A stretch of DNA of 64,000 nucleotides from Candidatus Competibacteraceae bacterium. Its GTDB lineage: Bacteria > Pseudomonadota > Gammaproteobacteria > Competibacterales > Competibacteraceae. The notes beneath the pieces were generated by a model. That model did not search any database, was not told the origin of the DNA, and saw only the letters and a program-made list of their open reading frames with translations. Within the stretch, counting starts at the first letter, position 1, and each line of letters begins with the position of its first letter. Both the position numbers and the translations under genes were made by a program. Shown here one piece after another: positions 1 to 64,000 of the stretch. The stretch is from assembly GCA_027492875.1 (NCBI GenBank), contig JAPUDV010000078.1:665-64664 (forward strand), read 5' to 3'.

Positions 1-66
1 ATTCTTCGGCGTTCCGGTCAAATCTTTCGAACGGTCTAGCCGAACCACCCCACCGACCAACCGGAT

Positions 67-843
67 TCAACGGTGTTTGAACGCCGGCGACCGCTTGCCG
101 GCGAAGGCTTCCATCCCTTCCTTCTGATCCTCGGTGGCGAACACGGCATGGAAGGTCCGGCGTTCGAATAACAACCCTTCGGTCAGGGTGGTCTCATAGG
201 CGCGACTGATACATTCCTTCGCCATCATCACGGCGGGCAGCGAATAACCGGCGATGGTCTCGGCGGTTTTGACCGCCTCCTCGATCAGTTCGGCCACCGG
301 CACGATTCGGCTGACCAGTCCAGCCCTTTCGGCCTCCGCGACATCCATCATCCGCCCGGTCAGGCACAGTTCCATCGCCTTGGATTTCCCCACCAACCGC
401 GTCAGGCGCTGGGTGCCGCCGGCCCCCGGTAAAATACCGAGCTTGATTTCCGGCTGGCCGAACTTGGCGTTGTCGGCGGCAAGAATGAAATCGCACATCA
501 TCGCCAGCTCGCAGCCGCCGCCCAGCGCGTAGCCGGCCACCGCCGCGATCACCGGCTTGCGGCAGCGGCTGACCCGCTCCCAGTTGCGGGTGATGAAATT
601 ACCTTTATAGGCATCCATGTAGGAATAGTCCTTCATGCCCTTGATATCGGCGCCGGCGGCGAACACTTTCTCGCCACCGGTCAGCACGATGGCGCGAACG
701 GATTCGTCCGCCTCGATCACGTCCAGCGCCTGGGTCAGCTCCTCCATGAGATCGTCGGACAGGGCGTTAAAGGCTTTGGGCCGGTTGAGAGTGATCAACG
801 CCACCGGGCCACGGGTTTCGACCCGGAGATTCTGGTAATTCAT
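67..843 (-). CDS. Enoyl-CoA hydratase (crotonase family)
   Basis: FAAGADIKGM and ALGGGCELAMMCD motifs, GQPEIKLGILPGAGGTQRL; GGAGG RBS upstream of ATG at 843. Confidence 0.95.
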   Translation of the reverse strand: MNYQNLRVETRGPVALITLNRPKAFNALSDDLMEELTQALDVIEADESVRAIVLTGGEKVFAAGADIKGMKDYSYMDAYKGNFITRNWERVSRCRKPVIAAVAGYALGGGCELAMMCDFILAADNAKFGQPEIKLGILPGAGGTQRLTRLVGKSKAMELCLTGRMMDVAEAERAGLVSRIVPVAELIEEAVKTAETIAGYSLPAVMMAKECISRAYETTLTEGLLFERRTFHAVFATEDQKEGMEAFAGKRSPAFKHR

Positions 844-1362
844 ATGCACGTCCTCCTTCCTGAACGGTTGTGGGTGGGGGTCGCCGCTATTCTGGCGGAA
901 ACCACCTCGGCACGGCTTGCACGAAAATACCTTGCACGGCCGGCGTTTGGCTGACTCGAACAGTATAAGCCAGAACGGGCGTTCAGGATGGATTCAAGCG
1001 GCGTGGAGGCCGGATGCCACCGAGGCGAAAATCAGGGCGTGGGCGGGCATGACTTGCCGATTTCAACCCGCGTTCGAGCGGGAACTCGATGGCTATTCTT
1101 CTTCTGCCCTTCCCAGGACCAGGGGCCGTCAATCGATCCGACGCTGGTTACCCGCAACGCGCTTTTCGCAATTCTGGCCGGGTCGAGTTGCGCCGGTCGC
1201 GAAAGCATCCCGGGTGATCGAACCCTGACACGGTGGAGAGTGGCGGCAGCTCGCGGCTCGCCGGTTTGTTTGACCCCATTCCGTTTAAATGCGATATTAA
1301 TTAGTTCGACCCTGTTGGGGAATCCCTCCCCTAAACCTTAACCGCAGACTCCTGTTCAAGCA

Positions 1363-3123
1363 ATGAAACGAGATCCGATTAGCCCCTACTTTGACATCAA
1401 AAGCGACGCCGAAGGTCACGAGTACATGGAGGTCTATCTGGAGGGCATCGCGCTGTTGCGGCTGGTCCTCAGCAACAAAGGGACTGCATTTACCGAGGAC
1501 GAGCGGGTGGCCCTGGGGCTGGACGGTCTATTGCCGCCGCAGGTCAACACGCTGGAGCAGCAGGTCGAGCGGGTCTACCGCGGCTTTTTACGCGAGCCCG
1601 ATCCCATCTCCAAGTATCAATACTTGCGCGCCCTGCAGGAGCGCGCCGAAACCTTGTTCTACGCCCTGCTGGAACGGCATCTCGAAGAAATGATGCCGAT
1701 CATCTACACCCCGACCGTGGGGCAAGCGGTACAGCAATTCAGTCATCTCTACCAGAATCCGCGCGGGATATCATTCTCGCCGCTCAACATCGACCGCGCC
1801 GCCCGAGTGGTTCGCAATTTCCCTTGGAACGATGTGCGGATGATCGTCGCCACCGACTCCTCGGCCATCCTCGGCATCGGCGATCAGGGCTACGGCGGTT
1901 TGGCCATCGCCATCGGCAAGCTGGCCCTCTACACCATCGGTGGCGGCGTCGATCCTTTCCATACCATGCCGGTCAAGCTGGATGTCGGCACCGACCGGCT
2001 GGAGTTGCTGAACGACGAGTTCTATCTGGGCGTCAGGCAGCGGCGGTTGCGCGGCGAGCGCTATCTGGCGTTTTTGGATAAGTTCGTCAAGGCCATCCAC
2101 GATCGCTGGCCGCGCGCCATCATCCAATGGGAAGACCTGGCCAAGGACGTGGCGTTTGCGGTCCTGGAACGCTACCGCAAGCAGATCCCCTCCTTCAACG
2201 ACGATATTCAGGGTACCGGCGCGGTGGCGCTGGCGGGCATGTTGTCGGCCAGCCGGCTCAAGGGCGAGTCGCTGCGCGACCAACGCATCGTGATCCATGG
2301 CGCCGGCGCCGGCGGCGCCGGCGTGGCCTGGGCCATCACCGAAGGGTTGATCCGCGAGGGGCTAAGTCGCGAGGAGGCGCGCGACCGCGTCTGCGTGCTC
2401 GATTCGCGCGGCCTGCTGGTGGAAGGGCGCAACGTGGAAGCGTACAAGCAATGTTACGTGCAGCCCCGTGAGAAGGTGGCAAACTGGCAGATTGCCAACG
2501 AAATTCCGACCCTGCTGGAAACCATCGAACACACCAAGGCCACCGCCTTGTTGGGATTGAGCGGCCAGGCCGGCTCCTTCAACCACCCGATAGTGCAGGC
2601 GATGGCCCGCAACTCCCCACGCCCGATCATCTTCCCGCTGTCCAACCCCACTTCGGCCTGCGAGGCCCTGCCGCAGGATATCCTGGACTGGAGCGAGGGT
2701 CGGGCGTTCATCGCCACTGGCAGCCCCTTCCCCGATGTGGTCTGCGACGGCCAAACGCATCATGTCGGCCAAGGCAACAACGCCTTCATTTTCCCCGGCC
2801 TGGGTTTCGGCGCCATCCTGGCCGAATGCCGGGAGATCACCGATAGCATGGTGCTGGAAGCCGCCTACGCATTGGCTGAATATACTGCGGCGGCGCATCT
2901 GAAATCCGGCCGGGTCTACCCGCCGGTGAGCGAGTTGCGCGAGGTCAGCATCCGCGTTGCGGTGCGAGTGATCGAGCAGTCGTTGAGGGAAGGCGTGGCC
3001 GGCAAGACCGATCTGGCCGGGCGCGATCTCGATACCTACCTGCGCGCGCGGTTCTGGAAGCCGCGCTACCTACCGATCGTGCGTGGCGACCACACCGCGA
3101 TGATCGATCATCCCGGTTACTAA
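1363..3123 (+). CDS. maeA: NAD-dependent malic enzyme
   Basis: YTPTVG, IVATDSSAILGIGDQG, FNDDIQGTGAV, GAGGAG, PLSNPTS and GQGNNAFIFPGLG motifs; 586 aa. Confidence 0.95.
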   Translation: MKRDPISPYFDIKSDAEGHEYMEVYLEGIALLRLVLSNKGTAFTEDERVALGLDGLLPPQVNTLEQQVERVYRGFLREPDPISKYQYLRALQERAETLFYALLERHLEEMMPIIYTPTVGQAVQQFSHLYQNPRGISFSPLNIDRAARVVRNFPWNDVRMIVATDSSAILGIGDQGYGGLAIAIGKLALYTIGGGVDPFHTMPVKLDVGTDRLELLNDEFYLGVRQRRLRGERYLAFLDKFVKAIHDRWPRAIIQWEDLAKDVAFAVLERYRKQIPSFNDDIQGTGAVALAGMLSASRLKGESLRDQRIVIHGAGAGGAGVAWAITEGLIREGLSREEARDRVCVLDSRGLLVEGRNVEAYKQCYVQPREKVANWQIANEIPTLLETIEHTKATALLGLSGQAGSFNHPIVQAMARNSPRPIIFPLSNPTSACEALPQDILDWSEGRAFIATGSPFPDVVCDGQTHHVGQGNNAFIFPGLGFGAILAECREITDSMVLEAAYALAEYTAAAHLKSGRVYPPVSELREVSIRVAVRVIEQSLREGVAGKTDLAGRDLDTYLRARFWKPRYLPIVRGDHTAMIDHPGY

Positions 3124-3142
3124 CCGAAAGTCGCTCGCTCAT

Positions 3143-3187
3143 CCCGGCGCGGGTTGTGGCGGATCCAGCCCGCCTTCCCGCGCTGGG
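3143..3187. terminator. GC-rich stem-loop between convergent maeA and the PEGA gene (possible bidirectional terminator)
   Basis: CCCGGCGCGGG (3143-3153) pairs with CCCGCGCTGGG (3177-3187); inner GGCGG/CCGCC stem; no clear U-tract. Confidence 0.4.
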
Positions 3188-3208
3188 GCGAGACGGGCTT
3201 CCGTCGCG

Positions 3209-5631
<2,423 letters not shown>

Positions 5632-5635
<4 letters not shown>

Positions 5636-7584
5636 GGCTCCAGCACCAACCGGAATCCCAGGTCGAATTTCCCGTATTGAGGGGAAGCGGGAAACCGATA
5701 GGCGAACCGCACCAGGCCCGGATAATCCGACCACGACCCGCCCCGCAACATCCGGCGCCCTCCCGCCGCAGCGTTCTGATCGGCGCACCGTGCCTCGCCG
5801 CCCGCGTAGGCGCTATCGTAATCGGAACAGGTCCATTCGGCGGCGTTACCCAGCATGTCGTGCAGACCGAACGCGTTGGCTTCGTACTTGCCCACCGGAG
5901 CAGCCACGGCCTGGCCATCGTCGCAAGGATAATTAGCCCAGTTGAATTGCAGGGCTTTCTTGGCGGTTGCATCGTAGATATTGGCGTAACGGCACGCCCG
6001 ATTCGGGTCTTCCCCCCAGTCGCGGGAAAGCGTCTTGCCGGCGCGCGCCGCATACTCCCATTCCGCCTCGGTCGGCAGGCGGATTCGCAGGCCGGTTTTC
6101 TCCGATAGCCAGCCGGCGTAGGTGGCCGCATCCTGCCACTTGACCCGCACTACCGGCTGCTCGGGCGCGTTCAGATCATGGGTATCGTAGCTACCACTGT
6201 CGTGATTGGCGTCAAAACGCCGGTACTGATTGTTGGTGACCTCAAATTTACCCATCCAGAAACCCTTGAGACAAACCTGATGCGGCACTTCGTTGGCGCT
6301 GCGATCCTTTTCGGTTTCCGGGCTGCCCATGCCGAAACAACCAGGCGGAACCCAGACAAACGCCATGTCGATCTTGGGCTCGATGTAGATTTGGCCGGAT
6401 CGCGGATTGGCCGGTGGCCCCGATTCGACGACCGGCGGCGGCGGTGGCTTGGAAGTTGAATTGCCCGGTGCCGGTGGCCCCGTCAGCCAATACGCGACCC
6501 CGCCACCCACCGCCGCCACGATCGTCAGAATTCCGATTCCCCAACGCCATCTCGCCCGTGGAGGATGCGCCGGCGGCTGTTTCGGATCCGGCTCGACGAT
6601 CGCCGGGCGGGGCTTCCCGCCGCTGCGATGCAAATCGGAACGCAACGGCAACTCCAGTTTGACCGTGCGCTCGCCGCTGTCTTCCGGCTGAGCCTCCAGC
6701 GCCACCCGCATTTGCTCGATCGATTGGAATCGCCTTTCTGGCCGAACCGCCATGGCCCGGTCGATCAGCCGCAGTAAAGCGGGGTTGTACCGCCCGGCCG
6801 CAGCTTCCTCCGCGGGACGCAGCGGATCGTCGAGCACGCGCGCCGGCGCCTCGATCGGCGCGGCGCCAGTTACGCAGTGATATAAAACCGCCCCCAGGGC
6901 GTAAATATCGGTCCACGGGCCGTAACCCTTTCCGTCGACCAGATATTGCTCGATCGGCGAGTAACCCGGCGAGAACACGCTGGTTACGCTCTTGCTGCGT
7001 CGGCCCAGCGCCTGACGGGCCGCGCCGAAGTCGATCAGGATCGTGCGGTTGTCCGAGCGGAGGTAAAGATTGGCGGGCTTGAGGTCGCGATGCAGGTAGC
7101 CCTGGTCGTGCACCGCCTTCAGGGCCGGCAACACATCGTCGGTCAAGCGGCGGATCTGCTCTTCCGACAGGGTCTTTTCCCGCTGCAGGAGCTGGCTGAG
7201 CGCTTCGCCGTCCTCGTAGTCCATCACGATATAGGCGGTGCCATTCTCCTCGAAGAAGTCGCGCACCCGCACCACGCCGGGATGGTTGACCTTGGCCAGG
7301 ATCCGGGCCTCGTTGAGGAACCGCTCCAGGCCCCAGGCGTAGCAGGCTTCCTCGCCGACCTCGGAGGTCGGCAGCGTCCCTTGGGTGTTGGCCAGGACGT
7401 TGATATCGTTGCGGTCCCGGTAGGACCATTCCACCGGGAAATATTCCTTAACCGCCGCCCGGGTTTGCAGCGCCTCGTGCACGGCCATGTAGGTGATTCC
7501 AAATCCACCCGCGCCCAGCACCGCTTCGACGCGATACTGATGCAGGCGATAACCGACGGGCAGTGTGTTGGATTTCTTGGTCAT
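5632..7584 (-). CDS. Hanks-type Ser/Thr kinase with TM helix and C-terminal FGE-sulfatase (SUMF1-like) domain
   Basis: LGAGGFGITY, AVKE, HRDLKPAN and IDFGAA intact; TM WGIGILTIVAAVGGGVAYW; LPTEAEWEYAARAG, NAFGLHDMLGNAAEW, RGGSW...GFRLV. Confidence 0.92.
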
Positions 7585-7686
7585 GGCATCCTATCGTGGT
7601 ATCGGCGTGCGCCTTCAGGCGCTTTCGCGCAGGGCCGCGCGACCGCTCCGAACATTCCAAAAACCCCAAAAACGAACTGGACGGCC

Positions 7687-8610
7687 TTATTCGGACCCGC
7701 CGCTTTCCGCAGACGATTTTACCTGTCCCCGCCGCAAAGGCACACTGGATTCATGTTCCAGCAGACCAATAGCCTGCTCGTACTCCTGGGCTTGAACGTG
7801 CTGGCCGGTGTGCCGGACGATGGTTCGAGCCCGCCGGTAAAGCTCCAGCGCGGCGCGCGGATCGTCCTGTTCCTGGCGCACCCGCGCCAGCAGGGCCAGA
7901 TCGTGCGCCAGACCGGGCAGGTTTTCGGCTTCCCGATCCAGGTCGATGGCTTCCACGAGAGAGGCCTCGGCCTGGCGAATCTCACCAGCCCACAGCGCCA
8001 GGCTGGCCCGGTTGGCCAGCGTCGCCGCCAGCAACCGCTTTTCCCCGCTGAAACGCGCCAATGCCTCGGCCTCGTCCAAGAATCGCCGCGTTTCGCCCGA
8101 TTGCCCCAAGCCCTTGTAAGCCAACCCCAAACCGTTCAGCGCCGCCAGCATGGCGACATTGTCCCGCCGCTCGCGCCCCTCGTCCAGCGCGTGCTGAAAT
8201 TCCGTCCGCGCGGCCGCAAACCGGCCGCGCCGCAACTCGAGTTCCGCGAGACCCAGACGCGCCTGCGATTGGCTTGCCCGATCCGGCAGCGCCGCCGCTG
8301 CCCGCAGCGCCCCGCGCAAGCTCCGCTCCGCCAGCGGCCACTCGCCCAACGCCAGAGCGATCGCGCCCACATTCAGAGTCTGCGCCACGATCGCCGGACG
8401 GTCGTCGGCAATTTCGGCTCGGCGCAGGCTGTCCTGGAACCCCTGCAAGGCCTGCGGCAACTCGCCTCTCGCATAGTAGCGCAGCGCCCGTTCCTCACTG
8501 TGCTGGTACTGCGACTGCAACGGGGTCAGCGCCGGACCGCCGCAGGCCGCCAGTCCCGCCAACAGTCCGACCCCCAGCAACGCCTCGCCCCGGCCGCGTC
8601 TCAGCGCCAT
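7687..8610 (-). CDS. Tetratricopeptide-repeat lipoprotein
   Basis: Lipobox LAAC after a hydrophobic segment; repeated TPR-like helices (ALNGLGLAYKGLG, LANRASLAL, LAHDLALLARV). Confidence 0.8.
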   Translation of the reverse strand: MALRRGRGEALLGVGLLAGLAACGGPALTPLQSQYQHSEERALRYYARGELPQALQGFQDSLRRAEIADDRPAIVAQTLNVGAIALALGEWPLAERSLRGALRAAAALPDRASQSQARLGLAELELRRGRFAAARTEFQHALDEGRERRDNVAMLAALNGLGLAYKGLGQSGETRRFLDEAEALARFSGEKRLLAATLANRASLALWAGEIRQAEASLVEAIDLDREAENLPGLAHDLALLARVRQEQDDPRAALELYRRARTIVRHTGQHVQAQEYEQAIGLLEHESSVPLRRGQVKSSAESGGSE

Positions 8611-8648
8611 GCTCGCACTCCGCTGGTCATCGCACGTTCGCCCGGCCG

Positions 8649-9764
8649 CTAGGGGGGTGGCGCGGCGGGTGTGGACCCTTCGATATCCCGGGGCGCCTCC
8701 AGCAGGCGCCGACCCGGTTCCACCGGACTCAGGGTTCGAAACAGCGCGCTGCGCTTGATCCCGCCGACCATGTCATCCATATCCTCGGCCACCAGCCGGC
8801 TTTTGTCGATCAATCCGGGCACCTGCCCGCTGGCCTCGGCCAACTTCGCCGTCGTCCGTTCGGTCTGTTGCAGGATCCGCTCGATCTGCTGGCCGTAAGC
8901 CGGCAGCCGGTCGGCCAGCTTCTCCAGTCCCGCCAGCACCGCTCGCAGTTTGTGCGCGCTCGCCACCATATCGCGGGAGAGCGGACTGTCGCTGTCGGTC
9001 ATGCCGCCGAGCACCCCCTGACCTTCGCGGATCCGCGCGCCGACCGCAGCCAAATCCGCGGCCGAGCGGTTCGCTTCCCGACTGACGGCCGTCAGTTCCC
9101 GCAGCAGAGGGCCCAGTTGCCCGCTCAGTTCGGCCGCATCGCGCAGGACGCCATCGATTCGTTGCAGGTAGCCGGACAGTCGGGTCGAAAATTCCTGTGT
9201 GACCCGGGCGAAAGCATCCAGTGTTCCCAGCAACCCGCCCTCGGGTTTCCTGAGTGCATCGGTGATGGCTCTGACGTTGGTCAGCACGGCGGAAACCTGG
9301 ACCAATTGCTCCTGGGCCTGCCGCAGCAACATGTCCAGATCGGGCGCACGCAGAAAAGGGATTTTTTCGCCATCCCGCAATACCGGCCGCGCGGGATCCC
9401 CCATGTTGATTTCGATGTGGGCGTTACCCAGCAGGTCGGTTTTGACCTGGGCGGACGAATCCCCGCGGATGCGCGGCTGGTATTCCTGATCGAGAATCAG
9501 TTCGATGCGAATCTGGTTGTAATCGGTGATCGTCAGATCGCGCACCTCGCCGACCTTCAGCCCCGCCAGCGTGATCGGAGTGGTTCTCTGGATATTCTTG
9601 ACGTTGTCGAGAACCCCGTGCAAACGGTAGGTCTGACTGAAAAACCCGAACTGGCGGTTGGTCATCCACAGCATGGCGAACAGCACGCTCAGCGTGGCCA
9701 GAACCAGCAATCCCACCGAACGCTGGTAGAATCGGTAGCGGGCGCTGATCAAGGTCTCAAGCAT
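8649..9764 (-). CDS. MlaD/MCE-family protein with long helical C-terminal region
   Basis: N-terminal TM; PITLAGLKVGEVRDL and DSSAQVKTDLLGNAHIEI MCE motifs; start overlaps the ATPase stop. Confidence 0.88.
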   Translation of the reverse strand: MLETLISARYRFYQRSVGLLVLATLSVLFAMLWMTNRQFGFFSQTYRLHGVLDNVKNIQRTTPITLAGLKVGEVRDLTITDYNQIRIELILDQEYQPRIRGDSSAQVKTDLLGNAHIEINMGDPARPVLRDGEKIPFLRAPDLDMLLRQAQEQLVQVSAVLTNVRAITDALRKPEGGLLGTLDAFARVTQEFSTRLSGYLQRIDGVLRDAAELSGQLGPLLRELTAVSREANRSAADLAAVGARIREGQGVLGGMTDSDSPLSRDMVASAHKLRAVLAGLEKLADRLPAYGQQIERILQQTERTTAKLAEASGQVPGLIDKSRLVAEDMDDMVGGIKRSALFRTLSPVEPGRRLLEAPRDIEGSTPAAPPP

Positions 9765-10494
9765 GATCGAAACGCGCGAAGCGTCTGACCAGGGCATCCG
9801 GATGCCCGGCGAGATCCCCGGCCCTGTCCGCCGCCAGCAAAGTCCCCTGGTCCATGACCAGCAGGCGCGACTCCGGACCTACCGGCAGCGCCCGAGGGCC
9901 GGCATCGACCATGATCGTCATCTGCATCGGCGCGACCACCTCTTCGAAAAACGCCCACACACCGTAGCCCGCCACCAGGGTTTCCTGCGGCAGATAAGCG
10001 CTGACCAACAGCAGCCCAGGCTTGATGACCAGCGCCCGCAGCAAGCCGATCCAGCTACTTTCCAGCGGCGACAGCTCGCTGGCCTGTCGCGCCAGAATCG
10101 CCGGCGACAACCGGCAGGATTCCACGAAAGCCGTCACATAACCCTCGACCTCGCCGTCCGGCGCCAAACGGTGGTAACGCACCAGCAGCGCCAGATTTTC
10201 AAACACGCTCCAGGCCGGCACCAGACCGGCATGCTCCAGCACCACCCCAATCCGGCCGCGCAGGCGGGCTCGGGCGCGCGGCCACATCCGCTCCACGGCC
10301 TGTCCGAACAGTTCGATGCGACCGGTTCGGGGCGCGGCCAGGCCGGCGATGGTACGGATCAACTCGCGCCGGCCCGAACCGACCGCGCCCACCAGCATCC
10401 AGGTCTCGCCCGCCATGGCCCGAAAATCGAAAGGACGCGGCGGCGGCGACAGGTCCAGCCCCAAACCGCGCAACCACACCCGCCCCTCAGCCAT
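9757..10494 (-). CDS. MlaF-like ABC ATP-binding subunit with degenerate catalytic motifs
   Basis: ABC-fold context (G.IELFG, RIGVVLE...L.P..SVFENL) between mlaE- and mlaD-like genes; Walker A GAVGSGRRE, signature LSPLE, Walker B LLLVSA. Confidence 0.8.
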   Translation of the reverse strand: MAEGRVWLRGLGLDLSPPPRPFDFRAMAGETWMLVGAVGSGRRELIRTIAGLAAPRTGRIELFGQAVERMWPRARARLRGRIGVVLEHAGLVPAWSVFENLALLVRYHRLAPDGEVEGYVTAFVESCRLSPAILARQASELSPLESSWIGLLRALVIKPGLLLVSAYLPQETLVAGYGVWAFFEEVVAPMQMTIMVDAGPRALPVGPESRLLVMDQGTLLAADRAGDLAGHPDALVRRFARFDHA

Positions 10495-11290
10495 AACGCA
10501 GCAGCGAAACCAGCAGGGTGATGATCAGGCAACCGATGAAGGACTGCGCGAACGCGCTGGGCAGCGCCCGGGGGATATCCACATAAGCCCGGACCTGAAA
10601 AGCGCGTTGGGTCTGCACCAGGACAATGTGGATGCCTTGCGCGACCACCATGCCGCCGGTCAGCACCAGCGATCCGTAGCTCAGCCCCGAAACGCAAACC
10701 CGGAAAAAAACCGACGGCGGGATGTTCTGATAGACGCTCAGCATGACCCCCGCTCCGACGGTCACTCCGACACTCAGCCAGAAGGTCAACACCAGCAGCG
10801 ACAGCACCACGCCGATCAGGCGGGGCAGCACGAAAAAACCATACGGGTTGATGCCCATCGCGGCCAAATGCTCGATGGCCTGATTCGCCTTGAGTTCGCC
10901 CAACTCGGCAGTGATGGCCGCGCCCGACAGCCCCGCCACGAACAGGCTCGCCAGAATGGGATCAAGCTGATGATACATCATGATATGCATGATGCGTCCC
11001 AGCAACCGGGGGTCGCGAATGCCGAACACGATCAGCGGCAAGGCGACCAGAGCGCCAATGATCAGGCCAACGACAGTGAAGATATACGCTCTTTGCACCG
11101 CCGTGAAATAGATCTGTTGCAAGGTATGCCCGAGCAGAAACCGCCCCTGTCCCCGCGTGATCAGACCGGCGCTGACCAGCACGATCACCAGGAAATCCAA
11201 CTCCTCCCGCAATCGCGCCAGGGGGCCTGTCACCAATGCGCCCGCACCGTCGACAATCCGCCAGAAATCAGCCCACACGGCGGCTTTCAT
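10487..11290 (-). CDS. MlaE-family ABC permease
   Basis: SGAAITAELGEL...AIEHLAAMGINPYGFFVLPRLIG; multiple TM helices. Confidence 0.88.
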   Translation of the reverse strand: MKAAVWADFWRIVDGAGALVTGPLARLREELDFLVIVLVSAGLITRGQGRFLLGHTLQQIYFTAVQRAYIFTVVGLIIGALVALPLIVFGIRDPRLLGRIMHIMMYHQLDPILASLFVAGLSGAAITAELGELKANQAIEHLAAMGINPYGFFVLPRLIGVVLSLLVLTFWLSVGVTVGAGVMLSVYQNIPPSVFFRVCVSGLSYGSLVLTGGMVVAQGIHIVLVQTQRAFQVRAYVDIPRALPSAFAQSFIGCLIITLLVSLLRYG

Positions 11291-11317
11291 GGTCCCCCGT
11301 TCAGAAGAGCGAAACGC

Positions 11318-14017
11318 TCAAGGCAGTTCCCGCACCAAACGAAACCCCAGGAAGTAATCCCGGAAATCGGGGTCGTTGCGATGCCGGTCGGCCGAACGCA
11401 CGTTGCGCGGCTCGTCGTTCCAGGACCCGCCGCGCACCACGAACTGGCGTTCCGCCGCGGGTTCCTCGCAACTTTGGAGAGGCGCCTGGGGATCCTCGCT
11501 GTAGAGCGAACAGGTCCATTCCAGCACGTTGCCGGCCATGTCGTGCAAGCCGAAGTCGTTGCTCCGATAGCTGCCGACCGGCGCCGTGTAGACTTCGCCA
11601 TCGCGACAATTCATCACCGTCCAGCCGACAAAAACCCGCCTGCCGTCCAAATCGGCGGCGTTGGCGTAGGCGCAGCCACGGTCGGGGTCGTCGCCCCAGT
11701 AACGGCTGGTTCTCGTCCCGGCGCGCGCCGCGTATTCCCACTCCGCCTCGGTGGGCAAGCGGTAGCGCTGGCCGGTCTGCTGGGACAGCCACCCAGCATA
11801 GGCCATGGCGTCCCGCCAGCTTACATTGATCACCGGACGCCGGCTGCGTCCCCAACTCTGATCGGGGGGCAACAGGCGCCCCGTCATCGTCGCGAAGCGG
11901 TCGTATTCATAAAACATCACCTCATATTTGCCGATGGCGAAGGGTTTCGCAATCCGCACCGGGTGCTGCGGCTCGTCGTTGTAACGACCCTTCTCACCGG
12001 CAGGGGATCCCATCAGGAATCCACCGGCCGGGATCACCACCATTTCTGGACCTTGCGAGCCATCGTTCAGCCGGTCCCGCATCACCGGGTTGGCCGGAGC
12101 CAGTCGGGCCAGCGCGGTCTCGGCCTCGGCCCGGTGGCGACAGGTCGCCGCGCAGCGATCCAGATAGTCCCAATACGCCTCGCGGGTGTTGGCGCGCTGG
12201 GCGGTGGCGAAGACGTTGGCATCCAGACGCCGGGCCTTGTCCGCACCTTCGGCTTCCGCCAACATTCGGGCCAGATCCGCCCGTTCGGGCGGGGAGGGCC
12301 GCATCGATTCGATCTTTCCGAACCATGTGCGGGCCTCGTCCAACTCCGACCGATCCAGGCTGGCCCGTACCCGCGCCGCCCAGACGAGCGCCACCCGCCG
12401 CCGTCCGGCCGCGATGAACGGATCGTCCGGCGTTAGCTTCGCCAGCGTATCCAGTTCGGCCAGGGCTTGCTCGCCCTGACCACCGCCGCTTTCCTGCTCC
12501 AGACCTTGCGCCAGCGTTTCGAACCTCGCCTTAAGTTCGTCGGCTTTCTGCCGGGTTTCCAGATCCAGGATGGCCTTTCGCGCTTCCTTTTCGTAGCCGC
12601 AGCGCGGGCAACGTTGCAGGTAAAGCCGGTAGGCCAGCAGGGTGTTCACCCGTCTGGCGGCTTCAAAAGCACGCAGGTCGGTGGCGCTTTCCGCCTCGCG
12701 CAAAGAAGCGGCCAGGTTAGTGGCCGGCGGCGATGTTACCGCTTCCCGAACGGTTTCGCCGGTGGCGACCCGCTCCGGCTGACCGGATTCGGGCGCTCTG
12801 TCCGGCCGCATGGTCAGCCAGAAAATCGCCAGGGCGGCGATCAAGCCTAAACCCGGCACCAGCATCCAGCGGGATCTCAGAAACGAACCCAGCCCCTGGC
12901 GCGCCACCACCGTCGGCTGCTGCGCCGCGTCCAGGGCGCCGATGAACTTGCCGGCTTCGGTCGGACACAGCTCGCTGGGATAGGCCAGACCCCGCCGCAG
13001 GACGCGCCAGGCGTCGTCCCCCAGCTCCGGCGGGCGCGGCACCATGTTGGGCGAATCCCCCTGGGCCTCATAGGCGCTCCGCCCGGTCAGCGCCTGATAA
13101 ACCAATAGCGCCAAGGCGTACACATCGCGGCGGAAGGCGATGCTGGCGGCGACCGATTCCACCGCGCCCTCGGCGACCATCTCCCCGGCCAACCTACCCG
13201 TGTTGAACAGGACGCCGTGCGGCTCCCGCGGTTCGGTCGCCAACCCAAACCCCAACAGTTTCATCTCCCCCTGGTTGGAGAAAAATATCATGTCGGCGTC
13301 GAGGTGCTGGTGGGGCAAGCGATGCTCCTGCCGGGCGTAATCCAGAGCGGCCGCCACCGGACCGAACCATTTCAGCACCGTTTCCAAAGGCAGACCGTTT
13401 TGCCCCTGCTCCCGCAGCAGTTGACCGAGCGTGTGCCCCTGTCGGTGATCGACGTACTCCATCTCGGCGAACGCCCAGCCATCGGCGCCGTGCCGCCAGC
13501 CCTCGGTGCGTGCGATGTTCGGATGCGCGAGTTTCGCAGCCTGTTCCACCCGGGTCCTAACTCTGGTCAGATAGGCGCGCAAGCCGATCAGATCTGCCCG
13601 CAGCGCCCGTTCGTCGCGTTCGGATTCACGCGGGCCGGACAGGGAGCCGGCCGGCAAAAAGATCTTGATGGCGCGAAAATCGCCGTCCGCGCCGTCGCCG
13701 CTCTTCGGTTCCGGCGTCGCGATGCGCGCCAGCCATATCCGCCCCCGACCGCTGAGATCATGCAACAACCGGACCCGTCGCTCGGCGGGTCCGATCATCA
13801 TCCCGGTTTCCAGGGTTTCCAAATCCCGCGGCTGCCGGTCGACCCCCGACTCGACGCCGACCGTCAGGCCACCTACCCCAGACAGAACCCCATCGGCGTG
13901 ACCCTCCGATGTCGCCTCCCGCAACAAGGCCTCTTGGCGGCGCGCCAGCTCGGCCTCGTCCAACCGGCCGGCGGCATATGCTTCCGCAAGTTCTTCAAGA
14001 CGCGTTTCAATGTTCAT
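11318..14017 (-). CDS. SHOCT + kinase-like (pseudokinase) + TM + helical repeats + FGE-sulfatase domain protein
   Basis: N-terminal LEELAEAYAAGRLDEAELARRQEALL (SHOCT-like); AIK, HPNI, EMEY; HQHLD and GFG in place of HRD and DFG; TM LVPGLGLIAALAIFWL; FGE motifs GPEMVVIPAGGFLMGS...RGGSW...GFRLV. Confidence 0.85.
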   Translation of the reverse strand: MNIETRLEELAEAYAAGRLDEAELARRQEALLREATSEGHADGVLSGVGGLTVGVESGVDRQPRDLETLETGMMIGPAERRVRLLHDLSGRGRIWLARIATPEPKSGDGADGDFRAIKIFLPAGSLSGPRESERDERALRADLIGLRAYLTRVRTRVEQAAKLAHPNIARTEGWRHGADGWAFAEMEYVDHRQGHTLGQLLREQGQNGLPLETVLKWFGPVAAALDYARQEHRLPHQHLDADMIFFSNQGEMKLLGFGLATEPREPHGVLFNTGRLAGEMVAEGAVESVAASIAFRRDVYALALLVYQALTGRSAYEAQGDSPNMVPRPPELGDDAWRVLRRGLAYPSELCPTEAGKFIGALDAAQQPTVVARQGLGSFLRSRWMLVPGLGLIAALAIFWLTMRPDRAPESGQPERVATGETVREAVTSPPATNLAASLREAESATDLRAFEAARRVNTLLAYRLYLQRCPRCGYEKEARKAILDLETRQKADELKARFETLAQGLEQESGGGQGEQALAELDTLAKLTPDDPFIAAGRRRVALVWAARVRASLDRSELDEARTWFGKIESMRPSPPERADLARMLAEAEGADKARRLDANVFATAQRANTREAYWDYLDRCAATCRHRAEAETALARLAPANPVMRDRLNDGSQGPEMVVIPAGGFLMGSPAGEKGRYNDEPQHPVRIAKPFAIGKYEVMFYEYDRFATMTGRLLPPDQSWGRSRRPVINVSWRDAMAYAGWLSQQTGQRYRLPTEAEWEYAARAGTRTSRYWGDDPDRGCAYANAADLDGRRVFVGWTVMNCRDGEVYTAPVGSYRSNDFGLHDMAGNVLEWTCSLYSEDPQAPLQSCEEPAAERQFVVRGGSWNDEPRNVRSADRHRNDPDFRDYFLGFRLVRELP

Positions 14018-14188
14018 AACATACTGATTTGCCGTGCAATTCTGAAGATTTGTTTGAATTGGAAACCATAAACTGCATTATGGCCTAGTTTAGCAGAACG
14101 ATGAAATCGCCTGATGCTCTCTCAAAAGAGATTCCATGGAGTTCCATTGGGCACCGGTTGTAACATACCGAGGGTGGTGTCCCTTTCC

Positions 14189-15274
14189 ATGACCGACTCT
14201 AAACTACAGATGCGCACGCACACCGACCCTTCCATCATGAATCCGGCCGACGCCCACGATCAGCTGCCGTATACCATGGCTCTTCCACGTCATCTCGATT
14301 CCGGAGATCCCTCGCCGGAACTCGCCTGCAAAGACGAGGTTTCGCTGGAAATCGCCGTGCGCTCGCTGCGTTCGCCCACCGGCCAGGGCCGCCGCGAAAA
14401 TCAGGATAATTTTCTGACCGTGGACGGTCTGGGCCAAGCCCGCCTGCTGTGGCGCGAACAGGAAACCCGGTTGCGGCTGGCCGACTGGCCGGCCGGACAC
14501 CGGCGACTGGCCGTGCTCGACGGCATGGGTGGTCATAGCCACGGTCGGGAAGCGGCCGAAAAAGCTATCGAAGGGTTGCTCGGCCTGCCGGCGACCGCCG
14601 GTCTCGCCCGACTCTCCGAAACCCTGAATGCCCTGCACCAGCAGCTTTATCAGGAATTTCACAAGGCAGGGCTGGAAACCGGTTGTACCCTGGTACTGCT
14701 GGAAATCCCCCCTCAAGGTCCCGCCATGCTGTTTCACGTCGGCGATTCGCGGTTGTACGCCATCGACGAACATCGGGTCCAATGTTTGACCGTGGATCAC
14801 GTTCCGGCCACTCACTTGGCGATGCTCGGTCTGCTGAACGGCGCCCAATGGCTCCAGCAGGTCCACATTCAAACCAGTTCCCAAATCAGCCAGGCGTTCA
14901 TTCTCGGCAGCACCCTGGGCGTGCCGCATCTTTACGCGGAGAGTATCGACCCTGAGTTGTACGAACTGCACGAAGGCAATTTGCCTCTCTTTCTAAGAGG
15001 GCTGGGCGACCGCCGCGCCCTGACGCTGGAACCGGGTTGGGTTTACCTGCTCGCCAGCGACGGTCTCTGGCACCTGACCAGCCCGCAGGCCTTCATCCAG
15101 CGTTGGCCGGCGCTGCTGGCGCAACCGCAACGCCCCTTGGAAGAACTGATCGACGAGTTACTGAACATTTTGGCCGAAACCATCCACCAGCAACGCAGCC
15201 TGCCCGACGATAACTGCACGGTTATCCTGGTCCGCAAACCCCTTCAGACCGCGTTTCGCCAAGCTAGCCCCTAA
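14189..15274 (+). CDS. PP2C-family Ser/Thr phosphatase
   Basis: ENQD, AVLDGMGGH, HVGDSRLY, LASDGLW and DDNCT metal-binding motifs all intact; start codon uncertain (14114/14189/14237). Confidence 0.9.
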   Translation: MTDSKLQMRTHTDPSIMNPADAHDQLPYTMALPRHLDSGDPSPELACKDEVSLEIAVRSLRSPTGQGRRENQDNFLTVDGLGQARLLWREQETRLRLADWPAGHRRLAVLDGMGGHSHGREAAEKAIEGLLGLPATAGLARLSETLNALHQQLYQEFHKAGLETGCTLVLLEIPPQGPAMLFHVGDSRLYAIDEHRVQCLTVDHVPATHLAMLGLLNGAQWLQQVHIQTSSQISQAFILGSTLGVPHLYAESIDPELYELHEGNLPLFLRGLGDRRALTLEPGWVYLLASDGLWHLTSPQAFIQRWPALLAQPQRPLEELIDELLNILAETIHQQRSLPDDNCTVILVRKPLQTAFRQASP

Positions 15275-15297
15275 GCTGCCGCATCGAGGACCCACGA

Positions 15298-15666
15298 TTG
15301 AAGATCCGGCATATCTTGTTTCTGTTCCTGGCCCTGTCGGCGATTGCCTTCATGCAGCCGCTCGTCTCCCTTCTGGGCGCGCTAACCCTGCTAATGGGCG
15401 TGGGGGCTTTGATTTATCGGGATCTATCACCGGCCGCGCAGAACGCCGTGGAGCGCCAGGTGCTCGGCTGGTTGCGCCGGATCCGCGCCGGCCCAGCGGC
15501 GGAAAACAGCTCATCGCCGTTCTCCCTCCGGCGGTTGTCGGCTGCTTTGCCCGAGGCCAGCCTACCCGCCGAACGGGTCCGCCGCACTCGAACCAGGGCC
15601 TCCGGCCCGGCGACCGCCTCGCCGCCACGGGCATCCGATCCGACCGATGGCCCACCGGCGGTTTGA
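15298..15666 (+). CDS. Hypothetical membrane protein with Ser/Thr/Pro/Arg-rich tail
   Basis: TTG start 23 bp after the PP2C stop; two hydrophobic N-terminal segments then a low-complexity tail. Confidence 0.6.
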   Translation: MKIRHILFLFLALSAIAFMQPLVSLLGALTLLMGVGALIYRDLSPAAQNAVERQVLGWLRRIRAGPAAENSSSPFSLRRLSAALPEASLPAERVRRTRTRASGPATASPPRASDPTDGPPAV

Positions 15667-15735
15667 GAGGCCGTACAAAACGCTCCAAAGTTACGGTTCC
15701 TGTCCGCCGATCCCGACAAAAGCGGCCGCTTAGCG

Positions 15736-15996
15736 TCAGGCCGATGCCCGAGCCTGCGCCATTCCGCGTAAAATCGTATAAATCTCGTCCTTGAGATGCA
15801 GTCTTTGCTTCTTAAGATCTTCCGTGTAGAAATCCGAGGGTGTTTCGATCTGCAGTTCGATGCGTTCCACTTCACTGTTGATCCCATGGTATTCGTCGTA
15901 CAGTTCGGCGAACCTGGGATCGGCGGCCTTCAGTTCGGCGATTCGGTCCTTGTATTCGGGAAATTCGTGGAACAGATCGTGGCTCTCTCCAAGCAT
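15736..15996 (-). CDS. DUF465/YdcH-family small protein
   Basis: HDLFHEFPEYKDRIAELKAADPRFAELYDEYH...LKKQRLHLKDEIY; GAGGA RBS. Confidence 0.88.
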   Translation of the reverse strand: MLGESHDLFHEFPEYKDRIAELKAADPRFAELYDEYHGINSEVERIELQIETPSDFYTEDLKKQRLHLKDEIYTILRGMAQARASA

Positions 15997-16205
15997 CGGG
16001 TTATCCTCCTCATCATGGTTTTATTGTGGACAGATGAATATTTGATGAAAGTTGAGTATAAAAGCATCGTGCGCCGTTCGTCAGCACCCGAAGCGCTGGA
16101 GGTCCAGGCTCCACACGGCCGCGCCGAAGTCCGCCGCGCCATCGCCGACGGCCAGAAGCCACCACCCGCAAGCCAGTTATTCAAATGAATCGAAAGATCC
16201 GTCCC

Positions 16206-16367
16206 ATGAAACACAAATCCGCCGGCTCGATTCTGCTGTTGTCTGTATCCCTGTGCCTGATCGGCGTTAGTCTGGTCGGCTATAACACCGTCAAGGGGGC
16301 CGGTCAGGATCTGAAGTCGGCCGGTCAGGCCATCGAACGCAAGGCCGAGCAGAAAAAGTCTTACTGA
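16206..16367 (+). CDS. Entericidin A/B-family peptide with lipobox Cys replaced by Tyr
   Basis: NTVKGAGQDLKSAGQAIERKA entericidin signature; LVGY where LxGC is expected. Confidence 0.8.
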   Translation: MKHKSAGSILLLSVSLCLIGVSLVGYNTVKGAGQDLKSAGQAIERKAEQKKSY

Positions 16368-16432
16368 CCCAGCCGCGCGGTCAACCCGCGTGGCCACCAC
16401 CGCAGCGATTCATAAAGCCTGCCACGAATGGC

Positions 16433-16473
16433 TGGGGCGGCCCTGGTACGCCGCGCGGTATCAAGCCGCCCCA
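16433..16473. terminator. Stem-loop between the convergent entericidin gene and pgi
   Basis: TGGGGCGGC (16433-16441) / GCCGCCCCA (16465-16473) 9-bp inverted repeat. Confidence 0.45.
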
Positions 16474-16479
16474 CGAACA

Positions 16480-18120
16480 TCAATCCTCCTCGTGGCAGAA
16501 ATTAATCAGACCCAGGGTAGAGGCATCGTGTCCGGCCGCCGGCCGCTCGCCCTTCAACTCCGGCAGGATGGCGTTGGCCAGTTGCTTGCCCAATTCCACG
16601 CCCCATTGATCGAAGGAATTGATGTTCCAGATCGCTCCCTGGGCGAATACCTTATGCTCGTACAGCGCCAGCAGCGCGCCCAGCACCTGAGGAGTCAAAC
16701 GATGGTAGAACAGGCTGGTGCTCGGCCGGTTGCCAGGGAAAACCTTATAGGGCAATAACTGCTCCAGCGCCTCGCCGCTCAATCCCTGCTTTTCCAGTTC
16801 GGCGCGGGCCTGCGCCTCGGTCTTGCCGACCATCAACGCCTCGGCCTGGGCCAGGCAATTGGCCAGCAGGATCGGGTGATGGTCGCCGATGGGATTCGGG
16901 CTGTGCGCGGGGGCGAGAAAATCCGCCGGCACCAGATGCGTGCCCTGATGCAGCAGTTGGTAAAACGCATGCTGGCCGTTGTTTCCCAGACCGCCCCACA
17001 GAATCGGCCCGGTCTTGACCTGGACCGCCTGCCCGTCCCGATCGATGGACTTGCCGTTGCTCTCCATGTCCAGTTGTTGCAGATAGTCGGGCAGCGAGCG
17101 CAGATAATCGTCGTAAACCAGCGTCACCTGGCTGTCGGCGCCGAAAAAGTCGATATACCAGACCCCCAGCAACGCCAGGATCATCGGCAGATTTTCCTCC
17201 GGCGGCGCGGTACGGAAGTGCTCGTCCATTTCGTGCGCGCCTTCGAGCAGTTCGGTGAAATGCTCCACGCCGAGATAAACCATGATCGGCAGGCCGATGG
17301 CCGACCACAGTGAATAGCGCCCGCCGACCCAGTCCCAGAATTCGAACATGTTGGCGGTGTCGATGCCGAATTTGCTCACCCCCGCAGCGTTGGTGGACAC
17401 CGCCACGAAGTGCTTGGCCACCGCCGCCTCGTCGCCCAGCTCCTTGACCAGCCAAGCGCGGGCGGTATGCGCATTGGTCATGGTCTCCTGAGTGGTGAAG
17501 GTCTTGGAGGCGATGATGAACAGCGTGCTTTCCGGATCGCAATCGGCCAACACATGGCTGATGTGCGCGCCGTCCACGTTGGAGACGAAGTGCATCCGCA
17601 AGGTCGGATCGCCGTAGGGCTCCAGCGCTTGGCAAATCATCTTCGGCCCGAGATCGGAGCCACCGATGCCGACGTTGACCACGTCGCGGATGCGCTTGCC
17701 GGTGTGGCCGCGCCACTTGCCGCGCCGGACCTGCTCGGAGAATTTGCGCATGTGCTCCAGCACGTCGTTCACGCCCGGCATCACGTCCTGCCCGTTGACC
17801 GGGATCGGCCGGTCGCCGCGATTGCGCAGGGCGGCGTGCAGCACGGAGCGGCGCTCGGTGTGGTTGATCATTTCACCGTTGAACATCCGCTCGGCCCAGG
17901 CGGGCACCTGCGCCTGACGGGCCAGCTCGGCCAGCAGGCGCACGGTTTCCTCGGTGATGCGGTGTTTGGAAAAATCGACCAGCAGATCGCCGAACCGACG
18001 GGAGAACCTGGCGAAACGCCCGGGGTCGGCGGCGAACAAATCGCGCAGATGCAGGTCGGCGATAGCGGCATGATGGGCTTTCAGTTCTTGCCAGACCGGC
18101 AAATTGCTGGGAACGGACAT
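16480..18120 (-). CDS. pgi: Glucose-6-phosphate isomerase
   Basis: [50 protein letters not shown]. Confidence 0.98.
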
Positions 18121-18388
18121 GGACAGCTTCCTTATGTTAAGTGCTGACGAAACCGGATGAAGAGCTGGGCCGAGCGCCGGCCGGTGACACGCGCCGCCGC
18201 GGGCGGGACTCCTGGGTTACTATAGTTTCCGCCAGGGGGGCTGTCGAATCGCGCGGCTTCGGCGTGCCACGCAGTCGCGTCGGGTGAACCCGACGCGCCG
18301 TTTCGCCACTAATCGCACTGAAGCCGGCCCGTCCGCCGCGCGGTCTCCGGCACACCGTTTCCATCCGACTTCAAGGAACCAACCATCC

Positions 18389-21217
18389 ATGGCGACCTCC
18401 TCCGACAAACCGTTGCGCGAACGCGTCAAACTGCTGGGCCGAATGCTGGGCGAAACCCTGCGCGACCGAGAAGGCCGTCATGTGCTGGACGCGGTGGAAA
18501 CCCTGCGCAAGGGCTTCACCGATCTGCGCCGCCAGTCCGGCTCCGCGCCGGAGATCCGCGAGCGGCTGATGCGCTTCATCGCCGCGCTGAACCCGGAGAT
18601 GCTGAACCACGTGGTGCGCGCCTTCAGCGCCTACTTCAGCCTCGCCAATATCGCCGAGGAATCGTTCCAGCACCAGCAGCGCCGCGAGCAGGTCCGCCGC
18701 GGCGAGCCGCTGTGGCGCGGCTCCTTCGACGAGACGCTGCGCACCCTGCACGCCGCCGGCATCCATGCCGCCCAGTTACAGGCTCTGCTGGACCGGATCT
18801 GCTTTACGCCGGTGTTCACCGCCCACCCGACCGAAGCCAAGCGCCGGGTGCTGCTCGGCGCGCAGCGCCGCGTTTTCCTGACCAACGGCCAGCTCGACGA
18901 TCCGGCGCTCAACCCCTTACAGCGGGACGAAGTACTGGAGGAACTGCGCAGCCAGATTCAGATCCTGTGGCATACCGACGAGGTGCGCGCCTACAAACCG
19001 CAAGTGCGCGACGAGATCAAGAACGGCCTCTACTACTTTCGGGAATCGATCTTCCACGCCCTGCCGGCGCTCTATCGCAACCTGGAGCGGGCGTTGAACG
19101 CCGTCTACGGCGACGAAGGTGGCAAGGCGGCGGTGCGAATCCCCTGCCTGCTGCGCTTTGGCTCGTGGATCGGTGGCGACCGCGACGGCAACCCCTTCGT
19201 CACCCCCGACACCACCGCCTTGGCCGCTCGCCTGCAAGCCCAGGAGATTCTGCGCGAATATTTACGCCGGATCGAGGATCTGAACCGGCGGCTGACCTAT
19301 TCCGGCTCGCTGGTCACTCCTTCGCCGCCGTTCATCGCCAACCTGGACGCGGACTTGCAGCGCATGGCCGAAATCTTCCACGACACGCCGCGGCAATACG
19401 CGCAAGAGCCGTACCGGCGCAAGCTGTTCCTGATCCACCACCGGCTGCAACACAACCTCGACCGCATCCGCGCCCGCATCGACGGTCGCCCGGACAAGAT
19501 TCCCACGCCGTTCTGGGGTTACGACTCCGAGCGGGAGTTTGTCGAGGAACTTCATACCATCCGCGATTCGCTGATCGCCCATGGCGACGGCGCGGTCGCC
19601 GAGCGCGAACTCAAGGACCTGATCCGGCTGGCGGAAACCTTCGGCTTCCACCTGGCCGCGCTGGACGTGCGGCAGGAATCGGGCCGGCATACGGCAGCGG
19701 TGGCGGAAATCTTCACTATGGCGCCTAACCTGCCGGACTACGCCGCCCTGACCGAGGAAGAACGCTTGCAGGCGCTCGGCGAGCTGCTGGCCCGGCCGGG
19801 CACGCCGCTGCTGTACTGCGACTCGCTCAGCCCCGCGACTCGTGAAACCCTGGAAGTCTTCCAGGTCATGGCGCGGACGCGCGCGGAAATCAGCCCGCGA
19901 GCCTTCGACAATTACGTCATTTCCATGACCCACGAAGCCAGCCATGTACTGGAGGTGCTGTTCCTGGCCAGCTTCGCCGGTCTGGCCGGACGCCGCGCCG
20001 ACGGCGGCTGGCACTGCGACATCCGCGTCGCTCCCCTGTTCGAAACCATCGCCGATCTGAACCGGGTCGAGACCCTGCTGACCCGGTTGCTGGATCAGCC
20101 AGCCTACCAGGCACTGCTGGCGGCGACCGGCGAGGTACAGGACGTCATGGTGGGCTACTCCGATTCCTGCAAGGACGGCGGCATCCTGGCGTCCAACTGG
20201 GGGCTGTATCAGGCGCAGCAACGGGCGGTGGCTCTGGCGGCGGCGCGCGGTTTCGACTGCCGCCTGTTCCACGGGCGAGGCGGCACGGTGGGACGCGGTG
20301 GCGGCCCGGTCCACGACGCCATCCTGTCCCAGCCGCCGGGCACGGTGCGCGGCCAGATCAAGATCACCGAACAGGGCGAAGTGCTGTCTTTCAAGTACCA
20401 GAACCTGGAAACCGCCGTTTACGAGCTGACGCTCGGCATCACCGGCCTGATGAAAGCCAGCCGCCACCTGATCCAGGAAGTACCGGGCGACCCGCCGGAA
20501 GCGATGGCGGTCATGGCCGAACTGGCTCGACACGGCGAGGCCGCCTATCGCGATCTCACCGAACGAACGCCCGGCTTCATCGATTATTTCTACACCGCCA
20601 CGCCGGTCACCGAGATCGGCCAGCTCAACATCGGCTCGCGACCCTCGCACCGCGCCCAGGGCGACCGCTCCAAATATTCGGTGCGGGCGATTCCCTGGAT
20701 GTTCGGCTGGGGCCTGGCGCGACATACCCTGCCCGGCTGGTACGGCATCGGCGGCGCGCTAGCGGCCTGGCGCGGCGACGACCCCGAGCGGCTGGCAGTG
20801 TTGCGAAAGCTGTATCGGGAATGGCCGTTCTTTCACGCCCTGCTCAACAACAGCCAGATGTCGCTGAGAAAGGCGGACCCGGACATCGCCCACGAATACG
20901 CCCGGCTGTGCGAGGGCGATGAAACCATGCACGGCATTTACGAACGGTTCCGGGCGGAATACGAACGAACCTGCCAGGAAATTCTGGCGGTGGCGCAAGT
21001 CGCGACGCTGCTGGAGGAAAATCCGGTGCTGGCCAAATCGCTGGACCGGCGCGACCCTTACCTGAACCCGCTCAATCACATCCAGGTCACGCTGCTCCGC
21101 CGCTACCGGAAGGCGCTTCGGGAACAGGGCGCCGACTCGCCCGAGGCGGAAACCTGGCTGCGGCCCCTGCTGCGGTCCATCAACGCGCTGGCGGCGGGAT
21201 TGCGGAATACCGGGTGA
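18389..21217 (+). CDS. ppc: Phosphoenolpyruvate carboxylase
   Basis: VFTAHPTE, SWIGGDRDGNP, VMVGYSDSCKDGG, FHGRGGTVGRGGG, RAIPW, GLRNTG. Confidence 0.97.
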   Translation: MATSSDKPLRERVKLLGRMLGETLRDREGRHVLDAVETLRKGFTDLRRQSGSAPEIRERLMRFIAALNPEMLNHVVRAFSAYFSLANIAEESFQHQQRREQVRRGEPLWRGSFDETLRTLHAAGIHAAQLQALLDRICFTPVFTAHPTEAKRRVLLGAQRRVFLTNGQLDDPALNPLQRDEVLEELRSQIQILWHTDEVRAYKPQVRDEIKNGLYYFRESIFHALPALYRNLERALNAVYGDEGGKAAVRIPCLLRFGSWIGGDRDGNPFVTPDTTALAARLQAQEILREYLRRIEDLNRRLTYSGSLVTPSPPFIANLDADLQRMAEIFHDTPRQYAQEPYRRKLFLIHHRLQHNLDRIRARIDGRPDKIPTPFWGYDSEREFVEELHTIRDSLIAHGDGAVAERELKDLIRLAETFGFHLAALDVRQESGRHTAAVAEIFTMAPNLPDYAALTEEERLQALGELLARPGTPLLYCDSLSPATRETLEVFQVMARTRAEISPRAFDNYVISMTHEASHVLEVLFLASFAGLAGRRADGGWHCDIRVAPLFETIADLNRVETLLTRLLDQPAYQALLAATGEVQDVMVGYSDSCKDGGILASNWGLYQAQQRAVALAAARGFDCRLFHGRGGTVGRGGGPVHDAILSQPPGTVRGQIKITEQGEVLSFKYQNLETAVYELTLGITGLMKASRHLIQEVPGDPPEAMAVMAELARHGEAAYRDLTERTPGFIDYFYTATPVTEIGQLNIGSRPSHRAQGDRSKYSVRAIPWMFGWGLARHTLPGWYGIGGALAAWRGDDPERLAVLRKLYREWPFFHALLNNSQMSLRKADPDIAHEYARLCEGDETMHGIYERFRAEYERTCQEILAVAQVATLLEENPVLAKSLDRRDPYLNPLNHIQVTLLRRYRKALREQGADSPEAETWLRPLLRSINALAAGLRNTG

Positions 21218-21345
21218 AAGGTAAACGCGCCAAAAAATGGCAACAAGATTGATGTTGGCTTACCAGCAGACCGCCATTGTCAACCCCTGGATTTCCTGTT
21301 TCACGGCTATTGACCGGAGCGTGCGGCCGTGAGCGGTTCCAAATC

Positions 21346-22041
21346 TTACCGATAGCCGATGATGCGCACCTCGCTGTTCCACTCGCCGAAAAACGGCTTG
21401 CCTTCCGCCTGCAGGATCAGTTGCCGGTTCTTCGGCATCGGCAGCCAAACGTTGTCGGAATTGTAGCCCCAGCCTCCCTGCGACTGACCGGTGGCGTACA
21501 GGTAGAATGACACCTCGCGGTCGCCGTCCAGTGCCGCCACCACCCGGAACCGATGAGGCCCGCCCTCGACATAGCCGGTGGCCACTTGCGCGTACACCAG
21601 AATTTCGCGCGCCGTATCCGGAACGGCGGCCGGGATTGGGCGCACGATCTGTTTGCCGCTCCCCTCGGGAAACGCGCCCAAGACCACATCGACCGGCTGG
21701 TACGCTTTCCAGACTTCGTCGCCGACCACGCTGCTCGCCGGCCGCGTCACGGCCGCCACCGCCGGCGTTTCCACCGTGCGCCGCAGCTCCGCCACGCTCT
21801 TCCGGGTACCCTGAATGTCGCGGCCGACCTCGGCCAGCGCCCGGTCGAACGCCAGCCACTGTTCCCGCCGCTGTTCGACGAGCTGACGTTCCAGCGCCGC
21901 CAGCCGGGTATCGAGCGCCGCCAACCTCGCCGCCAGCACGGCCTGTCCCACCGGTGGCTCCGGTTCCGGCTCCACCGCCGCGCAGCCTGCCGCCAGCATC
22001 CCGCTCAGGGCGGACAACGCCCAAATTTGTGGCAACTTCAT
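21346..22041 (-). CDS. Hypothetical lipoprotein (coiled coil plus C-terminal beta-rich domain)
   Basis: Lipobox LAAGC after MKLPQIWALSALSGM; heptad segment LAARLAALDTRLAALERQL; strong coding-like codon usage. Confidence 0.75.
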   Translation of the reverse strand: MKLPQIWALSALSGMLAAGCAAVEPEPEPPVGQAVLAARLAALDTRLAALERQLVEQRREQWLAFDRALAEVGRDIQGTRKSVAELRRTVETPAVAAVTRPASSVVGDEVWKAYQPVDVVLGAFPEGSGKQIVRPIPAAVPDTAREILVYAQVATGYVEGGPHRFRVVAALDGDREVSFYLYATGQSQGGWGYNSDNVWLPMPKNRQLILQAEGKPFFGEWNSEVRIIGYR

Positions 22042-22183
22042 ACCGTTTTCCCGGTCGCTTTCCACTTGAATGGGCCGGGCATTATACTGATCGTTCCGTG
22101 CCGGTTCCCGCTCGCTTGCAACCACCGCAGATAGGGTATATTTCACGCAGCTTCACCAGCGTTTCCTGAGAGGAACCCCCAGG

Positions 22184-22879
22184 ATGAACGAACTCGATCT
22201 GTCCCGACAAACCCCGTTCGGCGCGGATTTCAGCGTTGCCGAATTCGCCGACAACCCGGAGCCGCGCTGCCCCTGCGTGTTGCTGCTGGACAATTCCTGG
22301 TCCATGAGCGGCCACCCGATCACCGAACTCAACGAAGGACTGGCCACTTTCAAGGAAGAACTGCTGGCCGACAGCCTGGCGGCCAAGCGGGTCGAAATCG
22401 CCATCGTCAGCTTCGGCCCGGTCCAGGTGGTCAACGAATTCCAGACCGCCGAGCACTTCACGCCCCCGCAACTGGCGGCGCGCAAGGACACGCCCATGGG
22501 CCTGGCGATCATTCAGGGGCTGGAACTGCTGGACCAGCGCAAAGCGCTGTACCGCGAACACGGTATCCCCTTCTTCCGTCCCTGGGTATTCCTGATCACC
22601 GACGGCAGCCCCACCGATGACTGGAAAGCCGCCGCCAACGAAGTGCGCAAGGGCGAGGAAAATCGCGCCTTCGCCTTCTTTGCGGTCGGGGTCGAGGGCG
22701 CCAACCTGGATATCCTGCAACAAATTTCCCCGCGCCAGCCGCTGCGATTGAAAGGGTTACGGTTCCGCGAACTGTTCCAATGGCTGTCCAACTCGATGCG
22801 GTCGGTGTCGCGCTCGGTGCCGGGCGCCGAAGTACCGTTGAGCAACCCCACCGCGCCTGACGGCTGGGCCTCGGTGTGA
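22184..22879 (+). CDS. yegL: TerY-like vWA domain protein
   Basis: [58 protein letters not shown]. Confidence 0.9.
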
Positions 22880-23841
22880 ACGAGCCGGACGGCTGGCGCC
22901 ACGTCCGCGCCAGCGTGGCGGGCGTGGCGCACCTGGCCGTTGGCGCCGGCTGTCAGGACGCCTGCGCGGCCCAATTACTGTCCGGGCCGGAATCGAGCCC
23001 CGTGCTGGTGCTGGCCGCCGCCGATGGCGCCGGCAGCGCCGCCCTCTCGGGCGCCGGCGCGGAGCTGGCCTGCCAGACCCTGCTGGCCGAATGCGCGGCC
23101 TGGCTGGCGGACGCCCCCGCCGAAGACTGGACCCCGGCTGCGGCGGAGAAGATGCTCCAGCAGGTTCGAACCGCGCTGGGGCGCCTCGCGGCGGACACGG
23201 GACAACCGATACGGGAATTCGCCTGCACCTTGCTGGGCGCGGTGGTGGCCGCCGACCGTGCGCTGTTCCTGCAAATCGGCGACGGCGCCATCGTGATCGG
23301 CGCTCCGAACCAAGGTTACCGGCCGGTGTTCTGGCCACAGACCGGCGAATACGCCAACGAAACCTACTTTGTCACCGACATCGCCGCCGCCACCCATCTT
23401 GAATGCGCGATCCTGAGCGAACCCGTCGCCGAAATCGCGCTGCTGACCGATGGCCTGCAACGGCTGGCGCTGCACTATCAAACCCGCCAGGCCCACGAAC
23501 CGTTCTTCCGTCCGCTGTTCCAGCGCTTGCGCGCACATCCGGAACCTGGCTGTCCGGCGATTCTGGCGACCGCGCTGGAACGCCTGCTCGCCGGCCCGGC
23601 GATCAACCAGCGCACCCACGACGACAAAACCCTGATCCTGGCCACCCGGCTGGCGGCGGAATCCGCCGAAGACACCGGCGGCGCGGGCGTTCCTCCCCTC
23701 CCCCCCTCATCCTGCCCGAGCGGCGACGAGGACGCGACCACCGACGATCCGGCGGGGATGTCTTCCCTCCCGGCGGACGAGGGTGAGGAGTCGGCCCCCG
23801 AATCCGAGCTTCGGGAAGAATCCGGTGACGCGGCTGCATAG
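22876..23841 (+). CDS. yegK: PP2C-like phosphatase of the TerY-P triad
   Basis: [44 protein letters not shown]; GTGA overlap with the vWA gene. Confidence 0.88.
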
Positions 23842-25825
23842 CGGCGCCGGTCACCCCGTCGAGCTGGGCAAGACGCTGGGGCGCGGCGGCGAAGGCGTGG
23901 TCCATGACATCGCCGGCCGGCCCGGCTTTGTCGCCAAGATCTACCACCAGGCGGTCGGCGCCGACAAAGCGCTCAAGCTGGAAGGGATGGCCCGGCAAGC
24001 CCACCCCAGTCTGCTGGAAATCGCCGCTTGGCCGGTGGACGTGCTGCGCGCCCATCCGACCGGTCCAGTGCACGGTTTCGTCATGCCCAAGGTCAGCGGC
24101 TACCAGGAGATCCACAGCCTGTACGGACCGGCGCACCGCAAGCGGGCCTTCCCGCAGGCCGACTGGTCCTTTCTGATCCATGCCGCCCGCAATCTGGCCA
24201 GTGCGTTCGAGACCATCCACGCTCGCGGCCACGTCATCGGCGACGTCAATCCTGGCAACGTGGTGGTTTCCGCTCAGGCGCTGGTCAAACTGATCGATTG
24301 CGACTCCTTCCAGATCGACACCGGCAATCGACTGTTTCCCTGCGATGTCGGCGTGCCGCAGTTCACCGCGCCGGAGTTGCAAGGCCGCCCGTTTCACGGA
24401 CTGCGGCGCGCTCCGGATCACGATGCCTTCGGCCTGGCCCTGCTGTGCTTCCACCTGCTGTTCATGGGACGCCACCCCTTCGCCGGCCGCTATCGGGGCA
24501 AGGGCGACATGCCGATCGAGCGCGCCATCAAGGAATGCCGGTTCGCCTTCGGCCAGCACGCCGCCGCCCGCTCGATGGAGCCGCCGCCGCACACCTTGCC
24601 GCTCGCCGCCCTGCCGCGTCCGGTCGCGCATCTGTTCGAGCGTGCCTTCGCCCCCCCCAGTGCGGCCCAATCGCGGCCCTCCGCCCGCGAATGGCTGTTG
24701 GCGCTGGAACAACTCAACGGCGAGCTGCGCGCCTGCCGGCGCAGCGCCGCGCACAAATACCCGCAACGGTTGCCAGCCTGTCCGTGGTGCGCGCTGGAGC
24801 AGGCCAGCGGAACCCTGTTTTTCATCCTGCCGGCCCAGACTCTGGCGGCCGGCCCCACCGCTGGCCCCACCGATTTCGAACTGGAACCGGTCTGGAATCG
24901 CATCCTGGCGCTGGAACCGCCGCCGGACGAGAGTCCGCCGGCGCCGGTGGCGGCGCAACTGGCGCCGATCACCCCCACCCCATTGCCGGAACCGCTGCGT
25001 CGGGTCCGCCGCCACAACGCGATCAAGGCGGTGGTCGTCGCCGGTATCGTCCTGGCCGCGATAGTGATCCGCCCGCGACTGAGCTGGCTATGGTTGCCGC
25101 TGGCCACCGTCGGCTGGTCGCTATCGCGGAACAGCGCGGCGCGGCGGGAACGCCAGCGCCGCCGGTTGGCGCTGCTGGCGGCCCGCCGGGAGCTGACGGA
25201 ACTGCGGACAGCCTGGCAACGCCACGCCACCGCACAGCCGTTCGCCGGCAAGCTGCAAGCACTGCGCGAACTGCGCGAGCGCCACCGTACCCTGGGAGCC
25301 GAATTCCGGCGCAGCTTGCGGCGGCTGGAAACCGGCCAACGCCAGCTTCAATTGCAGGCGTTTTTGGAAGGTCACTTCGTCGATGCCGCCCGGATCGCCG
25401 GCCTGCGCGCCACCGACCGGTTGGCGCTGGAATCCTACGGCATCGAAACCGCCGCCGACGTGACGCCCGCCGCAATCCAGGCGGTGCCCGGCTTCGGCCA
25501 GCGCTTCGGCCAGCAGCGATACGCGGCGCTGCTGGCCTGGCGTCAGGCCCTGGAGCGCCAGTTCCGTTACGATCCCGGCAAGGGCGCCAATCCGGCCGCC
25601 GTCGCCAACCTGCGCCAGCACTACGCCCAACAGCGGCAACAGATCGAACGGGAACTGCTGGCGGGTCCCGAGGAACTGGCTAAAATCAAGACGGACATCC
25701 TCAAGCAACGCGCCCAGCTCAATATCGCCCTGATCCGCCAGGCGATGCGAGAGGCGCAGGCGCAAGCCGACCTGCGGGTTTTCCATCCTGATATCGGGTT
25801 TTTACGGCGGCGCAACGGCGGCTAG
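23825..25825 (+). CDS. yegI: Ser/Thr kinase with TM segments and helix-hairpin-helix C-terminus (TerY-P triad)
   Basis: LGRGGEGVV, VAKIY, IGDVNPGN, LIDCDSFQI, GVPQFTAPELQ; TM pair; GIETAADV...IQAVPGFG HhH. Confidence 0.88.
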   Translation: MTRLHSGAGHPVELGKTLGRGGEGVVHDIAGRPGFVAKIYHQAVGADKALKLEGMARQAHPSLLEIAAWPVDVLRAHPTGPVHGFVMPKVSGYQEIHSLYGPAHRKRAFPQADWSFLIHAARNLASAFETIHARGHVIGDVNPGNVVVSAQALVKLIDCDSFQIDTGNRLFPCDVGVPQFTAPELQGRPFHGLRRAPDHDAFGLALLCFHLLFMGRHPFAGRYRGKGDMPIERAIKECRFAFGQHAAARSMEPPPHTLPLAALPRPVAHLFERAFAPPSAAQSRPSAREWLLALEQLNGELRACRRSAAHKYPQRLPACPWCALEQASGTLFFILPAQTLAAGPTAGPTDFELEPVWNRILALEPPPDESPPAPVAAQLAPITPTPLPEPLRRVRRHNAIKAVVVAGIVLAAIVIRPRLSWLWLPLATVGWSLSRNSAARRERQRRRLALLAARRELTELRTAWQRHATAQPFAGKLQALRELRERHRTLGAEFRRSLRRLETGQRQLQLQAFLEGHFVDAARIAGLRATDRLALESYGIETAADVTPAAIQAVPGFGQRFGQQRYAALLAWRQALERQFRYDPGKGANPAAVANLRQHYAQQRQQIERELLAGPEELAKIKTDILKQRAQLNIALIRQAMREAQAQADLRVFHPDIGFLRRRNGG

Positions 25826-25849
25826 GCGGTTTGCGGCAAAGAGGCTCAC

Positions 25850-26464
25850 ATGGGCAGACGCAACGAACACACGCGCGCGGAACTCCGGCAGATTGCCCTG
25901 GAGGCCGCCGAGGAACTGGTGGCCGCGCAGGGGCTGGCCGGCTTGAGCACCCGCAAAGTGGCGGCCCGCATCGGCTACACGGTCGGCAGTCTGTACATGG
26001 TCTTTCGAAACCTCGACGATCTGATCGTCCAGATGAACGAGCGGACCCTGGACGCCCTGCACGCGCGGTTGGCCACCGCCACCGGACAGCCGCCGACCGC
26101 CGCCATTCGGGCGCTGGCCCAGAGCTACATCGCCTTCGCCCTGAGCGAACCCAACCGCTGGCTGGCGATTTACCAGCACCGCTTGCCGGACGGGGAAACC
26201 GTGCCGGATTTCTTCAGCGAAAAAGTGGCTCGGATGTTCGAGCTGGTGCAGCGCCAGCTCATGCTGCTGTGCCCCCAACGGCCGCCGGACGACAGCGCTC
26301 TGGCCGCTCGCGCGCTGTGGAGCGGAATTCACGGCGTCTGCATTCTGGGCCTGGACCAGAAACTGGAAGCCGTCGGCGGTCGTTCGATCGAGGAGGTGGC
26401 CGGCTCGCTGCTGGATCACTATCTGACTGGCTTCGCCCTGCCTCAGCGGCTCACCCCTTCGTGA
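25850..26464 (+). CDS. TetR/AcrR-family regulator with WHG-type C-terminal domain
   Basis: GLAGLSTRKVAARIGYTVGSLYMVFRNLDDL HTH; ALWSGIHGV. Confidence 0.9.
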   Translation: MGRRNEHTRAELRQIALEAAEELVAAQGLAGLSTRKVAARIGYTVGSLYMVFRNLDDLIVQMNERTLDALHARLATATGQPPTAAIRALAQSYIAFALSEPNRWLAIYQHRLPDGETVPDFFSEKVARMFELVQRQLMLLCPQRPPDDSALAARALWSGIHGVCILGLDQKLEAVGGRSIEEVAGSLLDHYLTGFALPQRLTPS

Positions 26465-26625
26465 CGCGCCACCTGCCGCCCAAGCAATGATGTTCGCTTT
26501 TCCGCCATGCGGGACACGCCACGCAAACAAGCGCGTCGACCCGCTTGCCGTTGCTCGTCCAGCCGCTTCGCCCCAAGGCAGCCATGCAGCCGTTCCTGGC
26601 GGATGTCGGTGCCGTCGTTTGTCGT

Positions 26626-27750
<1,125 letters not shown>

Positions 27751-28806
27751 TCAGGCCTTCAGCGACGCCAGATCGATCACAAAGCGGTACTTCACGTCGC
27801 TTTCGAGCATGCGTTCATACGCCTCGTTGATGCCCTGAATCTCGATCAATTCGATGTCGGAGGCGATGCCGTGCTGACCACAGAAATCCAGCATCTCCTG
27901 GGTTTCGGCGATACCGCCGATGACGGAACCCGCCACGGACTTACGCCCCAAGATCAGCGGCACGGTATTCAAAACGGGTTCCAGACCACCCAGATAACCG
28001 ACCAGCACCAGCGTTCCGTTCAGGGATAGCGTAGGCAGATACGGATTGAGATCGTGGGCATAAGGCACGGTGTCGATGATCAGATCGAATTGACCCTTTA
28101 CGGCCGCCATTTGCCCTTCATCGGTGGAAAACACAATGTTGTGCGCGCCCAAACGACGCGCGTCCTGCTCCTTGCCCGGCGAGCGGGTGAACAGCGACAC
28201 GTCGGCGCCCATCGCCCTCGCCAGTTTCAGCGCCATGTGGCCGAGCCCGCCCAGACCGATGACCGCCACCCGGCTGCCCTTGCCGACCCGCCAATGGCGT
28301 AGCGGCGACCAGGTCGTAATCCCGGCGCACAGCAGCGGCGCGGCCCCCGCCAGGTCCAAGCCCTCGGGAATCTTCAGCACGAACGGGTCGGAGACGACGA
28401 TCTTCTCGGAGTAGCCGCCGAACGTGGGCATCCGGTCATGGCGGTCAAGGTCGTTGTAGGTCAGCGTGTGGTGGTCCTCGCAATACTGCTCCAACCCCTG
28501 TTCGCAAGCCGGGCAGTGCTGGCAGGAATCGACCATGCAGCCGACCCCGACAGGGTCGCCCGGTTTGAAGCGGGTGACCTCCGGTCCGACGCCGATCACG
28601 CGGCCGATGATTTCATGACCGGGCACCATCGGATAAATGCTGTTACCCCAGTCATTACGGGCTTGATGCAAGTCCGAGTGACAGACACCACAGTAGAGGA
28701 TCTCGATCGTCACATCGTTTGCACGCGGTTCGCGGCGCTCGAAACGATGAGGAGCCAAGGCGTCCTTGGACGATTGTACGGCGTAACCCAGCACGTTCAT
28801 GGTCAT
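27751..28806 (-). CDS. Zn-dependent NAD(P) alcohol/aldehyde dehydrogenase (cinnamyl alcohol dehydrogenase-like)
   Basis: CGVCHSDLH, GHEIIG, structural Zn C..C..C motif, APLLCAGITTWSPL, GLGGLGHM, DVKYRFVID. Confidence 0.95.
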   Translation of the reverse strand: MTMNVLGYAVQSSKDALAPHRFERREPRANDVTIEILYCGVCHSDLHQARNDWGNSIYPMVPGHEIIGRVIGVGPEVTRFKPGDPVGVGCMVDSCQHCPACEQGLEQYCEDHHTLTYNDLDRHDRMPTFGGYSEKIVVSDPFVLKIPEGLDLAGAAPLLCAGITTWSPLRHWRVGKGSRVAVIGLGGLGHMALKLARAMGADVSLFTRSPGKEQDARRLGAHNIVFSTDEGQMAAVKGQFDLIIDTVPYAHDLNPYLPTLSLNGTLVLVGYLGGLEPVLNTVPLILGRKSVAGSVIGGIAETQEMLDFCGQHGIASDIELIEIQGINEAYERMLESDVKYRFVIDLASLKA

Positions 28807-28970
28807 GATCTTTTCTCCGATGCAAGAGGGCTGCCGAGTCGGCAGACAGTGGCTTGTTCATGATGACAAGAGTCTATCATCTGTGGCGGAGGTGGCTTGA
28901 CCACCGGCTGCCGCTCACGCGGCTAAAGCGCGCGTTCAAAAGCCGCGACCATGGAAACCATGGAAATCAA

Positions 28971-31900
28971 TCAATCCGCCGCCTCGCGCCGAACATGGGC
29001 AAACAGCGGTTCGAAAACCGCCGTGGCCAGTTCCACGAACTCCCCATCCAGCGGATCGGTATCGCGGAACGCCAACCGATAATAGCCATCGTCCCGCTCC
29101 GGATGACTCTGCCGGTATTCGCTGCCCGCCCACTCGGTTTGCGCCGCCCGCAACGCGCGCTCTCCGTCGCCGTCCTTGTCCAGCTTCTCGACGTAAGCCA
29201 GCGCGCTTTTCGGAAAGAAATGCAGCAAGCGCCGTGTCCCTCGCCAGTACAGCTCCAGTAGCGCCTGCAATGTCTCGCGGGGATTCGCGACTGGCTCCAG
29301 CACCACATCCTGATCTTCCGCCACCCAATGACTGCACAAAACCCCCATCGACCCCACGGCGTTCGACGCCAGATGATGCAGCCATAACTTCAGATAATCG
29401 TTGGCCTTCATCGACGCCAGTCGGTAGCCCGTCCACCCGTCCGGGGTCAACCCGGCCAGTCGGCCGGTCAGGCGGAACGCGCCCAACGTCAGATCGACGT
29501 TCAGCGGTTCGGTCGCCCGTCGTGGCAACACCCGCCCCAATCGCCCGGCGAAGCGGACCACTCGTTCCTGTGCTTCGGCGAACACGCACTCGCCCACCTG
29601 CCCGTGTGGCAGTGCCCCACCCGCCCGCAGCACCGCCTCGATTTCCGCCGCCGGCCGATCCTCGCGGTACAGTTCCAGCGCCCGACCCAACACCTGATAA
29701 TTCTCCAACCCGTCCAGCACGAACGGCTCGCGGGTCTCCAGCCCCTCCTCGCCCTCCTCCACCCGGATACCCAGCCGCTCGCGCAACAACCAGCGCGCCG
29801 GATTCTCGAAGAACCGGATCAGTCCCTCCAGGTTCACCGTGCGCAAGGCCGGTTCCGGCTCCGGCAACATTCCCGCCAACAGCGCCGTCGCCAGTTGTTC
29901 GCCGCGCCCGGCCCGCTGACTGGCTTCCACCCATTCCCGCGCGTAGCTGAACAGGCGCGCGTCGCCGCTGAAATAGCGCTGGCTGAACGGCTGCAAGGGG
30001 TGGCGCGTCAGCAGTTGCATGCTGGCCCGGCCGGCGGCGCCATAAAAGCCCCGGTCCACCACATCCAGCAACTCGCCGATCAGCACCGAGGGCGGCAGCA
30101 TCGAATTATCGCGGATGTTCTGGCCGACGTAGCTGAGGTAAAAACACGCTCGGGCCGACAGCAGGGTCTCCAGGAACAGATAGCGGTCGTCCTGGCGGCG
30201 GGAGCGGTCGCCGCGCCGGAATCGGGTCGCCATCAAATCGAAACCCACCGGCCGGTGCGGGCGCGGATAGGCGTCGTCGTTCATGCCGAGCAGGCACACC
30301 ACCGGAAACGGGATGCTGCGCATCGGCACCATCGCGCAACAGGTCACCCCGCCGCCCAGAAACCGTCCTGCTCCGCTCTCGGCCGTGTTTAACTGCCCGC
30401 GCAGCGCCGATTTCACCACCGACAGCAAAACCGGCTCGTCGAACCCGGCCAGTTCGGCGTTGCCGCGCAGCGTTTCCAGCGCGGCCCGAATCAGTTGCAG
30501 CTCGTTCTCCTCGCGTTCGCGGGGTTCGAAAAACTGCTCCAGCACACCGCGCAGCATGTCCACCCACGCCGCCAGCGGCAGGCGCTCGCGCAAGCGGACA
30601 TCCAGGCCAAACAGCGCCTCGGTGAAACTCTGCAAGCATCCCAGCGCCCGAGCCTCGCCGCCTTCCACCTCGTCGTAGGGCAGAATACCGCCGTACAGCT
30701 CGCGGCCGTTCCCCGGCAGCGCGTAGCCCAGCAGCAGCCGATCCAGCCCGGCCCGCCAGGTGTGCTCGGCGGTGACAGGCAAATCCCAGGTGCTTTTGAT
30801 GCTGGCGTCGATACCCCAGCGAATGCCGGCGCCCCGCACCCAGCGGCGAATGCGTTCCAGATCGTCTTCCGTCAGACCGAAGCGCCGCCGCACTGCCGGC
30901 GGCTCCAGCAGGCCCAGCACCTGCGCGGCGTCGTAGCGCCCACCGCCCAGATCCAGCAATTCGAAAAACACCTCGACCAGCGGATTCTCGACCGGCGTGC
31001 CCTGATCGGCGACGCTGAACGGTATCCGCCGTTCGCGCGGGGCGCCGTCGAACACCGCCTCGATCAGCGGCCCGTACACGGCGATGTCTGGCGCCATCAC
31101 GATCACGTCCGACGGCTTCAGATCCCGACGCGCCGCCAACAGGGCCAGCAATTGATCGTGTAAAACCTCGACCTCGCGCATCGGCCCGTGGCAGGCGTGG
31201 ATTTGCAGCGAGCGGTCGTCCGGCCGCAGCGGCAAGGGTGGGCACTCCTCGCCGCCCCGCTCGCGCAAGTGCAAGATGTCGGCCTGCAACCGATGCAACA
31301 GCATCTCGCCGTCGGGCTCGGCGAAGCCGTCCCACTCGGTTCGCGGATACGCGTGCAACAGGTCGATGAAATCCCGCCCCTGCTTACCAAGGGAGGCCAA
31401 CAGCGGATTGCCGACCGTCAGATAGGCATCCTCCGGGTCGGTCTCCTCGCCCAACCGGGCCAGATCGCGCTCGGCCCGGATGTCGCCCCAGTATTCCTGG
31501 CAGGGATTTAGCACGAACAGATGCAGGTCCACATGGCGCGCCAGTTCCGCCAGCAGGTCCAGATACAGCGGCGGCAGCGCCGCCACGCCGATGACGGCGA
31601 CTCGCTCCGGCAAGCGGCGGCGGTCGAAATCGCCGTCGCGCAACGCCTTGCGGAATTGTTCCTGCACCCGCACCCGGTGCGCCGCGCCCGTCCGCGCCAG
31701 CCGCCGCCACAACTCGGCCTGCCAGTGATCTTCCTCGCCCGCCTCCCACTTTCCGATCCAGTCCGGACGGTAAACCAGATACTGATCGAAGCCGTCGGCG
31801 ATACGGCAGGCCAGTTCGTGGCGGCGAAAATCATCGCCGCCGCCGAGATAGGCACGCGGCAGTGCAAAGCGCGGCGTGTCCTCCAACTCCCGCAACAGCG

Positions 31901-32186
31901 CCATGATCCGCCAAACCAGCACCGGCTTATCGAACGCCGAGGTCGGCGGCAACTGGCGCAGCACCGCCCGGCTCATCTCCCAGAGAAAAGTCGCCGGAAA
32001 CTGAAACGCCAGATTGGCGCAGACCCCCAGGCGCTCGGCTAGCCGCAGCGTCAGCCAGCGGGCCATGCCGTTGCTCTGGGTAACCACGACCTCCCGCGCC
32101 AGCGGCGCGCACAAAGGCCGCCGCAACACGTCGGCCAGTTGCTCGGTCAGGACTTCAAGCTGGTTGCTTTGATAGCTGTAAAACAC
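28971..32186 (-). CDS. recC: Exodeoxyribonuclease V gamma subunit
   Basis: YQSNQLE start, VVTQSNGMARWL, FVLNPCQEYWGDI, NPLLASLGKQGRDF, HACHGPMREVEVL, MVPMRSIPF, HPLQPFS; 1071 aa, GTG start. Confidence 0.95.
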   Translation of the reverse strand: MFYSYQSNQLEVLTEQLADVLRRPLCAPLAREVVVTQSNGMARWLTLRLAERLGVCANLAFQFPATFLWEMSRAVLRQLPPTSAFDKPVLVWRIMALLRELEDTPRFALPRAYLGGGDDFRRHELACRIADGFDQYLVYRPDWIGKWEAGEEDHWQAELWRRLARTGAAHRVRVQEQFRKALRDGDFDRRRLPERVAVIGVAALPPLYLDLLAELARHVDLHLFVLNPCQEYWGDIRAERDLARLGEETDPEDAYLTVGNPLLASLGKQGRDFIDLLHAYPRTEWDGFAEPDGEMLLHRLQADILHLRERGGEECPPLPLRPDDRSLQIHACHGPMREVEVLHDQLLALLAARRDLKPSDVIVMAPDIAVYGPLIEAVFDGAPRERRIPFSVADQGTPVENPLVEVFFELLDLGGGRYDAAQVLGLLEPPAVRRRFGLTEDDLERIRRWVRGAGIRWGIDASIKSTWDLPVTAEHTWRAGLDRLLLGYALPGNGRELYGGILPYDEVEGGEARALGCLQSFTEALFGLDVRLRERLPLAAWVDMLRGVLEQFFEPREREENELQLIRAALETLRGNAELAGFDEPVLLSVVKSALRGQLNTAESGAGRFLGGGVTCCAMVPMRSIPFPVVCLLGMNDDAYPRPHRPVGFDLMATRFRRGDRSRRQDDRYLFLETLLSARACFYLSYVGQNIRDNSMLPPSVLIGELLDVVDRGFYGAAGRASMQLLTRHPLQPFSQRYFSGDARLFSYAREWVEASQRAGRGEQLATALLAGMLPEPEPALRTVNLEGLIRFFENPARWLLRERLGIRVEEGEEGLETREPFVLDGLENYQVLGRALELYREDRPAAEIEAVLRAGGALPHGQVGECVFAEAQERVVRFAGRLGRVLPRRATEPLNVDLTLGAFRLTGRLAGLTPDGWTGYRLASMKANDYLKLWLHHLASNAVGSMGVLCSHWVAEDQDVVLEPVANPRETLQALLELYWRGTRRLLHFFPKSALAYVEKLDKDGDGERALRAAQTEWAGSEYRQSHPERDDGYYRLAFRDTDPLDGEFVELATAVFEPLFAHVRREAAD

Positions 32187-32255
32187 GAGGGGCGCCCTGA
32201 TGGCTGGAAAAAGGCACGGCGCGGGCCGGTCGTCGCCCGTTTGGGCTCGGCGATC

Positions 32256-33008
32256 TTAAGTGGTCCCGGAGGAACCCGCATGTTGCGCCAACCGCCGCAG
32301 GGCCGCGCTCAAGCGGGAGTCCGGCACGTTGCGGGCGGTGACTTCCAACAGTTTCGCATTGCGTTGGGTCAGCGTCAGCCTCGGTCGCCGGGGGCGGGGC
32401 GGAAAAGCGGGCGGCACGACCCGAACCCGCGGCTTGGGCAGGGGGATACCGAGCTGTTGGCCGAGCGTCCCACGGATATTGTGCAGGGCATAGCGCAGCC
32501 GGGTGGCCCAACTGGACGAGTCGGCATGCACCGTCCAACCGTCCTGATCCAGTTGGACCAACACCGTGTGATCGTGCAGATGCGGCGGCAGGTAGGCGCG
32601 GAAGATGCGGTTGAGCCGGGTCAACTGGTCGGCGCGCGCCATCAACCGCCCCAACATCCCTTGCGGGCGACGCAGGCACTCCCCCACCGTCGGGATGGAA
32701 CTCGTTCGCTGGCGCGGCGGCGCTTCCTGGATGGCGGGGAAGCGCGGGGAAAGTAACGTCGGACCGGCCGGCGCCGCCGCCGGGAGCGGGAGGTAGGGCG
32801 CGGTGGCCTCGGCTATTTTGGCGGGCACGCCAACCCCGGTCGCAATCGGCGCGACACGGACGGCTCCATCAGACTCGGAGCCAGCGACCGCGACGGGCCG
32901 CGACGGGGCCGCCGGTGACGAGCCGGGTTCCGACCCGTGGCCGCGCAATATTTTCAGCAGGTGCGCGGTGTGCCAGCGGGCGGACGCGCGGCTGTCGGAT
33001 TCAGCCAT
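32256..33008 (-). CDS. dciA: DciA/DUF721 family protein with long Pro/Ala-rich N-terminal extension
   Basis: LPPHLHDH...HADSSSWATRLRY...RVRVVP and ...LEVTARNVPDSRLSAALRRLA; start codon uncertain. Confidence 0.75.
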   Translation of the reverse strand: MAESDSRASARWHTAHLLKILRGHGSEPGSSPAAPSRPVAVAGSESDGAVRVAPIATGVGVPAKIAEATAPYLPLPAAAPAGPTLLSPRFPAIQEAPPRQRTSSIPTVGECLRRPQGMLGRLMARADQLTRLNRIFRAYLPPHLHDHTVLVQLDQDGWTVHADSSSWATRLRYALHNIRGTLGQQLGIPLPKPRVRVVPPAFPPRPRRPRLTLTQRNAKLLEVTARNVPDSRLSAALRRLAQHAGSSGTT

Positions 33009-33195
33009 GGTTCCCCCCGCCGCCCGCGCGATCCTCCCCGCGCCGCGAACGCGGGATGCTTGGCTCGAACCGTTGCTGGAAGATCATCACAGTAGGAAGT
33101 TGCGCCGCCGGGTTAGCCCCATAAGGAACTTTCGCGCAGATCCCGCTAAACCGCAAGTCAAGACGGCGCGAAGAACCCCTTGTCGAACGACAACT

Positions 33196-33714
33196 TCAGG
33201 ACCGGGCGAAATCCGCCACGAATCCGGCGATACCGTCCAGATCGGCCAGCGCGAACACGGGCAAACCGGGACAGCCGTGCGCCGCCGGCTCCAACAACGG
33301 CTCGCTGGCGACGGCGACGATGGTCGGGTCACTCGGGAAACGCGGCGGCTTGTCCTCGGCGAGCCGCCGCCAGATTTCCAGTTTGGGATAAGCGCCGGTT
33401 TTCCAACCCTCCACCAGTACCAGATCCACGGGTTGCAGATGGGCGAGCAACTCGACCAGCGTGGGTTCCGGTTCCTCGCGCAGTTCGTGCAACACGGCCC
33501 AGCGGCGGCCGGTCGCCAAAATCACTTCATGGGCGCCAGCCTGACGATGCCGCCAGGTATCCTTGCCGGGCGTATCCAAATCCACATCGTGATGAGCGTG
33601 TTTGAGCGTGGACACGGTCAGGCCGCGTGCCCGCAGCCGGGGCAGCAGGGCGACGATGAGCGTGGTCTTGCCGCAGCCGCTCCAGCCGCTGACACCGAGA
33701 ACTTTCATCGCCAC
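33196..33714 (-). CDS. mobB: Molybdopterin-guanine dinucleotide biosynthesis protein B
   Basis: GWSGCGKTTL, KHAHHDVDLDTPGKDTWRHRQAGA, DLVLVEGWK. Confidence 0.93.
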   Translation of the reverse strand: MAMKVLGVSGWSGCGKTTLIVALLPRLRARGLTVSTLKHAHHDVDLDTPGKDTWRHRQAGAHEVILATGRRWAVLHELREEPEPTLVELLAHLQPVDLVLVEGWKTGAYPKLEIWRRLAEDKPPRFPSDPTIVAVASEPLLEPAAHGCPGLPVFALADLDGIAGFVADFARS

Positions 33715-33723
33715 CCAACCGGA

Positions 33724-34404
33724 TCAGCGCTGCCGCACCACCTGATACGGACGGGCCACGTAGGTGACCGGCGCGCTCCAGATATGCACCAGCCGGCTGA
33801 AGGGGAATACCAGGAACACGGTCAAGCCCAGGAAAATATGCAGCTTGAACAGGAAGCCCATGGGGGTGATGGCGGCCACCGCTTCCGCCGGATCGAACGT
33901 CACGACATTCCGCGCCCACTGCATGAGCAGCAGCATATTGCCGCCATCCAGATGCATCAGCGACAGCGGGATGGTCAGCAGACCGAGGGTTAGCTGCATA
34001 TATAAGAGCAGCAGGATAAAAATATCCATTCGGGTACTGGTCGCCCGCACCCGGGGATCGTTCAGCCGCCGCTGCACCAGCATCGTCAGCCCGGCGAAGC
34101 ACATCAACCCGGCGACGCTACCGGCGACGATGGCCAGGATTTGTTTGGCGCCCGCAGAGACGCCCAAGGCGTGGAACACTTCCGGCGGGGTGAGCAAACC
34201 GATGAAATGGCCGGCGAACAGAAGCAGGATGCCGACATGAAACAGATTGCTGGCCCAACGCATGTTCTTGTTGCTGATCATCTGGCTGGAATGCGCCTTC
34301 CAAGTGAACTGGTCGCGGTCGAAGCGCGCCAAGCTGCCGAGCAGGAAGACTGCGCCGGCCAGATAAGGATAAACGCCAAATAACAGGGTATTCAGGTAAC
34401 TCAT
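33724..34404 (-). CDS. narI: Respiratory nitrate reductase gamma subunit (cytochrome b)
   Basis: FGVYPY, RFDRDQFTWKAHSSQ, FHVGILLLFAGH, FPFSRLVHIWS. Confidence 0.97.
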   Translation of the reverse strand: MSYLNTLLFGVYPYLAGAVFLLGSLARFDRDQFTWKAHSSQMISNKNMRWASNLFHVGILLLFAGHFIGLLTPPEVFHALGVSAGAKQILAIVAGSVAGLMCFAGLTMLVQRRLNDPRVRATSTRMDIFILLLLYMQLTLGLLTIPLSLMHLDGGNMLLLMQWARNVVTFDPAEAVAAITPMGFLFKLHIFLGLTVFLVFPFSRLVHIWSAPVTYVARPYQVVRQR

Positions 34405-34436
34405 GATCTTTTACCTCAAGTGTTTGCCGAGGGCGA

Positions 34437-34475
34437 CCCTCACCCCCAGCCCCTCTCCCGCAAGCGGGAGAGGGG
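34437..34475 (+). repeat. Dispersed hairpin/G4 repeat, copy 1 (narJ-narI intergenic)
   Basis: CCCTCACCCCCAGCCCCTCTCCCGCAAGCGGGAGAGGGG. Confidence 0.85.
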
Positions 34476-34479
34476 CGTG

Positions 34480-35196
34480 TTACAGGGGACGAGCCGTTTG
34501 TGGAGTTGAACCAGGTGGGGGCATCCAGCGTACCGGTTGGGTCGTACCCTGGCCCGTTTGGCGAGCGCCACAACCCTCCCGATTCGCCAGGAATGTCACC
34601 ACCTCCTCTTCCCAAATCTTGTCCATGTTGACGATCGCTTGATCGGGACCCTCGGTCGCGGCTTGCCGGCGAATCTCCTCGATGTCCGCCGGGTCGCCGA
34701 CCAGCGCGGCGAGGGCATCGAACACGACGTGATAATCGCTGCCGCGCTCCGTCAGCCGGGCGCCAAGCAAGGCCATGACGTGCATGGCATCGGCCAACAT
34801 GTCCAGCGCCTCTCCCGCCGGACGCTGCGCCAGATATTCCAGAAACAGTGGAATGTAGTCGGGCAGTTCGCGGGCGTTCAGTTCGAAACCGTGCCGGTGG
34901 TAAACCTTCAGCAGGTCGACCATGGCCTGACCGCGATCCCGCGATTCGCCGTGGATATGCTCGAACAGATGCAGCGATAACGCCCGGCCCCGGTCGAAGA
35001 GCCGAACATACCGTTCCTGCCACTCGATCGGATCGGTCCGCCGCATCTGGTTCATCATCGCCAACAACGCCTGCTGCTCGCGTTCCGGCAACAAATTTTC
35101 CTGGACGAGAACTTCCGCCATCTCCCCCAACGCCGCCTGCATCTCCGGTTGTGGGTAGCACAGCAGGGCGGACAGGACTTTCAGGGTTTTCATCAT
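34480..35196 (-). CDS. narJ: Nitrate reductase molybdenum cofactor assembly chaperone
   Basis: SALLCYP, YVRLFDRGRALSLHLFEHIHGESRDRGQAMVDL, ELPDYIPLFLEYL. Confidence 0.97.
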   Translation of the reverse strand: MMKTLKVLSALLCYPQPEMQAALGEMAEVLVQENLLPEREQQALLAMMNQMRRTDPIEWQERYVRLFDRGRALSLHLFEHIHGESRDRGQAMVDLLKVYHRHGFELNARELPDYIPLFLEYLAQRPAGEALDMLADAMHVMALLGARLTERGSDYHVVFDALAALVGDPADIEEIRRQAATEGPDQAIVNMDKIWEEEVVTFLANREGCGARQTGQGTTQPVRWMPPPGSTPQTARPL

Positions 35197-35229
35197 TCCA
35201 CCTCGTGTATGTGGCGCCCGATACCAGCG

Positions 35230-35264
35230 CCCTCACCCCAACCCCTCTCCCGGAGGGAGAGGGG
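35230..35264 (+). repeat. Dispersed hairpin/G4 repeat, copy 2 (narH-narJ intergenic)
   Basis: CCCTCACCCCAACCCCTCTCCCGGAGGGAGAGGGG. Confidence 0.85.
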
Positions 35265-35278
35265 CGCTTGCCCTCGAT

Positions 35279-36832
35279 TCAGGCTTTGGTCGGCGGCTCC
35301 ACGCGAATCGGAACCGCCCGGCGCGTCGTCACTTTCTTGCCACCAAACAGATTGGTTTTATCCGTACCCGGCGAGCAGCCGTTGCCGAAGCTGAAGCCGC
35401 AACCGCCACGCTCACCGAAGGCGTCATAGGTGGCGCTGGCATATTCGCGGTGGCTGGTCGGAATAACGAAGCGATCTTCGTAATTGGCAATCGCCAGATA
35501 GCGGTACATCGATTCGACCTGATCGATGCGCAGACCGACCGCTTTCAGCACGTCGTCGCGGATTTCGCCGTCCACCGTCTTGCCGCGCATGTAGGCGCGC
35601 ATGGCCAGCATCCGCTCCAGCGCCAGCTTGACCGGCTTTTCGTCGCCGGCGGTCAGCAGGTTGGCCAGATACTTCAGCGGAATCCGCAAGGAACCGACAT
35701 CGGGGATGATGCCGTTCATGCCGATCTGACCGGACTCGGCGCGGGACTGGATCGGCGACAGCGCCGGCACATACCAGACCATCGGCAGGGTGCGGTACTC
35801 GGGATGCAGCGGGAAGGCGATCTTCCACTCGATCGCCATCTTGTAGATGGGTGACTCCTGAGCCGCTTCCAGCCACGGCTCGGGAATGCCGGCCTTGCGC
35901 GCCTCGGTCTGCACCGTCGGGCTGAACGGATCGAGGAACATGTCGAGCTGGGCCTGATACAAACTCTGCTCGTCGGCGACGCTGGCGGCCTGCTCGATTT
36001 TATCGGCGTCGTACAGCAATACGCCCAGATAGCGGATGCGGCCCACGCAGGTTTCCGAGCAAACGGTCGGCTGGCCGACCTCGATGCGCGGGTAGCAGAG
36101 GATGCACTTTTCGGATTTGCCGGTATTCCAGTTGTAGTAAATCTTCTTGTACGGGCAGCCGGAAACGCACATCCGCCAACCCCGGCACTTGTCCTGGTCG
36201 ATCAGAACGATGCCGTCCTCCTCGCGCTTGTAGATCGCGCCCGACGGGCAGGACGCGACGCAGGCCGGGTTCAGGCAATGCTCGCACAGGCGCGGCAGGT
36301 ACATCATGAAGGTGTTTTCGAACTCGCCGTACATCTCCTTCTGCACGTTCTCGAAGTTGGTGTCCTTGGAACGCTTGGCGAATTCGGTGCCGAGGATTTC
36401 CTCCCAGTTCGGCCCCCACTGGATTTTTTGCATCCGCTCGCCGCTGATCGCCGAGCGCGGCCGGGCGGTGGGCATGGCTTTCGACTCCGGCGCATTCTGC
36501 AAATGTGCGTAGTCGTAATCCCACGGTTCGTAGTAGTCGTCGATGGCCGGCAGGTCGGGGTTGGCGAAGATATTCGCCAGAATCCGCCACTTGCCGCCCT
36601 GCTTCGGCTCGATTTTGCCGTCCCGGCGGCGTTTCCAGCCGCCGTTCCACTTCTGTTGGTTCTCCCATTCCTTGGGATAACCGATGCCGGGCTTGGTCTC
36701 GACGTTGTTGAACCAGGCGTATTCCATACCGTCGCGGCTGGTCCAGACGTTCTTGCAAGTCACCGAACAGGTGTGGCAGCCAATGCACTTGTCCAGATTC
36801 AGGACCATGGCGATTTGTGCGCGTACTTTCAT
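35279..36832 (-). CDS. narH: Respiratory nitrate reductase beta subunit
   Basis: MKVRAQIAMVLNLDKCIGCHTCSVTCK, CEHCLNPACVASCP, CRGWRMCVSGCPY, CILCYPR. Confidence 0.98.
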   Translation of the reverse strand: MKVRAQIAMVLNLDKCIGCHTCSVTCKNVWTSRDGMEYAWFNNVETKPGIGYPKEWENQQKWNGGWKRRRDGKIEPKQGGKWRILANIFANPDLPAIDDYYEPWDYDYAHLQNAPESKAMPTARPRSAISGERMQKIQWGPNWEEILGTEFAKRSKDTNFENVQKEMYGEFENTFMMYLPRLCEHCLNPACVASCPSGAIYKREEDGIVLIDQDKCRGWRMCVSGCPYKKIYYNWNTGKSEKCILCYPRIEVGQPTVCSETCVGRIRYLGVLLYDADKIEQAASVADEQSLYQAQLDMFLDPFSPTVQTEARKAGIPEPWLEAAQESPIYKMAIEWKIAFPLHPEYRTLPMVWYVPALSPIQSRAESGQIGMNGIIPDVGSLRIPLKYLANLLTAGDEKPVKLALERMLAMRAYMRGKTVDGEIRDDVLKAVGLRIDQVESMYRYLAIANYEDRFVIPTSHREYASATYDAFGERGGCGFSFGNGCSPGTDKTNLFGGKKVTTRRAVPIRVEPPTKA

Positions 36833-36833
36833 G

Positions 36834-39800
36834 TCAATGAGCCTCCACGGTGGCGTCGGCCGGGGTTTCGTCATCCAGCCAGTCGACCTTGGCCATCTTG
36901 CGGACGACGATGAACTCGTCGCGGTTGGCGCCGACGGTGCCGTAATAGTTGAAGCCGTAACTCTGCTGGGCGTAGCTGCCGATCATATGAGTCGGCTTCA
37001 GCACGGTACGGGTCACCGAGTTGTGAATGCCGCCCCGGGTGCCGGTGATTTCCGATCCCGGCGTATTCACGATCTTTTCCTGGGCGTGGTACATCATCGA
37101 CATGCCTTCCGGCACCCGCTGGCTGACCACCGCACGGGCGGCGATGGCGCCATTGAGGTTGTAGGCTTCGATCCAGTCGTTGTCCTCGATGCCGGCTTTT
37201 TTGGCGTCGATCTCGGACATCCAGATGATCGGGCCACCCCGCGACAGGGTGAGCATCAGCAGGTTGTCGGTGTAGGTGCTGTGGATGCCCCACTTCTGGT
37301 GTGGGGTGATGAAGTTCAGCACGATTTCCGTATTACCGTTCGGCTTCTTGCCGATGATCGGCTCGACGGTTTTCATATCCACCGGTGGCCGGTAGGCACA
37401 CATCGCCTCACCAAAACCAAGCATCCACGGATGATCCTGATAAAACTGCTGGCGACCGGTCAGGGTCCGCCACGGAATCAATTCATGGACGTTGGTGTAG
37501 CCGGCGTTGTAGCTGACCTTTTCATCTTCCAGCCCCGACCAGGTCGGCGAGGAAATAATCTTGCGCGGCTGGGCCTGAATGTCGCGGAAACGGATTTTCT
37601 CGTGTTCCTTGGGCAGCGCCAGATGGGTATGGTCGCGGCCCGTGATCCTGCCCAACGCCGCCCAGGCTTTTACCGCCACATGGCCGTTGGTCTCCGGGGC
37701 CAGCATCATGATCATCTCAGCCGCGTCGATGTCGCTGTCGATGCGGGGCCGACCCTTGGATATACCTTCTTCCAGCACGGTGTAATTGAGCGTCGCCAGC
37801 GCCTTGACCTCGTGCTCGGTATTCCAACTAATGCCCTTACCGCCGTTACCGACTTTATCCAGTAGCGGCCCGACCGAGGTGAACTTCTTGTAGGTATTCG
37901 GATAGTCGCGCTCGACTACGATCAGGCTCGGTGCGGTCTTGCCGGGGATCAGCTCGCATTCACCCTTCTTCCAGTCCTTCACGTCCGGCATGGCCAGTTC
38001 GCTGGGAGTGTCGTGCAGAGTCGGCAAGGCGACAATATCCTTTTCCACACCCAGATGACCGACGCAGACCTCGGAGAAGGTTCGAGCGATACCCTTGAAA
38101 ATATCCCAGTCGGTGCGCGACTCCCAGGCCGGGTCCACCGCTGCGCTCAGCGGGTGAATAAACGGGTGCATGTCGCTGGTGTTGAGATCGTTCTTCTCGT
38201 ACCAGGTGGCGGTCGGCAACACGATGTCCGAATACATACAGGTGGTGGACATGCGGAAATCCAGAGTCACCAGCAGATCGAGTTTACCTTCCGCGCCCTT
38301 CTGCCACTTTACTTCCAGCGGTTTCTCGCCGCCTTCCTCGCCTAAATCCTTGCCCTGCACGCCATGCACCGCGCCGAGCAGATATTTGAGGAAGTATTCG
38401 TGACCCTTGCCCGAGGAGCCGAGCAGGTTAGAGCGCCATACGAACATGTTGCGCGGGAAGTTGACCGGGTTGTCGGGATCTTCAAAGGCGAAGTTGACCT
38501 TGCCGGCCTTGAGGCTCTCCACCAAATACTCATTCGGCGCTTTACCGGCGGCGGCGGCATCCCTGGCAACTTGCAGCGGATTGGCGTCGAAATGCGGCGC
38601 AGTCGGTAGCCAGCCCATGCGCGCCGAACGCACGTTGTAGTCGATCTGCGTACCCTGCCACTGCTGCGGATCGACCAGCGGTGACAGAATTTCGGTCATC
38701 GCCAGCCTCTCGTAGCGCCACTGGCTACTGTGGATGTAAAAGAACGACGTCGAATTCATGTGCCGGGGCGGGCGGTGCCAGTCCAGGGCGAACGCTAATG
38801 CGGTCCAGCCGGTTTGCGGGCGCAGCTTCTCCTGACCGACGTAATGCGACCAGCCGCCACCGCTCTGACCAACACAACCGCACATCATCAGCATGTTGAT
38901 GACACCCCGGTAGTTCATGTCCATGTGATACCAGTGGTTCATCGCCGCACCGATAATAATCATCGACTTGCCGTGGGTCTTGTCAGCGTTTTCGGCAAAC
39001 TGACGGGCGACGGCGATGATCTGCTCGCGCGGCACCCCGGTAATTCTTTCCTGCCAGGCTGGAGTGTAAGGCACGTCGTCGTCATAGGTCTTGGCGACAT
39101 TGCTGCCACCCAGACCGCGATCCAGGCCGTATTGCGCCAGGGTCAGGTCGTAAACGGTGGCCACCAGCGCATCGGCGCCGTCGGCCAGCTTGACCTTCTT
39201 CGCTGGCACATGACGGATTTGCACGGCCTCGTGCTCGGTGCAGGCGAAATGCGGATGTTGAGTGGAACCGAAGTAGGGGAAGCCGACGGGAACGACGCTA
39301 TCCTTGATTTCGTTCACTGACAGACGCAACTGGGTCTCAGCGCCGGTCAATGCTTCCTTCGACTCCAGATTCCACTTGCCGACCATGCTTTCCTTCTCGC
39401 CCCAACGGAAACCGATGGAACCATTGGGAACCAGCAGATGGCCGCTGTTCTCGTCAAACGCCAGGGTTTTCCATTCCGGGTTATTCGCCTGACCCGCGCC
39501 ATCCGCCAGATCGGAAGCACGCAGGAAACGGCCATTGACGTAAGTCCCATCCTGACGTGGATCGAGCATCACCAGATAGGGGAAATCGGTGGTCTCACGC
39601 ACGTACTTGTTGAAGTACTCGCTTTTCCCGTCGAGATGAAACTCGCGCAGGATGACATGGCCCATGGCCATGGCGACGGCGGCGTCGGTGCCTTGTTTCG
39701 GATGCAGCCAGATATCGGCAAATTTCGACGCTTCCGAGTAGTCCGGGCAGACCACCGCGATCTTCGCGCCCTTGTAGCGCACCTCGGTCATGAAGTGCGC

Positions 39801-40592
39801 GTCCGGGGTACGGGTTTGCGGCACGTTGGAACCCCACATCATCAGGAAGGTGGAGTTGTACCAGTCGGCGGATTCCGGCACGTCGGTTTGCTCGCCCCAG
39901 ATCATCGGGCTGGCGGGCGGCAAGTCGCAGTACCAGTCATAGAAGCTGCCGCAGGCGCCGCCGATTAGCGACAGATAGCGGGAACCGGCGGCGTAGGACA
40001 CCATCGACATGGCCGGAATCGGCGAGAAGCCGTAGATGCGATCCGGGCCAAATTTTTTGACTGTGTACACATTGGCAGCGGCGATGATTTGATTCACTTC
40101 GTCCCAGGTGGAGCGGACGAAGCCACCCAAACCCCGTTGGCTCTTGTACTCAGCCGCCTTGGCCGGGTCTTCGATAATGGACGCCCACGCCGCCACTGGA
40201 TCTTTATGCACCGCCAGCGCTTTGCGCCACAGCTTGATCAGCCGACCGCGAATCATCGGGTATTTCACTCGGTTGGCGCTGTACAGATACCAACTGTAGG
40301 ACGCGCCGCGCGAGCAGCCACGCGGTTCATGATTGGGTAGATCGTCGCGAGTTCGCGGGTAATCGGTCTGCTGGGTTTCCCAGGTCACCAGACCGTTTTT
40401 GACGTAGATTTTCCAGCTACAGGAGCCGGTGCAGTTCACCCCGTGGGTGGAGCGCACGATCTTGTCGTGTTGCCAGCGGGCGCGGTAGGCGTCTTCCCAG
40501 CCACGGTCTTCATTGGTAACAACCCCGTGCTCGCCGGAGAAGGTGTCGGTGGCTTTCTTGAAGAAATTCAGTCGGTCCAGGAAATGACTCAT
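36834..40592 (-). CDS. narG: Respiratory nitrate reductase alpha subunit
   Basis: RSTHGVNCTGSCSW FS0 motif, FYDWYCDLPP, HYVGQEKLRP, TPHQKWGIHSTY, FNYYGTVG.NRD. Confidence 0.98.
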   Translation of the reverse strand: MSHFLDRLNFFKKATDTFSGEHGVVTNEDRGWEDAYRARWQHDKIVRSTHGVNCTGSCSWKIYVKNGLVTWETQQTDYPRTRDDLPNHEPRGCSRGASYSWYLYSANRVKYPMIRGRLIKLWRKALAVHKDPVAAWASIIEDPAKAAEYKSQRGLGGFVRSTWDEVNQIIAAANVYTVKKFGPDRIYGFSPIPAMSMVSYAAGSRYLSLIGGACGSFYDWYCDLPPASPMIWGEQTDVPESADWYNSTFLMMWGSNVPQTRTPDAHFMTEVRYKGAKIAVVCPDYSEASKFADIWLHPKQGTDAAVAMAMGHVILREFHLDGKSEYFNKYVRETTDFPYLVMLDPRQDGTYVNGRFLRASDLADGAGQANNPEWKTLAFDENSGHLLVPNGSIGFRWGEKESMVGKWNLESKEALTGAETQLRLSVNEIKDSVVPVGFPYFGSTQHPHFACTEHEAVQIRHVPAKKVKLADGADALVATVYDLTLAQYGLDRGLGGSNVAKTYDDDVPYTPAWQERITGVPREQIIAVARQFAENADKTHGKSMIIIGAAMNHWYHMDMNYRGVINMLMMCGCVGQSGGGWSHYVGQEKLRPQTGWTALAFALDWHRPPRHMNSTSFFYIHSSQWRYERLAMTEILSPLVDPQQWQGTQIDYNVRSARMGWLPTAPHFDANPLQVARDAAAAGKAPNEYLVESLKAGKVNFAFEDPDNPVNFPRNMFVWRSNLLGSSGKGHEYFLKYLLGAVHGVQGKDLGEEGGEKPLEVKWQKGAEGKLDLLVTLDFRMSTTCMYSDIVLPTATWYEKNDLNTSDMHPFIHPLSAAVDPAWESRTDWDIFKGIARTFSEVCVGHLGVEKDIVALPTLHDTPSELAMPDVKDWKKGECELIPGKTAPSLIVVERDYPNTYKKFTSVGPLLDKVGNGGKGISWNTEHEVKALATLNYTVLEEGISKGRPRIDSDIDAAEMIMMLAPETNGHVAVKAWAALGRITGRDHTHLALPKEHEKIRFRDIQAQPRKIISSPTWSGLEDEKVSYNAGYTNVHELIPWRTLTGRQQFYQDHPWMLGFGEAMCAYRPPVDMKTVEPIIGKKPNGNTEIVLNFITPHQKWGIHSTYTDNLLMLTLSRGGPIIWMSEIDAKKAGIEDNDWIEAYNLNGAIAARAVVSQRVPEGMSMMYHAQEKIVNTPGSEITGTRGGIHNSVTRTVLKPTHMIGSYAQQSYGFNYYGTVGANRDEFIVVRKMAKVDWLDDETPADATVEAH

Positions 40593-40644
40593 GTTAAATG
40601 ACCTCGCTTTTTTAGGGAGAGGAGGTCTGCCTTTGCAGGATCGG

Positions 40645-40682
40645 CCCTCACCCCCAACCCTCGCCCGCCAGCGGGCAAGGGG
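40645..40682 (+). repeat. Dispersed hairpin/G4 repeat, copy 3 (narK2-narG intergenic)
   Basis: CCCTCACCCCCAACCCTCGCCCGCCAGCGGGCAAGGGG; compensatory T>G/A>C change in the stem. Confidence 0.8.
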
Positions 40683-40709
40683 AGTCAACGGTTATTGGAA
40701 CCAGGCCGC

Positions 40710-42326
40710 TCAGGGATTCTTGAACTCCGCCTTGGGACCGAGGTAGTACCACCAGTTCAGCACCAGACAGACGAAGTAGAAAATGGCGAAACCGTAGAGC
40801 GCGTATTCGGGCGTGGTGGCTTTGATCTGCTCGCCGAACACCTGCGGGATAATGAAAGCACCGTAAGCCGCCACCGCCGAGGTCCAGCCGAGCACCGGAC
40901 CGGCCTGTTCCTTGGGAAACACCATGGCGATGGTGCGGAAGGTGGAACCGTTGCCGATGCCGCTGGCCGCAAACAGGGTCAGGAACAGCAGGAAGAAGGG
41001 CATGAAATACTGTTCCGGCGTGGCCGATTGATAAGCGGCGCTCATGTAATAGGCCACACCCAACGCGGCGGCGATCATCACCACGGTAATAATCTGCGTG
41101 ACCAGTGCGCCACCCACCTTGTCGGAAATCCAGCCACCGATCGGCCGGATCAGCGCCCCAATAAACGGCCCCATCCAGGCGTACATCAGCGCGCTGGGCG
41201 CGTTGGGGTTGACGGTGGCATGAGTCAGCACTCCATCCGCGCCGGCGATATGGCTGAAGCCGAAAATCACCTTGATCGCCAAGGCAAAGGCGGCGGAATA
41301 GCCAATGAAGCTGCCGAAAGTCATGGTGTAGATCACGCTCATGACCCAGGTGTGTTTGTTGCCGAAGATCAGGAATTGCCGTTGCAGATTCGGCTTGATA
41401 TTGCCGGGAATCAGTTTGAGCAGGAGCACGGTCAGCGCGATGATACCGGGTAGCACGACCCACTTGGTCCAGGAGGGTAGTCCAAGCCCAGCAGGCGCCG
41501 GCAGGATCAGGTACAGACCCACGCCGGCGGTAATGAAGCCGATGAGCAACATGCCGACGATCTTGGAAATGGCCCCCCCCGACGAGCCGATATTCGGCGA
41601 AACCTCCTCGGTGTGGATGTTGTTCATGCCGAACCAGCCGATGAAAGCCAGCGGGATCAGCAGGAACAGCCAGACGAAGCCGGCATTCTGAATATACGTC
41701 GGCGTACCGGCGGCGATCTTGCCGACCAGCGAACCGGACGCTTGCACCAGCACCACCGGCTCGCCGCCAAAGCTGCCCAAGAGTGGAATGGTCATCACCA
41801 GCGGCACCAGAATCTGCATGGTGGTCACGCCGGCGTTGCCCAGTCCGGCGTTCAGACCCAGCGCCAGGCCCTGCATCCGTTTGGGAAAGAAGAAGCTGAT
41901 GTTGGACATGCTGGAGGCGAAGTTGCCGCCGCCGAAACCCGACAGGAACGCCAGCAACTGGAACACCCATAACGGGGTTTCCTTGCTCTGCAAAGCCAAC
42001 CCGGTGCCGAGCGCTGGGATCATCAGCAGCGCGGTGGTGAACACGATCGTGTTGCGACCGCCGGCAATGCGAATGAAGAAGCTCGACGGGATCCGCAGGG
42101 TCGCCCCGGTCAGGCCGGCGATGGCCGCCAAGGTGAACAGTTCCGCCGGTTTGAACGGAAAACCCGCGTTGAGCATCTGGACGGTGATAATGCTCCAGTA
42201 AATCCACACCGCGAAACCGCACAACAGGCTGGGAATGGAAATCCATAGATTGCGGTTGGCGATGCCTTTGCCCGTGGTCTCCCAAAATTGGGTGTCTTCC
42301 ACGCGCCATTCACGGATGTCTGCCAT
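40710..42326 (-). CDS. narK: NarK2-type nitrate/nitrite transporter (MFS)
   Basis: W.VED..FW...G..IANRNLWISIPSLL, GFGGGNFASSMSNISFFFPK, GIGNGSTFRTI. Confidence 0.93.
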   Translation of the reverse strand: MADIREWRVEDTQFWETTGKGIANRNLWISIPSLLCGFAVWIYWSIITVQMLNAGFPFKPAELFTLAAIAGLTGATLRIPSSFFIRIAGGRNTIVFTTALLMIPALGTGLALQSKETPLWVFQLLAFLSGFGGGNFASSMSNISFFFPKRMQGLALGLNAGLGNAGVTTMQILVPLVMTIPLLGSFGGEPVVLVQASGSLVGKIAAGTPTYIQNAGFVWLFLLIPLAFIGWFGMNNIHTEEVSPNIGSSGGAISKIVGMLLIGFITAGVGLYLILPAPAGLGLPSWTKWVVLPGIIALTVLLLKLIPGNIKPNLQRQFLIFGNKHTWVMSVIYTMTFGSFIGYSAAFALAIKVIFGFSHIAGADGVLTHATVNPNAPSALMYAWMGPFIGALIRPIGGWISDKVGGALVTQIITVVMIAAALGVAYYMSAAYQSATPEQYFMPFFLLFLTLFAASGIGNGSTFRTIAMVFPKEQAGPVLGWTSAVAAYGAFIIPQVFGEQIKATTPEYALYGFAIFYFVCLVLNWWYYLGPKAEFKNP

Positions 42327-42388
42327 GATGATGAGCCTCTATAATGATAACCATTTATGAAATATGATTTTTATCGGCGTCTTTGTTT

Positions 42389-45079
42389 TCAGCACGCCAC
42401 TTCGGCCCCCTTGCGTGAATACCACCGCCAAGTCACCAACACGCAACTCAGGTAAAACAGGCTGAAGAAGATCAATGCGCTTTGCGGGCTGCCGGTCAGT
42501 TCGATGGAGATGCCATAGGCCATGGGGATGAAGAACCCACCGAAAGCCGCGATCGCCGCGCTCAAGCCCATGGCCGCCGCCGCTTCGGTCGCGCCGTCGC
42601 GCCGCGCCTGTTCGAGTGCGGCTTCATCATTCCGGTCGGTGACCCGCCGCTCGCGCAGGGTGCGGAAGATGATCGGAATCATGCGGAAGGTGGAACCGTT
42701 GCCGATGCCGGCGGCGAGGAACAGGACCAGGAACATCGCTACGAAACCTACTACATTGCCGCCGCTGTTTACCCCTGGAAGGAACGCCGCCGCCGCCAGG
42801 GGAGCCCCCGCCATGATCAGGAAGATCCCGAAGGTAATGACCGCGCCGCCCAGACGGTCGGCCAACCAGCCGCCGATGGGCCGGACAAAGGCGGCGAGGA
42901 GCGGGCCGATGAAGGCAAACTGAAAAGCGTCCACTCCGGGGAACTCGGTGTTGACCAACATCGGGAACCCGACAGCCAGCCCGATGAAGGAACCGAAGGT
43001 GCCGGTGTACAGCCAACTCATCAACCACTGGTGCTTATGCCTGAAAATCGCGACCTGTTCGGCGAAGCCGGCCTTGACGCTGGCAATATTGTCCATGCCG
43101 AAGTAGGCGGCGATGGCGGCGGCGGCGATGAACGGTACCCAGATGAAGCCCGCGTTCTGCACCCAGATTTGGCTGGTCGCTCCACCGTCTGTATGGCTTT
43201 GTGGGTTGCCGCCCAGCACCAGCAGTGCGCCGCCGTAAACCGCAATCGGTGCAATCAACTGTGCCAGGCCCACGCCCAAATTGCCGATACCTGCGTTCAA
43301 TCCCAGCGCGGTGCCCTGCAAACGCTGTGGATAGAAGAAGCTGATATTCGCCATGCTGGAGGAGAAATTGCCCGCGCCCAGTCCACACAGCAGCGCGATC
43401 ACCACAAACACCGCGTAATGGGTGTTCGGGTCCTGCACCGCGACGCCGATCCATAGCGTCGGCAACAACAACAGGGCCGTGCTGAACACGGTCCAGTTAC
43501 GACCACCGAAGATCGGCACCACGAACGAGAACAACATGCGGAACAAGGCTCCGGACAAGCCGGGCAGCGCCGCCAGCCAGAACAGCTGATTGGCGGTGAA
43601 CCGGAAACCGATATGCGGCAGTTCGACCACGATCACGCTCCATACCACCCAGACGGCGAAGGCCAGCAACAGAGCGGGCATCGACAGCCACAAATTACGG
43701 TTAGCGACGCGCCGACCGGTCTTTTCCCAGAAGGCTTCGTCGTCGGGCCGCCAGTCGACCAGCCGCCGCCAGTGTGGGCGCACGTGCTCGATGAGTTGCG
43801 CCTGTTCCATCTCGGCGCGGACGTCGGCGTGCCGCTCCAGAATCGCCTCGCGCTCATCCCGCTCGGCCAGCCAGGTCCATAGCATGGTTGCAGCGAGCAC
43901 CACGAACATGATCATGTAGGCGCTGCTGCGCACGCCGATGGCGTCCACCGCGATACCGAACATAATCGGCATGGTGAAACCACCCAAGCCGCCGATCACC
44001 CCGACCAAACCACCGACCGAACCCATACTATTGGGATAGTAATCGGCCAGGCAGCGGTAGACGCTGGCCTTGCCGATACCCTGGGCGATGCCGACCAGGA
44101 ACACCAGCACGGTGAAAGACACGATGCCCAGACCGACGTTGAGCGACACATCGCCGCGCAGGGTATGGATGGTCATGGTGGTTTGTGGGTAGCAGAGGAA
44201 GAACAGGCTGAGCAGCGAAACCCAGAACACCCACCAGGTGGTCTGGCTGCCACCGTAACGGTCGGAAATCCAGCCGCCCAAGGCGCGGATGACGCCGGAA
44301 GGCAGGGTGAATAGCATGGTGACGAAGGAGGCAGTTTTCAGGTCGAGACCGTATTCACCGACGTAGTACTTGGGTAGCCACAGCGCCAGCGCCACGAAGC
44401 CGCCGAATACGAAGTAATAGGCCACTCCGAACCGCCACACCCGCAGATCCATCAGTGGGGTGAGCTGTTGGCCGAGAGTCAGCTTGGTCCCGGATTTTTT
44501 GCGTTCCTCGGTCTTGGGATCGGGATAGGTGAACAGCCAGAACATCACGGCCATGATCAACATGGCGATGGAATAGACCTGTGGCACCATCCGCCAGCCA
44601 TAGGCGACCACCAGCAGCGGCGCGACCAGATTGGTGATGGCGGAGCCGGCGTTGCCGGCGCCGAAAATGCCCATCGCCGTACCCTGCCGCTCCTTACTGA
44701 ACCACGCCGAGGTGTAGGCAATGCCCGTCGCGAACGAACCGCCAGCCAGACCCACGAACAGGCCGAGCGTGAGGTATTGCCAATATTGCGTGGCGAACGC
44801 CAGCCCGTAAATCGGGATGGCGACCAAAATCATCTGAATGAAAAAGACGATGCGTCCGCCGAAACGGTCGGTCAGGATGCCGAGCGGCAGCCGGACCAGC
44901 GAACCGGTCAGAATCGGCGTGGCGACCAGCAGACCGAATTCCGTTTCGTTGAGATTGAGTTGTTGCTTGATCCGAATGCCGATAATTGAAAACATGGTCC
45001 ACACGGCGAAATTCACCGCGAAGGCCAAGGTATTCATCGTCAGCACCGAGATTTGTTTTCGTTGAAGCGTCGTGGCCAT
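42389..45079 (-). CDS. narK: Fused NarK1-NarK2 nitrate/nitrite transporter (two MFS modules)
   Basis: First module AVNFAVWTMFS...GAGNAGSA...QGIGKASVY; second module WRPDDEAFWEKTGRRVANRNLW...GNFSSSMANIS...GIGNGSTFRMIP; single 896 aa ORF. Confidence 0.93.
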   Translation of the reverse strand: MATTLQRKQISVLTMNTLAFAVNFAVWTMFSIIGIRIKQQLNLNETEFGLLVATPILTGSLVRLPLGILTDRFGGRIVFFIQMILVAIPIYGLAFATQYWQYLTLGLFVGLAGGSFATGIAYTSAWFSKERQGTAMGIFGAGNAGSAITNLVAPLLVVAYGWRMVPQVYSIAMLIMAVMFWLFTYPDPKTEERKKSGTKLTLGQQLTPLMDLRVWRFGVAYYFVFGGFVALALWLPKYYVGEYGLDLKTASFVTMLFTLPSGVIRALGGWISDRYGGSQTTWWVFWVSLLSLFFLCYPQTTMTIHTLRGDVSLNVGLGIVSFTVLVFLVGIAQGIGKASVYRCLADYYPNSMGSVGGLVGVIGGLGGFTMPIMFGIAVDAIGVRSSAYMIMFVVLAATMLWTWLAERDEREAILERHADVRAEMEQAQLIEHVRPHWRRLVDWRPDDEAFWEKTGRRVANRNLWLSMPALLLAFAVWVVWSVIVVELPHIGFRFTANQLFWLAALPGLSGALFRMLFSFVVPIFGGRNWTVFSTALLLLPTLWIGVAVQDPNTHYAVFVVIALLCGLGAGNFSSSMANISFFYPQRLQGTALGLNAGIGNLGVGLAQLIAPIAVYGGALLVLGGNPQSHTDGGATSQIWVQNAGFIWVPFIAAAAIAAYFGMDNIASVKAGFAEQVAIFRHKHQWLMSWLYTGTFGSFIGLAVGFPMLVNTEFPGVDAFQFAFIGPLLAAFVRPIGGWLADRLGGAVITFGIFLIMAGAPLAAAAFLPGVNSGGNVVGFVAMFLVLFLAAGIGNGSTFRMIPIIFRTLRERRVTDRNDEAALEQARRDGATEAAAAMGLSAAIAAFGGFFIPMAYGISIELTGSPQSALIFFSLFYLSCVLVTWRWYSRKGAEVAC

Positions 45080-45109
45080 TGCGAACCTCGCTTTTATGCT
45101 GCAAGTGCA

Positions 45110-45115
45110 ATACTA
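45110..45115 (-). promoter_or_regulatory. Putative -10 box (TAGTAT) of the narK promoter
   Basis: Spaced so that the FNR-like box is centred at -41.5 from an inferred +1 at 45103. Confidence 0.55.
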
Positions 45116-45137
45116 CGATGCCCGCGACGCCCAATTC

Positions 45138-45151
45138 TTGAGTTAAGTCAT
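45138..45151. promoter_or_regulatory. FNR/ANR/DNR-type box
   Basis: TTGAG-TTAA-GTCAT versus consensus TTGAT-N4-ATCAA, upstream of the narK operon. Confidence 0.65.
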
Positions 45152-45190
45152 TGGTTTTTATCTTCGAAATGACCCTTTCAACCAATCTCA

Positions 45191-45206
45191 TACCTCTTTG
45201 GAGGTA
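45191..45206. promoter_or_regulatory. NarL 7-2-7 binding site
   Basis: TACCTCT-TT-GGAGGTA: inverted heptamers matching TACYYMT, between narK and narX. Confidence 0.8.
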
Positions 45207-45390
45207 CATCAATCATGCAGGATAACTAACTGTTATTATTTTATTTATTGCACGTCACTCGATGACGTGCGCGGATGGATTGTTCACCCTGGGTCATGCC
45301 GTGGAGGTATCCACAATAACCCTGGGAATATTCGGATGTCTCGGCATGTTCAAGCCATGACGGACAGGGCGACGATGAGAGAATCTTCCA

Positions 45391-47271
45391 ATGAAAAGTA
45401 ACGACTCGATCATTTTCCGCAACGGCCTGACCATGGGCGGCATCGTGCTGCTGGCGCTGCTGAGCATGATCAGTTCGGTGTTCATCGCCGAATCCAGCAA
45501 GGGCGACGCCGCCGCGCTCAACCTGGCCGGCTCGTTGCGCATGCAGTCCTACCGCATCGCCACCCGTTTGCAGGACTCCCGCGACACCGATACCCACCCT
45601 GTCGAGAAGGTGGCTCGGGAAATCGACCAGTTCGAACGCCGCTTGGATCATCTCTGGCAAACCGGCGCGATCTCCTCGGCCGAAAGCGACTCCAAGAACC
45701 GAACGCTGAGGGCCATCATGTCGTCCTGGCGCGACGCCCTGCGGCCGATCCTGGAAACTTCCGTGGCGGACGCCTCGCCCTCCACGGCCTATTTGCGGCA
45801 GGTGGACGATTTCGTCATCAAGCTGGATGCCTTCGTCAAGCTGCTAGAGCAGGATACCGAGGCGAAAATCCTGTGGTTGCGACTGGTGCAGGGCATGGCC
45901 CTGTTTTTGATTGTGGTGCTGATTTTCGCCGCCATGTACCAATTGCACAGCGGTGTCATCGCGCCGTTGCGCGATCTGGTGGAGCTGGCGAGCAAGGCCC
46001 GCAGCGGTGACCTGACGGTGCGGGCCAGCCATGTCGGCAACGACGAATTGGGCGTGCTGGGCCACGCTTTCAATCTAATGGCGACCGACCTGTCGGCGAT
46101 GTACGCTGATCTGGAAGCTCGGGTCGAACGGCAAACCCAGGCGCTGCGGATCAGCAACCGTTCGCTGGAATTGCTCTACCACACCGCCAGACGGCTCGGC
46201 GAATCGGCCTTCGACGATGCGGGCTACCAGACGCTGTTGGCGGAGATCGAAAAACTAACCGGCCTGGACTCGGTCACGCTCTGCCTGATCGATCCCACCA
46301 GTCGCCAAGCCAGTCGGGTCTTTACCGCCCAGCCGCGACCGCCCGATCGTTCGGCGTTCTGTCGTCGGCCGAACTGCGAACCTTGTCTGGGCGATGGCGC
46401 CACCCACCCGCTAGATACCAGCCACGAACTGTTTTCCATCCCGATCACGGTCCAGGAACGGCAGTTCGGGGTATTGATCGTCCGTAGCCCCAGTCTGGAA
46501 ACGGTCGCCACCTGGCAACTACCGCTGCTGGAAGCGGTGGCACGCAACATTGCCGCCGCATTGCGGGCCAACGAACAGACCGAGCATCGTCGTCGGCTGG
46601 CACTGTTGGAAGAACGCGCGGTCATCGCCCGTGAATTACACGACTCGCTGGCGCAATCACTGTCCTATCTGAAAATCCAGGTTGGTCGCCTGCAACTGCT
46701 ACCAAGCGGCACCGAAACCGCCGCGCAAGCGCGCGACATCGTCACCGAACTGCGCGAGGGTCTCAACGACGCTTACCGGCAATTGCGGGAACTGATCGCC
46801 ACTTTCCGCCTGAAGATGGAACATCCCCGACTGGAAGACAGCTTGCGCGAAGTGGCGCGGGAATTCAGTCATCGCGGTCAACTGTCGATCGAACTCGATC
46901 ATGCCGACTGGAATTGCGCGCTCGATCCCAACGAGCAGATTCATGTCATGCAGATCGTCCGGGAGGCACTGAACAACGCCGTCAAGCACGCCCGCGCCCA
47001 GCGGATTTCGGTGCAACTGCACAGCACGCCTGACGGCGAGGCCGCCATCGACATCGATGACGACGGTATCGGACTACCGGCCGAAACCAACCGGGAAAAC
47101 CACTTTGGCCTCAATATCATGCGCGAGCGGGCTGCTCAAATGGGCGGCGTATTGAGCTTTCACTCCCAACCCGGCCGTGGCCTGCGGGTGCAACTGAGGT
47201 TCCTACCCGCCGCTCATCAGCGCTCCTTCAATAGCGTTGGTCGACCACGCGACGAGGTGCGTTATGCTTGA
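45391..47271 (+). CDS. narX: Nitrate/nitrite sensor histidine kinase
   Basis: P-box AALNLAGSLRMQSYRI, HAMP, ARELHDSLAQSLSY H-box, DDGIG, HFGLNIMRERA. Confidence 0.95.
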   Translation: MKSNDSIIFRNGLTMGGIVLLALLSMISSVFIAESSKGDAAALNLAGSLRMQSYRIATRLQDSRDTDTHPVEKVAREIDQFERRLDHLWQTGAISSAESDSKNRTLRAIMSSWRDALRPILETSVADASPSTAYLRQVDDFVIKLDAFVKLLEQDTEAKILWLRLVQGMALFLIVVLIFAAMYQLHSGVIAPLRDLVELASKARSGDLTVRASHVGNDELGVLGHAFNLMATDLSAMYADLEARVERQTQALRISNRSLELLYHTARRLGESAFDDAGYQTLLAEIEKLTGLDSVTLCLIDPTSRQASRVFTAQPRPPDRSAFCRRPNCEPCLGDGATHPLDTSHELFSIPITVQERQFGVLIVRSPSLETVATWQLPLLEAVARNIAAALRANEQTEHRRRLALLEERAVIARELHDSLAQSLSYLKIQVGRLQLLPSGTETAAQARDIVTELREGLNDAYRQLRELIATFRLKMEHPRLEDSLREVAREFSHRGQLSIELDHADWNCALDPNEQIHVMQIVREALNNAVKHARAQRISVQLHSTPDGEAAIDIDDDGIGLPAETNRENHFGLNIMRERAAQMGGVLSFHSQPGRGLRVQLRFLPAAHQRSFNSVGRPRDEVRYA

Positions 47272-47914
47272 CGAAGTCCAAACCATTCTGGTCGTCGACG
47301 ACCACCCGCTGATGCGCAAGGGCATTCTGCAACTGATCGCCATGGAACCCTCCCTGCGGTTGGTCGGCGAGGCCGGCGACGGCCAACAGGGCGTGGAGTT
47401 GGCACATCGCTTACGGCCGGATTTGATCCTGCTCGATCTGAACATGCGCGGCCTGAGCGGCATGGAAGCCCTGAAAGCCCTCAAGGCCGCCGACCTGGAC
47501 ACGCGGGTGATCATCCTGACCGTTTCCGACAGCGAGGAAGACGTAGTGGCGGCACTGCGGCTAGGCGCCGACGGCTACCTGCTCAAGGACATGGAGCCGG
47601 AAGAGGTTCTGCACAGCCTGAAAGCCGCCGCGCAGGGCCGTATCGCGCTGGGCGAGCGGGTGGCGGCGATTCTGGCCGACACGCTGCGCCACGAGACTCA
47701 ACCCAGACCCATCGACAGTATCAAACTAACCGAGCGGGAGCGGGAAATCCTGTCGCTGATCGCCGCTGGTTGCAGCAACAAACTGATTGCCCGCAAACTG
47801 AACATCACCGAAGGCACGGTGAAAGTTCACGTTAAGCATCTGCTGCGCAAACTCGATCTGGCTTCGCGGGTCGAGGCGGCGGTCTGGGCGGTCAAGCATG
47901 GATTCCGCGATTAG
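47264..47914 (+). CDS. narL: Nitrate response regulator (LuxR family)
   Basis: VVDDHPLMRKG, ILLDLNM, LTVSD, GYLLKD, LTEREREIL...NKLIARKL.ITEGTVKVHVKHLLRKL. Confidence 0.95.
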   Translation: MLDEVQTILVVDDHPLMRKGILQLIAMEPSLRLVGEAGDGQQGVELAHRLRPDLILLDLNMRGLSGMEALKALKAADLDTRVIILTVSDSEEDVVAALRLGADGYLLKDMEPEEVLHSLKAAAQGRIALGERVAAILADTLRHETQPRPIDSIKLTEREREILSLIAAGCSNKLIARKLNITEGTVKVHVKHLLRKLDLASRVEAAVWAVKHGFRD

Positions 47915-47945
47915 CGGCGGGCAGTGCGGAAGGTAATCATTCAGT

Positions 47946-47986
47946 CCCCTCTCCCCCCTGCCAAGGGGAGAGGGCTAGGGTGAGGG
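47946..47986 (-). repeat. Dispersed hairpin/G4 repeat, copy 4 (downstream of narL)
   Basis: CCCCTCTCCCCCCTGCCAAGGGGAGAGGGCTAGGGTGAGGG on the + strand (reverse orientation to copies 1-3). Confidence 0.8.
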
Positions 47987-48098
47987 ATAAGCCCTTGAAG
48001 CCATTTTCCCGCAAGCGGCCGAGGGGAGTAAACGGTTACAAAACCGAAAACCGATCGCTGCCGACGTTGATCGGTGCGATTGATCTGACGGACCAACA

Positions 48099-48596
48099 CT
48101 ACTCGATCCAGGTTTTTGCTTTGATATCAAAAGGATTTTTTTGACGAAATGTACCAACGCTCATCGCTACCGACAACAGTATGATCGCATTAACAAAAAC
48201 GGGAACCACAACAAATGCGAATCCCAATTTGTGAACGGCCTCGCCACCAATGATCGCCGTGATAGCGGTGGCGCCGCCGGGTGGATGCATGCAACGAAGC
48301 ACATGCATCAGAATCATGGCCGCCGGTATGGCGATAGCGGAAGCCAGTAGCGCGTTCGGTATTAACTTAAAACAGCCGACCCCAATGATGGCGGAGACGA
48401 TATGACCGCCAACCAGATTCCATGGTTGCGATACCGGACTATGCGGAAAGCCAAACAGCAACATGGCCGATGCCCCAGTGGAAGCCAAAATGACCGGCGA
48501 CTGCTCGGCCTCCAAAATGATAAAAGAGAAGAATGAAGCCGCGAGCGTGCCGACAAACGCGCCCGCTATCGAGGCGGTAAATTCAGTAGGGTTCAT
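48099..48596 (-). CDS. HPP-family membrane protein
   Basis: ILASTGASAMLLFGFPHSPVSQPWNLVGGH and CMHPPGGATAI signatures. Confidence 0.9.
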   Translation of the reverse strand: MNPTEFTASIAGAFVGTLAASFFSFIILEAEQSPVILASTGASAMLLFGFPHSPVSQPWNLVGGHIVSAIIGVGCFKLIPNALLASAIAIPAAMILMHVLRCMHPPGGATAITAIIGGEAVHKLGFAFVVVPVFVNAIILLSVAMSVGTFRQKNPFDIKAKTWIE

Positions 48597-48640
48597 TTTT
48601 TCCACACGATGCACCCGCTAGTAATATTCGCTCAACAACA

Positions 48641-49240
48641 TCATCCACTCGCGTCCAGCCGCGCCAGATCCTCCGGCGTATTGACATTGCGAAACAACAT
48701 CGACCAGTCGGCAAACGCGACCCGCGCCGGCCGGTGCCGATGCAGCCAGCGACCCGCGCCGCCCGCGCCCGCCGTCAACCAGGCGGCCAAGTCTTCCCGC
48801 AGCGTCACCGACAGCAACGCGAACACCGGTTGCCAACAACCTTCGCCATACGCCACGCTGACCGTGGTCTGTTCCCGCTCCAGCGCCGTCAGCATCCGCC
48901 GTGCGTAATCGGCCGGCAGCAACGGGGAATCGCAGGGCGCGGTCAGCAGATACGGCGTCTCGGCCGCGCGCAGCGCCGCCAGCACGCCGGCCAGCGGACC
49001 CCGGAAGCGGAGATCTGGATCGTCGCCGACCACCCGGCAATTATAGGCTCGATAGACGTCCTGATTGCGGTTGGCGCTGATCAACAGCTCGGCGACTTGT
49101 GGCTGCAAGCGGCGGACCCCGTGCGCGATCAGCGGTTCGCCGGCCAGCGGCAGCAAACCCTTGTCCCGGCCACCCATCCGCTCGGCGCGACCGCCGGCCA
49201 GAATGACGCCCGTCACTGCAGTTTGAGGATTCATGCCCAT
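48641..49240 (-). CDS. mobA: Molybdenum cofactor guanylyltransferase
   Basis: VILAGGRAERMGGRDKGL, ISANRN, GPLAGVLAAL, PCDSPLLP, FRNVNTPEDL. Confidence 0.93.
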   Translation of the reverse strand: MGMNPQTAVTGVILAGGRAERMGGRDKGLLPLAGEPLIAHGVRRLQPQVAELLISANRNQDVYRAYNCRVVGDDPDLRFRGPLAGVLAALRAAETPYLLTAPCDSPLLPADYARRMLTALEREQTTVSVAYGEGCWQPVFALLSVTLREDLAAWLTAGAGGAGRWLHRHRPARVAFADWSMLFRNVNTPEDLARLDASG

Positions 49241-49259
49241 CCGTCGGGACCGATCCGGC

Positions 49260-49424
49260 TCAGCCCTGATCGCCGAACGCGCAAGGCGCGCGCAGAATCA
49301 CTGCCAGATCGCGTTCCGCGGTTTCGATCACGGGATCGATCAGGGCGCACTCGCCGGTGGCCGGATAACCCAACAGGTAGGTGTAGGTGCAGGACACCGA
49401 CTCGAACAGTTGCCGGAAAAGCAT
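49260..49424 (-). pseudogene. 5' fragment of an ETHE1/persulfide dioxygenase-like MBL-fold hydrolase
   Basis: MLFRQLFESVSCTYTYLLGYPATGECALIDPVIETAERDL, then loss of homology before the THxHxDH metal motif; GGAGG RBS retained. Confidence 0.75.
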
Positions 49425-49587
49425 GATCCCTCCTTGTAACCTCGTAACCTCGGTGTGAGTGCATCTGATTGTCTGGAGCAGCCAAGGCACGGTCGTTCTC
49501 CGCCCGCATGACCGCCACGAACGAAGCGCGCTCGATTCTCGAAGGCGTTTTACACGGCTTATTTTGACTTAAAGCTTTGAAAAATAA

Positions 49588-49624
49588 ACCTTACCCCCAA
49601 CCCCTCTCCCATGGGGAGAGGGGT
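49588..49624 (+). repeat. Dispersed hairpin/G4 repeat, copy 5 (downstream of pat)
   Basis: ACCTTACCCCCAACCCCTCTCCCATGGGGAGAGGGG. Confidence 0.8.
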
Positions 49625-49640
49625 GTTTTTGTACGGCCTC

Positions 49641-52337
49641 TCAGTGTAGCGGCAAGGACACATGCAAAACTCCGGGATCGTCAAACATAGCCTGGATCTT
49701 GAAATTGAGCGCCCGATTAAGCCGAAGCATCGACTCGTTCTCTCGCAACACTTCCCCATACAACTCCTTGATGCCGAGCTTTCTGGCGTACTCGATGATG
49801 TAGCGCATCAGCATCGGTCCGAGCCCGATTCCGGTCATGGCCCGATCCACCAGAATTGAATATTCGGCCCTTTCCATGTCCGGGTCGGCGTTGCAGCGGA
49901 CCACGCCCCAGATCTTGGTTTTACCCGGCACACCATCGGGCTCGGTCATGGCGATCGCCATTTCCCGGTTGTAGTCGAGCTGGGTCAGGCGGGCGGCCAT
50001 ATCGTGCGACAGCTCGCGGATTGGCTGGAAGAAGCGCATTCGCACGTCCTCGGCCGGCATGCGCCGCACCAAATCGATAATTTGCGGCTCGTCCTCGGGC
50101 AGGATCGGCCGTATCAGGAACCTGCGGCCATCGGGTAGTTCGTAGAGTTTTTCCAGCTCCTTCGGATAAGGCAGAATCGCCAGCCGCTGGCCGACGGCGG
50201 TTGGATCGACCGGCTCGACCAATACGTTGGCGTCCAGCGCCAGCAAGCCGTCGCCATTGATCCAGAACGGGTTGATGTCCATCTCCACGACCTCGGCCAG
50301 ATCGACCACCATCTGAGAAACCTTGATCAGGGTCAGGGCGATTTCATCCAGGTCGACCGGCCGGCCGCGGTTGCCGTGAAGCTGGCGGTACAGGCGGGTC
50401 CGCGACATCAGGTCGCGCGCCAGTTGCATGTTCAACGGCGGCAACGCATAGGCCACGTCGTCGATCACTTCGGCTTCGGTGCCGCCGTGGCCGAAGAAGA
50501 TGACCGGCCCGAAGCGGCGGCCGGTGCGCACGCCGACCATCAATTCGTAAGCGCCGTGTCGGGATTGCATCGATTGCACCGCGAAACCGTCGATCACCGC
50601 CTCGGGCGCAAGTTCGCGCACCCGCGCCAGCATGTCGCTGGCGGCGACCAGCACCTGTAGTGGATTGTTCAGACCGAAGGCCACGCCGCCCACTTCGGAT
50701 TTATTGGCGATGTCGGGCGAGAGGATCTTGAGCGCCACCGGAACCTTCAGCTCCAGGGCCATTTCGCTGGCCGCTTCCGGCGTGGACGCAAAATGCAGCG
50801 GCGCCACCGGGATTTCGTAGGCGCTCAACACCTGACTGGCTTCGTAGGCGTTCAACCGGCGCCGGCCAGCGGTCAGGGCAATCTGGATGATGCGGCGGGC
50901 GGTTTCGGTATCGGGCGTAAACTCCTCCGGAATCGAGGGCGGGGTCTCCATCAGCAGTTCCTGGTTGCGCCGGTGCTGGGCCAGGCGCATGAAGGCTTCC
51001 ACCGCTTCGCCGGGCGCCTGATAGGTGGGAACGTGCGCGGACTTGAACAGATCGCGCGCCGATTGCACCGACGACTCGCCGATCCAGCAGGTCATGATCA
51101 GCCGCCGGCCGCCGGCGCGCTCGACCAGGGCTCGCGCGCTTTCCATCGAGCGATCCACCGAGGAGGGCGCATGCACCACCAGCACCCCGTCGGTACCCGG
51201 CTCCTTCAACAACAAATCCAGCGCCTTGCCATATTCTTCGGCCCCGGCCATGTCGCCCAGATCGACCGGGTTTTCGATCGGATAGCCGGGCCGACAGGTG
51301 CGCGCCACCTGCTCGCAGGTCTCTTGGCTGATCCGAGTCAGATGACCACCATGACGCTGCAGGGCATCGCTGGTCAGCAAAGCCAGGCTATAGCTGTTGC
51401 TGAGGATGGTGAGGCGGTTGCTGTAAACCGGTTTGGCGGTGGCGAGGGTTTCGGCGGCGCCGAACAATTGCTCGATATGATCCACCCGCAAAATGCCGGC
51501 CCGCTGGAAGACGGCATCGTACACGGCATCCTCGACTGGCCCGGTCCGAAAATCGCGCGGCTTGAGCACGATCACCGGCTTGACGCGAGCGGCGGCGCGG
51601 GCGGCGGAGACGAACTTGCGGCGGTTGCGGGTATTTTCCATGTACATCAGGATGGCGCGGGTATGAGGATCCCGCAGCAGGTAATCCAGCAAATCGCCGA
51701 AATCCACATCCCAGCGCATGCCCACCGAAATCACATGGGAAAAACCAATATTGCGACTGGTGGCCCAATCCATCAGGCTACGCATCACCGCGGCCGACTG
51801 GCAGAGCAGGGCAATGTGGCCCGACAAGGGCCGGCTGGCGCTCAAACTGGCGTTGACGTTAGCCGCCGGCACTGCATAGCCGAGATGATCCGGACCCATG
51901 ACGCGGAGCAGATACGGCTTGGCGGTGGCCAGTATCCTCTGTTTCAAACTCTCGCCCTCATCCGCATACTTGCGGGAGATTTCCGGACCGAGCAGCGCTG
52001 CCTTGCCGCCGCGATGATCCTGCAAAATTTCCCGGCTGAGCAGCAACGCCGCCTTGGTTCCCCGCGCGCCCAACTGGCCGATCAACTCCGGGGCATCTTC
52101 GACCGGCGTGGTCAAAATGGCCAGATCGGGCACCAGCGGCAAGCTGCCGATATCGCGATAGGCCAGCACGCCGGAGACGGCCTGCTGGTCCGGGTTGACC
52201 GGCATCACCGGCCCCTTGAACCCGCCCTCGATCAGATTGAATTCCACGGTGGCATCGAAGCCGCCCGCCTGCTTGCCCCGGCCGATGACGGCGATGGAGC
52301 GCGGTTTGAACAGGTACTCGAGATTGCGAATGGTCAT
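49641..52337 (-). CDS. patZ: Protein lysine acetyltransferase (NDP-forming acyl-CoA ligase-like domains plus C-terminal GNAT)
   Basis: LEYLFKPRSIAVIG, ENPVDL, ATP-grasp PVALKILSPDI.NKSEVGGV, GNAT AEYSILV...GIGLG..LM...GEVLREN..ML.L. Confidence 0.9.
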   Translation of the reverse strand: MTIRNLEYLFKPRSIAVIGRGKQAGGFDATVEFNLIEGGFKGPVMPVNPDQQAVSGVLAYRDIGSLPLVPDLAILTTPVEDAPELIGQLGARGTKAALLLSREILQDHRGGKAALLGPEISRKYADEGESLKQRILATAKPYLLRVMGPDHLGYAVPAANVNASLSASRPLSGHIALLCQSAAVMRSLMDWATSRNIGFSHVISVGMRWDVDFGDLLDYLLRDPHTRAILMYMENTRNRRKFVSAARAAARVKPVIVLKPRDFRTGPVEDAVYDAVFQRAGILRVDHIEQLFGAAETLATAKPVYSNRLTILSNSYSLALLTSDALQRHGGHLTRISQETCEQVARTCRPGYPIENPVDLGDMAGAEEYGKALDLLLKEPGTDGVLVVHAPSSVDRSMESARALVERAGGRRLIMTCWIGESSVQSARDLFKSAHVPTYQAPGEAVEAFMRLAQHRRNQELLMETPPSIPEEFTPDTETARRIIQIALTAGRRRLNAYEASQVLSAYEIPVAPLHFASTPEAASEMALELKVPVALKILSPDIANKSEVGGVAFGLNNPLQVLVAASDMLARVRELAPEAVIDGFAVQSMQSRHGAYELMVGVRTGRRFGPVIFFGHGGTEAEVIDDVAYALPPLNMQLARDLMSRTRLYRQLHGNRGRPVDLDEIALTLIKVSQMVVDLAEVVEMDINPFWINGDGLLALDANVLVEPVDPTAVGQRLAILPYPKELEKLYELPDGRRFLIRPILPEDEPQIIDLVRRMPAEDVRMRFFQPIRELSHDMAARLTQLDYNREMAIAMTEPDGVPGKTKIWGVVRCNADPDMERAEYSILVDRAMTGIGLGPMLMRYIIEYARKLGIKELYGEVLRENESMLRLNRALNFKIQAMFDDPGVLHVSLPLH

Positions 52338-52518
52338 GAAGGGGTCTCACGCGAAGGTCGCCGCCGGGGCGCACCGATGGGTCGAAGCGGAATGCCGATA
52401 TGGTAACGCGATTCCCCCGGCCTGGACCCTATCGCGGACCTGATTGCCATGCCGGCGCCATGGATTTTCCCTACAATCGAACCGACCTGAAACTCACTGT
52501 CCCCTGGAGACCATCGGC

Positions 52519-54282
52519 ATGACCTGGACAACGATACGCAAAACGCTGTCACCCGATGAACCGGCGCCGAACCCGATCGATGAAGAAGCGGTGCGCGCCG
52601 GCTTCTCCTGGGAGACCGCCCGCGCCGAACTGGCCGGATTGCCCGGCGGCGGATTGAATATTGCCTACGAGGCAGTGGACCGCCTGGTCCAGGACGGCTT
52701 GGGCGAAACCGTCGCGCTGCGCTGGCTGGGCAAAAACGGCGAGCGGCGGGAATACACCTACGCCGAACTGGCCCGCTCGAGCAATCGCTTCGCCAACCTG
52801 CTGGAGCGGATGGGGGTCGGCAAGGGCGACCGGGTTTGCGTTCTGGCCGGCCGCATCCCCGAACTGTATGTGACCGCGCTGGGGACCCTGAAGGCTGGCG
52901 CGGTGTTCTGTCCGCTGTTTTCCGCCTTCGGCCCGGAACCGGTGCGAGTGCGCCTGATCAAGAGCCGGGCGCGACTACTGGTAACGACCTCGCTGCTTTA
53001 CCAGCGCAAAATTCAGCCGCAGCGCGACCAATTGCCCGATCTGAAACATGTGCTGTCGGCCGATGGCGGCGGTGACGAATCTGGCGTGCATTCCTTTCAC
53101 GCCCTCATGGAAGCCGAATCGGATCGGCGGGCGCCACCCACCACCCTGCCGGAAGACCGGGCGCTGCTGCATTTCACCAGCGGCACCACCGGCACCCCCA
53201 AGGGCGCGGTTCACGTTCACGACGCCGTGGTCGCCCATCGCCTGACCGGCCGCCAGGTACTGGACCTGCGGCCTGGGGATATCTATTGGTGCACGGCGGA
53301 CCCTGGCTGGGTCACGGGCGTGTCCTACGGCATCATCGCCCCGCTGACTAACGGCGCGACCCTGGTGATCGACGAGGCGGAATTCGACGCCCGCCGCTGG
53401 TACGCCATCCTCGAACGGGAGCGGGTCAACATCTGGTACACCGCCCCGACCGCAATCCGCATGCTGATGAAGGCCGGCGCCGCCGCGGCGCGCGGACACG
53501 ATCTGAGCGCGCTGCGCTTCATGGCCAGCGTCGGCGAACCGCTGAACCCCGAAGGCGTGATCTGGAGTCTGGAAACGCTGGGTCGGCCGTTCCACGATAC
53601 CTGGTGGCAAACCGAAACCGGGGCGATCATGATCGCCAACACCCGTGGCCAGGACATCCGGCCCGGCTCCATGGGCCGACCGCTGCCGGGCATCGAGGCC
53701 GCCATCGTCCGGCGGCGACTGGACGGCGGCGTGGATTTGCTGGAACCGGACGAGGAAGGCGAGCTGGCCCTGCGGGCGGGCTGGCCCTCCATGTTCCGCG
53801 ATTACCTGGAGGACGAGGCGCTCTATCGGCAATGCTTCGCCGCCGGCTGGTATCTCAGCGGCGATTTGGCCACCCGGGACGCCGACGGCTATTTCTGGTT
53901 CCTGGGCCGCGCCGACGACGTGATCAAGACTTCCGGGCACCTGATCGGGCCGTTCGAGGTGGAGAACGCGCTGATGGGACATCCGGCGGTGGCCGAGGCC
54001 GGCATGATCGGCAAGCCGGACGACTACGCCGGCCAGATCGTCAAGGTTTTCGTGGCGCTCAAGACCGGTCATGCGCCCAACGATACGCTGCGTCGGGAGC
54101 TGCTCGGTTTTGCACGCGACCGGCTGGGACCGGCGGTGGCGCCGCGCGAGCTGGAATTCATGGCCGATCTGCCCAAAACCCGCAGCGGCAAGATCATGCG
54201 CCGGCTGCTGCGCGCCCGGGAACTGGGACTACCGCTAGGCGATCTATCGACGCTGGAAAACAACGAAGGGACCGAACCCTGA
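52519..54282 (+). CDS. acsA: Acetate--CoA ligase (AcsA-like)
   Basis: [67 protein letters not shown]. Confidence 0.9.
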
Positions 54283-54398
54283 TATTAGTAGGTTTATTCT
54301 AACCGTTGCGGGTAAGGTATGTTGCCATACGCGATCAGGAACTTGTGGAGTCGCATCACCGAGAATGGTTGCTTTTTCAAATGATCGATGCGACACTT

Positions 54399-54415
54399 AT
54401 GTTGCGGCGCAACAT
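54399..54415. promoter_or_regulatory. Perfect inverted repeat upstream of the ACP gene (candidate TF site)
   Basis: ATGTTGCG-G-CGCAACAT in an AT-rich intergenic region. Confidence 0.45.
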
Positions 54416-54478
54416 GCCGCCATACAACATTTTTTACAGGGTTTGAGCGCGCCTTACCCCGCGCAAGAGGAAAAATCC

Positions 54479-54742
54479 ATGAGCATCATAAGCAGAGAGA
54501 AAATTCGCGAAACGATCCTTCGCACCCTTGGCGATGTCATCCCGAACGCCGATACCCAGGCGATCAACCCCGACATCAGCTTTCACGATCAATTCGAACT
54601 GGACTCGATCGACTTCCTGCGACTGATGATGAACCTGGAAAAAGAAACGAACGTGACCATCTTCGATTTCGACTACCCGAAACTGTCGACGCTGAAGGGG
54701 TGCGAGCACTATTTGGTCGAACGGCTGGTGCCAATGGCCTGA
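54479..54742 (+). CDS. Acyl carrier (phosphopantetheine-binding) protein
   Basis: FELDSIDF phosphopantetheine Ser motif; DYPKLSTL.GC..YL; GAGGA RBS. Confidence 0.88.
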   Translation: MSIISREKIRETILRTLGDVIPNADTQAINPDISFHDQFELDSIDFLRLMMNLEKETNVTIFDFDYPKLSTLKGCEHYLVERLVPMA

Positions 54743-54848
54743 CTGGGACGGCGGCGTCCTGCCATTCCGATTGGGGCGCGGTTGCAACCAGTGGCCCCGA
54801 AAGCTTCTATCCAGCGAGAACGTGTCATATCTGCGGATGTTCCCCGCT

Positions 54849-55151
54849 CTAAAGTCGATCCACCTCGACCACATCGTACAGGCTAACCACAGGCAGGGCT
54901 TCCAACACCAGCCCCACAAACTGGCTCACCAGCTCCCGGAAGTGGGCGCTCTGGTAATGCCGCTCCAACGCCTCCTGGTCGGCCCAGTACCCGACGATTA
55001 ATAATAAGTCGCCGTTCGCGATATCCTGATAACAGCCGTAATCCAGGCATCCGGATTCGGCGCGCGAACGCACGGTCAGTTCCCGCGCTAAGTCCAGCAA
55101 CTCTTGCCGGGCTTGGGGACGCGACTCAAATCTTGCAACAGTCATCAGCAT
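54849..55151 (-). CDS. Antibiotic biosynthesis monooxygenase (ABM) domain protein
   Basis: SRAESGCLDYGCYQD...YWADQEALERHYQSAHF. Confidence 0.85.
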   Translation of the reverse strand: MLMTVARFESRPQARQELLDLARELTVRSRAESGCLDYGCYQDIANGDLLLIVGYWADQEALERHYQSAHFRELVSQFVGLVLEALPVVSLYDVVEVDRL

Positions 55152-55455
55152 GGATGCGTCCTGCGTACGCCCAGTTTCACCATTCCACGGACTCGGACCG
55201 ACGGCGGGCAAGTACGATGCGGTACCCGAAATGAAGAAGACCGATCCAACGGGGGATCGGTCATCATGTCGCATGGGATTTTAGGGTGTTGCTCTAAACT
55301 AGAATCCTAGAATCGACGATGTACGGTAGTTTCATCGAACTTCCCGAATCCATCGCGCAATCCCCCTTTGGCGGTTTTCGGCCAGGCATTATCATTTTAC
55401 CCAGTCATTTTTTAAAGTTTTCTTCGGATTCCGCCACCGCCGCAACCCCGACAAC

Positions 55456-55515
55456 AAAAAAGCCCCAGACTGGGGAAACCGCCATTAATTCTAGTACTGG
55501 CACGACCTTGGCGAT
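55456..55515 (-). ncRNA. Candidate ~60 nt small RNA or attenuator leader
   Basis: TTGCGT-16-TATAAT followed by a GCGCGC discriminator; 5' AUCGCCA pairs with UGGCGGU; ends in a CCCCA-GUC-UGGGG hairpin plus U6. Confidence 0.35.
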
Positions 55516-55646
55516 GCGCGCATTATACCGACTGCGCCTGATCACGCAACCCCTGGATAAGTGAAACACCCCCATCACGAACTTGGCCGCGCACGGGTTC
55601 GAACCCTGCTGGACACAGGGCTAAATGCCCTCTAACCGCTACAAGG

Positions 55647-56198
55647 TCACAACGATCGAGCCCACGTTATCCATTTTTTCACCACCAGCGCCGCCAGCCT
55701 GATCAGCGCCGCCGTGCCCGCCAGCAGCGATAATGGTCTTTCACCGCCCACCAGTGCCCGCGTGCGCTCGAACAACCTGGACTTGGTTTCATCGGCGATG
55801 CTCAGCGACGGCCCTTGCTGGAAAGCGAAAAAGTCCTTGACGTTCAGCCCGTCTATCAATACCGCCAGCAAACCGGCCAAGCGGATAATAAACCGCGATT
55901 CGCCCAATTTAGAAAGATGTTGACAAGCGGTCATGAACACGAAATAGATCGTACCCGAGAAGAGCACGAACACTCCGCCGATCAGCAACATCCGCCCCCA
56001 GTCCAGCCAACACCACGGTCAGCGCCGGCAGGGGTAGGTATTTCATCCAGAAGAAATACAGACGCACGCGCGGCTCGCCGCTTGCCGTGCGGGTTGGCCA
56101 CCCATCGTCCGGCGCGGCCGAAGCCTCCAGGACGAAACCGCCCGGCGCAAATCACCCCATCAGAGCAACAGGGCCAGCAACCACCCGCCCGACTTCAA
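55647..56198 (-). pseudogene. Decayed thioredoxin-like/membrane (glutaredoxin-CcdA-like) protein gene
   Basis: Fragments in different frames: signal with internal TGA (KSGGWLLALLL*), EPRVRLYFFW, LPALTVVLAGL, RMLLIGGVFVLFSG.IYF.FM, NVKDFFAF..G.SLSI. Confidence 0.6.
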
Positions 56199-56215
56199 GC
56201 GCGACACGGCGGGAT

Positions 56216-56860
56216 TCAGGGTTCGAGCCGCTCCAGCAGCCAACCGCCCTCTTCCCGCGCGCGATAGCGCAGCCGGTCGTGCATCCGACCGTGGCGACCC
56301 TGCCAAAATTCCAGCAGGTCCGGTTTGACTCGGTAACCGCCCCAATGGAGGGGCATTGGAATATCATCGTCCGAATACTGCACGGCCAGTTGCTCGAAGC
56401 GCTGGTCCAGCATTTGGCGGCTGGCCACCACCTGACTCTGCCGCGAAGCCAGCGCGCCCAGCCGGCTTTCGTGCGGCCGGCCGCGGAAATAAGCTTCCGA
56501 TTCGGCGGTGGGGATCCGGCTGACCGCGCCCTCAATCCGCACTTGCCGTTCCACCTCCAGCCAAAGAAACACGAGAGCGGCCCAGGGATTTTCGGCAATC
56601 TGCCGGCCCTTGTCGCTGCGGTAGTTGGTAAAGAACACGAAACCGTCGGCATCGCACGCCTTGAGCAGTACCACACGCGCGTAGGGGCGTCCAGTCCGGT
56701 CGGCGGTAGCCAGGGTCATGGCGTTGGGTTCAGGCAGTTGCGCGGCGATGGCTTCCTGCATCCAGCGCTGAAACTGCCGGATCGGATCAGGGTCCACATT
56801 GGCCTTGGTCAAGATACTCAAGGAATAATCCTGACGCAGTTCGGCAAGGGATTGGCTCAT
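56216..56860 (-). CDS. pdxH: Pyridoxamine 5'-phosphate oxidase
   Basis: LRQDY, EPNAMTLAT, RVVLLK, FFTNYRSDKG, RQVRIEG, WGGYRV, EFWQGR..RMHDR. Confidence 0.97.
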   Translation of the reverse strand: MSQSLAELRQDYSLSILTKANVDPDPIRQFQRWMQEAIAAQLPEPNAMTLATADRTGRPYARVVLLKACDADGFVFFTNYRSDKGRQIAENPWAALVFLWLEVERQVRIEGAVSRIPTAESEAYFRGRPHESRLGALASRQSQVVASRQMLDQRFEQLAVQYSDDDIPMPLHWGGYRVKPDLLEFWQGRHGRMHDRLRYRAREEGGWLLERLEP

Positions 56861-57109
56861 GATGGCGATTCCGGTTTCCCGTGGCAGGTTGGCAAAAACG
56901 GCACGATTATATCCAAGGTTGGGCTGCTGCTTCCGCAACCGTCAGGCTAATTGGCCGGCGCTGGCGCGGCTGTCGTCGCGGCGGCGCGGGATGCATAGTA
57001 TTATCGAGCGCCATCCAAATGTTGGTTCGATCCCGATGCGCTTCACCGCTGCAAGCGCAACCTCACCCCCGTTGCTGCCAAGGGCGAGGAACAACCCGAT
57101 GATCAGGGC

Positions 57110-57203
57110 ATGAACTTCATCGGTGCCTGGGGACTATGAAACCCGCGTGGAGAATCGCTTCCGGGACAACAAGTTTTTCTTCGAGTTCGTGACGGCATTC
57201 TAG
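57110..57203 (+). pseudogene. Possible 3' remnant of an outer-membrane beta-barrel gene
   Basis: MNFIGAWG / +1 shift in a G run / DYETRVENRFRDNKFFFEFVTAF*, ending in Phe. Confidence 0.3.
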
Positions 57204-57287
57204 CGGCGGGGCCGCCAGCTCACGCGGAGGCGACGAAACATCGCTTTCCGGCCCGAATATAGCGCTCCCAAATTAGTTGTGAAGTCT

Positions 57288-57330
57288 CCCCGCCTTGGCC
57301 AAGGCGGGGTGGCGCGTAGCGCCGGGGTGG
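57288..57330. repeat. Perfect 22-bp palindrome within a REP-like element
   Basis: CCCCGCCTTGG-CCAAGGCGGGG (57288-57309) followed by TGGCGCGTAGCGCCGGGGTGG. Confidence 0.7.
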
Positions 57331-57399
57331 TTCGAAACGGCGATTCCACAACCCGGAGAGGAACGCTATATCAATAAATCTGTTATCGTTTGATCGCTC

Positions 57400-58917
57400 A
57401 TGCCCGCCATCCTGCTCTCGACCCTGAATGCCCGCTACTTCCATGCCTCGCTCGGGCTGCGCTACCTGCTGGCCAACCTGGGTGAGTTGCAGGCCGACGC
57501 CGCCATCCGCGAATTCATCATCACCCAGCGACCGTTGGACATCGCCGAGGCACTGCTGGCCGAACAGCCGCGCCTCGTCGGTTTTGGGGTCTATATCTGG
57601 AACGCGGTGGAAACCACCCAGGTGGTCGCCCTGCTCAAGCAGGTGCGGCCGGATCTGATCGTGGTGCTCGGCGGTCCGGAGGTGAGCCATGAATGGGATC
57701 GGCAACCGATCATCGAACTGGCCGACTATCTGATCGCCGGTCCGGGGGATTTGGCGTTCGCGCAACTGTGTCGGCGGATCCATGCGGGGAATCCACCGGA
57801 CGAAAAAATCATCGCCGCCGAACTGCCACCGCTGGATCGCTTGCTACCGCCGTACCGGTTCTACACCGACGAGGACGTCGCCCGCCGGTTGATCTACGTC
57901 GAGGCTTCGCGCGGCTGCCCGTTCAAGTGCGAATTTTGCCTGTCGGCGCTAGACAAAACTGCTTGGCCGTTCCCGCTGGAGCCCTTCCTGACCGAACTCC
58001 AGACGCTTCATCAACGCGGCGTGCGCCATTTCAAATTCGTGGACCGCACCTTCAACCTGAACGTCAAGACCTGCACGCGAATTCTGGATTTCTTCCTGGA
58101 GCGGCTGGACGAACGGCTGTTTCTGCATTTCGAACTGATTCCCGATCACCTGCCAGAACCGCTCAAGGCACGAATCGCGCGATTCCCGCCCGGCTCGCTG
58201 CAATTCGAAATCGGGATTCAGACGTTCAACCCCACCGTGCAGGCGCTAATCAGCCGCCAACAGGACAACTACAGGACGGTGGAAAACCTCGTCTGGTTAC
58301 GCCGGAACACCCACGCTTATCTGCACGTCGATCTCATCGCCGGCCTGCCGGGCGAAGATCTGGCCAGCTTCGCCACCGGCTTCAACCAGTTAGCGGCATT
58401 CGACCCGCACGAAATCCAGATCGGCGTGCTCAAGCGACTGCGCGGCGCGCCGATCCATCGTCACACCGCAAGCTTCGACTGCCGCTATAACCCACATCCG
58501 CCCTACAACCTGCTGTGTTCGGCGACCCTGGATTTCGCGACGATGCGGCGGCTGGAGCGCTTTGCCCGCTACTGGGATTTGATCGGCAATTCCGGACGAT
58601 TCCCGCAAACCCGTCCGCTGCTGCTGGGCGACGACCCGTTCGGCCGGTTTATGACCTTGAGCGACTGGCTATTTGCCACCACCGGACAAACCCATCAGTT
58701 CGCGCTGGAACGGCTGTTCGACTGGCTATACCAGGGGCTGGTCAAGGTGCTGGGTGCTACCGAGTCGGCCGCACGGGCGGTACTGGCAGCGGACTATCAA
58801 GCAAGCGGCGCGAAAAGCTACCCCGCGTTCCTGCGGCCAGATCGGTTTTCAGCCAGCGATGGGAGCGGCAAGACTTCCGAAATCGCCGCTCTCACTCGAC
58901 AGATGCGGCACCGGTGA
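57400..58917 (+). CDS. B12-binding radical SAM protein with DUF4080-like C-terminus
   Basis: TLNARYFHASLGLRYL, GFGVYIWN, LGGPEVS, EASRGCPFKCEFCLS CxxxCxxC, FVDRTFN, DLIAGLPGE. Confidence 0.9.
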   Translation: MPAILLSTLNARYFHASLGLRYLLANLGELQADAAIREFIITQRPLDIAEALLAEQPRLVGFGVYIWNAVETTQVVALLKQVRPDLIVVLGGPEVSHEWDRQPIIELADYLIAGPGDLAFAQLCRRIHAGNPPDEKIIAAELPPLDRLLPPYRFYTDEDVARRLIYVEASRGCPFKCEFCLSALDKTAWPFPLEPFLTELQTLHQRGVRHFKFVDRTFNLNVKTCTRILDFFLERLDERLFLHFELIPDHLPEPLKARIARFPPGSLQFEIGIQTFNPTVQALISRQQDNYRTVENLVWLRRNTHAYLHVDLIAGLPGEDLASFATGFNQLAAFDPHEIQIGVLKRLRGAPIHRHTASFDCRYNPHPPYNLLCSATLDFATMRRLERFARYWDLIGNSGRFPQTRPLLLGDDPFGRFMTLSDWLFATTGQTHQFALERLFDWLYQGLVKVLGATESAARAVLAADYQASGAKSYPAFLRPDRFSASDGSGKTSEIAALTRQMRHR

Positions 58918-59180
58918 AGAGCGGATTTTAAGAGCATGGATTCGCGTTTATCATCGTATAAAAATTCTACTCTCTATGTAGAGAAGCTATAGCGTTCCCA
59001 AATCAGTTATGAACATTCCCCTTGTATGTTTGAAGCGAGGTAGCGTTTTCCAGAACGTGGCAGTGGGTTTCCCCTCTGGGACTCAGAAGCTGTGAAAAAA
59101 CTCAATTACCTAAGCTGCCTCTAAAGCAGCCCCTTGTAATAATGCTCGCTCTTTACAAATTCTTCGCAGCATGAGTCGAA

Positions 59181-59485
59181 TTGAGGCCATATAAACATGA
59201 CGAACATATTCAAATTCCTCACAAAAAACCACGGCCGTCAAAAAAGAATCCTGCTCCTCGGTTGATCCCTAAGCAAAAACGGGAAAATCGCCGGGTCGGA
59301 CGGGTTCGTGTACGGGTGGAACATGCGATCGGCGGTATGAAAACCTTTCGGATATTGACCATTCGTCTGCGAAACCACCTGAAGCATTTAGCCGATGACT
59401 TTATCTTTGTGACTGCTGGCCTCTGGAACCTCAAAAACTCATTTGTCGCTCAGTAAGTTAAGACATCTTTACTGATGGAAACTCT
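59181..59485 (+). mobile_element. 3' remnant of an IS5-family (DDE_Tnp_4-type) transposase with probable right end
   Basis: QIPHKKPR...KQKRENRRVGRVRVRVEHAIGGMK.FRIL..RLRN...AGLWN; AT-rich; N-terminal catalytic part absent. Confidence 0.75.
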
Positions 59486-59603
59486 ACTGCTTATCCTCGC
59501 GGTTTTTTACGCTAGACCATGGCAGAGCATAGCTGGCAGTAGCTGATGCCTCTGGAAAATACCAGCAGGCGGTTTTTGCAACCACCCGCCGGTTTGGCCC
59601 GGT

Positions 59604-60890
59604 TTAGCTCGCCGTCGCCGGTGCGGGCGACTGATCCGCCGGTCCCTGAAGTTGTTGCGCCGACCCACCGGCGGGCAGCATCGCGCCCTGTTTTTCCTGC
59701 GGTTTGCCGACCAGCAGCCGCAAGCCGGCGTGGAAACATTGGCCGGCGTAGGTGAGTTCGTGCAGGGATTGCAGCAGTTCGCCCAACTCCTGATAGGCGT
59801 CCGGCGTCGGCATCAGCCGGATGCTGCGCTCCAGGTAGTCGCGGGCCTTGCCGTTCTGCTGGCAGCGCTTGGCCAGCCGACCCAGCGTCAGCAGCAAATA
59901 CGGGTCGTCGCCGTGCCTGGTCAGCCAGCCCTCGGCGGCGGCCAGTTGCGCGGTGGCGTTACCGCGCCCCAGCATCCCGTAACCGACCACCAGCTTTGCG
60001 CTCCAGCGCCGGTCGATGGCCTCGCGTAGCAGTGCCTCGGCATCGTCGATCGCCTCGCAATCGCACAGGGCGATGGCGTAATCGACCAGAAATGCCTCGT
60101 CTTCCTCGCGCAGTGTCACCGGCGCCTGTTTCCACAGCGCCCGCAGCCGGTCCAGCGAACCACTGGCGGCGGCGCTTTCCAGCAGCGCTCGATAGGTCTG
60201 GCTCTGCAACTCGGCGAACAATTCGACGCCCAACGCCTTTTGTTTCTGCACCTCCGGCAGCAGTTTTTGTAACGGTTCCCAGGCATGCAGTTGCTGGTAG
60301 GCTTTGGCCAGCCATTGCAGTACGCCCGGATGGCGCGGGTTGAGGTTGTGCAGCGACTCCAGAATGACGCGGGCCTGTTCGGCGTCCCCGTCGTCCAGCA
60401 GGAACTCCGCGCGGGTCAGTTGCACCGTCAGTTTGTCGGCGTCCGGCGAATCCTCGGCTTGGCGCAGGTGCAGATCGCGGCGCCACTTGAGGTCGTTGAG
60501 ATGGTGGGTGGCGCGCGCCGCGCCCAGGTAGTGCAGGGCGGGGGTTTCGCTGTGCGCCGCGCCTTTCAGCAGGGTTTTCTCGGCCGTTAGCCACTGGCCG
60601 GCCGCCAGTTGCCGGTTGCCGAGGTCCAGCAAGCGCCGCGCCTTCTTATTCAGCCGGCGCTGGTTGGCCTGCAAGGTTTGGCCCGGCGTTTGCCATAGCC
60701 GAATCGCCAGCCGCACCAGCAGATAAAACACGAAGAAGGAGATCGCCAGGAAAATGACGAAGAAGGTAAGGCTGGTTTCGACGGTCCACTGGCCCATGCT
60801 GAACATGGCATAGCCGGGGTCCTGCCGGAGCGACAGCGCCATCCAGACCGAGGCGAACAAAGTGACGATAACGCCGATCAGCAGCTTCAT
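59604..60890 (-). CDS. hemY: Heme biosynthesis-associated TPR membrane protein HemY
   Basis: QDPGYAMFSMGQWTVETSL HemY N-terminus; TPRs; LLLTLGRLA; ATGA overlap with hemX. Confidence 0.9.
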   Translation of the reverse strand: MKLLIGVIVTLFASVWMALSLRQDPGYAMFSMGQWTVETSLTFFVIFLAISFFVFYLLVRLAIRLWQTPGQTLQANQRRLNKKARRLLDLGNRQLAAGQWLTAEKTLLKGAAHSETPALHYLGAARATHHLNDLKWRRDLHLRQAEDSPDADKLTVQLTRAEFLLDDGDAEQARVILESLHNLNPRHPGVLQWLAKAYQQLHAWEPLQKLLPEVQKQKALGVELFAELQSQTYRALLESAAASGSLDRLRALWKQAPVTLREEDEAFLVDYAIALCDCEAIDDAEALLREAIDRRWSAKLVVGYGMLGRGNATAQLAAAEGWLTRHGDDPYLLLTLGRLAKRCQQNGKARDYLERSIRLMPTPDAYQELGELLQSLHELTYAGQCFHAGLRLLVGKPQEKQGAMLPAGGSAQQLQGPADQSPAPATAS

Positions 60891-62335
60891 GGTTGTTCCC
60901 TCCCAGCCGCTGGCCGTTCGGTCGGGGTTTCCGCCGCCGGCACGACCGTCGAGGCCGCCGGAGCCTGTCGCACGGCGCGAATTGGTTGCCGTTGGGTCAT
61001 GAAGTCGTTGAAGGCCTGGTTCAGGCTGGTCAAGTCCGGAATGTAGGGATTGAACTGCACCGCCTGCAGGGCTTGCAACGCGGCGAGGAACGCGGCGACC
61101 CGTGCATCCTGGGTATCGAAATACTTTTCGACCCAGTCGCGAATTTGTTGGCTGGAATCCTGAAAGGCTTGCGCGTCGCCGCCAAGCAGCGCCATGCGCA
61201 TGCTTTCCAGTTCCAGTCGCAGGTTCTGGCGCAGGAAGTACTCCGCTTCGCGGGCGATCAGCGGTGGTGCTTCGTTGCGCTCGCGCCGGATCACCACGAT
61301 GCCCTTGAACTGGTTCCAAACGGCTTCGGTGGCACGGTCCCACCAGGGACGGTCAGCGTCGTCGCTCACCGTGGCGCCGGCGGCCGGCTTGACCCGGTTC
61401 TTGATGTCGGGTACGCCCGAGTCGATCTTCAGCGGCAGTGCATCGACTTCCTTTTCCAGCTCCAGAATCTTGTGCGCCAGGGCGGAGAAATCGGGCAGCT
61501 TGACGCCGCGCAGGCTGGCGATGGCCTCGCCGAGCATGGTCCGCAGCGGGGACAGCCCGCTTTCATTGACCGCTTTAAGTCGCTGCTGGGCGGCTTCCAG
61601 CGCCAGTCGGGCAGCGGGGACGTTGCGTTCCAGCTTGAGCTTGGCATCGGCCAGCCGCAGCAGGTAGTTCGCCTCCGCCAGCGGGAAGGCATTGACGTCG
61701 CCACCTTGCGAGGCCACGGTCTTGACCGTTTCCAGGTTTTCCGACAAGCCGTTATGGCTGAGTTGCAGGTTCTGGAGGTGCTCGCTCAGCTTGCCCAAAC
61801 GGGTTTCCTGCTCCCGCAGCGCGGTGTCGAGCTGCTCTTTCTGCTGCTGGACGGTGGCTTTGTGGGAGTCCTGGCCTTCCCGCAGCAGATTGATTTCACC
61901 CTTGACGATGTCGACCTCGCCCTTGCTCAGTTCCGCGGCATTTTTCAGCGGTTGCAGATCGCCAGCCAAACCCAGCAGTTGCTCCTTGAGCGCCTGATTA
62001 TCGGCGCGTAACTGATCGAGCCCACTCTTGAGCGCTTGCAGTTGCTGGATCTGGCTCTTCAACGCCTGAAACTCGGGGTCGCGTTGGGCGATGGCCTGTT
62101 TGATCGCCTGGTCCAGCCGGGTGGTCTGAGCGGCCTGATTTTGCTGCCACAGGTACCAGAGATAGCCGCTGCCGCCGCCGGCGCCCAGCGCGGTCAGCAG
62201 GGCGAACGCTGCCAGCCCGCGGCCGCTCTTGGGCGCGGGTGGGGTCGTTTTAGCGGGCCGCGGGGTGGTTGGGGTTTCGGGCGCGGCGGCGACCGCGGCT
62301 TTGGTGGTTTCGGGGTCGGTTGCTTTGTCTGTCAT
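60887..62335 (-). CDS. hemX: HemX family membrane protein
   Basis: TM then coiled coil; LAEANYLLRLADAKLKLERNV, YFLRQNLRLELE, WVEKYFD. Confidence 0.9.
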   Translation of the reverse strand: MTDKATDPETTKAAVAAAPETPTTPRPAKTTPPAPKSGRGLAAFALLTALGAGGGSGYLWYLWQQNQAAQTTRLDQAIKQAIAQRDPEFQALKSQIQQLQALKSGLDQLRADNQALKEQLLGLAGDLQPLKNAAELSKGEVDIVKGEINLLREGQDSHKATVQQQKEQLDTALREQETRLGKLSEHLQNLQLSHNGLSENLETVKTVASQGGDVNAFPLAEANYLLRLADAKLKLERNVPAARLALEAAQQRLKAVNESGLSPLRTMLGEAIASLRGVKLPDFSALAHKILELEKEVDALPLKIDSGVPDIKNRVKPAAGATVSDDADRPWWDRATEAVWNQFKGIVVIRRERNEAPPLIAREAEYFLRQNLRLELESMRMALLGGDAQAFQDSSQQIRDWVEKYFDTQDARVAAFLAALQALQAVQFNPYIPDLTSLNQAFNDFMTQRQPIRAVRQAPAASTVVPAAETPTERPAAGREQP

Positions 62336-62342
62336 GTCATAT

Positions 62343-63140
62343 TTACCGAGCGGGTGAGAGGGAATGCGTTGCCAGGTCGAGCAACGCGGCGGCGATGGCG
62401 TCGTCGGTGGCGTCCCGGGCGGGCAAGAGACGGCGGCAGCCGTATTCCGCGGCGATTCGCCGGATGCGGTCGCTGGCCACGATCAAAGGGGTATCACATA
62501 AATAATCTTGCCCGGCTACGTCAAGCATATCAAACAGATTCCGCAGATTTTCACCGCTGGTAACCGTCACGGCACCGATTTCACCGCGCTTCCAGCGTGC
62601 CAGCAGTGTCCCGATGTCGCCGGCTGCCGGCCGCTCGCGCCGATAGACCTCGGCGCGGTCCACCCGCGCGCCACGGGCGGCCAGAGTTTCAACCAGCAGT
62701 TCCCGGCCGCCTTCGCCGCAGACGATGGCGATGCGCTGGCCGGCCACTTCCCGCAGGCGCGGCAACGCCAGCAATCCCTCGCTGCTGAAATCGTCCCTGG
62801 GTTGCAAGCAGCGGGCGATGCCGTGACGGGCCAGCGCCCGGCCGCTGGCCCGGCCGACGGCGGCGATGTCCAGTCGATCGGGGATATCGCCGCGCTCGCG
62901 GATTGCCGGCAACGCCCGCTCCACGGCGTTGGCGCTGGTGAAAATCGCCAGATCGTACTCGGCCAAGCGGTCGAACAGGGCCAGGGCCGGCGCGGGGTCG
63001 CGCGGTCCGGCGATGATCAGCGCCGGCCAGCGGATGGCGATGCCGCCATGGTCTTCGATCAGCCGGCACAGCGTATCGGCTTGGTGTTTCGGCCGAGTGA
63101 CCAGTACGCCGAGGCCGTTCAAGGTCGAGGTAACATCCAT
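62343..63140 (-). CDS. hemD: Uroporphyrinogen-III synthase
   Basis: VLVTRP, IFTSANAV, AAVGRASG, SSEGLLAL, GEGGRELL, AEVYRR, VTSGE. Confidence 0.93.
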   Translation of the reverse strand: MDVTSTLNGLGVLVTRPKHQADTLCRLIEDHGGIAIRWPALIIAGPRDPAPALALFDRLAEYDLAIFTSANAVERALPAIRERGDIPDRLDIAAVGRASGRALARHGIARCLQPRDDFSSEGLLALPRLREVAGQRIAIVCGEGGRELLVETLAARGARVDRAEVYRRERPAAGDIGTLLARWKRGEIGAVTVTSGENLRNLFDMLDVAGQDYLCDTPLIVASDRIRRIAAEYGCRRLLPARDATDDAIAAALLDLATHSLSPAR

Positions 63141-63144
63141 GGAT

Positions 63145-64000
63145 CTATAGTAGTCGCCGCAGGATCGCGCCGGCGCCGCGCCCGAGCAGATCCTCGGCCA
63201 GCGCCGTGCCGAGCGCGCTGGCATCGGTGGCCGGACCCCGAATCTCGCCGGCCACGATCCGGCTACCGTCGGGTTCGCCGACCAGACCGCGCAGCCAGAT
63301 CCGATCTTGTTCCAGCAGGGCGTGACCGGCGATTGGCACCTGGCAGCCACCTTGCAGACGGGCGTTAAAGGCCCGTTCCGCCGCGATCCGGGTATGGGTG
63401 GTGGCGTCGTCGAGTGGGGCGATCAACGCCTGAGTTCGGACGTCGTCCAGCCGGCATTCCACCCCGATCGCCCCCTGGCCGATGGCCGGCAGGCTGAATT
63501 CCGGCGCCAGGGCGACGGTGATGCGCTCTTCCAATCCCAGCCGTTTCAGGCCGGCGGCGGCCAGGATGATGGCGTCGAACTCGCCCGCGTCCAGCTTCGC
63601 CAGCCGGCTGTTGACGTTGCCGCGCAGGCCGCGAATCCGCCAGCCGGGATGGCGAGCCGCCAACTGGCATTGCCGGCGCAGGCTGGAGGTGCCGATCCGA
63701 GCGTCGGTCGGCAGGGCGTCGGGGTGGGGATAAGCGTTGGAAACGAAGGCATCGCGCGGGTCCTCGCGCGCCAGAATCACGGCGAGCCCCAAGCCGGCGG
63801 GAAAATCCACCGGCACATCTTTCATGGAATGGACGGCGAGATCGGCGCGACCGTCCAGCAGACCCTGCTCCAGTTCCTTGACGAACAGGCCCTTGCCGCC
63901 GATCTTGGCCAGCGGGCTGTCGAGAATTTGGTCGCCACGGGTGACCATGCCGATCAGTTCGACCTGCAGGCCGGGATGCAGCTGGCGCAGGCGCGCGGCG
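63145..64000 (-). CDS. hemC: Hydroxymethylbilane synthase (5' end outside the window)
   Basis: [59 protein letters not shown]. Confidence 0.97.

Follow-up and report, generated by a model that had tools for sequence, protein, structure and literature searches.

The energy source of MCE machines and the direction of their lipid transport are open and disputed questions, and for Mla the direction is argued (PMC13017536). One of the described systems closest to the locus analysed here is MlaFEDB of E. coli, P. aeruginosa and A. baumannii, with which it shares the operon logic of an MlaE permease and an MCE-domain MlaD encoded beside an ABC nucleotide-binding domain (NBD). Another is MceG (Mkl), the ATPase that the mycobacterial Mce1-4 systems share, an MlaF-type NBD that works with long needle-forming MCE proteins. 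MceG is encoded apart from the mce operons, is active, with a Walker B motif needed for transport and stabilisation, and is needed for Mce complex stability (PMC9947336).

Degenerate ATP sites are described in the heterodimeric exporters TM287/288, MsRv1273c/72c, ABCB11, CFTR and TAP, in which the fold is kept while the catalytic Glu, the H-loop and the signature are lost (PMC7544095, PMC12038006). These exporters always keep one consensus site, which drives transport. LetAB and PqiABC are MCE envelope systems without an ATP-hydrolysing subunit. MCE systems without any ABC component exist, and the energy source of Let and Pqi is unresolved (PMC13017536); PqiC is an outer-membrane lipoprotein partner (PMC10897342).

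The window (the whole 64 kb stretch of DNA that was analysed) carries an MlaF-type NBD gene, ORF 9757-10494, and its product is called pNBD here. It shares a C-terminal HPDxxVRxF-like tail with MlaF, but every catalytic motif is replaced. Its operon order is E–F–D and not F–E–D, its MlaD bears an extra helical extension, and the fourth conserved gene codes for a TPR lipoprotein. Unlike in MlaFEDB systems, no MlaB (STAS), MlaC or MlaA domains were detected among the cluster genes or in the distant loci described below, and these may be encoded elsewhere. In contrast to MceG, pNBD is dead and lies inside its own operon. Whereas the heterodimeric exporters keep a consensus site, the single pNBD gene supplies both subunits, both sites are dead, and the Competibacter clade lacks even the binding residues. 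The likeness to LetAB and PqiABC lies in the missing ATP-hydrolysing subunit; however, their inner-membrane partners LetA and PqiA are unrelated to MlaE, and these systems have no NBD-like subunit, whereas the pNBD system keeps the ABC architecture in a disabled form.

Identity of pNBD and its operon

The four genes of the module are as follows.

10487..11290, minus strand: MlaE-family permease, 267 aa; Pfam MlaE, 101.5 bits
9757..10494, minus strand: pNBD, a 245-aa MlaF-derived ABC nucleotide-binding domain with all catalytic motifs gone (pseudo-ATPase)
8649..9797, minus strand: MlaD/MCE-domain protein; Pfam MlaD, 51.4 bits, and a weak Mce4_CUP1 match; likely start at 9764
7687..8610, minus strand: TPR lipoprotein, the fourth conserved gene of the module; Pfam TPR_12; conserved lipobox L-A-A-C-G-G

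The pNBD frame begins with ATG and has a GC3 of 0.80. Pfam ABC_tran (PF00005) matched it with 50.3 bits against a 25-bit cutoff, and the top NCBIfam match was FtsE, with 62.5 bits against a cutoff of 265. The nearest canonical sequences were of MlaF type ('phospholipid/cholesterol/gamma-HCH transport ATP-binding protein', LSGGM signature). The AlphaFold (AF2) model showed a complete NBD fold (pLDDT 91.8), and a Foldseek search with this model returned more than 1000 NBD matches, with P. aeruginosa MlaF 7ch8_J at the top (TM 0.82). The closest structures were MlaF of P. aeruginosa, A. baumannii and E. coli (TM 0.81-0.82), and MceG 8fed_H was also a structural neighbour (0.79). By fold and homology (RecA-like core plus helical subdomain), pNBD qualifies as an ABC nucleotide-binding domain. 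Its co-encoded MlaE permease and MCE-domain protein, and its MlaF-type nearest relatives, also qualify it as an NBD of the MlaF/MceG type. Misalignment or a frame error was rejected, since three alignments and the confident NBD fold were concordant. The overlapping plus-strand ORF 9763-10521 was set aside as the mirror ORF of a high-GC gene.

The start ATG of pNBD and the MlaE stop share 8 nt (ATGGCTGA). At the other end, the pNBD stop and an in-frame MlaD ATG share 8 nt (ATGCTTGA); the overlap grows to 41 nt when the longest MlaD ORF is taken. In an alignment to P. aeruginosa MlaE 7ch8_G, the MlaE of the window retains an EAA-like coupling-helix segment, AELGELKANQAIEHLAAMGINP. The order MlaE–pNBD–MlaD–TPR was conserved in 27 Competibacteraceae loci and in eight of nine distant loci. 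All four module proteins of the window are homologous to those of Magnetococcus, and the TPR lipoprotein is 30-33% identical to the fourth gene of the Magnetococcus and metagenome loci.

MlaD has a transmembrane helix at the N terminus, a single MCE domain and, C-terminally, an extension of ~240 residues, and its PDB matches were MlaD and Mce1 subunits. A faint 'Helical_needle' match was seen in relatives.

Conserved loss of the nucleotide-handling motifs

Residues of the Walker A, Q-loop, signature, Walker B and H-loop motifs are required for ATP binding and hydrolysis. Their positions in pNBD were assigned by a HMMER alignment to solved FtsE and by two MAFFT alignments with 41 canonical MlaF-like sequences, and the coordinates were confirmed by re-translation.

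10363..10389, minus strand: Walker A remnant GAVGSGRRE; Lys replaced by R42 and Ser/Thr by R43; S40-G41-R42 invariant in the clade
10171..10248, minus strand: Q-loop region, residues 83-108 (GVVLEHAGLVPAWSVFENLALLVRYH); Gln replaced by E87
10060..10074, minus strand: signature remnant LSPLE (against LSGGQ/M); L141, L144 and E145 invariant
9997..10014, minus strand: Walker B remnant LLLVSA; Asp replaced by Ser165 and the catalytic Glu by Ala166, followed by invariant L168-P169-x-E171
9895..9900, minus strand: H-loop position; invariant Gly199-Pro200, with His in that column in the 41 canonical sequences

All seven nucleotide-handling elements are replaced. The A-loop aromatic is Leu where the canonical column holds Phe or Tyr, and the D-loop is absent. 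The sequence-only reading had listed GAVGSGRRE, the Gln to Glu change in the Q-loop, LSPLE, LLLVSA and a missing H-loop His, and each of these losses was recovered in all three alignments. None of the features of a catalytically competent ABC ATPase (Walker A, Q-loop Gln, signature, Walker B, H-loop/A-loop) is met by pNBD.

About 70 homologues (protein clusters, 63-91% identity), all from Competibacteraceae, carried the same non-canonical substitutions. The motif states recurred in 68 homologous sequences, which excludes chance. In 45 of the 68 members, Asp occupies the second P-loop Gly position, and position 43, the Mg-ligand, is R, G, S, C or H among Competibacteraceae pNBDs; with these changes, phosphate/Mg binding is unlikely to be retained. 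The genomic sample comprised 27 Competibacteraceae genome loci. Here E87 (codon at 10234-10236) was present in 25 copies and replaced by Ala in the other two, and Walker B showed Ser or Gly at the Asp position and Ala, Thr or Gly at the Glu position.

The low family-model scores of pNBD would suit a recently inactivated MlaF, confined to one lineage and drifting towards loss. However, the frame is intact in all 27 genomes, which span 63-91% identity, and the substituted residues are themselves invariant: S40, G41, R42, L141, L144, E145, L168, P169, E171, G199 and P200 did not vary among the 27 copies, although each was encoded by 2-4 synonymous codons, and the canonical residue was restored in none. 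Pairwise dN/dS was ~0.23-0.25 for pNBD, 0.18-0.21 for MlaE and 0.23 for MlaD, so that pNBD was indistinguishable from its neighbours. The fold is predicted with confidence, and transcription of homologous operons is indicated by metatranscriptome contigs of related strains, which cross the pseudokinase-MlaE, MlaE-pNBD and pNBD-MlaD junctions, with DNA carry-over remaining possible. Lineage-specific decay is refuted by these observations, and we give it almost no credence.

Having lost its catalytic residues while the homologues remain under purifying selection, pNBD fits the definition of a pseudoenzyme. The sequence-only reading had described the frame as intact and coupled to both neighbours, which agrees with the 8-nt start/stop overlaps with MlaE and MlaD. 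It had also judged the gene a retained pseudo-ATPase rather than decay, a judgement upheld by the family-wide substitutions, the synonymous codon variation and a dN/dS of ~0.24. The check that it proposed, a homologue alignment with dN/dS, showed that the motif loss is conserved and that purifying selection is present.

Energy supply and nucleotide binding

A canonical NBD profile was compared with all six-frame open frames of the window. The pNBD ORF was its only match, in line with the earlier description of pNBD as the sole ABC ATPase of the operon, and a regex scan of the window found no other ORF with Walker A and LSGGQ. No canonical NBD adjoined the cluster in 36 loci. Within ~10 kb of the cluster in the 27 genomes, there were only two NBD matches, both taken as unrelated, a GlnQ/HisP-type amino-acid ATPase (locus L003) and a 970-aa frame (locus L020), the latter known only from its profile match. 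A second ATPase was rejected for the window, which holds none. With one NBD gene per operon, the heterodimeric ABC arrangement, in which a second NBD supplies the consensus ATP site, is not met.

A canonical MlaF/MceG-type ATPase from elsewhere in the genome might still power the complex, with pNBD as an accessory or competing subunit. MceG offers a precedent as an orphan ATPase shared by several mycobacterial Mce operons (PMC9947336). A canonical MlaF elsewhere in the genome is not excluded, because only the loci and the window were inspected. ABC dimers have an ATP-sandwich geometry, in which each composite site is built from both subunits. Since the Walker A/B/H half and the signature half of the composite site are both missing from pNBD, a pNBD:MlaF heterodimer would have no active ATP site. 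A canonical homodimer that displaced pNBD would leave it redundant, and this redundancy is contradicted by an omega of ~0.24, the 8-nt overlaps and the strict co-occurrence with MlaE and MlaD. No MlaF-like gene was found within ~10 kb in the 27 genomes, and we consider an external ATPase very unlikely.

A wider pNBD-like family of 34 clusters at 50% identity was found outside the phylum of the window, in Magnetococcales and metagenome lineages, with taxa assigned only for the Magnetococcales branch. Its members reside in the same MlaE–NBD–MlaD–TPR-lipoprotein module. They keep a Lys in Walker A (at least 90%) and an invariant Asp in Walker B, and are already without the Q-loop Gln, the LSGG signature, the catalytic Glu and the H-loop His. 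These half-degenerate relatives with Walker A resemble the 'ATP-binding, non-hydrolysing' exporter site (PMC7544095, PMC12038006). In a neighbour-joining tree, which is distance-based and has no support values, the Competibacter clade was nested inside the wider family. Because this family has lost residues for hydrolysis, keeps Lys and Asp and encloses the Competibacter clade, hydrolysis would have been dispensable before binding was lost. The motif states show a stepwise loss across the wider family and, judged from sequence, its order looks to be hydrolysis first and nucleotide binding second. The half-degenerate family is apparently undescribed so far. No published account of a degenerate MlaF-like subunit came up in a full-text literature search; the only degenerate cases retrieved were single sites of heterodimeric exporters. 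A metagenome scan for further half-degenerate members returned only canonical FetA/YbbL-like ATPases.

The retention of Lys (at least 90%) and invariant Asp in the wider family points to selection for nucleotide binding there, and neither the P-loop backbone nor the S40-G41-R42 triad varies within the Competibacter clade. In other P-loop proteins, Arg can replace the P-loop Lys for binding, not for hydrolysis; some phosphate ligand of pNBD is therefore not excluded. On this basis, pNBD could bind a nucleotide or phosphorylated ligand without hydrolysis and gate MlaE, like the degenerate site of a heterodimeric exporter. However, the Competibacter clade has lost the Mg-ligand Ser/Thr (position 43), its Walker B Asp is Ser and its A-loop aromatic is Leu. 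Furthermore, the second P-loop Gly is usually Asp, which places an acidic side chain inside the phosphate pocket, and the signature meant to clamp the gamma-phosphate is LSPLE. Such a ligand-driven switch appears quite unlikely.

We favour, with confidence somewhat above even, the explanation that pNBD serves for docking, without catalysis, in an envelope MCE complex that is independent of ATP. It descends from an MlaF-type ABC subunit, with the complete NBD fold and the expected MlaE-docking surface kept, ATP hydrolysis lost and ATP binding most likely lost as well. In ABC transporters, the Q-loop region is the NBD surface that touches the permease coupling helix. Residues 83-108 form the most conserved block of pNBD, with 15 of 26 positions invariant (homologue set A1), and this block is conserved in the wider half-degenerate family too; that it is the surface docking to MlaE is inferred. 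Retention of pNBD would reflect a structural role on the cytoplasmic side of an envelope complex with four components: the MlaE and pNBD dimers, a ring of MlaD that bears the long helical extension, and the TPR lipoprotein. The role of this complex, either passage of lipid or other hydrophobic cargo or a fixed bridge, would be fulfilled without an ATP cycle of its own. The former ATP-sandwich surfaces appear to be rebuilt, with the P-loop now carrying SGR, the signature LSPLE, the stretch behind Walker B LPxE and the H-loop GP, and these strongly conserved residues may hold the pNBD dimer in a single, nucleotide-free state. The docking to MlaE, the absence of nucleotide binding, the ATP independence and the locked dimer are inferences, drawn without biochemistry or a model of the complex. 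By analogy with Let and Pqi, ATP-independent transport may be a third option beside the two suggestions of the sequence-only reading, a non-transporting complex or an ATPase encoded elsewhere. In M. tuberculosis, MceG Walker B mutants did not stabilise the Mce complexes (PMC9947336), so that the scaffold function of a canonical system cannot simply be separated from its active site.

A Mla-type system that kept the ABC architecture while hydrolysis and then binding were removed would be a natural test of what an NBD does beyond ATP turnover, and possible contributions to assembly, conformational locking or regulation would be exposed. Three states could be compared within one family, canonical, binding-only (Magnetococcales) and nucleotide-free (Competibacteraceae), although the binding states are inferred. 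To our knowledge, known degenerate ABC sites are always paired with one active site. A permease partnered only by a homodimeric, fully dead NBD would make an unusual case among pseudoenzymes.

Flanking kinase and phosphatase genes

In Competibacteraceae, the module lies within a longer row of genes.

11318..14017, minus strand: receptor pseudokinase with a C-terminal FGE-sulfatase-like domain, 899 aa; weak Pkinase and strong FGE-sulfatase matches
5632..7584, minus strand: intact PpkA-like Ser/Thr kinase with an FGE-sulfatase-like domain, 650 aa
3209..5788, minus strand: PEGA/CarboxypepD_reg-repeat protein with a CsgG-like segment, 859 aa; closes the conserved row
14114..15274, plus strand: PP2C/SpoIIE-type phosphatase, divergent from the row

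The row was syntenic in 27 loci, in the order pseudokinase-FGE, MlaE, pNBD, MlaD, TPR lipoprotein, kinase-FGE and PEGA protein. The solved structure closest to the 650-aa kinase was PpkA (227 bits). In Pseudomonas type VI secretion (H1-T6SS), the PpkA kinase and the PppA phosphatase operate downstream of TagQRST, and the TagQRST-PpkA-PppA system joins an outer-membrane lipoprotein, a periplasmic protein and an ABC transporter with the kinase and phosphatase (PMC6657622). The same component types (lipoprotein, ABC-type complex, PpkA-like kinase, PP2C phosphatase) are clustered in the window.

The MlaE/pNBD/MlaD/TPR complex might therefore serve Hanks-type signalling, chiefly as a sensor or scaffold in the envelope, and not be a transporter, with pNBD as a cytoplasmic adaptor or phosphorylation target joining it to the pseudokinase, kinase and phosphatase. 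The synteny of the seven genes, the divergent PP2C gene, the relation to PpkA and one metatranscriptome contig that crosses the pseudokinase-MlaE junction speak for this. However, the four-gene module is kinase-free in Magnetococcus and other distant loci, which marks the kinase wiring as a lineage-specific addition, confined to Competibacteraceae, and not as the cause of NBD death. TagST is a different ABC type and TagT is an active ATPase, whereas the NBD here is dead. No T6SS or FHA gene was found in the 64 kb window, so a T6SS link of the PpkA-like kinase was rejected; neither a linked T6SS/Fha target nor an active TagT-type ATPase is present as a TagQRST-like system would demand. TagR has an FGE-like fold, and an FGE-like periplasmic domain may be a further component type in common; in Competibacteraceae, the FGE domains are fused to the kinases. 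A complex that serves mainly in signalling is considered unlikely.

The docking-subunit explanation may be extended, tentatively and with more doubt than conviction, to an unrecognised subtype of MCE machine, composed of MlaE, a dead NBD, a needle-type MlaD and a TPR lipoprotein and present in Competibacteraceae, Magnetococcales and others. Its motor would have been disabled in two steps, hydrolysis and later binding, with protein contacts (e.g., Arg42/43 against Glu145) replacing ATP and locking the dimer, to leave an ATP-independent MlaE-based conduit. In Competibacteraceae, this conduit would be wired to the pseudokinase, kinase and phosphatase as an envelope-signalling device. Competibacteraceae are glycogen-accumulating organisms of wastewater plants, and a family-wide envelope module tied to Ser/Thr signalling may matter for their physiology.

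The pseudokinase that opens the row has HRD changed to HQH and DFG changed to GFG, and both changes are conserved in 26 of 26 homologues.

Motif state and operon context of the pNBD gene

The MlaF-type pseudo-ATPase (pNBD) is encoded by a 245-aa ORF with an ATG start at 9757-10494 (-). Its third-codon-position GC of 0.80 was typical of coding sequence in the window (~63% GC). The Pfam ABC_tran match reached merely 50.3 bits, and the top NCBIfam model was FtsE at 62.5 bits (cutoff 265). Motifs were placed by residue-level HMMER alignment to solved FtsE and by MAFFT alignments with 41 canonical MlaF-like proteins, and their coordinates were confirmed by re-translation.

Motifs of pNBD compared with the canonical residues
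10363-10389 (-), Walker A: GxxGxGK[ST] replaced by GAVGSGRRE
10234-10236 (-), Q-loop: Gln replaced by Glu87
10060-10074 (-), signature: LSGGQ/M replaced by LSPLE
9997-10014 (-), Walker B: hhhhDE replaced by LLLVSA
9895-9900 (-), H-loop: His replaced by Gly199-Pro200

The sequence-only reading had described the only ABC ATPase of the MCE operon as catalytically dead, and both alignments located each degenerate motif where it had been placed. Beyond that list, the A-loop aromatic residue was replaced by Leu and the D-loop was unrecognisable; pNBD meets no catalytic membership criterion of ABC ATPases. The word "only" held for the entire 64 kb: the pNBD ORF was the sole match of a canonical-NBD profile among all open frames, and a regex scan of the window found no further ORF with Walker A plus LSGGQ. 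The proposed coupling to both neighbours was also confirmed by 8-nt overlaps of the start codon with the MlaE stop (ATGGCTGA) and of the pNBD stop with an in-frame MlaD ATG (ATGCTTGA). Two long mirror ORFs opposite real genes, 9763-10521 (+) of 252 aa and 6946-8652 (+) of 568 aa, were rejected as ordinary high-GC artefacts.

Neighbours of pNBD in the window
3209-5788 (-): PEGA/CarboxypepD_reg-repeat protein, 859 aa, with a CsgG-like segment, downstream of the module
5632-7584 (-): kinase-FGE protein, 650 aa, with an intact PpkA-like Ser/Thr kinase and an FGE-sulfatase-like domain, downstream of the module
7687-8610 (-): TPR lipoprotein, lipobox conserved
8649-9797 (-): MlaD/MCE protein with a C-terminal extension of ~240 residues
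10487-11290 (-): MlaE-family permease, EAA-like coupling-helix segment kept
11318-14017 (-): receptor protein, 899 aa, with a C-terminal FGE-sulfatase-like domain, upstream of the module
14114-15274 (+): PP2C phosphatase, divergent from the row and seen in the window alone

In Competibacteraceae, the four module genes (MlaE, NBD, MlaD, TPR lipoprotein) lie inside a seven-gene co-directional row that was syntenic in 27/27 loci, including the kinase-FGE and PEGA protein genes. The closest solved relative of the 650-aa kinase was PpkA (227 bits). The 899-aa receptor carried HRD to HQH and DFG to GFG replacements in 26/26 homologues, and its catalytic-loop Lys and Asn were also replaced. It is a conserved pseudokinase, and thus the operon contains two adjacent pseudoenzymes.

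Conservation and selection on pNBD

A search of 5.8 billion proteins yielded ~70 pNBD clusters at 63-100% identity, separated from generic ABC ATPases by an E-value gap from 2e-42 to 4e-7. Named homologues belonged to Candidatus Competibacter, Contendobacter and Competibacteraceae. In the homologue alignment A1 (34 sequences), whose columns averaged 78% identity, the replaced positions were among those with no or almost no variation: S40, G41, R42, E87, L141, S142, P143, L144, E145, S165, L168, P169, E171, G199 and P200.

The 27 Competibacteraceae loci were recovered from GTDB, one genome per species. At the DNA level, the substituted residues were fixed while their codons varied (CGG, CGA, CGC and AGG for R42; GGC, GGT and GGG for G199), and no reversion to a canonical residue occurred among the 27 copies. 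The Nei-Gojobori dN/dS was 0.23-0.245 for pNBD, near the values for MlaE (0.18-0.21) and MlaD (0.23); the upstream pseudokinase gene gave 0.23-0.25. Therefore, the motif loss is conserved among homologues, and the earlier view of a retained rather than decaying gene is supported. Decay, or an artefact, was refuted, with the chance of decay rated as negligible.

Metatranscriptome contigs from wastewater and bioreactors, ~86-90% identical to the window, covered pNBD and spanned the pseudokinase-MlaE, MlaE-pNBD and pNBD-MlaD junctions; DNA carry-over is possible. The whole cluster was also present, at 66-91% protein identity to the window (pNBD 81%), in a MAG named 'Phycisphaerales bacterium isolate GAO1' (L006, JACSSB010000240.1); the contig probably belongs to Competibacter and was mislabelled or misbinned.

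Wider family and co-inherited module

An exhaustive HMM search with A1 against 1.84 billion cluster representatives returned merely 11 proteins at E <= 1e-30. Next below the Competibacter representatives were small proteins (230-260 aa) with identities of 25-36%. The 165 single-domain matches were sorted by motif state.

Motif states among single-domain matches
Fully degenerate (67): no motif retained; in essence the Competibacter clade
Half-degenerate (34): the Lys-Ser/Thr of Walker A and the Asp of Walker B are retained, whereas LSGG (now L[ST]xEQR), the Gln (mostly Glu instead), the catalytic Glu and the His are missing
Canonical MlaF-like (41): signature reads LSGGM
Intermediate or other (23): for example P0099, with Walker A Lys to Ile, signature LSPLE and Walker B Asp kept

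By neighbour-joining, which is distance-based and gave no support values, the Competibacter clade fell inside the half-degenerate clade. Judged from these motif states, loss looks stepwise across the wider family, hydrolysis going first and nucleotide binding second. Two 555-aa proteins, P0084 and P0089, contained two tandem canonical MlaF-like NBDs (a fused double-MlaF architecture) and scored as high as true distant relatives against the pseudo-NBD profile.

Named half-degenerate members were Magnetococcales (Magnetococcus spp., Ca. Magnetaquicoccus). The same module occurred at nine distant loci: MlaD was directly downstream of the NBD wherever sequence reached, MlaE was upstream in six and missing from one lineage, and the TPR protein held fourth place in five. 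Each of the four window proteins was homologous to its Magnetococcus counterpart at 27-35% identity, so the genes form an old co-inherited unit, not a chance neighbourhood. In one metagenome lineage (L033 and L034), a half-degenerate NBD, MlaD and TPR set without upstream MlaE followed a YjeF/carbohydrate-kinase gene; the NBD N-terminus was truncated by the gene caller.

No second NBD or kinases were found at the nine distant loci. This bears on a possible envelope-signalling device resembling TagQRST–PpkA–PppA (PMC6657622), whose component set is similar to the kinase/phosphatase/MCE cluster of the window. The neighbouring kinase, pseudokinase and phosphatase genes, conserved across loci except for the PP2C gene, which was seen in the window alone, suit such a device; however, the module occurs elsewhere without kinases, and T6SS and FHA genes are absent from the window, which leaves it unlikely. 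A second small signalling-like cluster at 22184-25825 (+) comprised overlapping or adjacent genes for a VWA-domain protein, a PP2C_2 phosphatase and a 680-aa protein without a Pfam match.

Predicted structure and possible role of pNBD

AlphaFold2 with a 62-sequence alignment predicted a complete NBD fold (pLDDT 91.8, pTM 0.89). In Foldseek against the PDB, P. aeruginosa MlaF ranked first (7ch8_J, TM 0.82), A. baumannii and E. coli MlaF gave 0.81-0.82, and mycobacterial MceG gave 0.79. By descent and fold, pNBD is an MlaF-type NBD of an MCE system. In ABC transporters, the permease coupling helix fits into a groove formed by the Q-loop surroundings, and 15/26 positions were invariant in this block (residues 83-108). 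The fold, the Q-loop block and the rebuilt former ATP surfaces are all conserved.

In ABC dimers, each ATP is enclosed by both NBDs: one contributes Walker A, Walker B and the H-loop, and its partner contributes the signature. From their residues, half-degenerate proteins could still bind Mg-ATP, with the catalytic base, His and clamp gone. Competibacter proteins additionally lack the Lys, Mg ligands and adenine-stacking residue and usually have an Asp within the P-loop (45/68 clade proteins); therefore, nucleotide binding is inferred to be improbable, in the absence of binding data. A non-hydrolytic ligand sensor would agree with the invariant SGR triad, but the Mg, adenine and gamma-phosphate ligands are lost, and this role appears quite improbable.

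Since pNBD lacks both site halves, pairing it with a normal MlaF would still leave no intact site. This argues against powering by an external MceG-like ATPase, as does the conservation of pNBD itself. Across the 27 loci, the ~10 kb around the cluster contained no MlaF-type NBD, and the only other NBD-profile matches were a GlnQ-type ATPase (L003) and an uncharacterised 970-aa open frame (L020). The loci and not whole genomes were covered, and external powering remains conceivable though very doubtful.

We infer, with moderate confidence, that pNBD is a non-catalytic subunit for docking and organisation, holding the MlaE dimer and MlaD ring together. The assembly may be kept in one fixed conformation, and cargo movement or bridging would be independent of the complex's own ATP cycle. 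Arg42/43 of the P-loop might pair with signature Glu145 across a pNBD dimer, replacing ATP. LetAB and PqiABC, MCE systems without an ATPase, show that such independence is feasible, with their energy source unresolved (PMC13017536); unlike the pNBD system, Let and Pqi have no NBD whatever. In M. tuberculosis, MceG Walker B mutants fail to stabilise Mce complexes (PMC9947336), and thus in the canonical system the scaffold role is tied to catalysis. Heterodimeric exporters with degenerate sites always keep one consensus site (PMC7544095, PMC12038006), unlike the pNBD system. No description of a dead MlaF-type subunit or of the MlaE–NBD–MlaD–TPR module was found in full-text literature searches. 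Three states (canonical and, by inference, binding-only and nucleotide-free) occur naturally and could be compared to test what the NBD adds to an MCE machine besides ATP turnover.

Elsewhere in the window, a nitrate region (33724-47914) contained the narGHJI respiratory nitrate reductase operon at 33724-40688 (-), two MFS transporters resembling NarK, of which one is a fused form of 896 aa, and a two-component pair of the NarX/NarL type at 45391-47914. These genes are consistent with a denitrifying Competibacter.

Follow-up and report, generated by a model that had tools for sequence, protein, structure and literature searches.

A receptor-type pseudokinase conserved in one gene cluster with an intact receptor kinase in Competibacteraceae

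Two open reading frames of 899 and 650 aa were found on the minus strand of the window, the whole stretch of 64,000 nucleotides analysed here. The first encodes a receptor with a degenerate kinase domain and the second its candidate partner. These and their neighbouring genes are as follows.

14114..15274, plus strand: PP2C-type Ser/Thr phosphatase, start codon uncertain (Pfam SpoIIE/PP2C_2; NCBIfam Stp1, E 3e-15)
11318..14017, minus strand: pseudokinase receptor gene, 899 aa, with a SHOCT-like hairpin, pseudokinase, transmembrane (TM) helix, alpha-helical module and FGE-fold domain (ORF and Pfam)
10487..11290, minus strand: MlaE-like permease, first gene of an Mla-like block (Pfam MlaE, E 6.5e-29)
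9757..10494, minus strand: degenerate ABC nucleotide-binding subunit, or pseudo-ATPase (motif losses)
8649..9797, minus strand: MlaD/MCE-domain protein (Pfam MlaD, E 1.3e-13)
7687..8610, minus strand: TPR protein with a lipoprotein-type N-terminus, LAAC (Pfam TPR_12, E 1.4e-21; hydrophobic N-terminus)
5632..7584, minus strand: partner canonical Ser/Thr kinase-TM-FGE receptor, 650 aa (Pfam Pkinase)
3209..5635, minus strand: PEGA-repeat/CsgG-like secreted protein, 808 aa if counted from the ATG at the kinase stop codon (Pfam PEGA, E 8.6e-29; CsgG, E 4.6e-6)

Pfam identified Pkinase and FGE-sulfatase domains in both receptors, and each carried one hydrophobic segment (at aa 349-367 in the 650-aa protein), in line with the kinase-TM-FGE topology that the first-pass annotation had attributed to the two. 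The Pkinase score of the 899-aa protein was 32.0 bits for a cut-off of 31.7, against 132 bits for the 650-aa protein. Its Hanks-type fold was recovered by HMMER (PknF, E 1.6e-13) and by AF2, where the core of the domain had a pLDDT above 90, and the best Foldseek matches of the model were the ordinary Hanks kinases PknI, PknB and PknA (E 1.6e-12). We identified 109 orthologues of this protein (44-84% identity), exclusively in Competibacteraceae. Its segments are the following.

13901..14017, minus strand: SHOCT-like helical hairpin, aa 1-39 (model helices at aa 3-15 and 21-39; weak Pfam matches)
12902..13822, minus strand: degenerate Hanks-type kinase domain, aa 66-372 (HMMER alignments, orthologue conservation, AF2, Foldseek)
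12809..12865, minus strand: single TM helix, aa 385-403 (maximum of 2.12 in a 19-residue Kyte-Doolittle window)
12104..12724, minus strand: periplasmic all-alpha module, aa ~432-638 (nine model helices, pLDDT ~90)
11330..12052, minus strand: FGE-sulfatase-fold domain without the catalytic Cys pair, aa 656-896 (Pfam)

The alignments to PknB and PknF placed HQH (aa 236-238, nt 13304-13312) under HRD and GFG (aa 256-258, nt 13244-13252) under DFG, as had been read from the letters of the sequence, and both motifs held across the 109 orthologues. H236, Q237 and H238 were present in 101, 103 and 100 of them, while the position of the DFG aspartate was occupied by glycine in 96, by serine in 12 and by aspartate in none. 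The beta3 lysine is kept, as originally noted: it belongs to the AIK motif (aa 116-118) inside a predicted beta-strand (114-120) of the confident model, and K118 was found in 106 orthologues. The glycine loop, SGRGRIW, had been described as reduced; relative to the PknB motif GFGGMS, the first two glycines are replaced by D87 and S89 (the latter is a glycine in 28/109 orthologues), and the third is retained as G92 in 68/109. The tryptophan of this loop, W95, is a trait of the lineage that is also found in active relatives.

By the same alignments, losses go beyond those first listed and include the alphaC glutamate, the lysine and asparagine of the catalytic loop and the arginine of subdomain XI. 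The alphaC position is R156 in 107/109 orthologues and a glutamate in 16/18 active relatives; E158 was considered for this role and ruled out, since the alignment to PknB, PknF and the active relatives puts the glutamate position at R156. The catalytic loop HRDLKPxN reads HQHLDADM in the window protein, with the lysine replaced by D240 in 99 orthologues and the asparagine by T, A or M at position 243. The subdomain-XI arginine, a member of the canonical APE-Arg salt bridge, is C351, a change that is uninformative on whether the pseudokinase serves as a substrate. The residues of the regulatory spine (H236, F257, D298) and of the adenine pocket (I/V94, A116, F245) are retained and match those of active relatives. 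Judged by these alignments, the residues for phosphotransfer and Mg binding are gone (alphaC Glu, HRD Asp, catalytic Lys, Asn and DFG Asp). The altered residues HQH, D240, D242 and R156 are themselves near-invariant, and the degenerate states lie far beyond chance because they are conserved across 109 orthologues, which upholds the proposal of a conserved pseudokinase.

The N-terminus had been interpreted as a SHOCT oligomerisation module. In the window protein, SHOCT (PF09851) scored 11.9 bits (E 0.2) for a gathering threshold of 27, and the SHOCT-like DUF1707 scored 19.8 bits (E 8e-4) for a cut-off of 27.6. The aligned segment of active relatives scored 19-28 bits against SHOCT, two of them at or above 27, so that SHOCT homology may be drawn for the pseudokinase only by transitivity, through these relatives. 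The helical hairpin predicted by the model agrees with such a domain. The oligomerising role is not supported, and the sole published test did not find it for SHOCT (PMC3581485).

On the periplasmic side, the helical module spans about 200 aa and has two invariant cysteine pairs (CPRC, 470-473, and CAATC, 622-626). Searches for its fold gave weak TPR/BamD-like matches, none with E <0.001. The C-terminal domain matched PF03781 with E values of 2.6e-54 in the pseudokinase and 5.4e-51 in the partner kinase. The periplasmic half was modelled by AF2 from a shallow alignment, with confident helices and a low-confidence FGE part, and the identity of the latter therefore rests on sequence matches. We take the catalytic Cys pair, from FGE structures, to be expected directly after a GGS[FYW] motif. 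There was no cysteine between RGGSW and GFRLV in RGGSWNDEPRNVRSADRHRNDPDFRDYFLGFRL, nor in the equivalent stretch of the partner kinase, confirming that both domains lack the pair. The best PDB match of the pseudokinase domain was PvdO (E 4.4e-37), followed by PorK/GldK (PorK, E 2e-24), all members of the fold that are not FGE, as are the best matches of the partner's domain, and its C-terminal segment resembles PorK, CalU17 and PvdO rather than FGE. Orthology to PvdO was rejected (NF051459; 162.6 and 105.4 bits for an equivalog cut-off of 500), as was orthology to EgtB or GldK, whose scores were far below cut-off. We also rejected the action of a diversity-generating retroelement (DGR) on this domain, the window having no reverse transcriptase and the C-terminal region being conserved, not hypervariable. 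FGE-fold domains have been described as ligand binders (PMC7159879, PMC10907252).

The 650-aa kinase has the full motif set ascribed to it, and its catalytic residues were all invariant in 38/38 species. A lack of co-occurrence with this active kinase was one of the refuting outcomes named in the first-pass annotation, and it was not observed. Wherever the sequence extended far enough (47 loci, about 47 species-level genomes), an intact kinase gene lay downstream of the pseudokinase and on its strand; the other 10 of the 57 loci, where no kinase was seen, all stop at contig ends. The PEGA/CsgG-like gene came next after the kinase in every locus extending far enough, and the three genes always share one orientation in a closely packed cluster. 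In the window, the junctions from the pseudokinase to this gene are a 27-nt gap, overlaps of 8 and 41 nt, gaps of 38 and 102 nt and, between the kinase stop codon and the PEGA/CsgG-like start codon, an ATGA overlap. The divergent PP2C gene lay upstream of the pseudokinase in 53/57 loci and was truly absent in L019/L029. Similarity of the cluster to anti-phage defence systems was dismissed, since MADS6, PglW and similar models scored far below their cut-offs and reflect the generic kinase domain only.

In about half of the loci, including that of the window, the Mla-like block with its dead ABC ATPase separates the two receptor genes. The Walker A lysine of this ABC subunit is an arginine in 27/27 orthologues, its signature is LSPLE instead of LSGGQ, and the acidic residues of Walker B (Asp-Glu) and the H-loop histidine are missing. 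Overall, the Walker A Lys, Q-loop Gln, signature, Walker B Asp-Glu and H-loop His were replaced in 25-27 of the 27 orthologues, and by its motifs the block has no catalytically competent MlaF-type ATPase.

The two receptors differ in how their domains are conserved. The median identity to the window protein was 60% for the cytoplasmic domain of the pseudokinase vs 82.5% for that of the kinase, an approximately twofold faster evolution, and 77.5% and 75.5%, respectively, for the FGE domains. These values indicate relaxed catalytic constraint with retention of the sensor, the FGE domain of the pseudokinase being as constrained as that of the kinase.

The first-pass annotation had called the two receptors paralogues, which is too strong: they share 26% identity in the kinase domain and 46% in the FGE domain, and each of the three parts of the pseudokinase lies nearer to another lineage, that of SHOCT-kinase-FGE proteins (FGE domains 57-66% identical to that of the pseudokinase), than to the neighbouring kinase. 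A recent tandem duplication as the source of the pair was rejected for this reason. From these comparisons, the pseudokinase is derived from the SHOCT-kinase-FGE lineage by stepwise decay, and active SHOCT-kinase-TM-FGE proteins evidently represent its ancestors. Living intermediates suggest that the alphaC Glu, HRD Asp and subdomain-XI Arg were lost first and the catalytic Lys, Asn and DFG Asp later. Two outgroup pseudokinases, the closest of those with a context that was read (loci L066 and L067), have no kinase or PP2C gene next to them, and the pseudokinase state is therefore older than the pairing. Evidently, such a protein can function without a partner encoded in cis.

Because the gene cluster is shared at all informative loci, the pseudokinase and the kinase probably signal together, a partnership that is well supported by this gene context. 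More specifically, the 899-aa protein may be a catalytically dead receptor-type pseudokinase acting as a non-enzymatic partner of the intact receptor kinase of the cluster, a reading to which we give a probability of about 0.5. Each FGE-fold domain would bind a periplasmic or envelope ligand, and the pseudokinase domain, in a fixed active-like or a switchable conformation, would control the partner kinase allosterically within a hetero-oligomeric receptor, by analogy to the back-to-back dimers of PknB and to the kinase/pseudokinase pairs of eukaryotes. All phosphorylation would be carried out by the kinase, with PP2C resetting the system, and the input or output would concern the cell envelope, a link suggested by both the PEGA/CsgG-like protein and the Mla-like block, dead ATPase included. 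Some observations are counterpoints to this explanation. The outgroups have no adjacent kinase, and the kinase domains come from different Ser/Thr kinase (STK) lineages, which removes the ground for assuming an ancestral homodimer interface. The near-invariance of HQH, D240, D242 and R156 also exceeds the needs of a purely passive scaffold.

The kinase might instead escape allosteric control and phosphorylate the pseudokinase, on its disordered linker, activation segment or juxtamembrane region, with PP2C reversing the reaction and the phosphorylated form recruiting or releasing downstream proteins. Such an MviN-like substrate or scaffold is rather unlikely. It has a precedent in the phosphorylation of the MviN pseudokinase by PknB, which leads to FhaA recruitment (PMC12599244), and is consistent with the low-confidence, probably flexible model segments (aa 40-65 and 260-290), with conserved Ser/Thr residues (T247, S268, S314, T333 and S348) and with the conserved PP2C next door, but S268 is a glycine in the window protein and the cluster has no FHA-domain or other phospho-reader gene. 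A mere shared envelope-related regulon would suffice if the two were independent sensors, for instance with different ligands and outputs. Their FGE domains are just 46% identical to each other, their kinase domains differ in ancestry, and four genes intervene between them in half of the lineages. However, although the intervening block has been lost repeatedly, order and orientation are fully kept across ~47 species-level genomes, and a protein without a catalytic or other output domain needs a signalling partner, making independence very unlikely. That the gene is simply decaying into a functionless pseudogene would account for the lost catalytic motifs and the faster evolution of the cytoplasmic domain. 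This is extremely improbable, and effectively refuted by conservation: the ORF is intact in 109 orthologues with many invariant positions, the family-wide identity of the FGE domain is 77.5%, and the pattern of decay is fixed, not random.

The pocket itself might have been repurposed. SelO and SidJ are kinase-fold proteins that catalyse non-canonical reactions, and the remodelled site (K118, R156, R91/R93, H236, H238, D240, D242) could accommodate a nucleotide or another anionic ligand in the absence of Mg, or else support non-canonical catalysis, so that the pseudokinase would serve as an additional, cytoplasmic input or would itself be an enzyme. The substituted residues are near-invariant where drift would have scattered them (H238 in 100/109, D240 in 99, R156 in 107, Q237 in 103), the adenine-pocket and spine residues are as in active relatives, and outgroup members work without an adjacent kinase. 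Still, we know of no non-canonical kinase-fold enzyme with this motif set, structure comparison points to ordinary Hanks kinases as the nearest matches, and sequence change in the cytoplasmic domain runs at about twice the rate of its counterpart in the active kinase, leaving repurposing unlikely. On a related and quite unlikely reading, the near-invariant basic/His/Asp pocket (K118, R156, H236, H238, D240, D242) beside an intact adenine pocket and the equally conserved dead ABC ATPase would be two nucleotide-binding, non-hydrolysing modules of one trans-envelope signalling machine. If so, the metabolic state of the cell would be coupled to an envelope signal in the glycogen-accumulating Competibacteraceae. 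These bacteria are competitors of phosphate-accumulating bacteria in wastewater treatment, and the pair may bear on their envelope or metabolic regulation.

According to recent reviews, bacterial Ser/Thr pseudokinases are nearly unstudied by experiment, and the one well-understood case, MviN, is not a receptor. Seven families have been catalogued (ActPs1-3, GLW, CP1, DYD and DLHK), all of which have lost the VAIK lysine in some or all members; GLW has GLW for HRD, CP1 is fused to COG3899, and ActPs3 has a deletion in the activation loop (bioRxiv 10.1101/2025.01.12.632604; PMC12599244). The Competibacteraceae pseudokinase shares with them the Hanks-type fold, the degraded catalytic motifs and conservation as a family, but it keeps the VAIK lysine (106/109), has HQH and not GLW, lacks COG3899 and retains its activation segment. 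HQH/GFG, a SHOCT-like N-terminus and an FGE-fold ectodomain are all absent from the seven, and by the descriptions of these families the Competibacteraceae protein fits none of them. Nearly all of its sequences come from metagenome bins, which lie outside the RefSeq and UniProt collections used for the atlas of these families. The MviN pseudokinase of M. tuberculosis acts with the active STK PknB and forms back-to-back dimers like active bacterial STKs (PMC12599244). The protein described here is likewise a membrane-anchored bacterial pseudokinase, with a presumed active Hanks kinase partner. MviN, however, is fused to a lipid II flippase, bulky aromatic residues keep it from binding ATP, and its gene does not neighbour that of its kinase. 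The Competibacteraceae protein, in contrast, is a receptor that carries a sensor domain of its own, and its gene shows strict synteny with that of the presumed kinase. The family offers such a bacterial receptor pseudokinase, linked to an active receptor kinase and nearly always to a phosphatase gene.

The kinase-TM-FGE layout is also that of the canonical proteobacterial STKs that end in an FGE-sulfatase domain ("Proteo1" architecture; C. trachomatis Pkn1; SHOCT-kinase-FGE proteins, PMC3581485), and the partner kinase is a typical example. These STKs keep GxGxxG, Lys, Glu, HRD, Asn and DFG, of which the pseudokinase has lost all but the lysine, and the living intermediates offer a defined construct set for asking by which steps, and in which sequence, a kinase turns into a module for allostery or scaffolding. 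The ectodomain of the pseudokinase can be compared to PvdO, PorK/GldK and DGR variable proteins, FGE-fold/C-type-lectin-fold proteins without FGE chemistry or the Cys pair that use the fold for binding (PMC7159879, PMC10907252), differing from the DGR proteins in its conserved C-terminal region and in the lack of a DGR in the window. The pairing would follow the logic of eukaryotic receptor kinase/pseudokinase pairs, having arisen independently. Eukaryotic kinase/pseudokinase pairs include HER3-HER2/EGFR, STRADalpha-LKB1 and JAK JH2-JH1. In both cases, a dead kinase-fold partner with spine residues, possibly binding nucleotide, is paired with a live kinase, in the bacterial case a putative pairing, and here both partners have receptor topology. 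Homology to the eukaryotic pairs is limited to the kinase fold. The topology of the bacterial pair is also reversed: in each protein the kinase lies at the N-terminus and the sensor at the C-terminus.

The two receptor genes named by the first-pass annotation were both found on the minus strand, and Pfam recognised two domains in each product, a protein kinase and, at the C terminus, an FGE-sulfatase.

Features of the pseudokinase cluster
11318-14017 (-): pseudokinase gene, 899-aa ORF
5632-7584 (-): partner kinase gene, 650-aa ORF
9757-10494 (-): ABC nucleotide-binding subunit, a conserved pseudo-ATPase with degenerate motifs
Pseudokinase aa 3-15 and 21-39: N-terminal helical hairpin (AlphaFold2 model)
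Pseudokinase aa ~432-638: all-alpha module of nine helices, C-terminal of the TM helix (pLDDT about 90)
Pseudokinase aa 656-896: FGE-fold domain (sequence matches)

The Pkinase score of the 899-aa protein (32.0 bits) barely exceeded the curated cut-off of 31.7, while the 650-aa partner scored 132 bits. Each protein showed a single strongly hydrophobic segment between kinase and FGE domains (aa 385-403 in the pseudokinase and 349-367 in the partner), implying a kinase-in, FGE-out topology, in line with the TM and periplasmic FGE proposed earlier for both. An AlphaFold2 model of the cytoplasmic part of the pseudokinase, built on 28 aligned sequences (mean pLDDT, 80.6; pTM, 0.73; kinase core, >90), shows the bilobal kinase fold in full. 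K118 lies in strand 114-120, the alphaC helix is long (136-161), and confidence is low in the activation segment (260-290); residues 40-65 are probably disordered. Its best PDB matches in Foldseek were bacterial Hanks kinases, M. tuberculosis PknI (E = 1.6e-12) followed by PknB and PknA. The all-alpha module showed a weak likeness to BamD and other TPR scaffolds. Its two invariant Cys pairs, CPRC (12599-12610, minus strand) and CAATC (12140-12154, minus strand), each lie inside a repeated motif, A-Y-x-x-Y-L-x-R-C...C, and could be disulfides or a redox- or metal-sensing site.

The alignment of the pseudokinase with the solved PknB and PknF structures (HMMER) matched HRD to HQH (aa 236-238) and DFG to GFG (aa 256-258). 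We then tabulated residues in 109 orthologues, 9 intermediate relatives, and 18 active relatives aligned to one profile. Retained were K118, the beta3 Lys (106/109 orthologues); D298, the alphaF Asp (109/109); I/V94, A116, and F245 in the adenine pocket and C-spine; H236 and F257 in the regulatory spine; and the Gly of DFG. Glycines 1 and 2 of the Gly-rich loop have given way to D87 and S89, and HRD has lost its Arg and Asp (Q237, H238); also lost were the catalytic-loop Lys (D240), the catalytic Asn (T/A/M243), the subdomain-XI Arg (C351), and the alphaC Glu, replaced by R156 in 107 of 109 orthologues where active relatives read K-R-E-A-x-R-A; K118 is thus left without its Glu partner. The DFG Asp is G256 in the window protein, and no orthologue has Asp there. 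Every motif loss listed by the first-pass annotation was correct, but the list had missed the alphaC Glu, catalytic-loop Lys, Asn, and subdomain-XI Arg. The replacing residues are themselves nearly invariant, so the degenerate motifs are conserved. Judging from these residues, canonical phosphotransfer is very unlikely; given how little the substitutions vary and how intact the adenine pocket looks, the protein may bind a nucleotide independently of Mg, or an anion.

In true FGEs, the catalytic Cys pair sits between the RGGSW and GFRLV motifs. We found no Cys between these motifs in the FGE-fold domain of either protein, as the claim that both lack the pair implied. FGE-fold domains devoid of FGE chemistry are well-known binding modules (PMC7159879, PMC10907252). 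The best match of the pseudokinase ectodomain was PvdO (E = 4.4e-37), ahead of PorK/GldK; true FGEs gave E values from 1e-24 to 1e-19. It may have a catalytic role, because PvdO, its closest solved relative, bears an enzyme name in NCBIfam.

A word-indexed search returned about 110 full-length orthologues (40-84% identity), followed by a sharp drop in score; all the named ones were Competibacteraceae metagenome bins. The full cluster also occurs in bins labelled Phycisphaerales (L016) and Synechococcaceae (L048), whose contigs are probably mis-binned Competibacteraceae, since they are 55-65% identical and the synteny is the same. In an exhaustive profile search, 1.84 billion representatives yielded 52 clusters (E ≤ 1e-30) that filled the score gap and form a graded series from active kinases to the most degenerate pseudokinases: (i) active proteins of SHOCT-kinase-TM layout, bearing FGE, Sel1, Lcl_C, or PEGA-FGE ectodomains, with all catalytic residues intact and an N-terminal segment that scores 19-28 bits for Pfam SHOCT; (ii) pseudokinases (~900 aa) that share the helical linker, have an FGE domain 62-66% identical to that of the window protein, and lack the alphaC Glu, the subdomain-XI Arg, and the HRD Asp (HRH, HRN, HRT, or HHN) but mostly retain the catalytic Lys and Asn and the Asp of DFG; (iii) proteins of this lineage with two pseudokinase domains in tandem; and (iv) the Competibacteraceae family, the most degenerate. 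Since intermediates still exist, the family is well suited to experiments on kinase-to-pseudokinase conversion. The tandem outgroup proteins (P0241, L067:10001-13711; also P0243 and P0244) are SHOCT-PsiK-PsiK-TM-linker-FGE in one polypeptide, a hint that the pseudokinase domain works in pairs.

The partner kinase lies outside this lineage: it has no SHOCT, carries the Gly-rich loop LGAGGFG, and belongs to a proteobacterial STK family that is very large and varied in its ectodomains. The two proteins are 26% identical in their kinase domains and 46% in their FGE domains, so "active paralogue", the earlier term, holds only loosely, for the shared architecture. Among canonical proteobacterial STKs, the kinase-TM-FGE layout is already known ("Proteo1"), and N-terminal SHOCT-kinase-FGE was already listed in PMC3581485. 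A recent bacterial STK atlas and a review (PMC12599244) defined seven pseudokinase families. Going by their descriptions, the Competibacteraceae family fits none of them: in each, some or all members lack the VAIK Lys, whereas this family keeps it, and none has HQH/GFG, a SHOCT-like N terminus, or an FGE ectodomain. We found no published account of a bacterial receptor pseudokinase whose gene is strictly syntenic with that of an active receptor kinase.

Among 57 loci from species-representative genomes, all 47 that extended far enough had the partner kinase gene downstream and co-oriented (the 10 misses were all contig ends), which confirms the co-occurrence on which the earlier proposal depended. 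The next gene, wherever sequence reaches, is PEGA-repeat/CsgG-like. In the window, it encodes about eight PEGA-like repeats, and its start is most likely the ATG overlapping the kinase stop codon as ATGA (5632-5635, minus strand), not the upstream GTG of the mechanical ORF (5788), which suggests translational coupling. A divergent PP2C phosphatase gene lies upstream of the pseudokinase in 53 of the 57 loci and is truly absent (upstream 10 kb) from one small lineage, L019 and L029, sister lineages that include Ca. Contendobacter odensis Run_B_J11. The two outgroup pseudokinases with readable neighbourhoods had neither an adjacent kinase nor an adjacent PP2C. Because spacing in the window is tight (a 27-nt gap, 8- and 41-nt overlaps, 38- and 102-nt gaps, and the ATGA overlap), the cluster would fit one seven-gene operon.

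About half of the loci, including the window, carry a four-gene Mla-like block (MlaE, ABC subunit, MlaD, and TPR lipoprotein) between pseudokinase and kinase. Its distribution on a rough pseudokinase tree is patchy, and two block-less loci (L015:12918-13232 and L041:12703-12852) retain short pieces of MlaE (43 aa) and of the TPR gene (50-54 aa) that look like deletion scars; both observations point to repeated loss rather than repeated insertion. The ABC subunit has Arg for the Walker A Lys (27/27), Glu for the Q-loop Gln, the signature LSPLE, a Walker B without acidic residues, and an H-loop without His; the cluster therefore encodes two dead nucleotide enzymes.

In the 33 loci with all domains, median identity to the window sequence was 60% for the pseudokinase cytoplasmic domain, 57% for its helical linker, and 77.5% for its FGE domain, compared with 82.5% and 75.5% for the cytoplasmic and FGE domains of the partner, whose catalytic residues and activation-loop Ser/Thr are all invariant in 38/38 species. 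The pseudokinase has thus shed catalytic constraint and kept its sensor under the pressure seen on that of the partner kinase, as expected of a non-enzymatic co-receptor; with such a sensor and near-invariant substitutions, a decaying gene is hardly credible.

At the level of sequence, both the catalytic inactivity of the pseudokinase and its gene partnership are established, and the feature noted by the first-pass annotation is real and conserved, its interpretation being right in part. The best-supported reading (probability of about 0.5) is that the pseudokinase is a non-catalytic partner of the neighbouring receptor kinase, with PP2C as the reset. The pseudokinase would hetero-oligomerise directly with the kinase and control it allosterically, by analogy with eukaryotic kinase/pseudokinase pairs; PP2C would reset the system, and the input would be envelope-related, judging from the neighbouring genes. 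Another analogy is provided by the back-to-back dimers of PknB and MviN (PMC12599244). The SHOCT-driven oligomerisation proposed earlier found no support, the sole published test being negative (PMC3581485). An MviN-like role as substrate or scaffold is rather unlikely. A repurposed ligand-binding or catalytic pocket is improbable; that the two receptors are independent sensors is more doubtful still.

Elsewhere in the window, a VWA - PP2C - atypical kinase triad (22184-25825, plus strand), followed by TetR (25850-26464), is conserved near the cluster in three relatives (L001, L003, and L005). Its kinase has the motifs GRGGEG...K...IGDVNPGN...DCD and reaches only 25 bits for Pkinase; the triad as a whole resembles YegL/PphC/YegI of E. 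coli. A respiratory nitrate reductase locus of ordinary type, unrelated to the pseudokinase, spans 33724-45079 (minus strand) and 45391-47914 (plus strand), with narGHJI, a NarX/NarL-type two-component pair, and two MFS (NarK-like) genes, one of them an apparent fusion of 896 aa.
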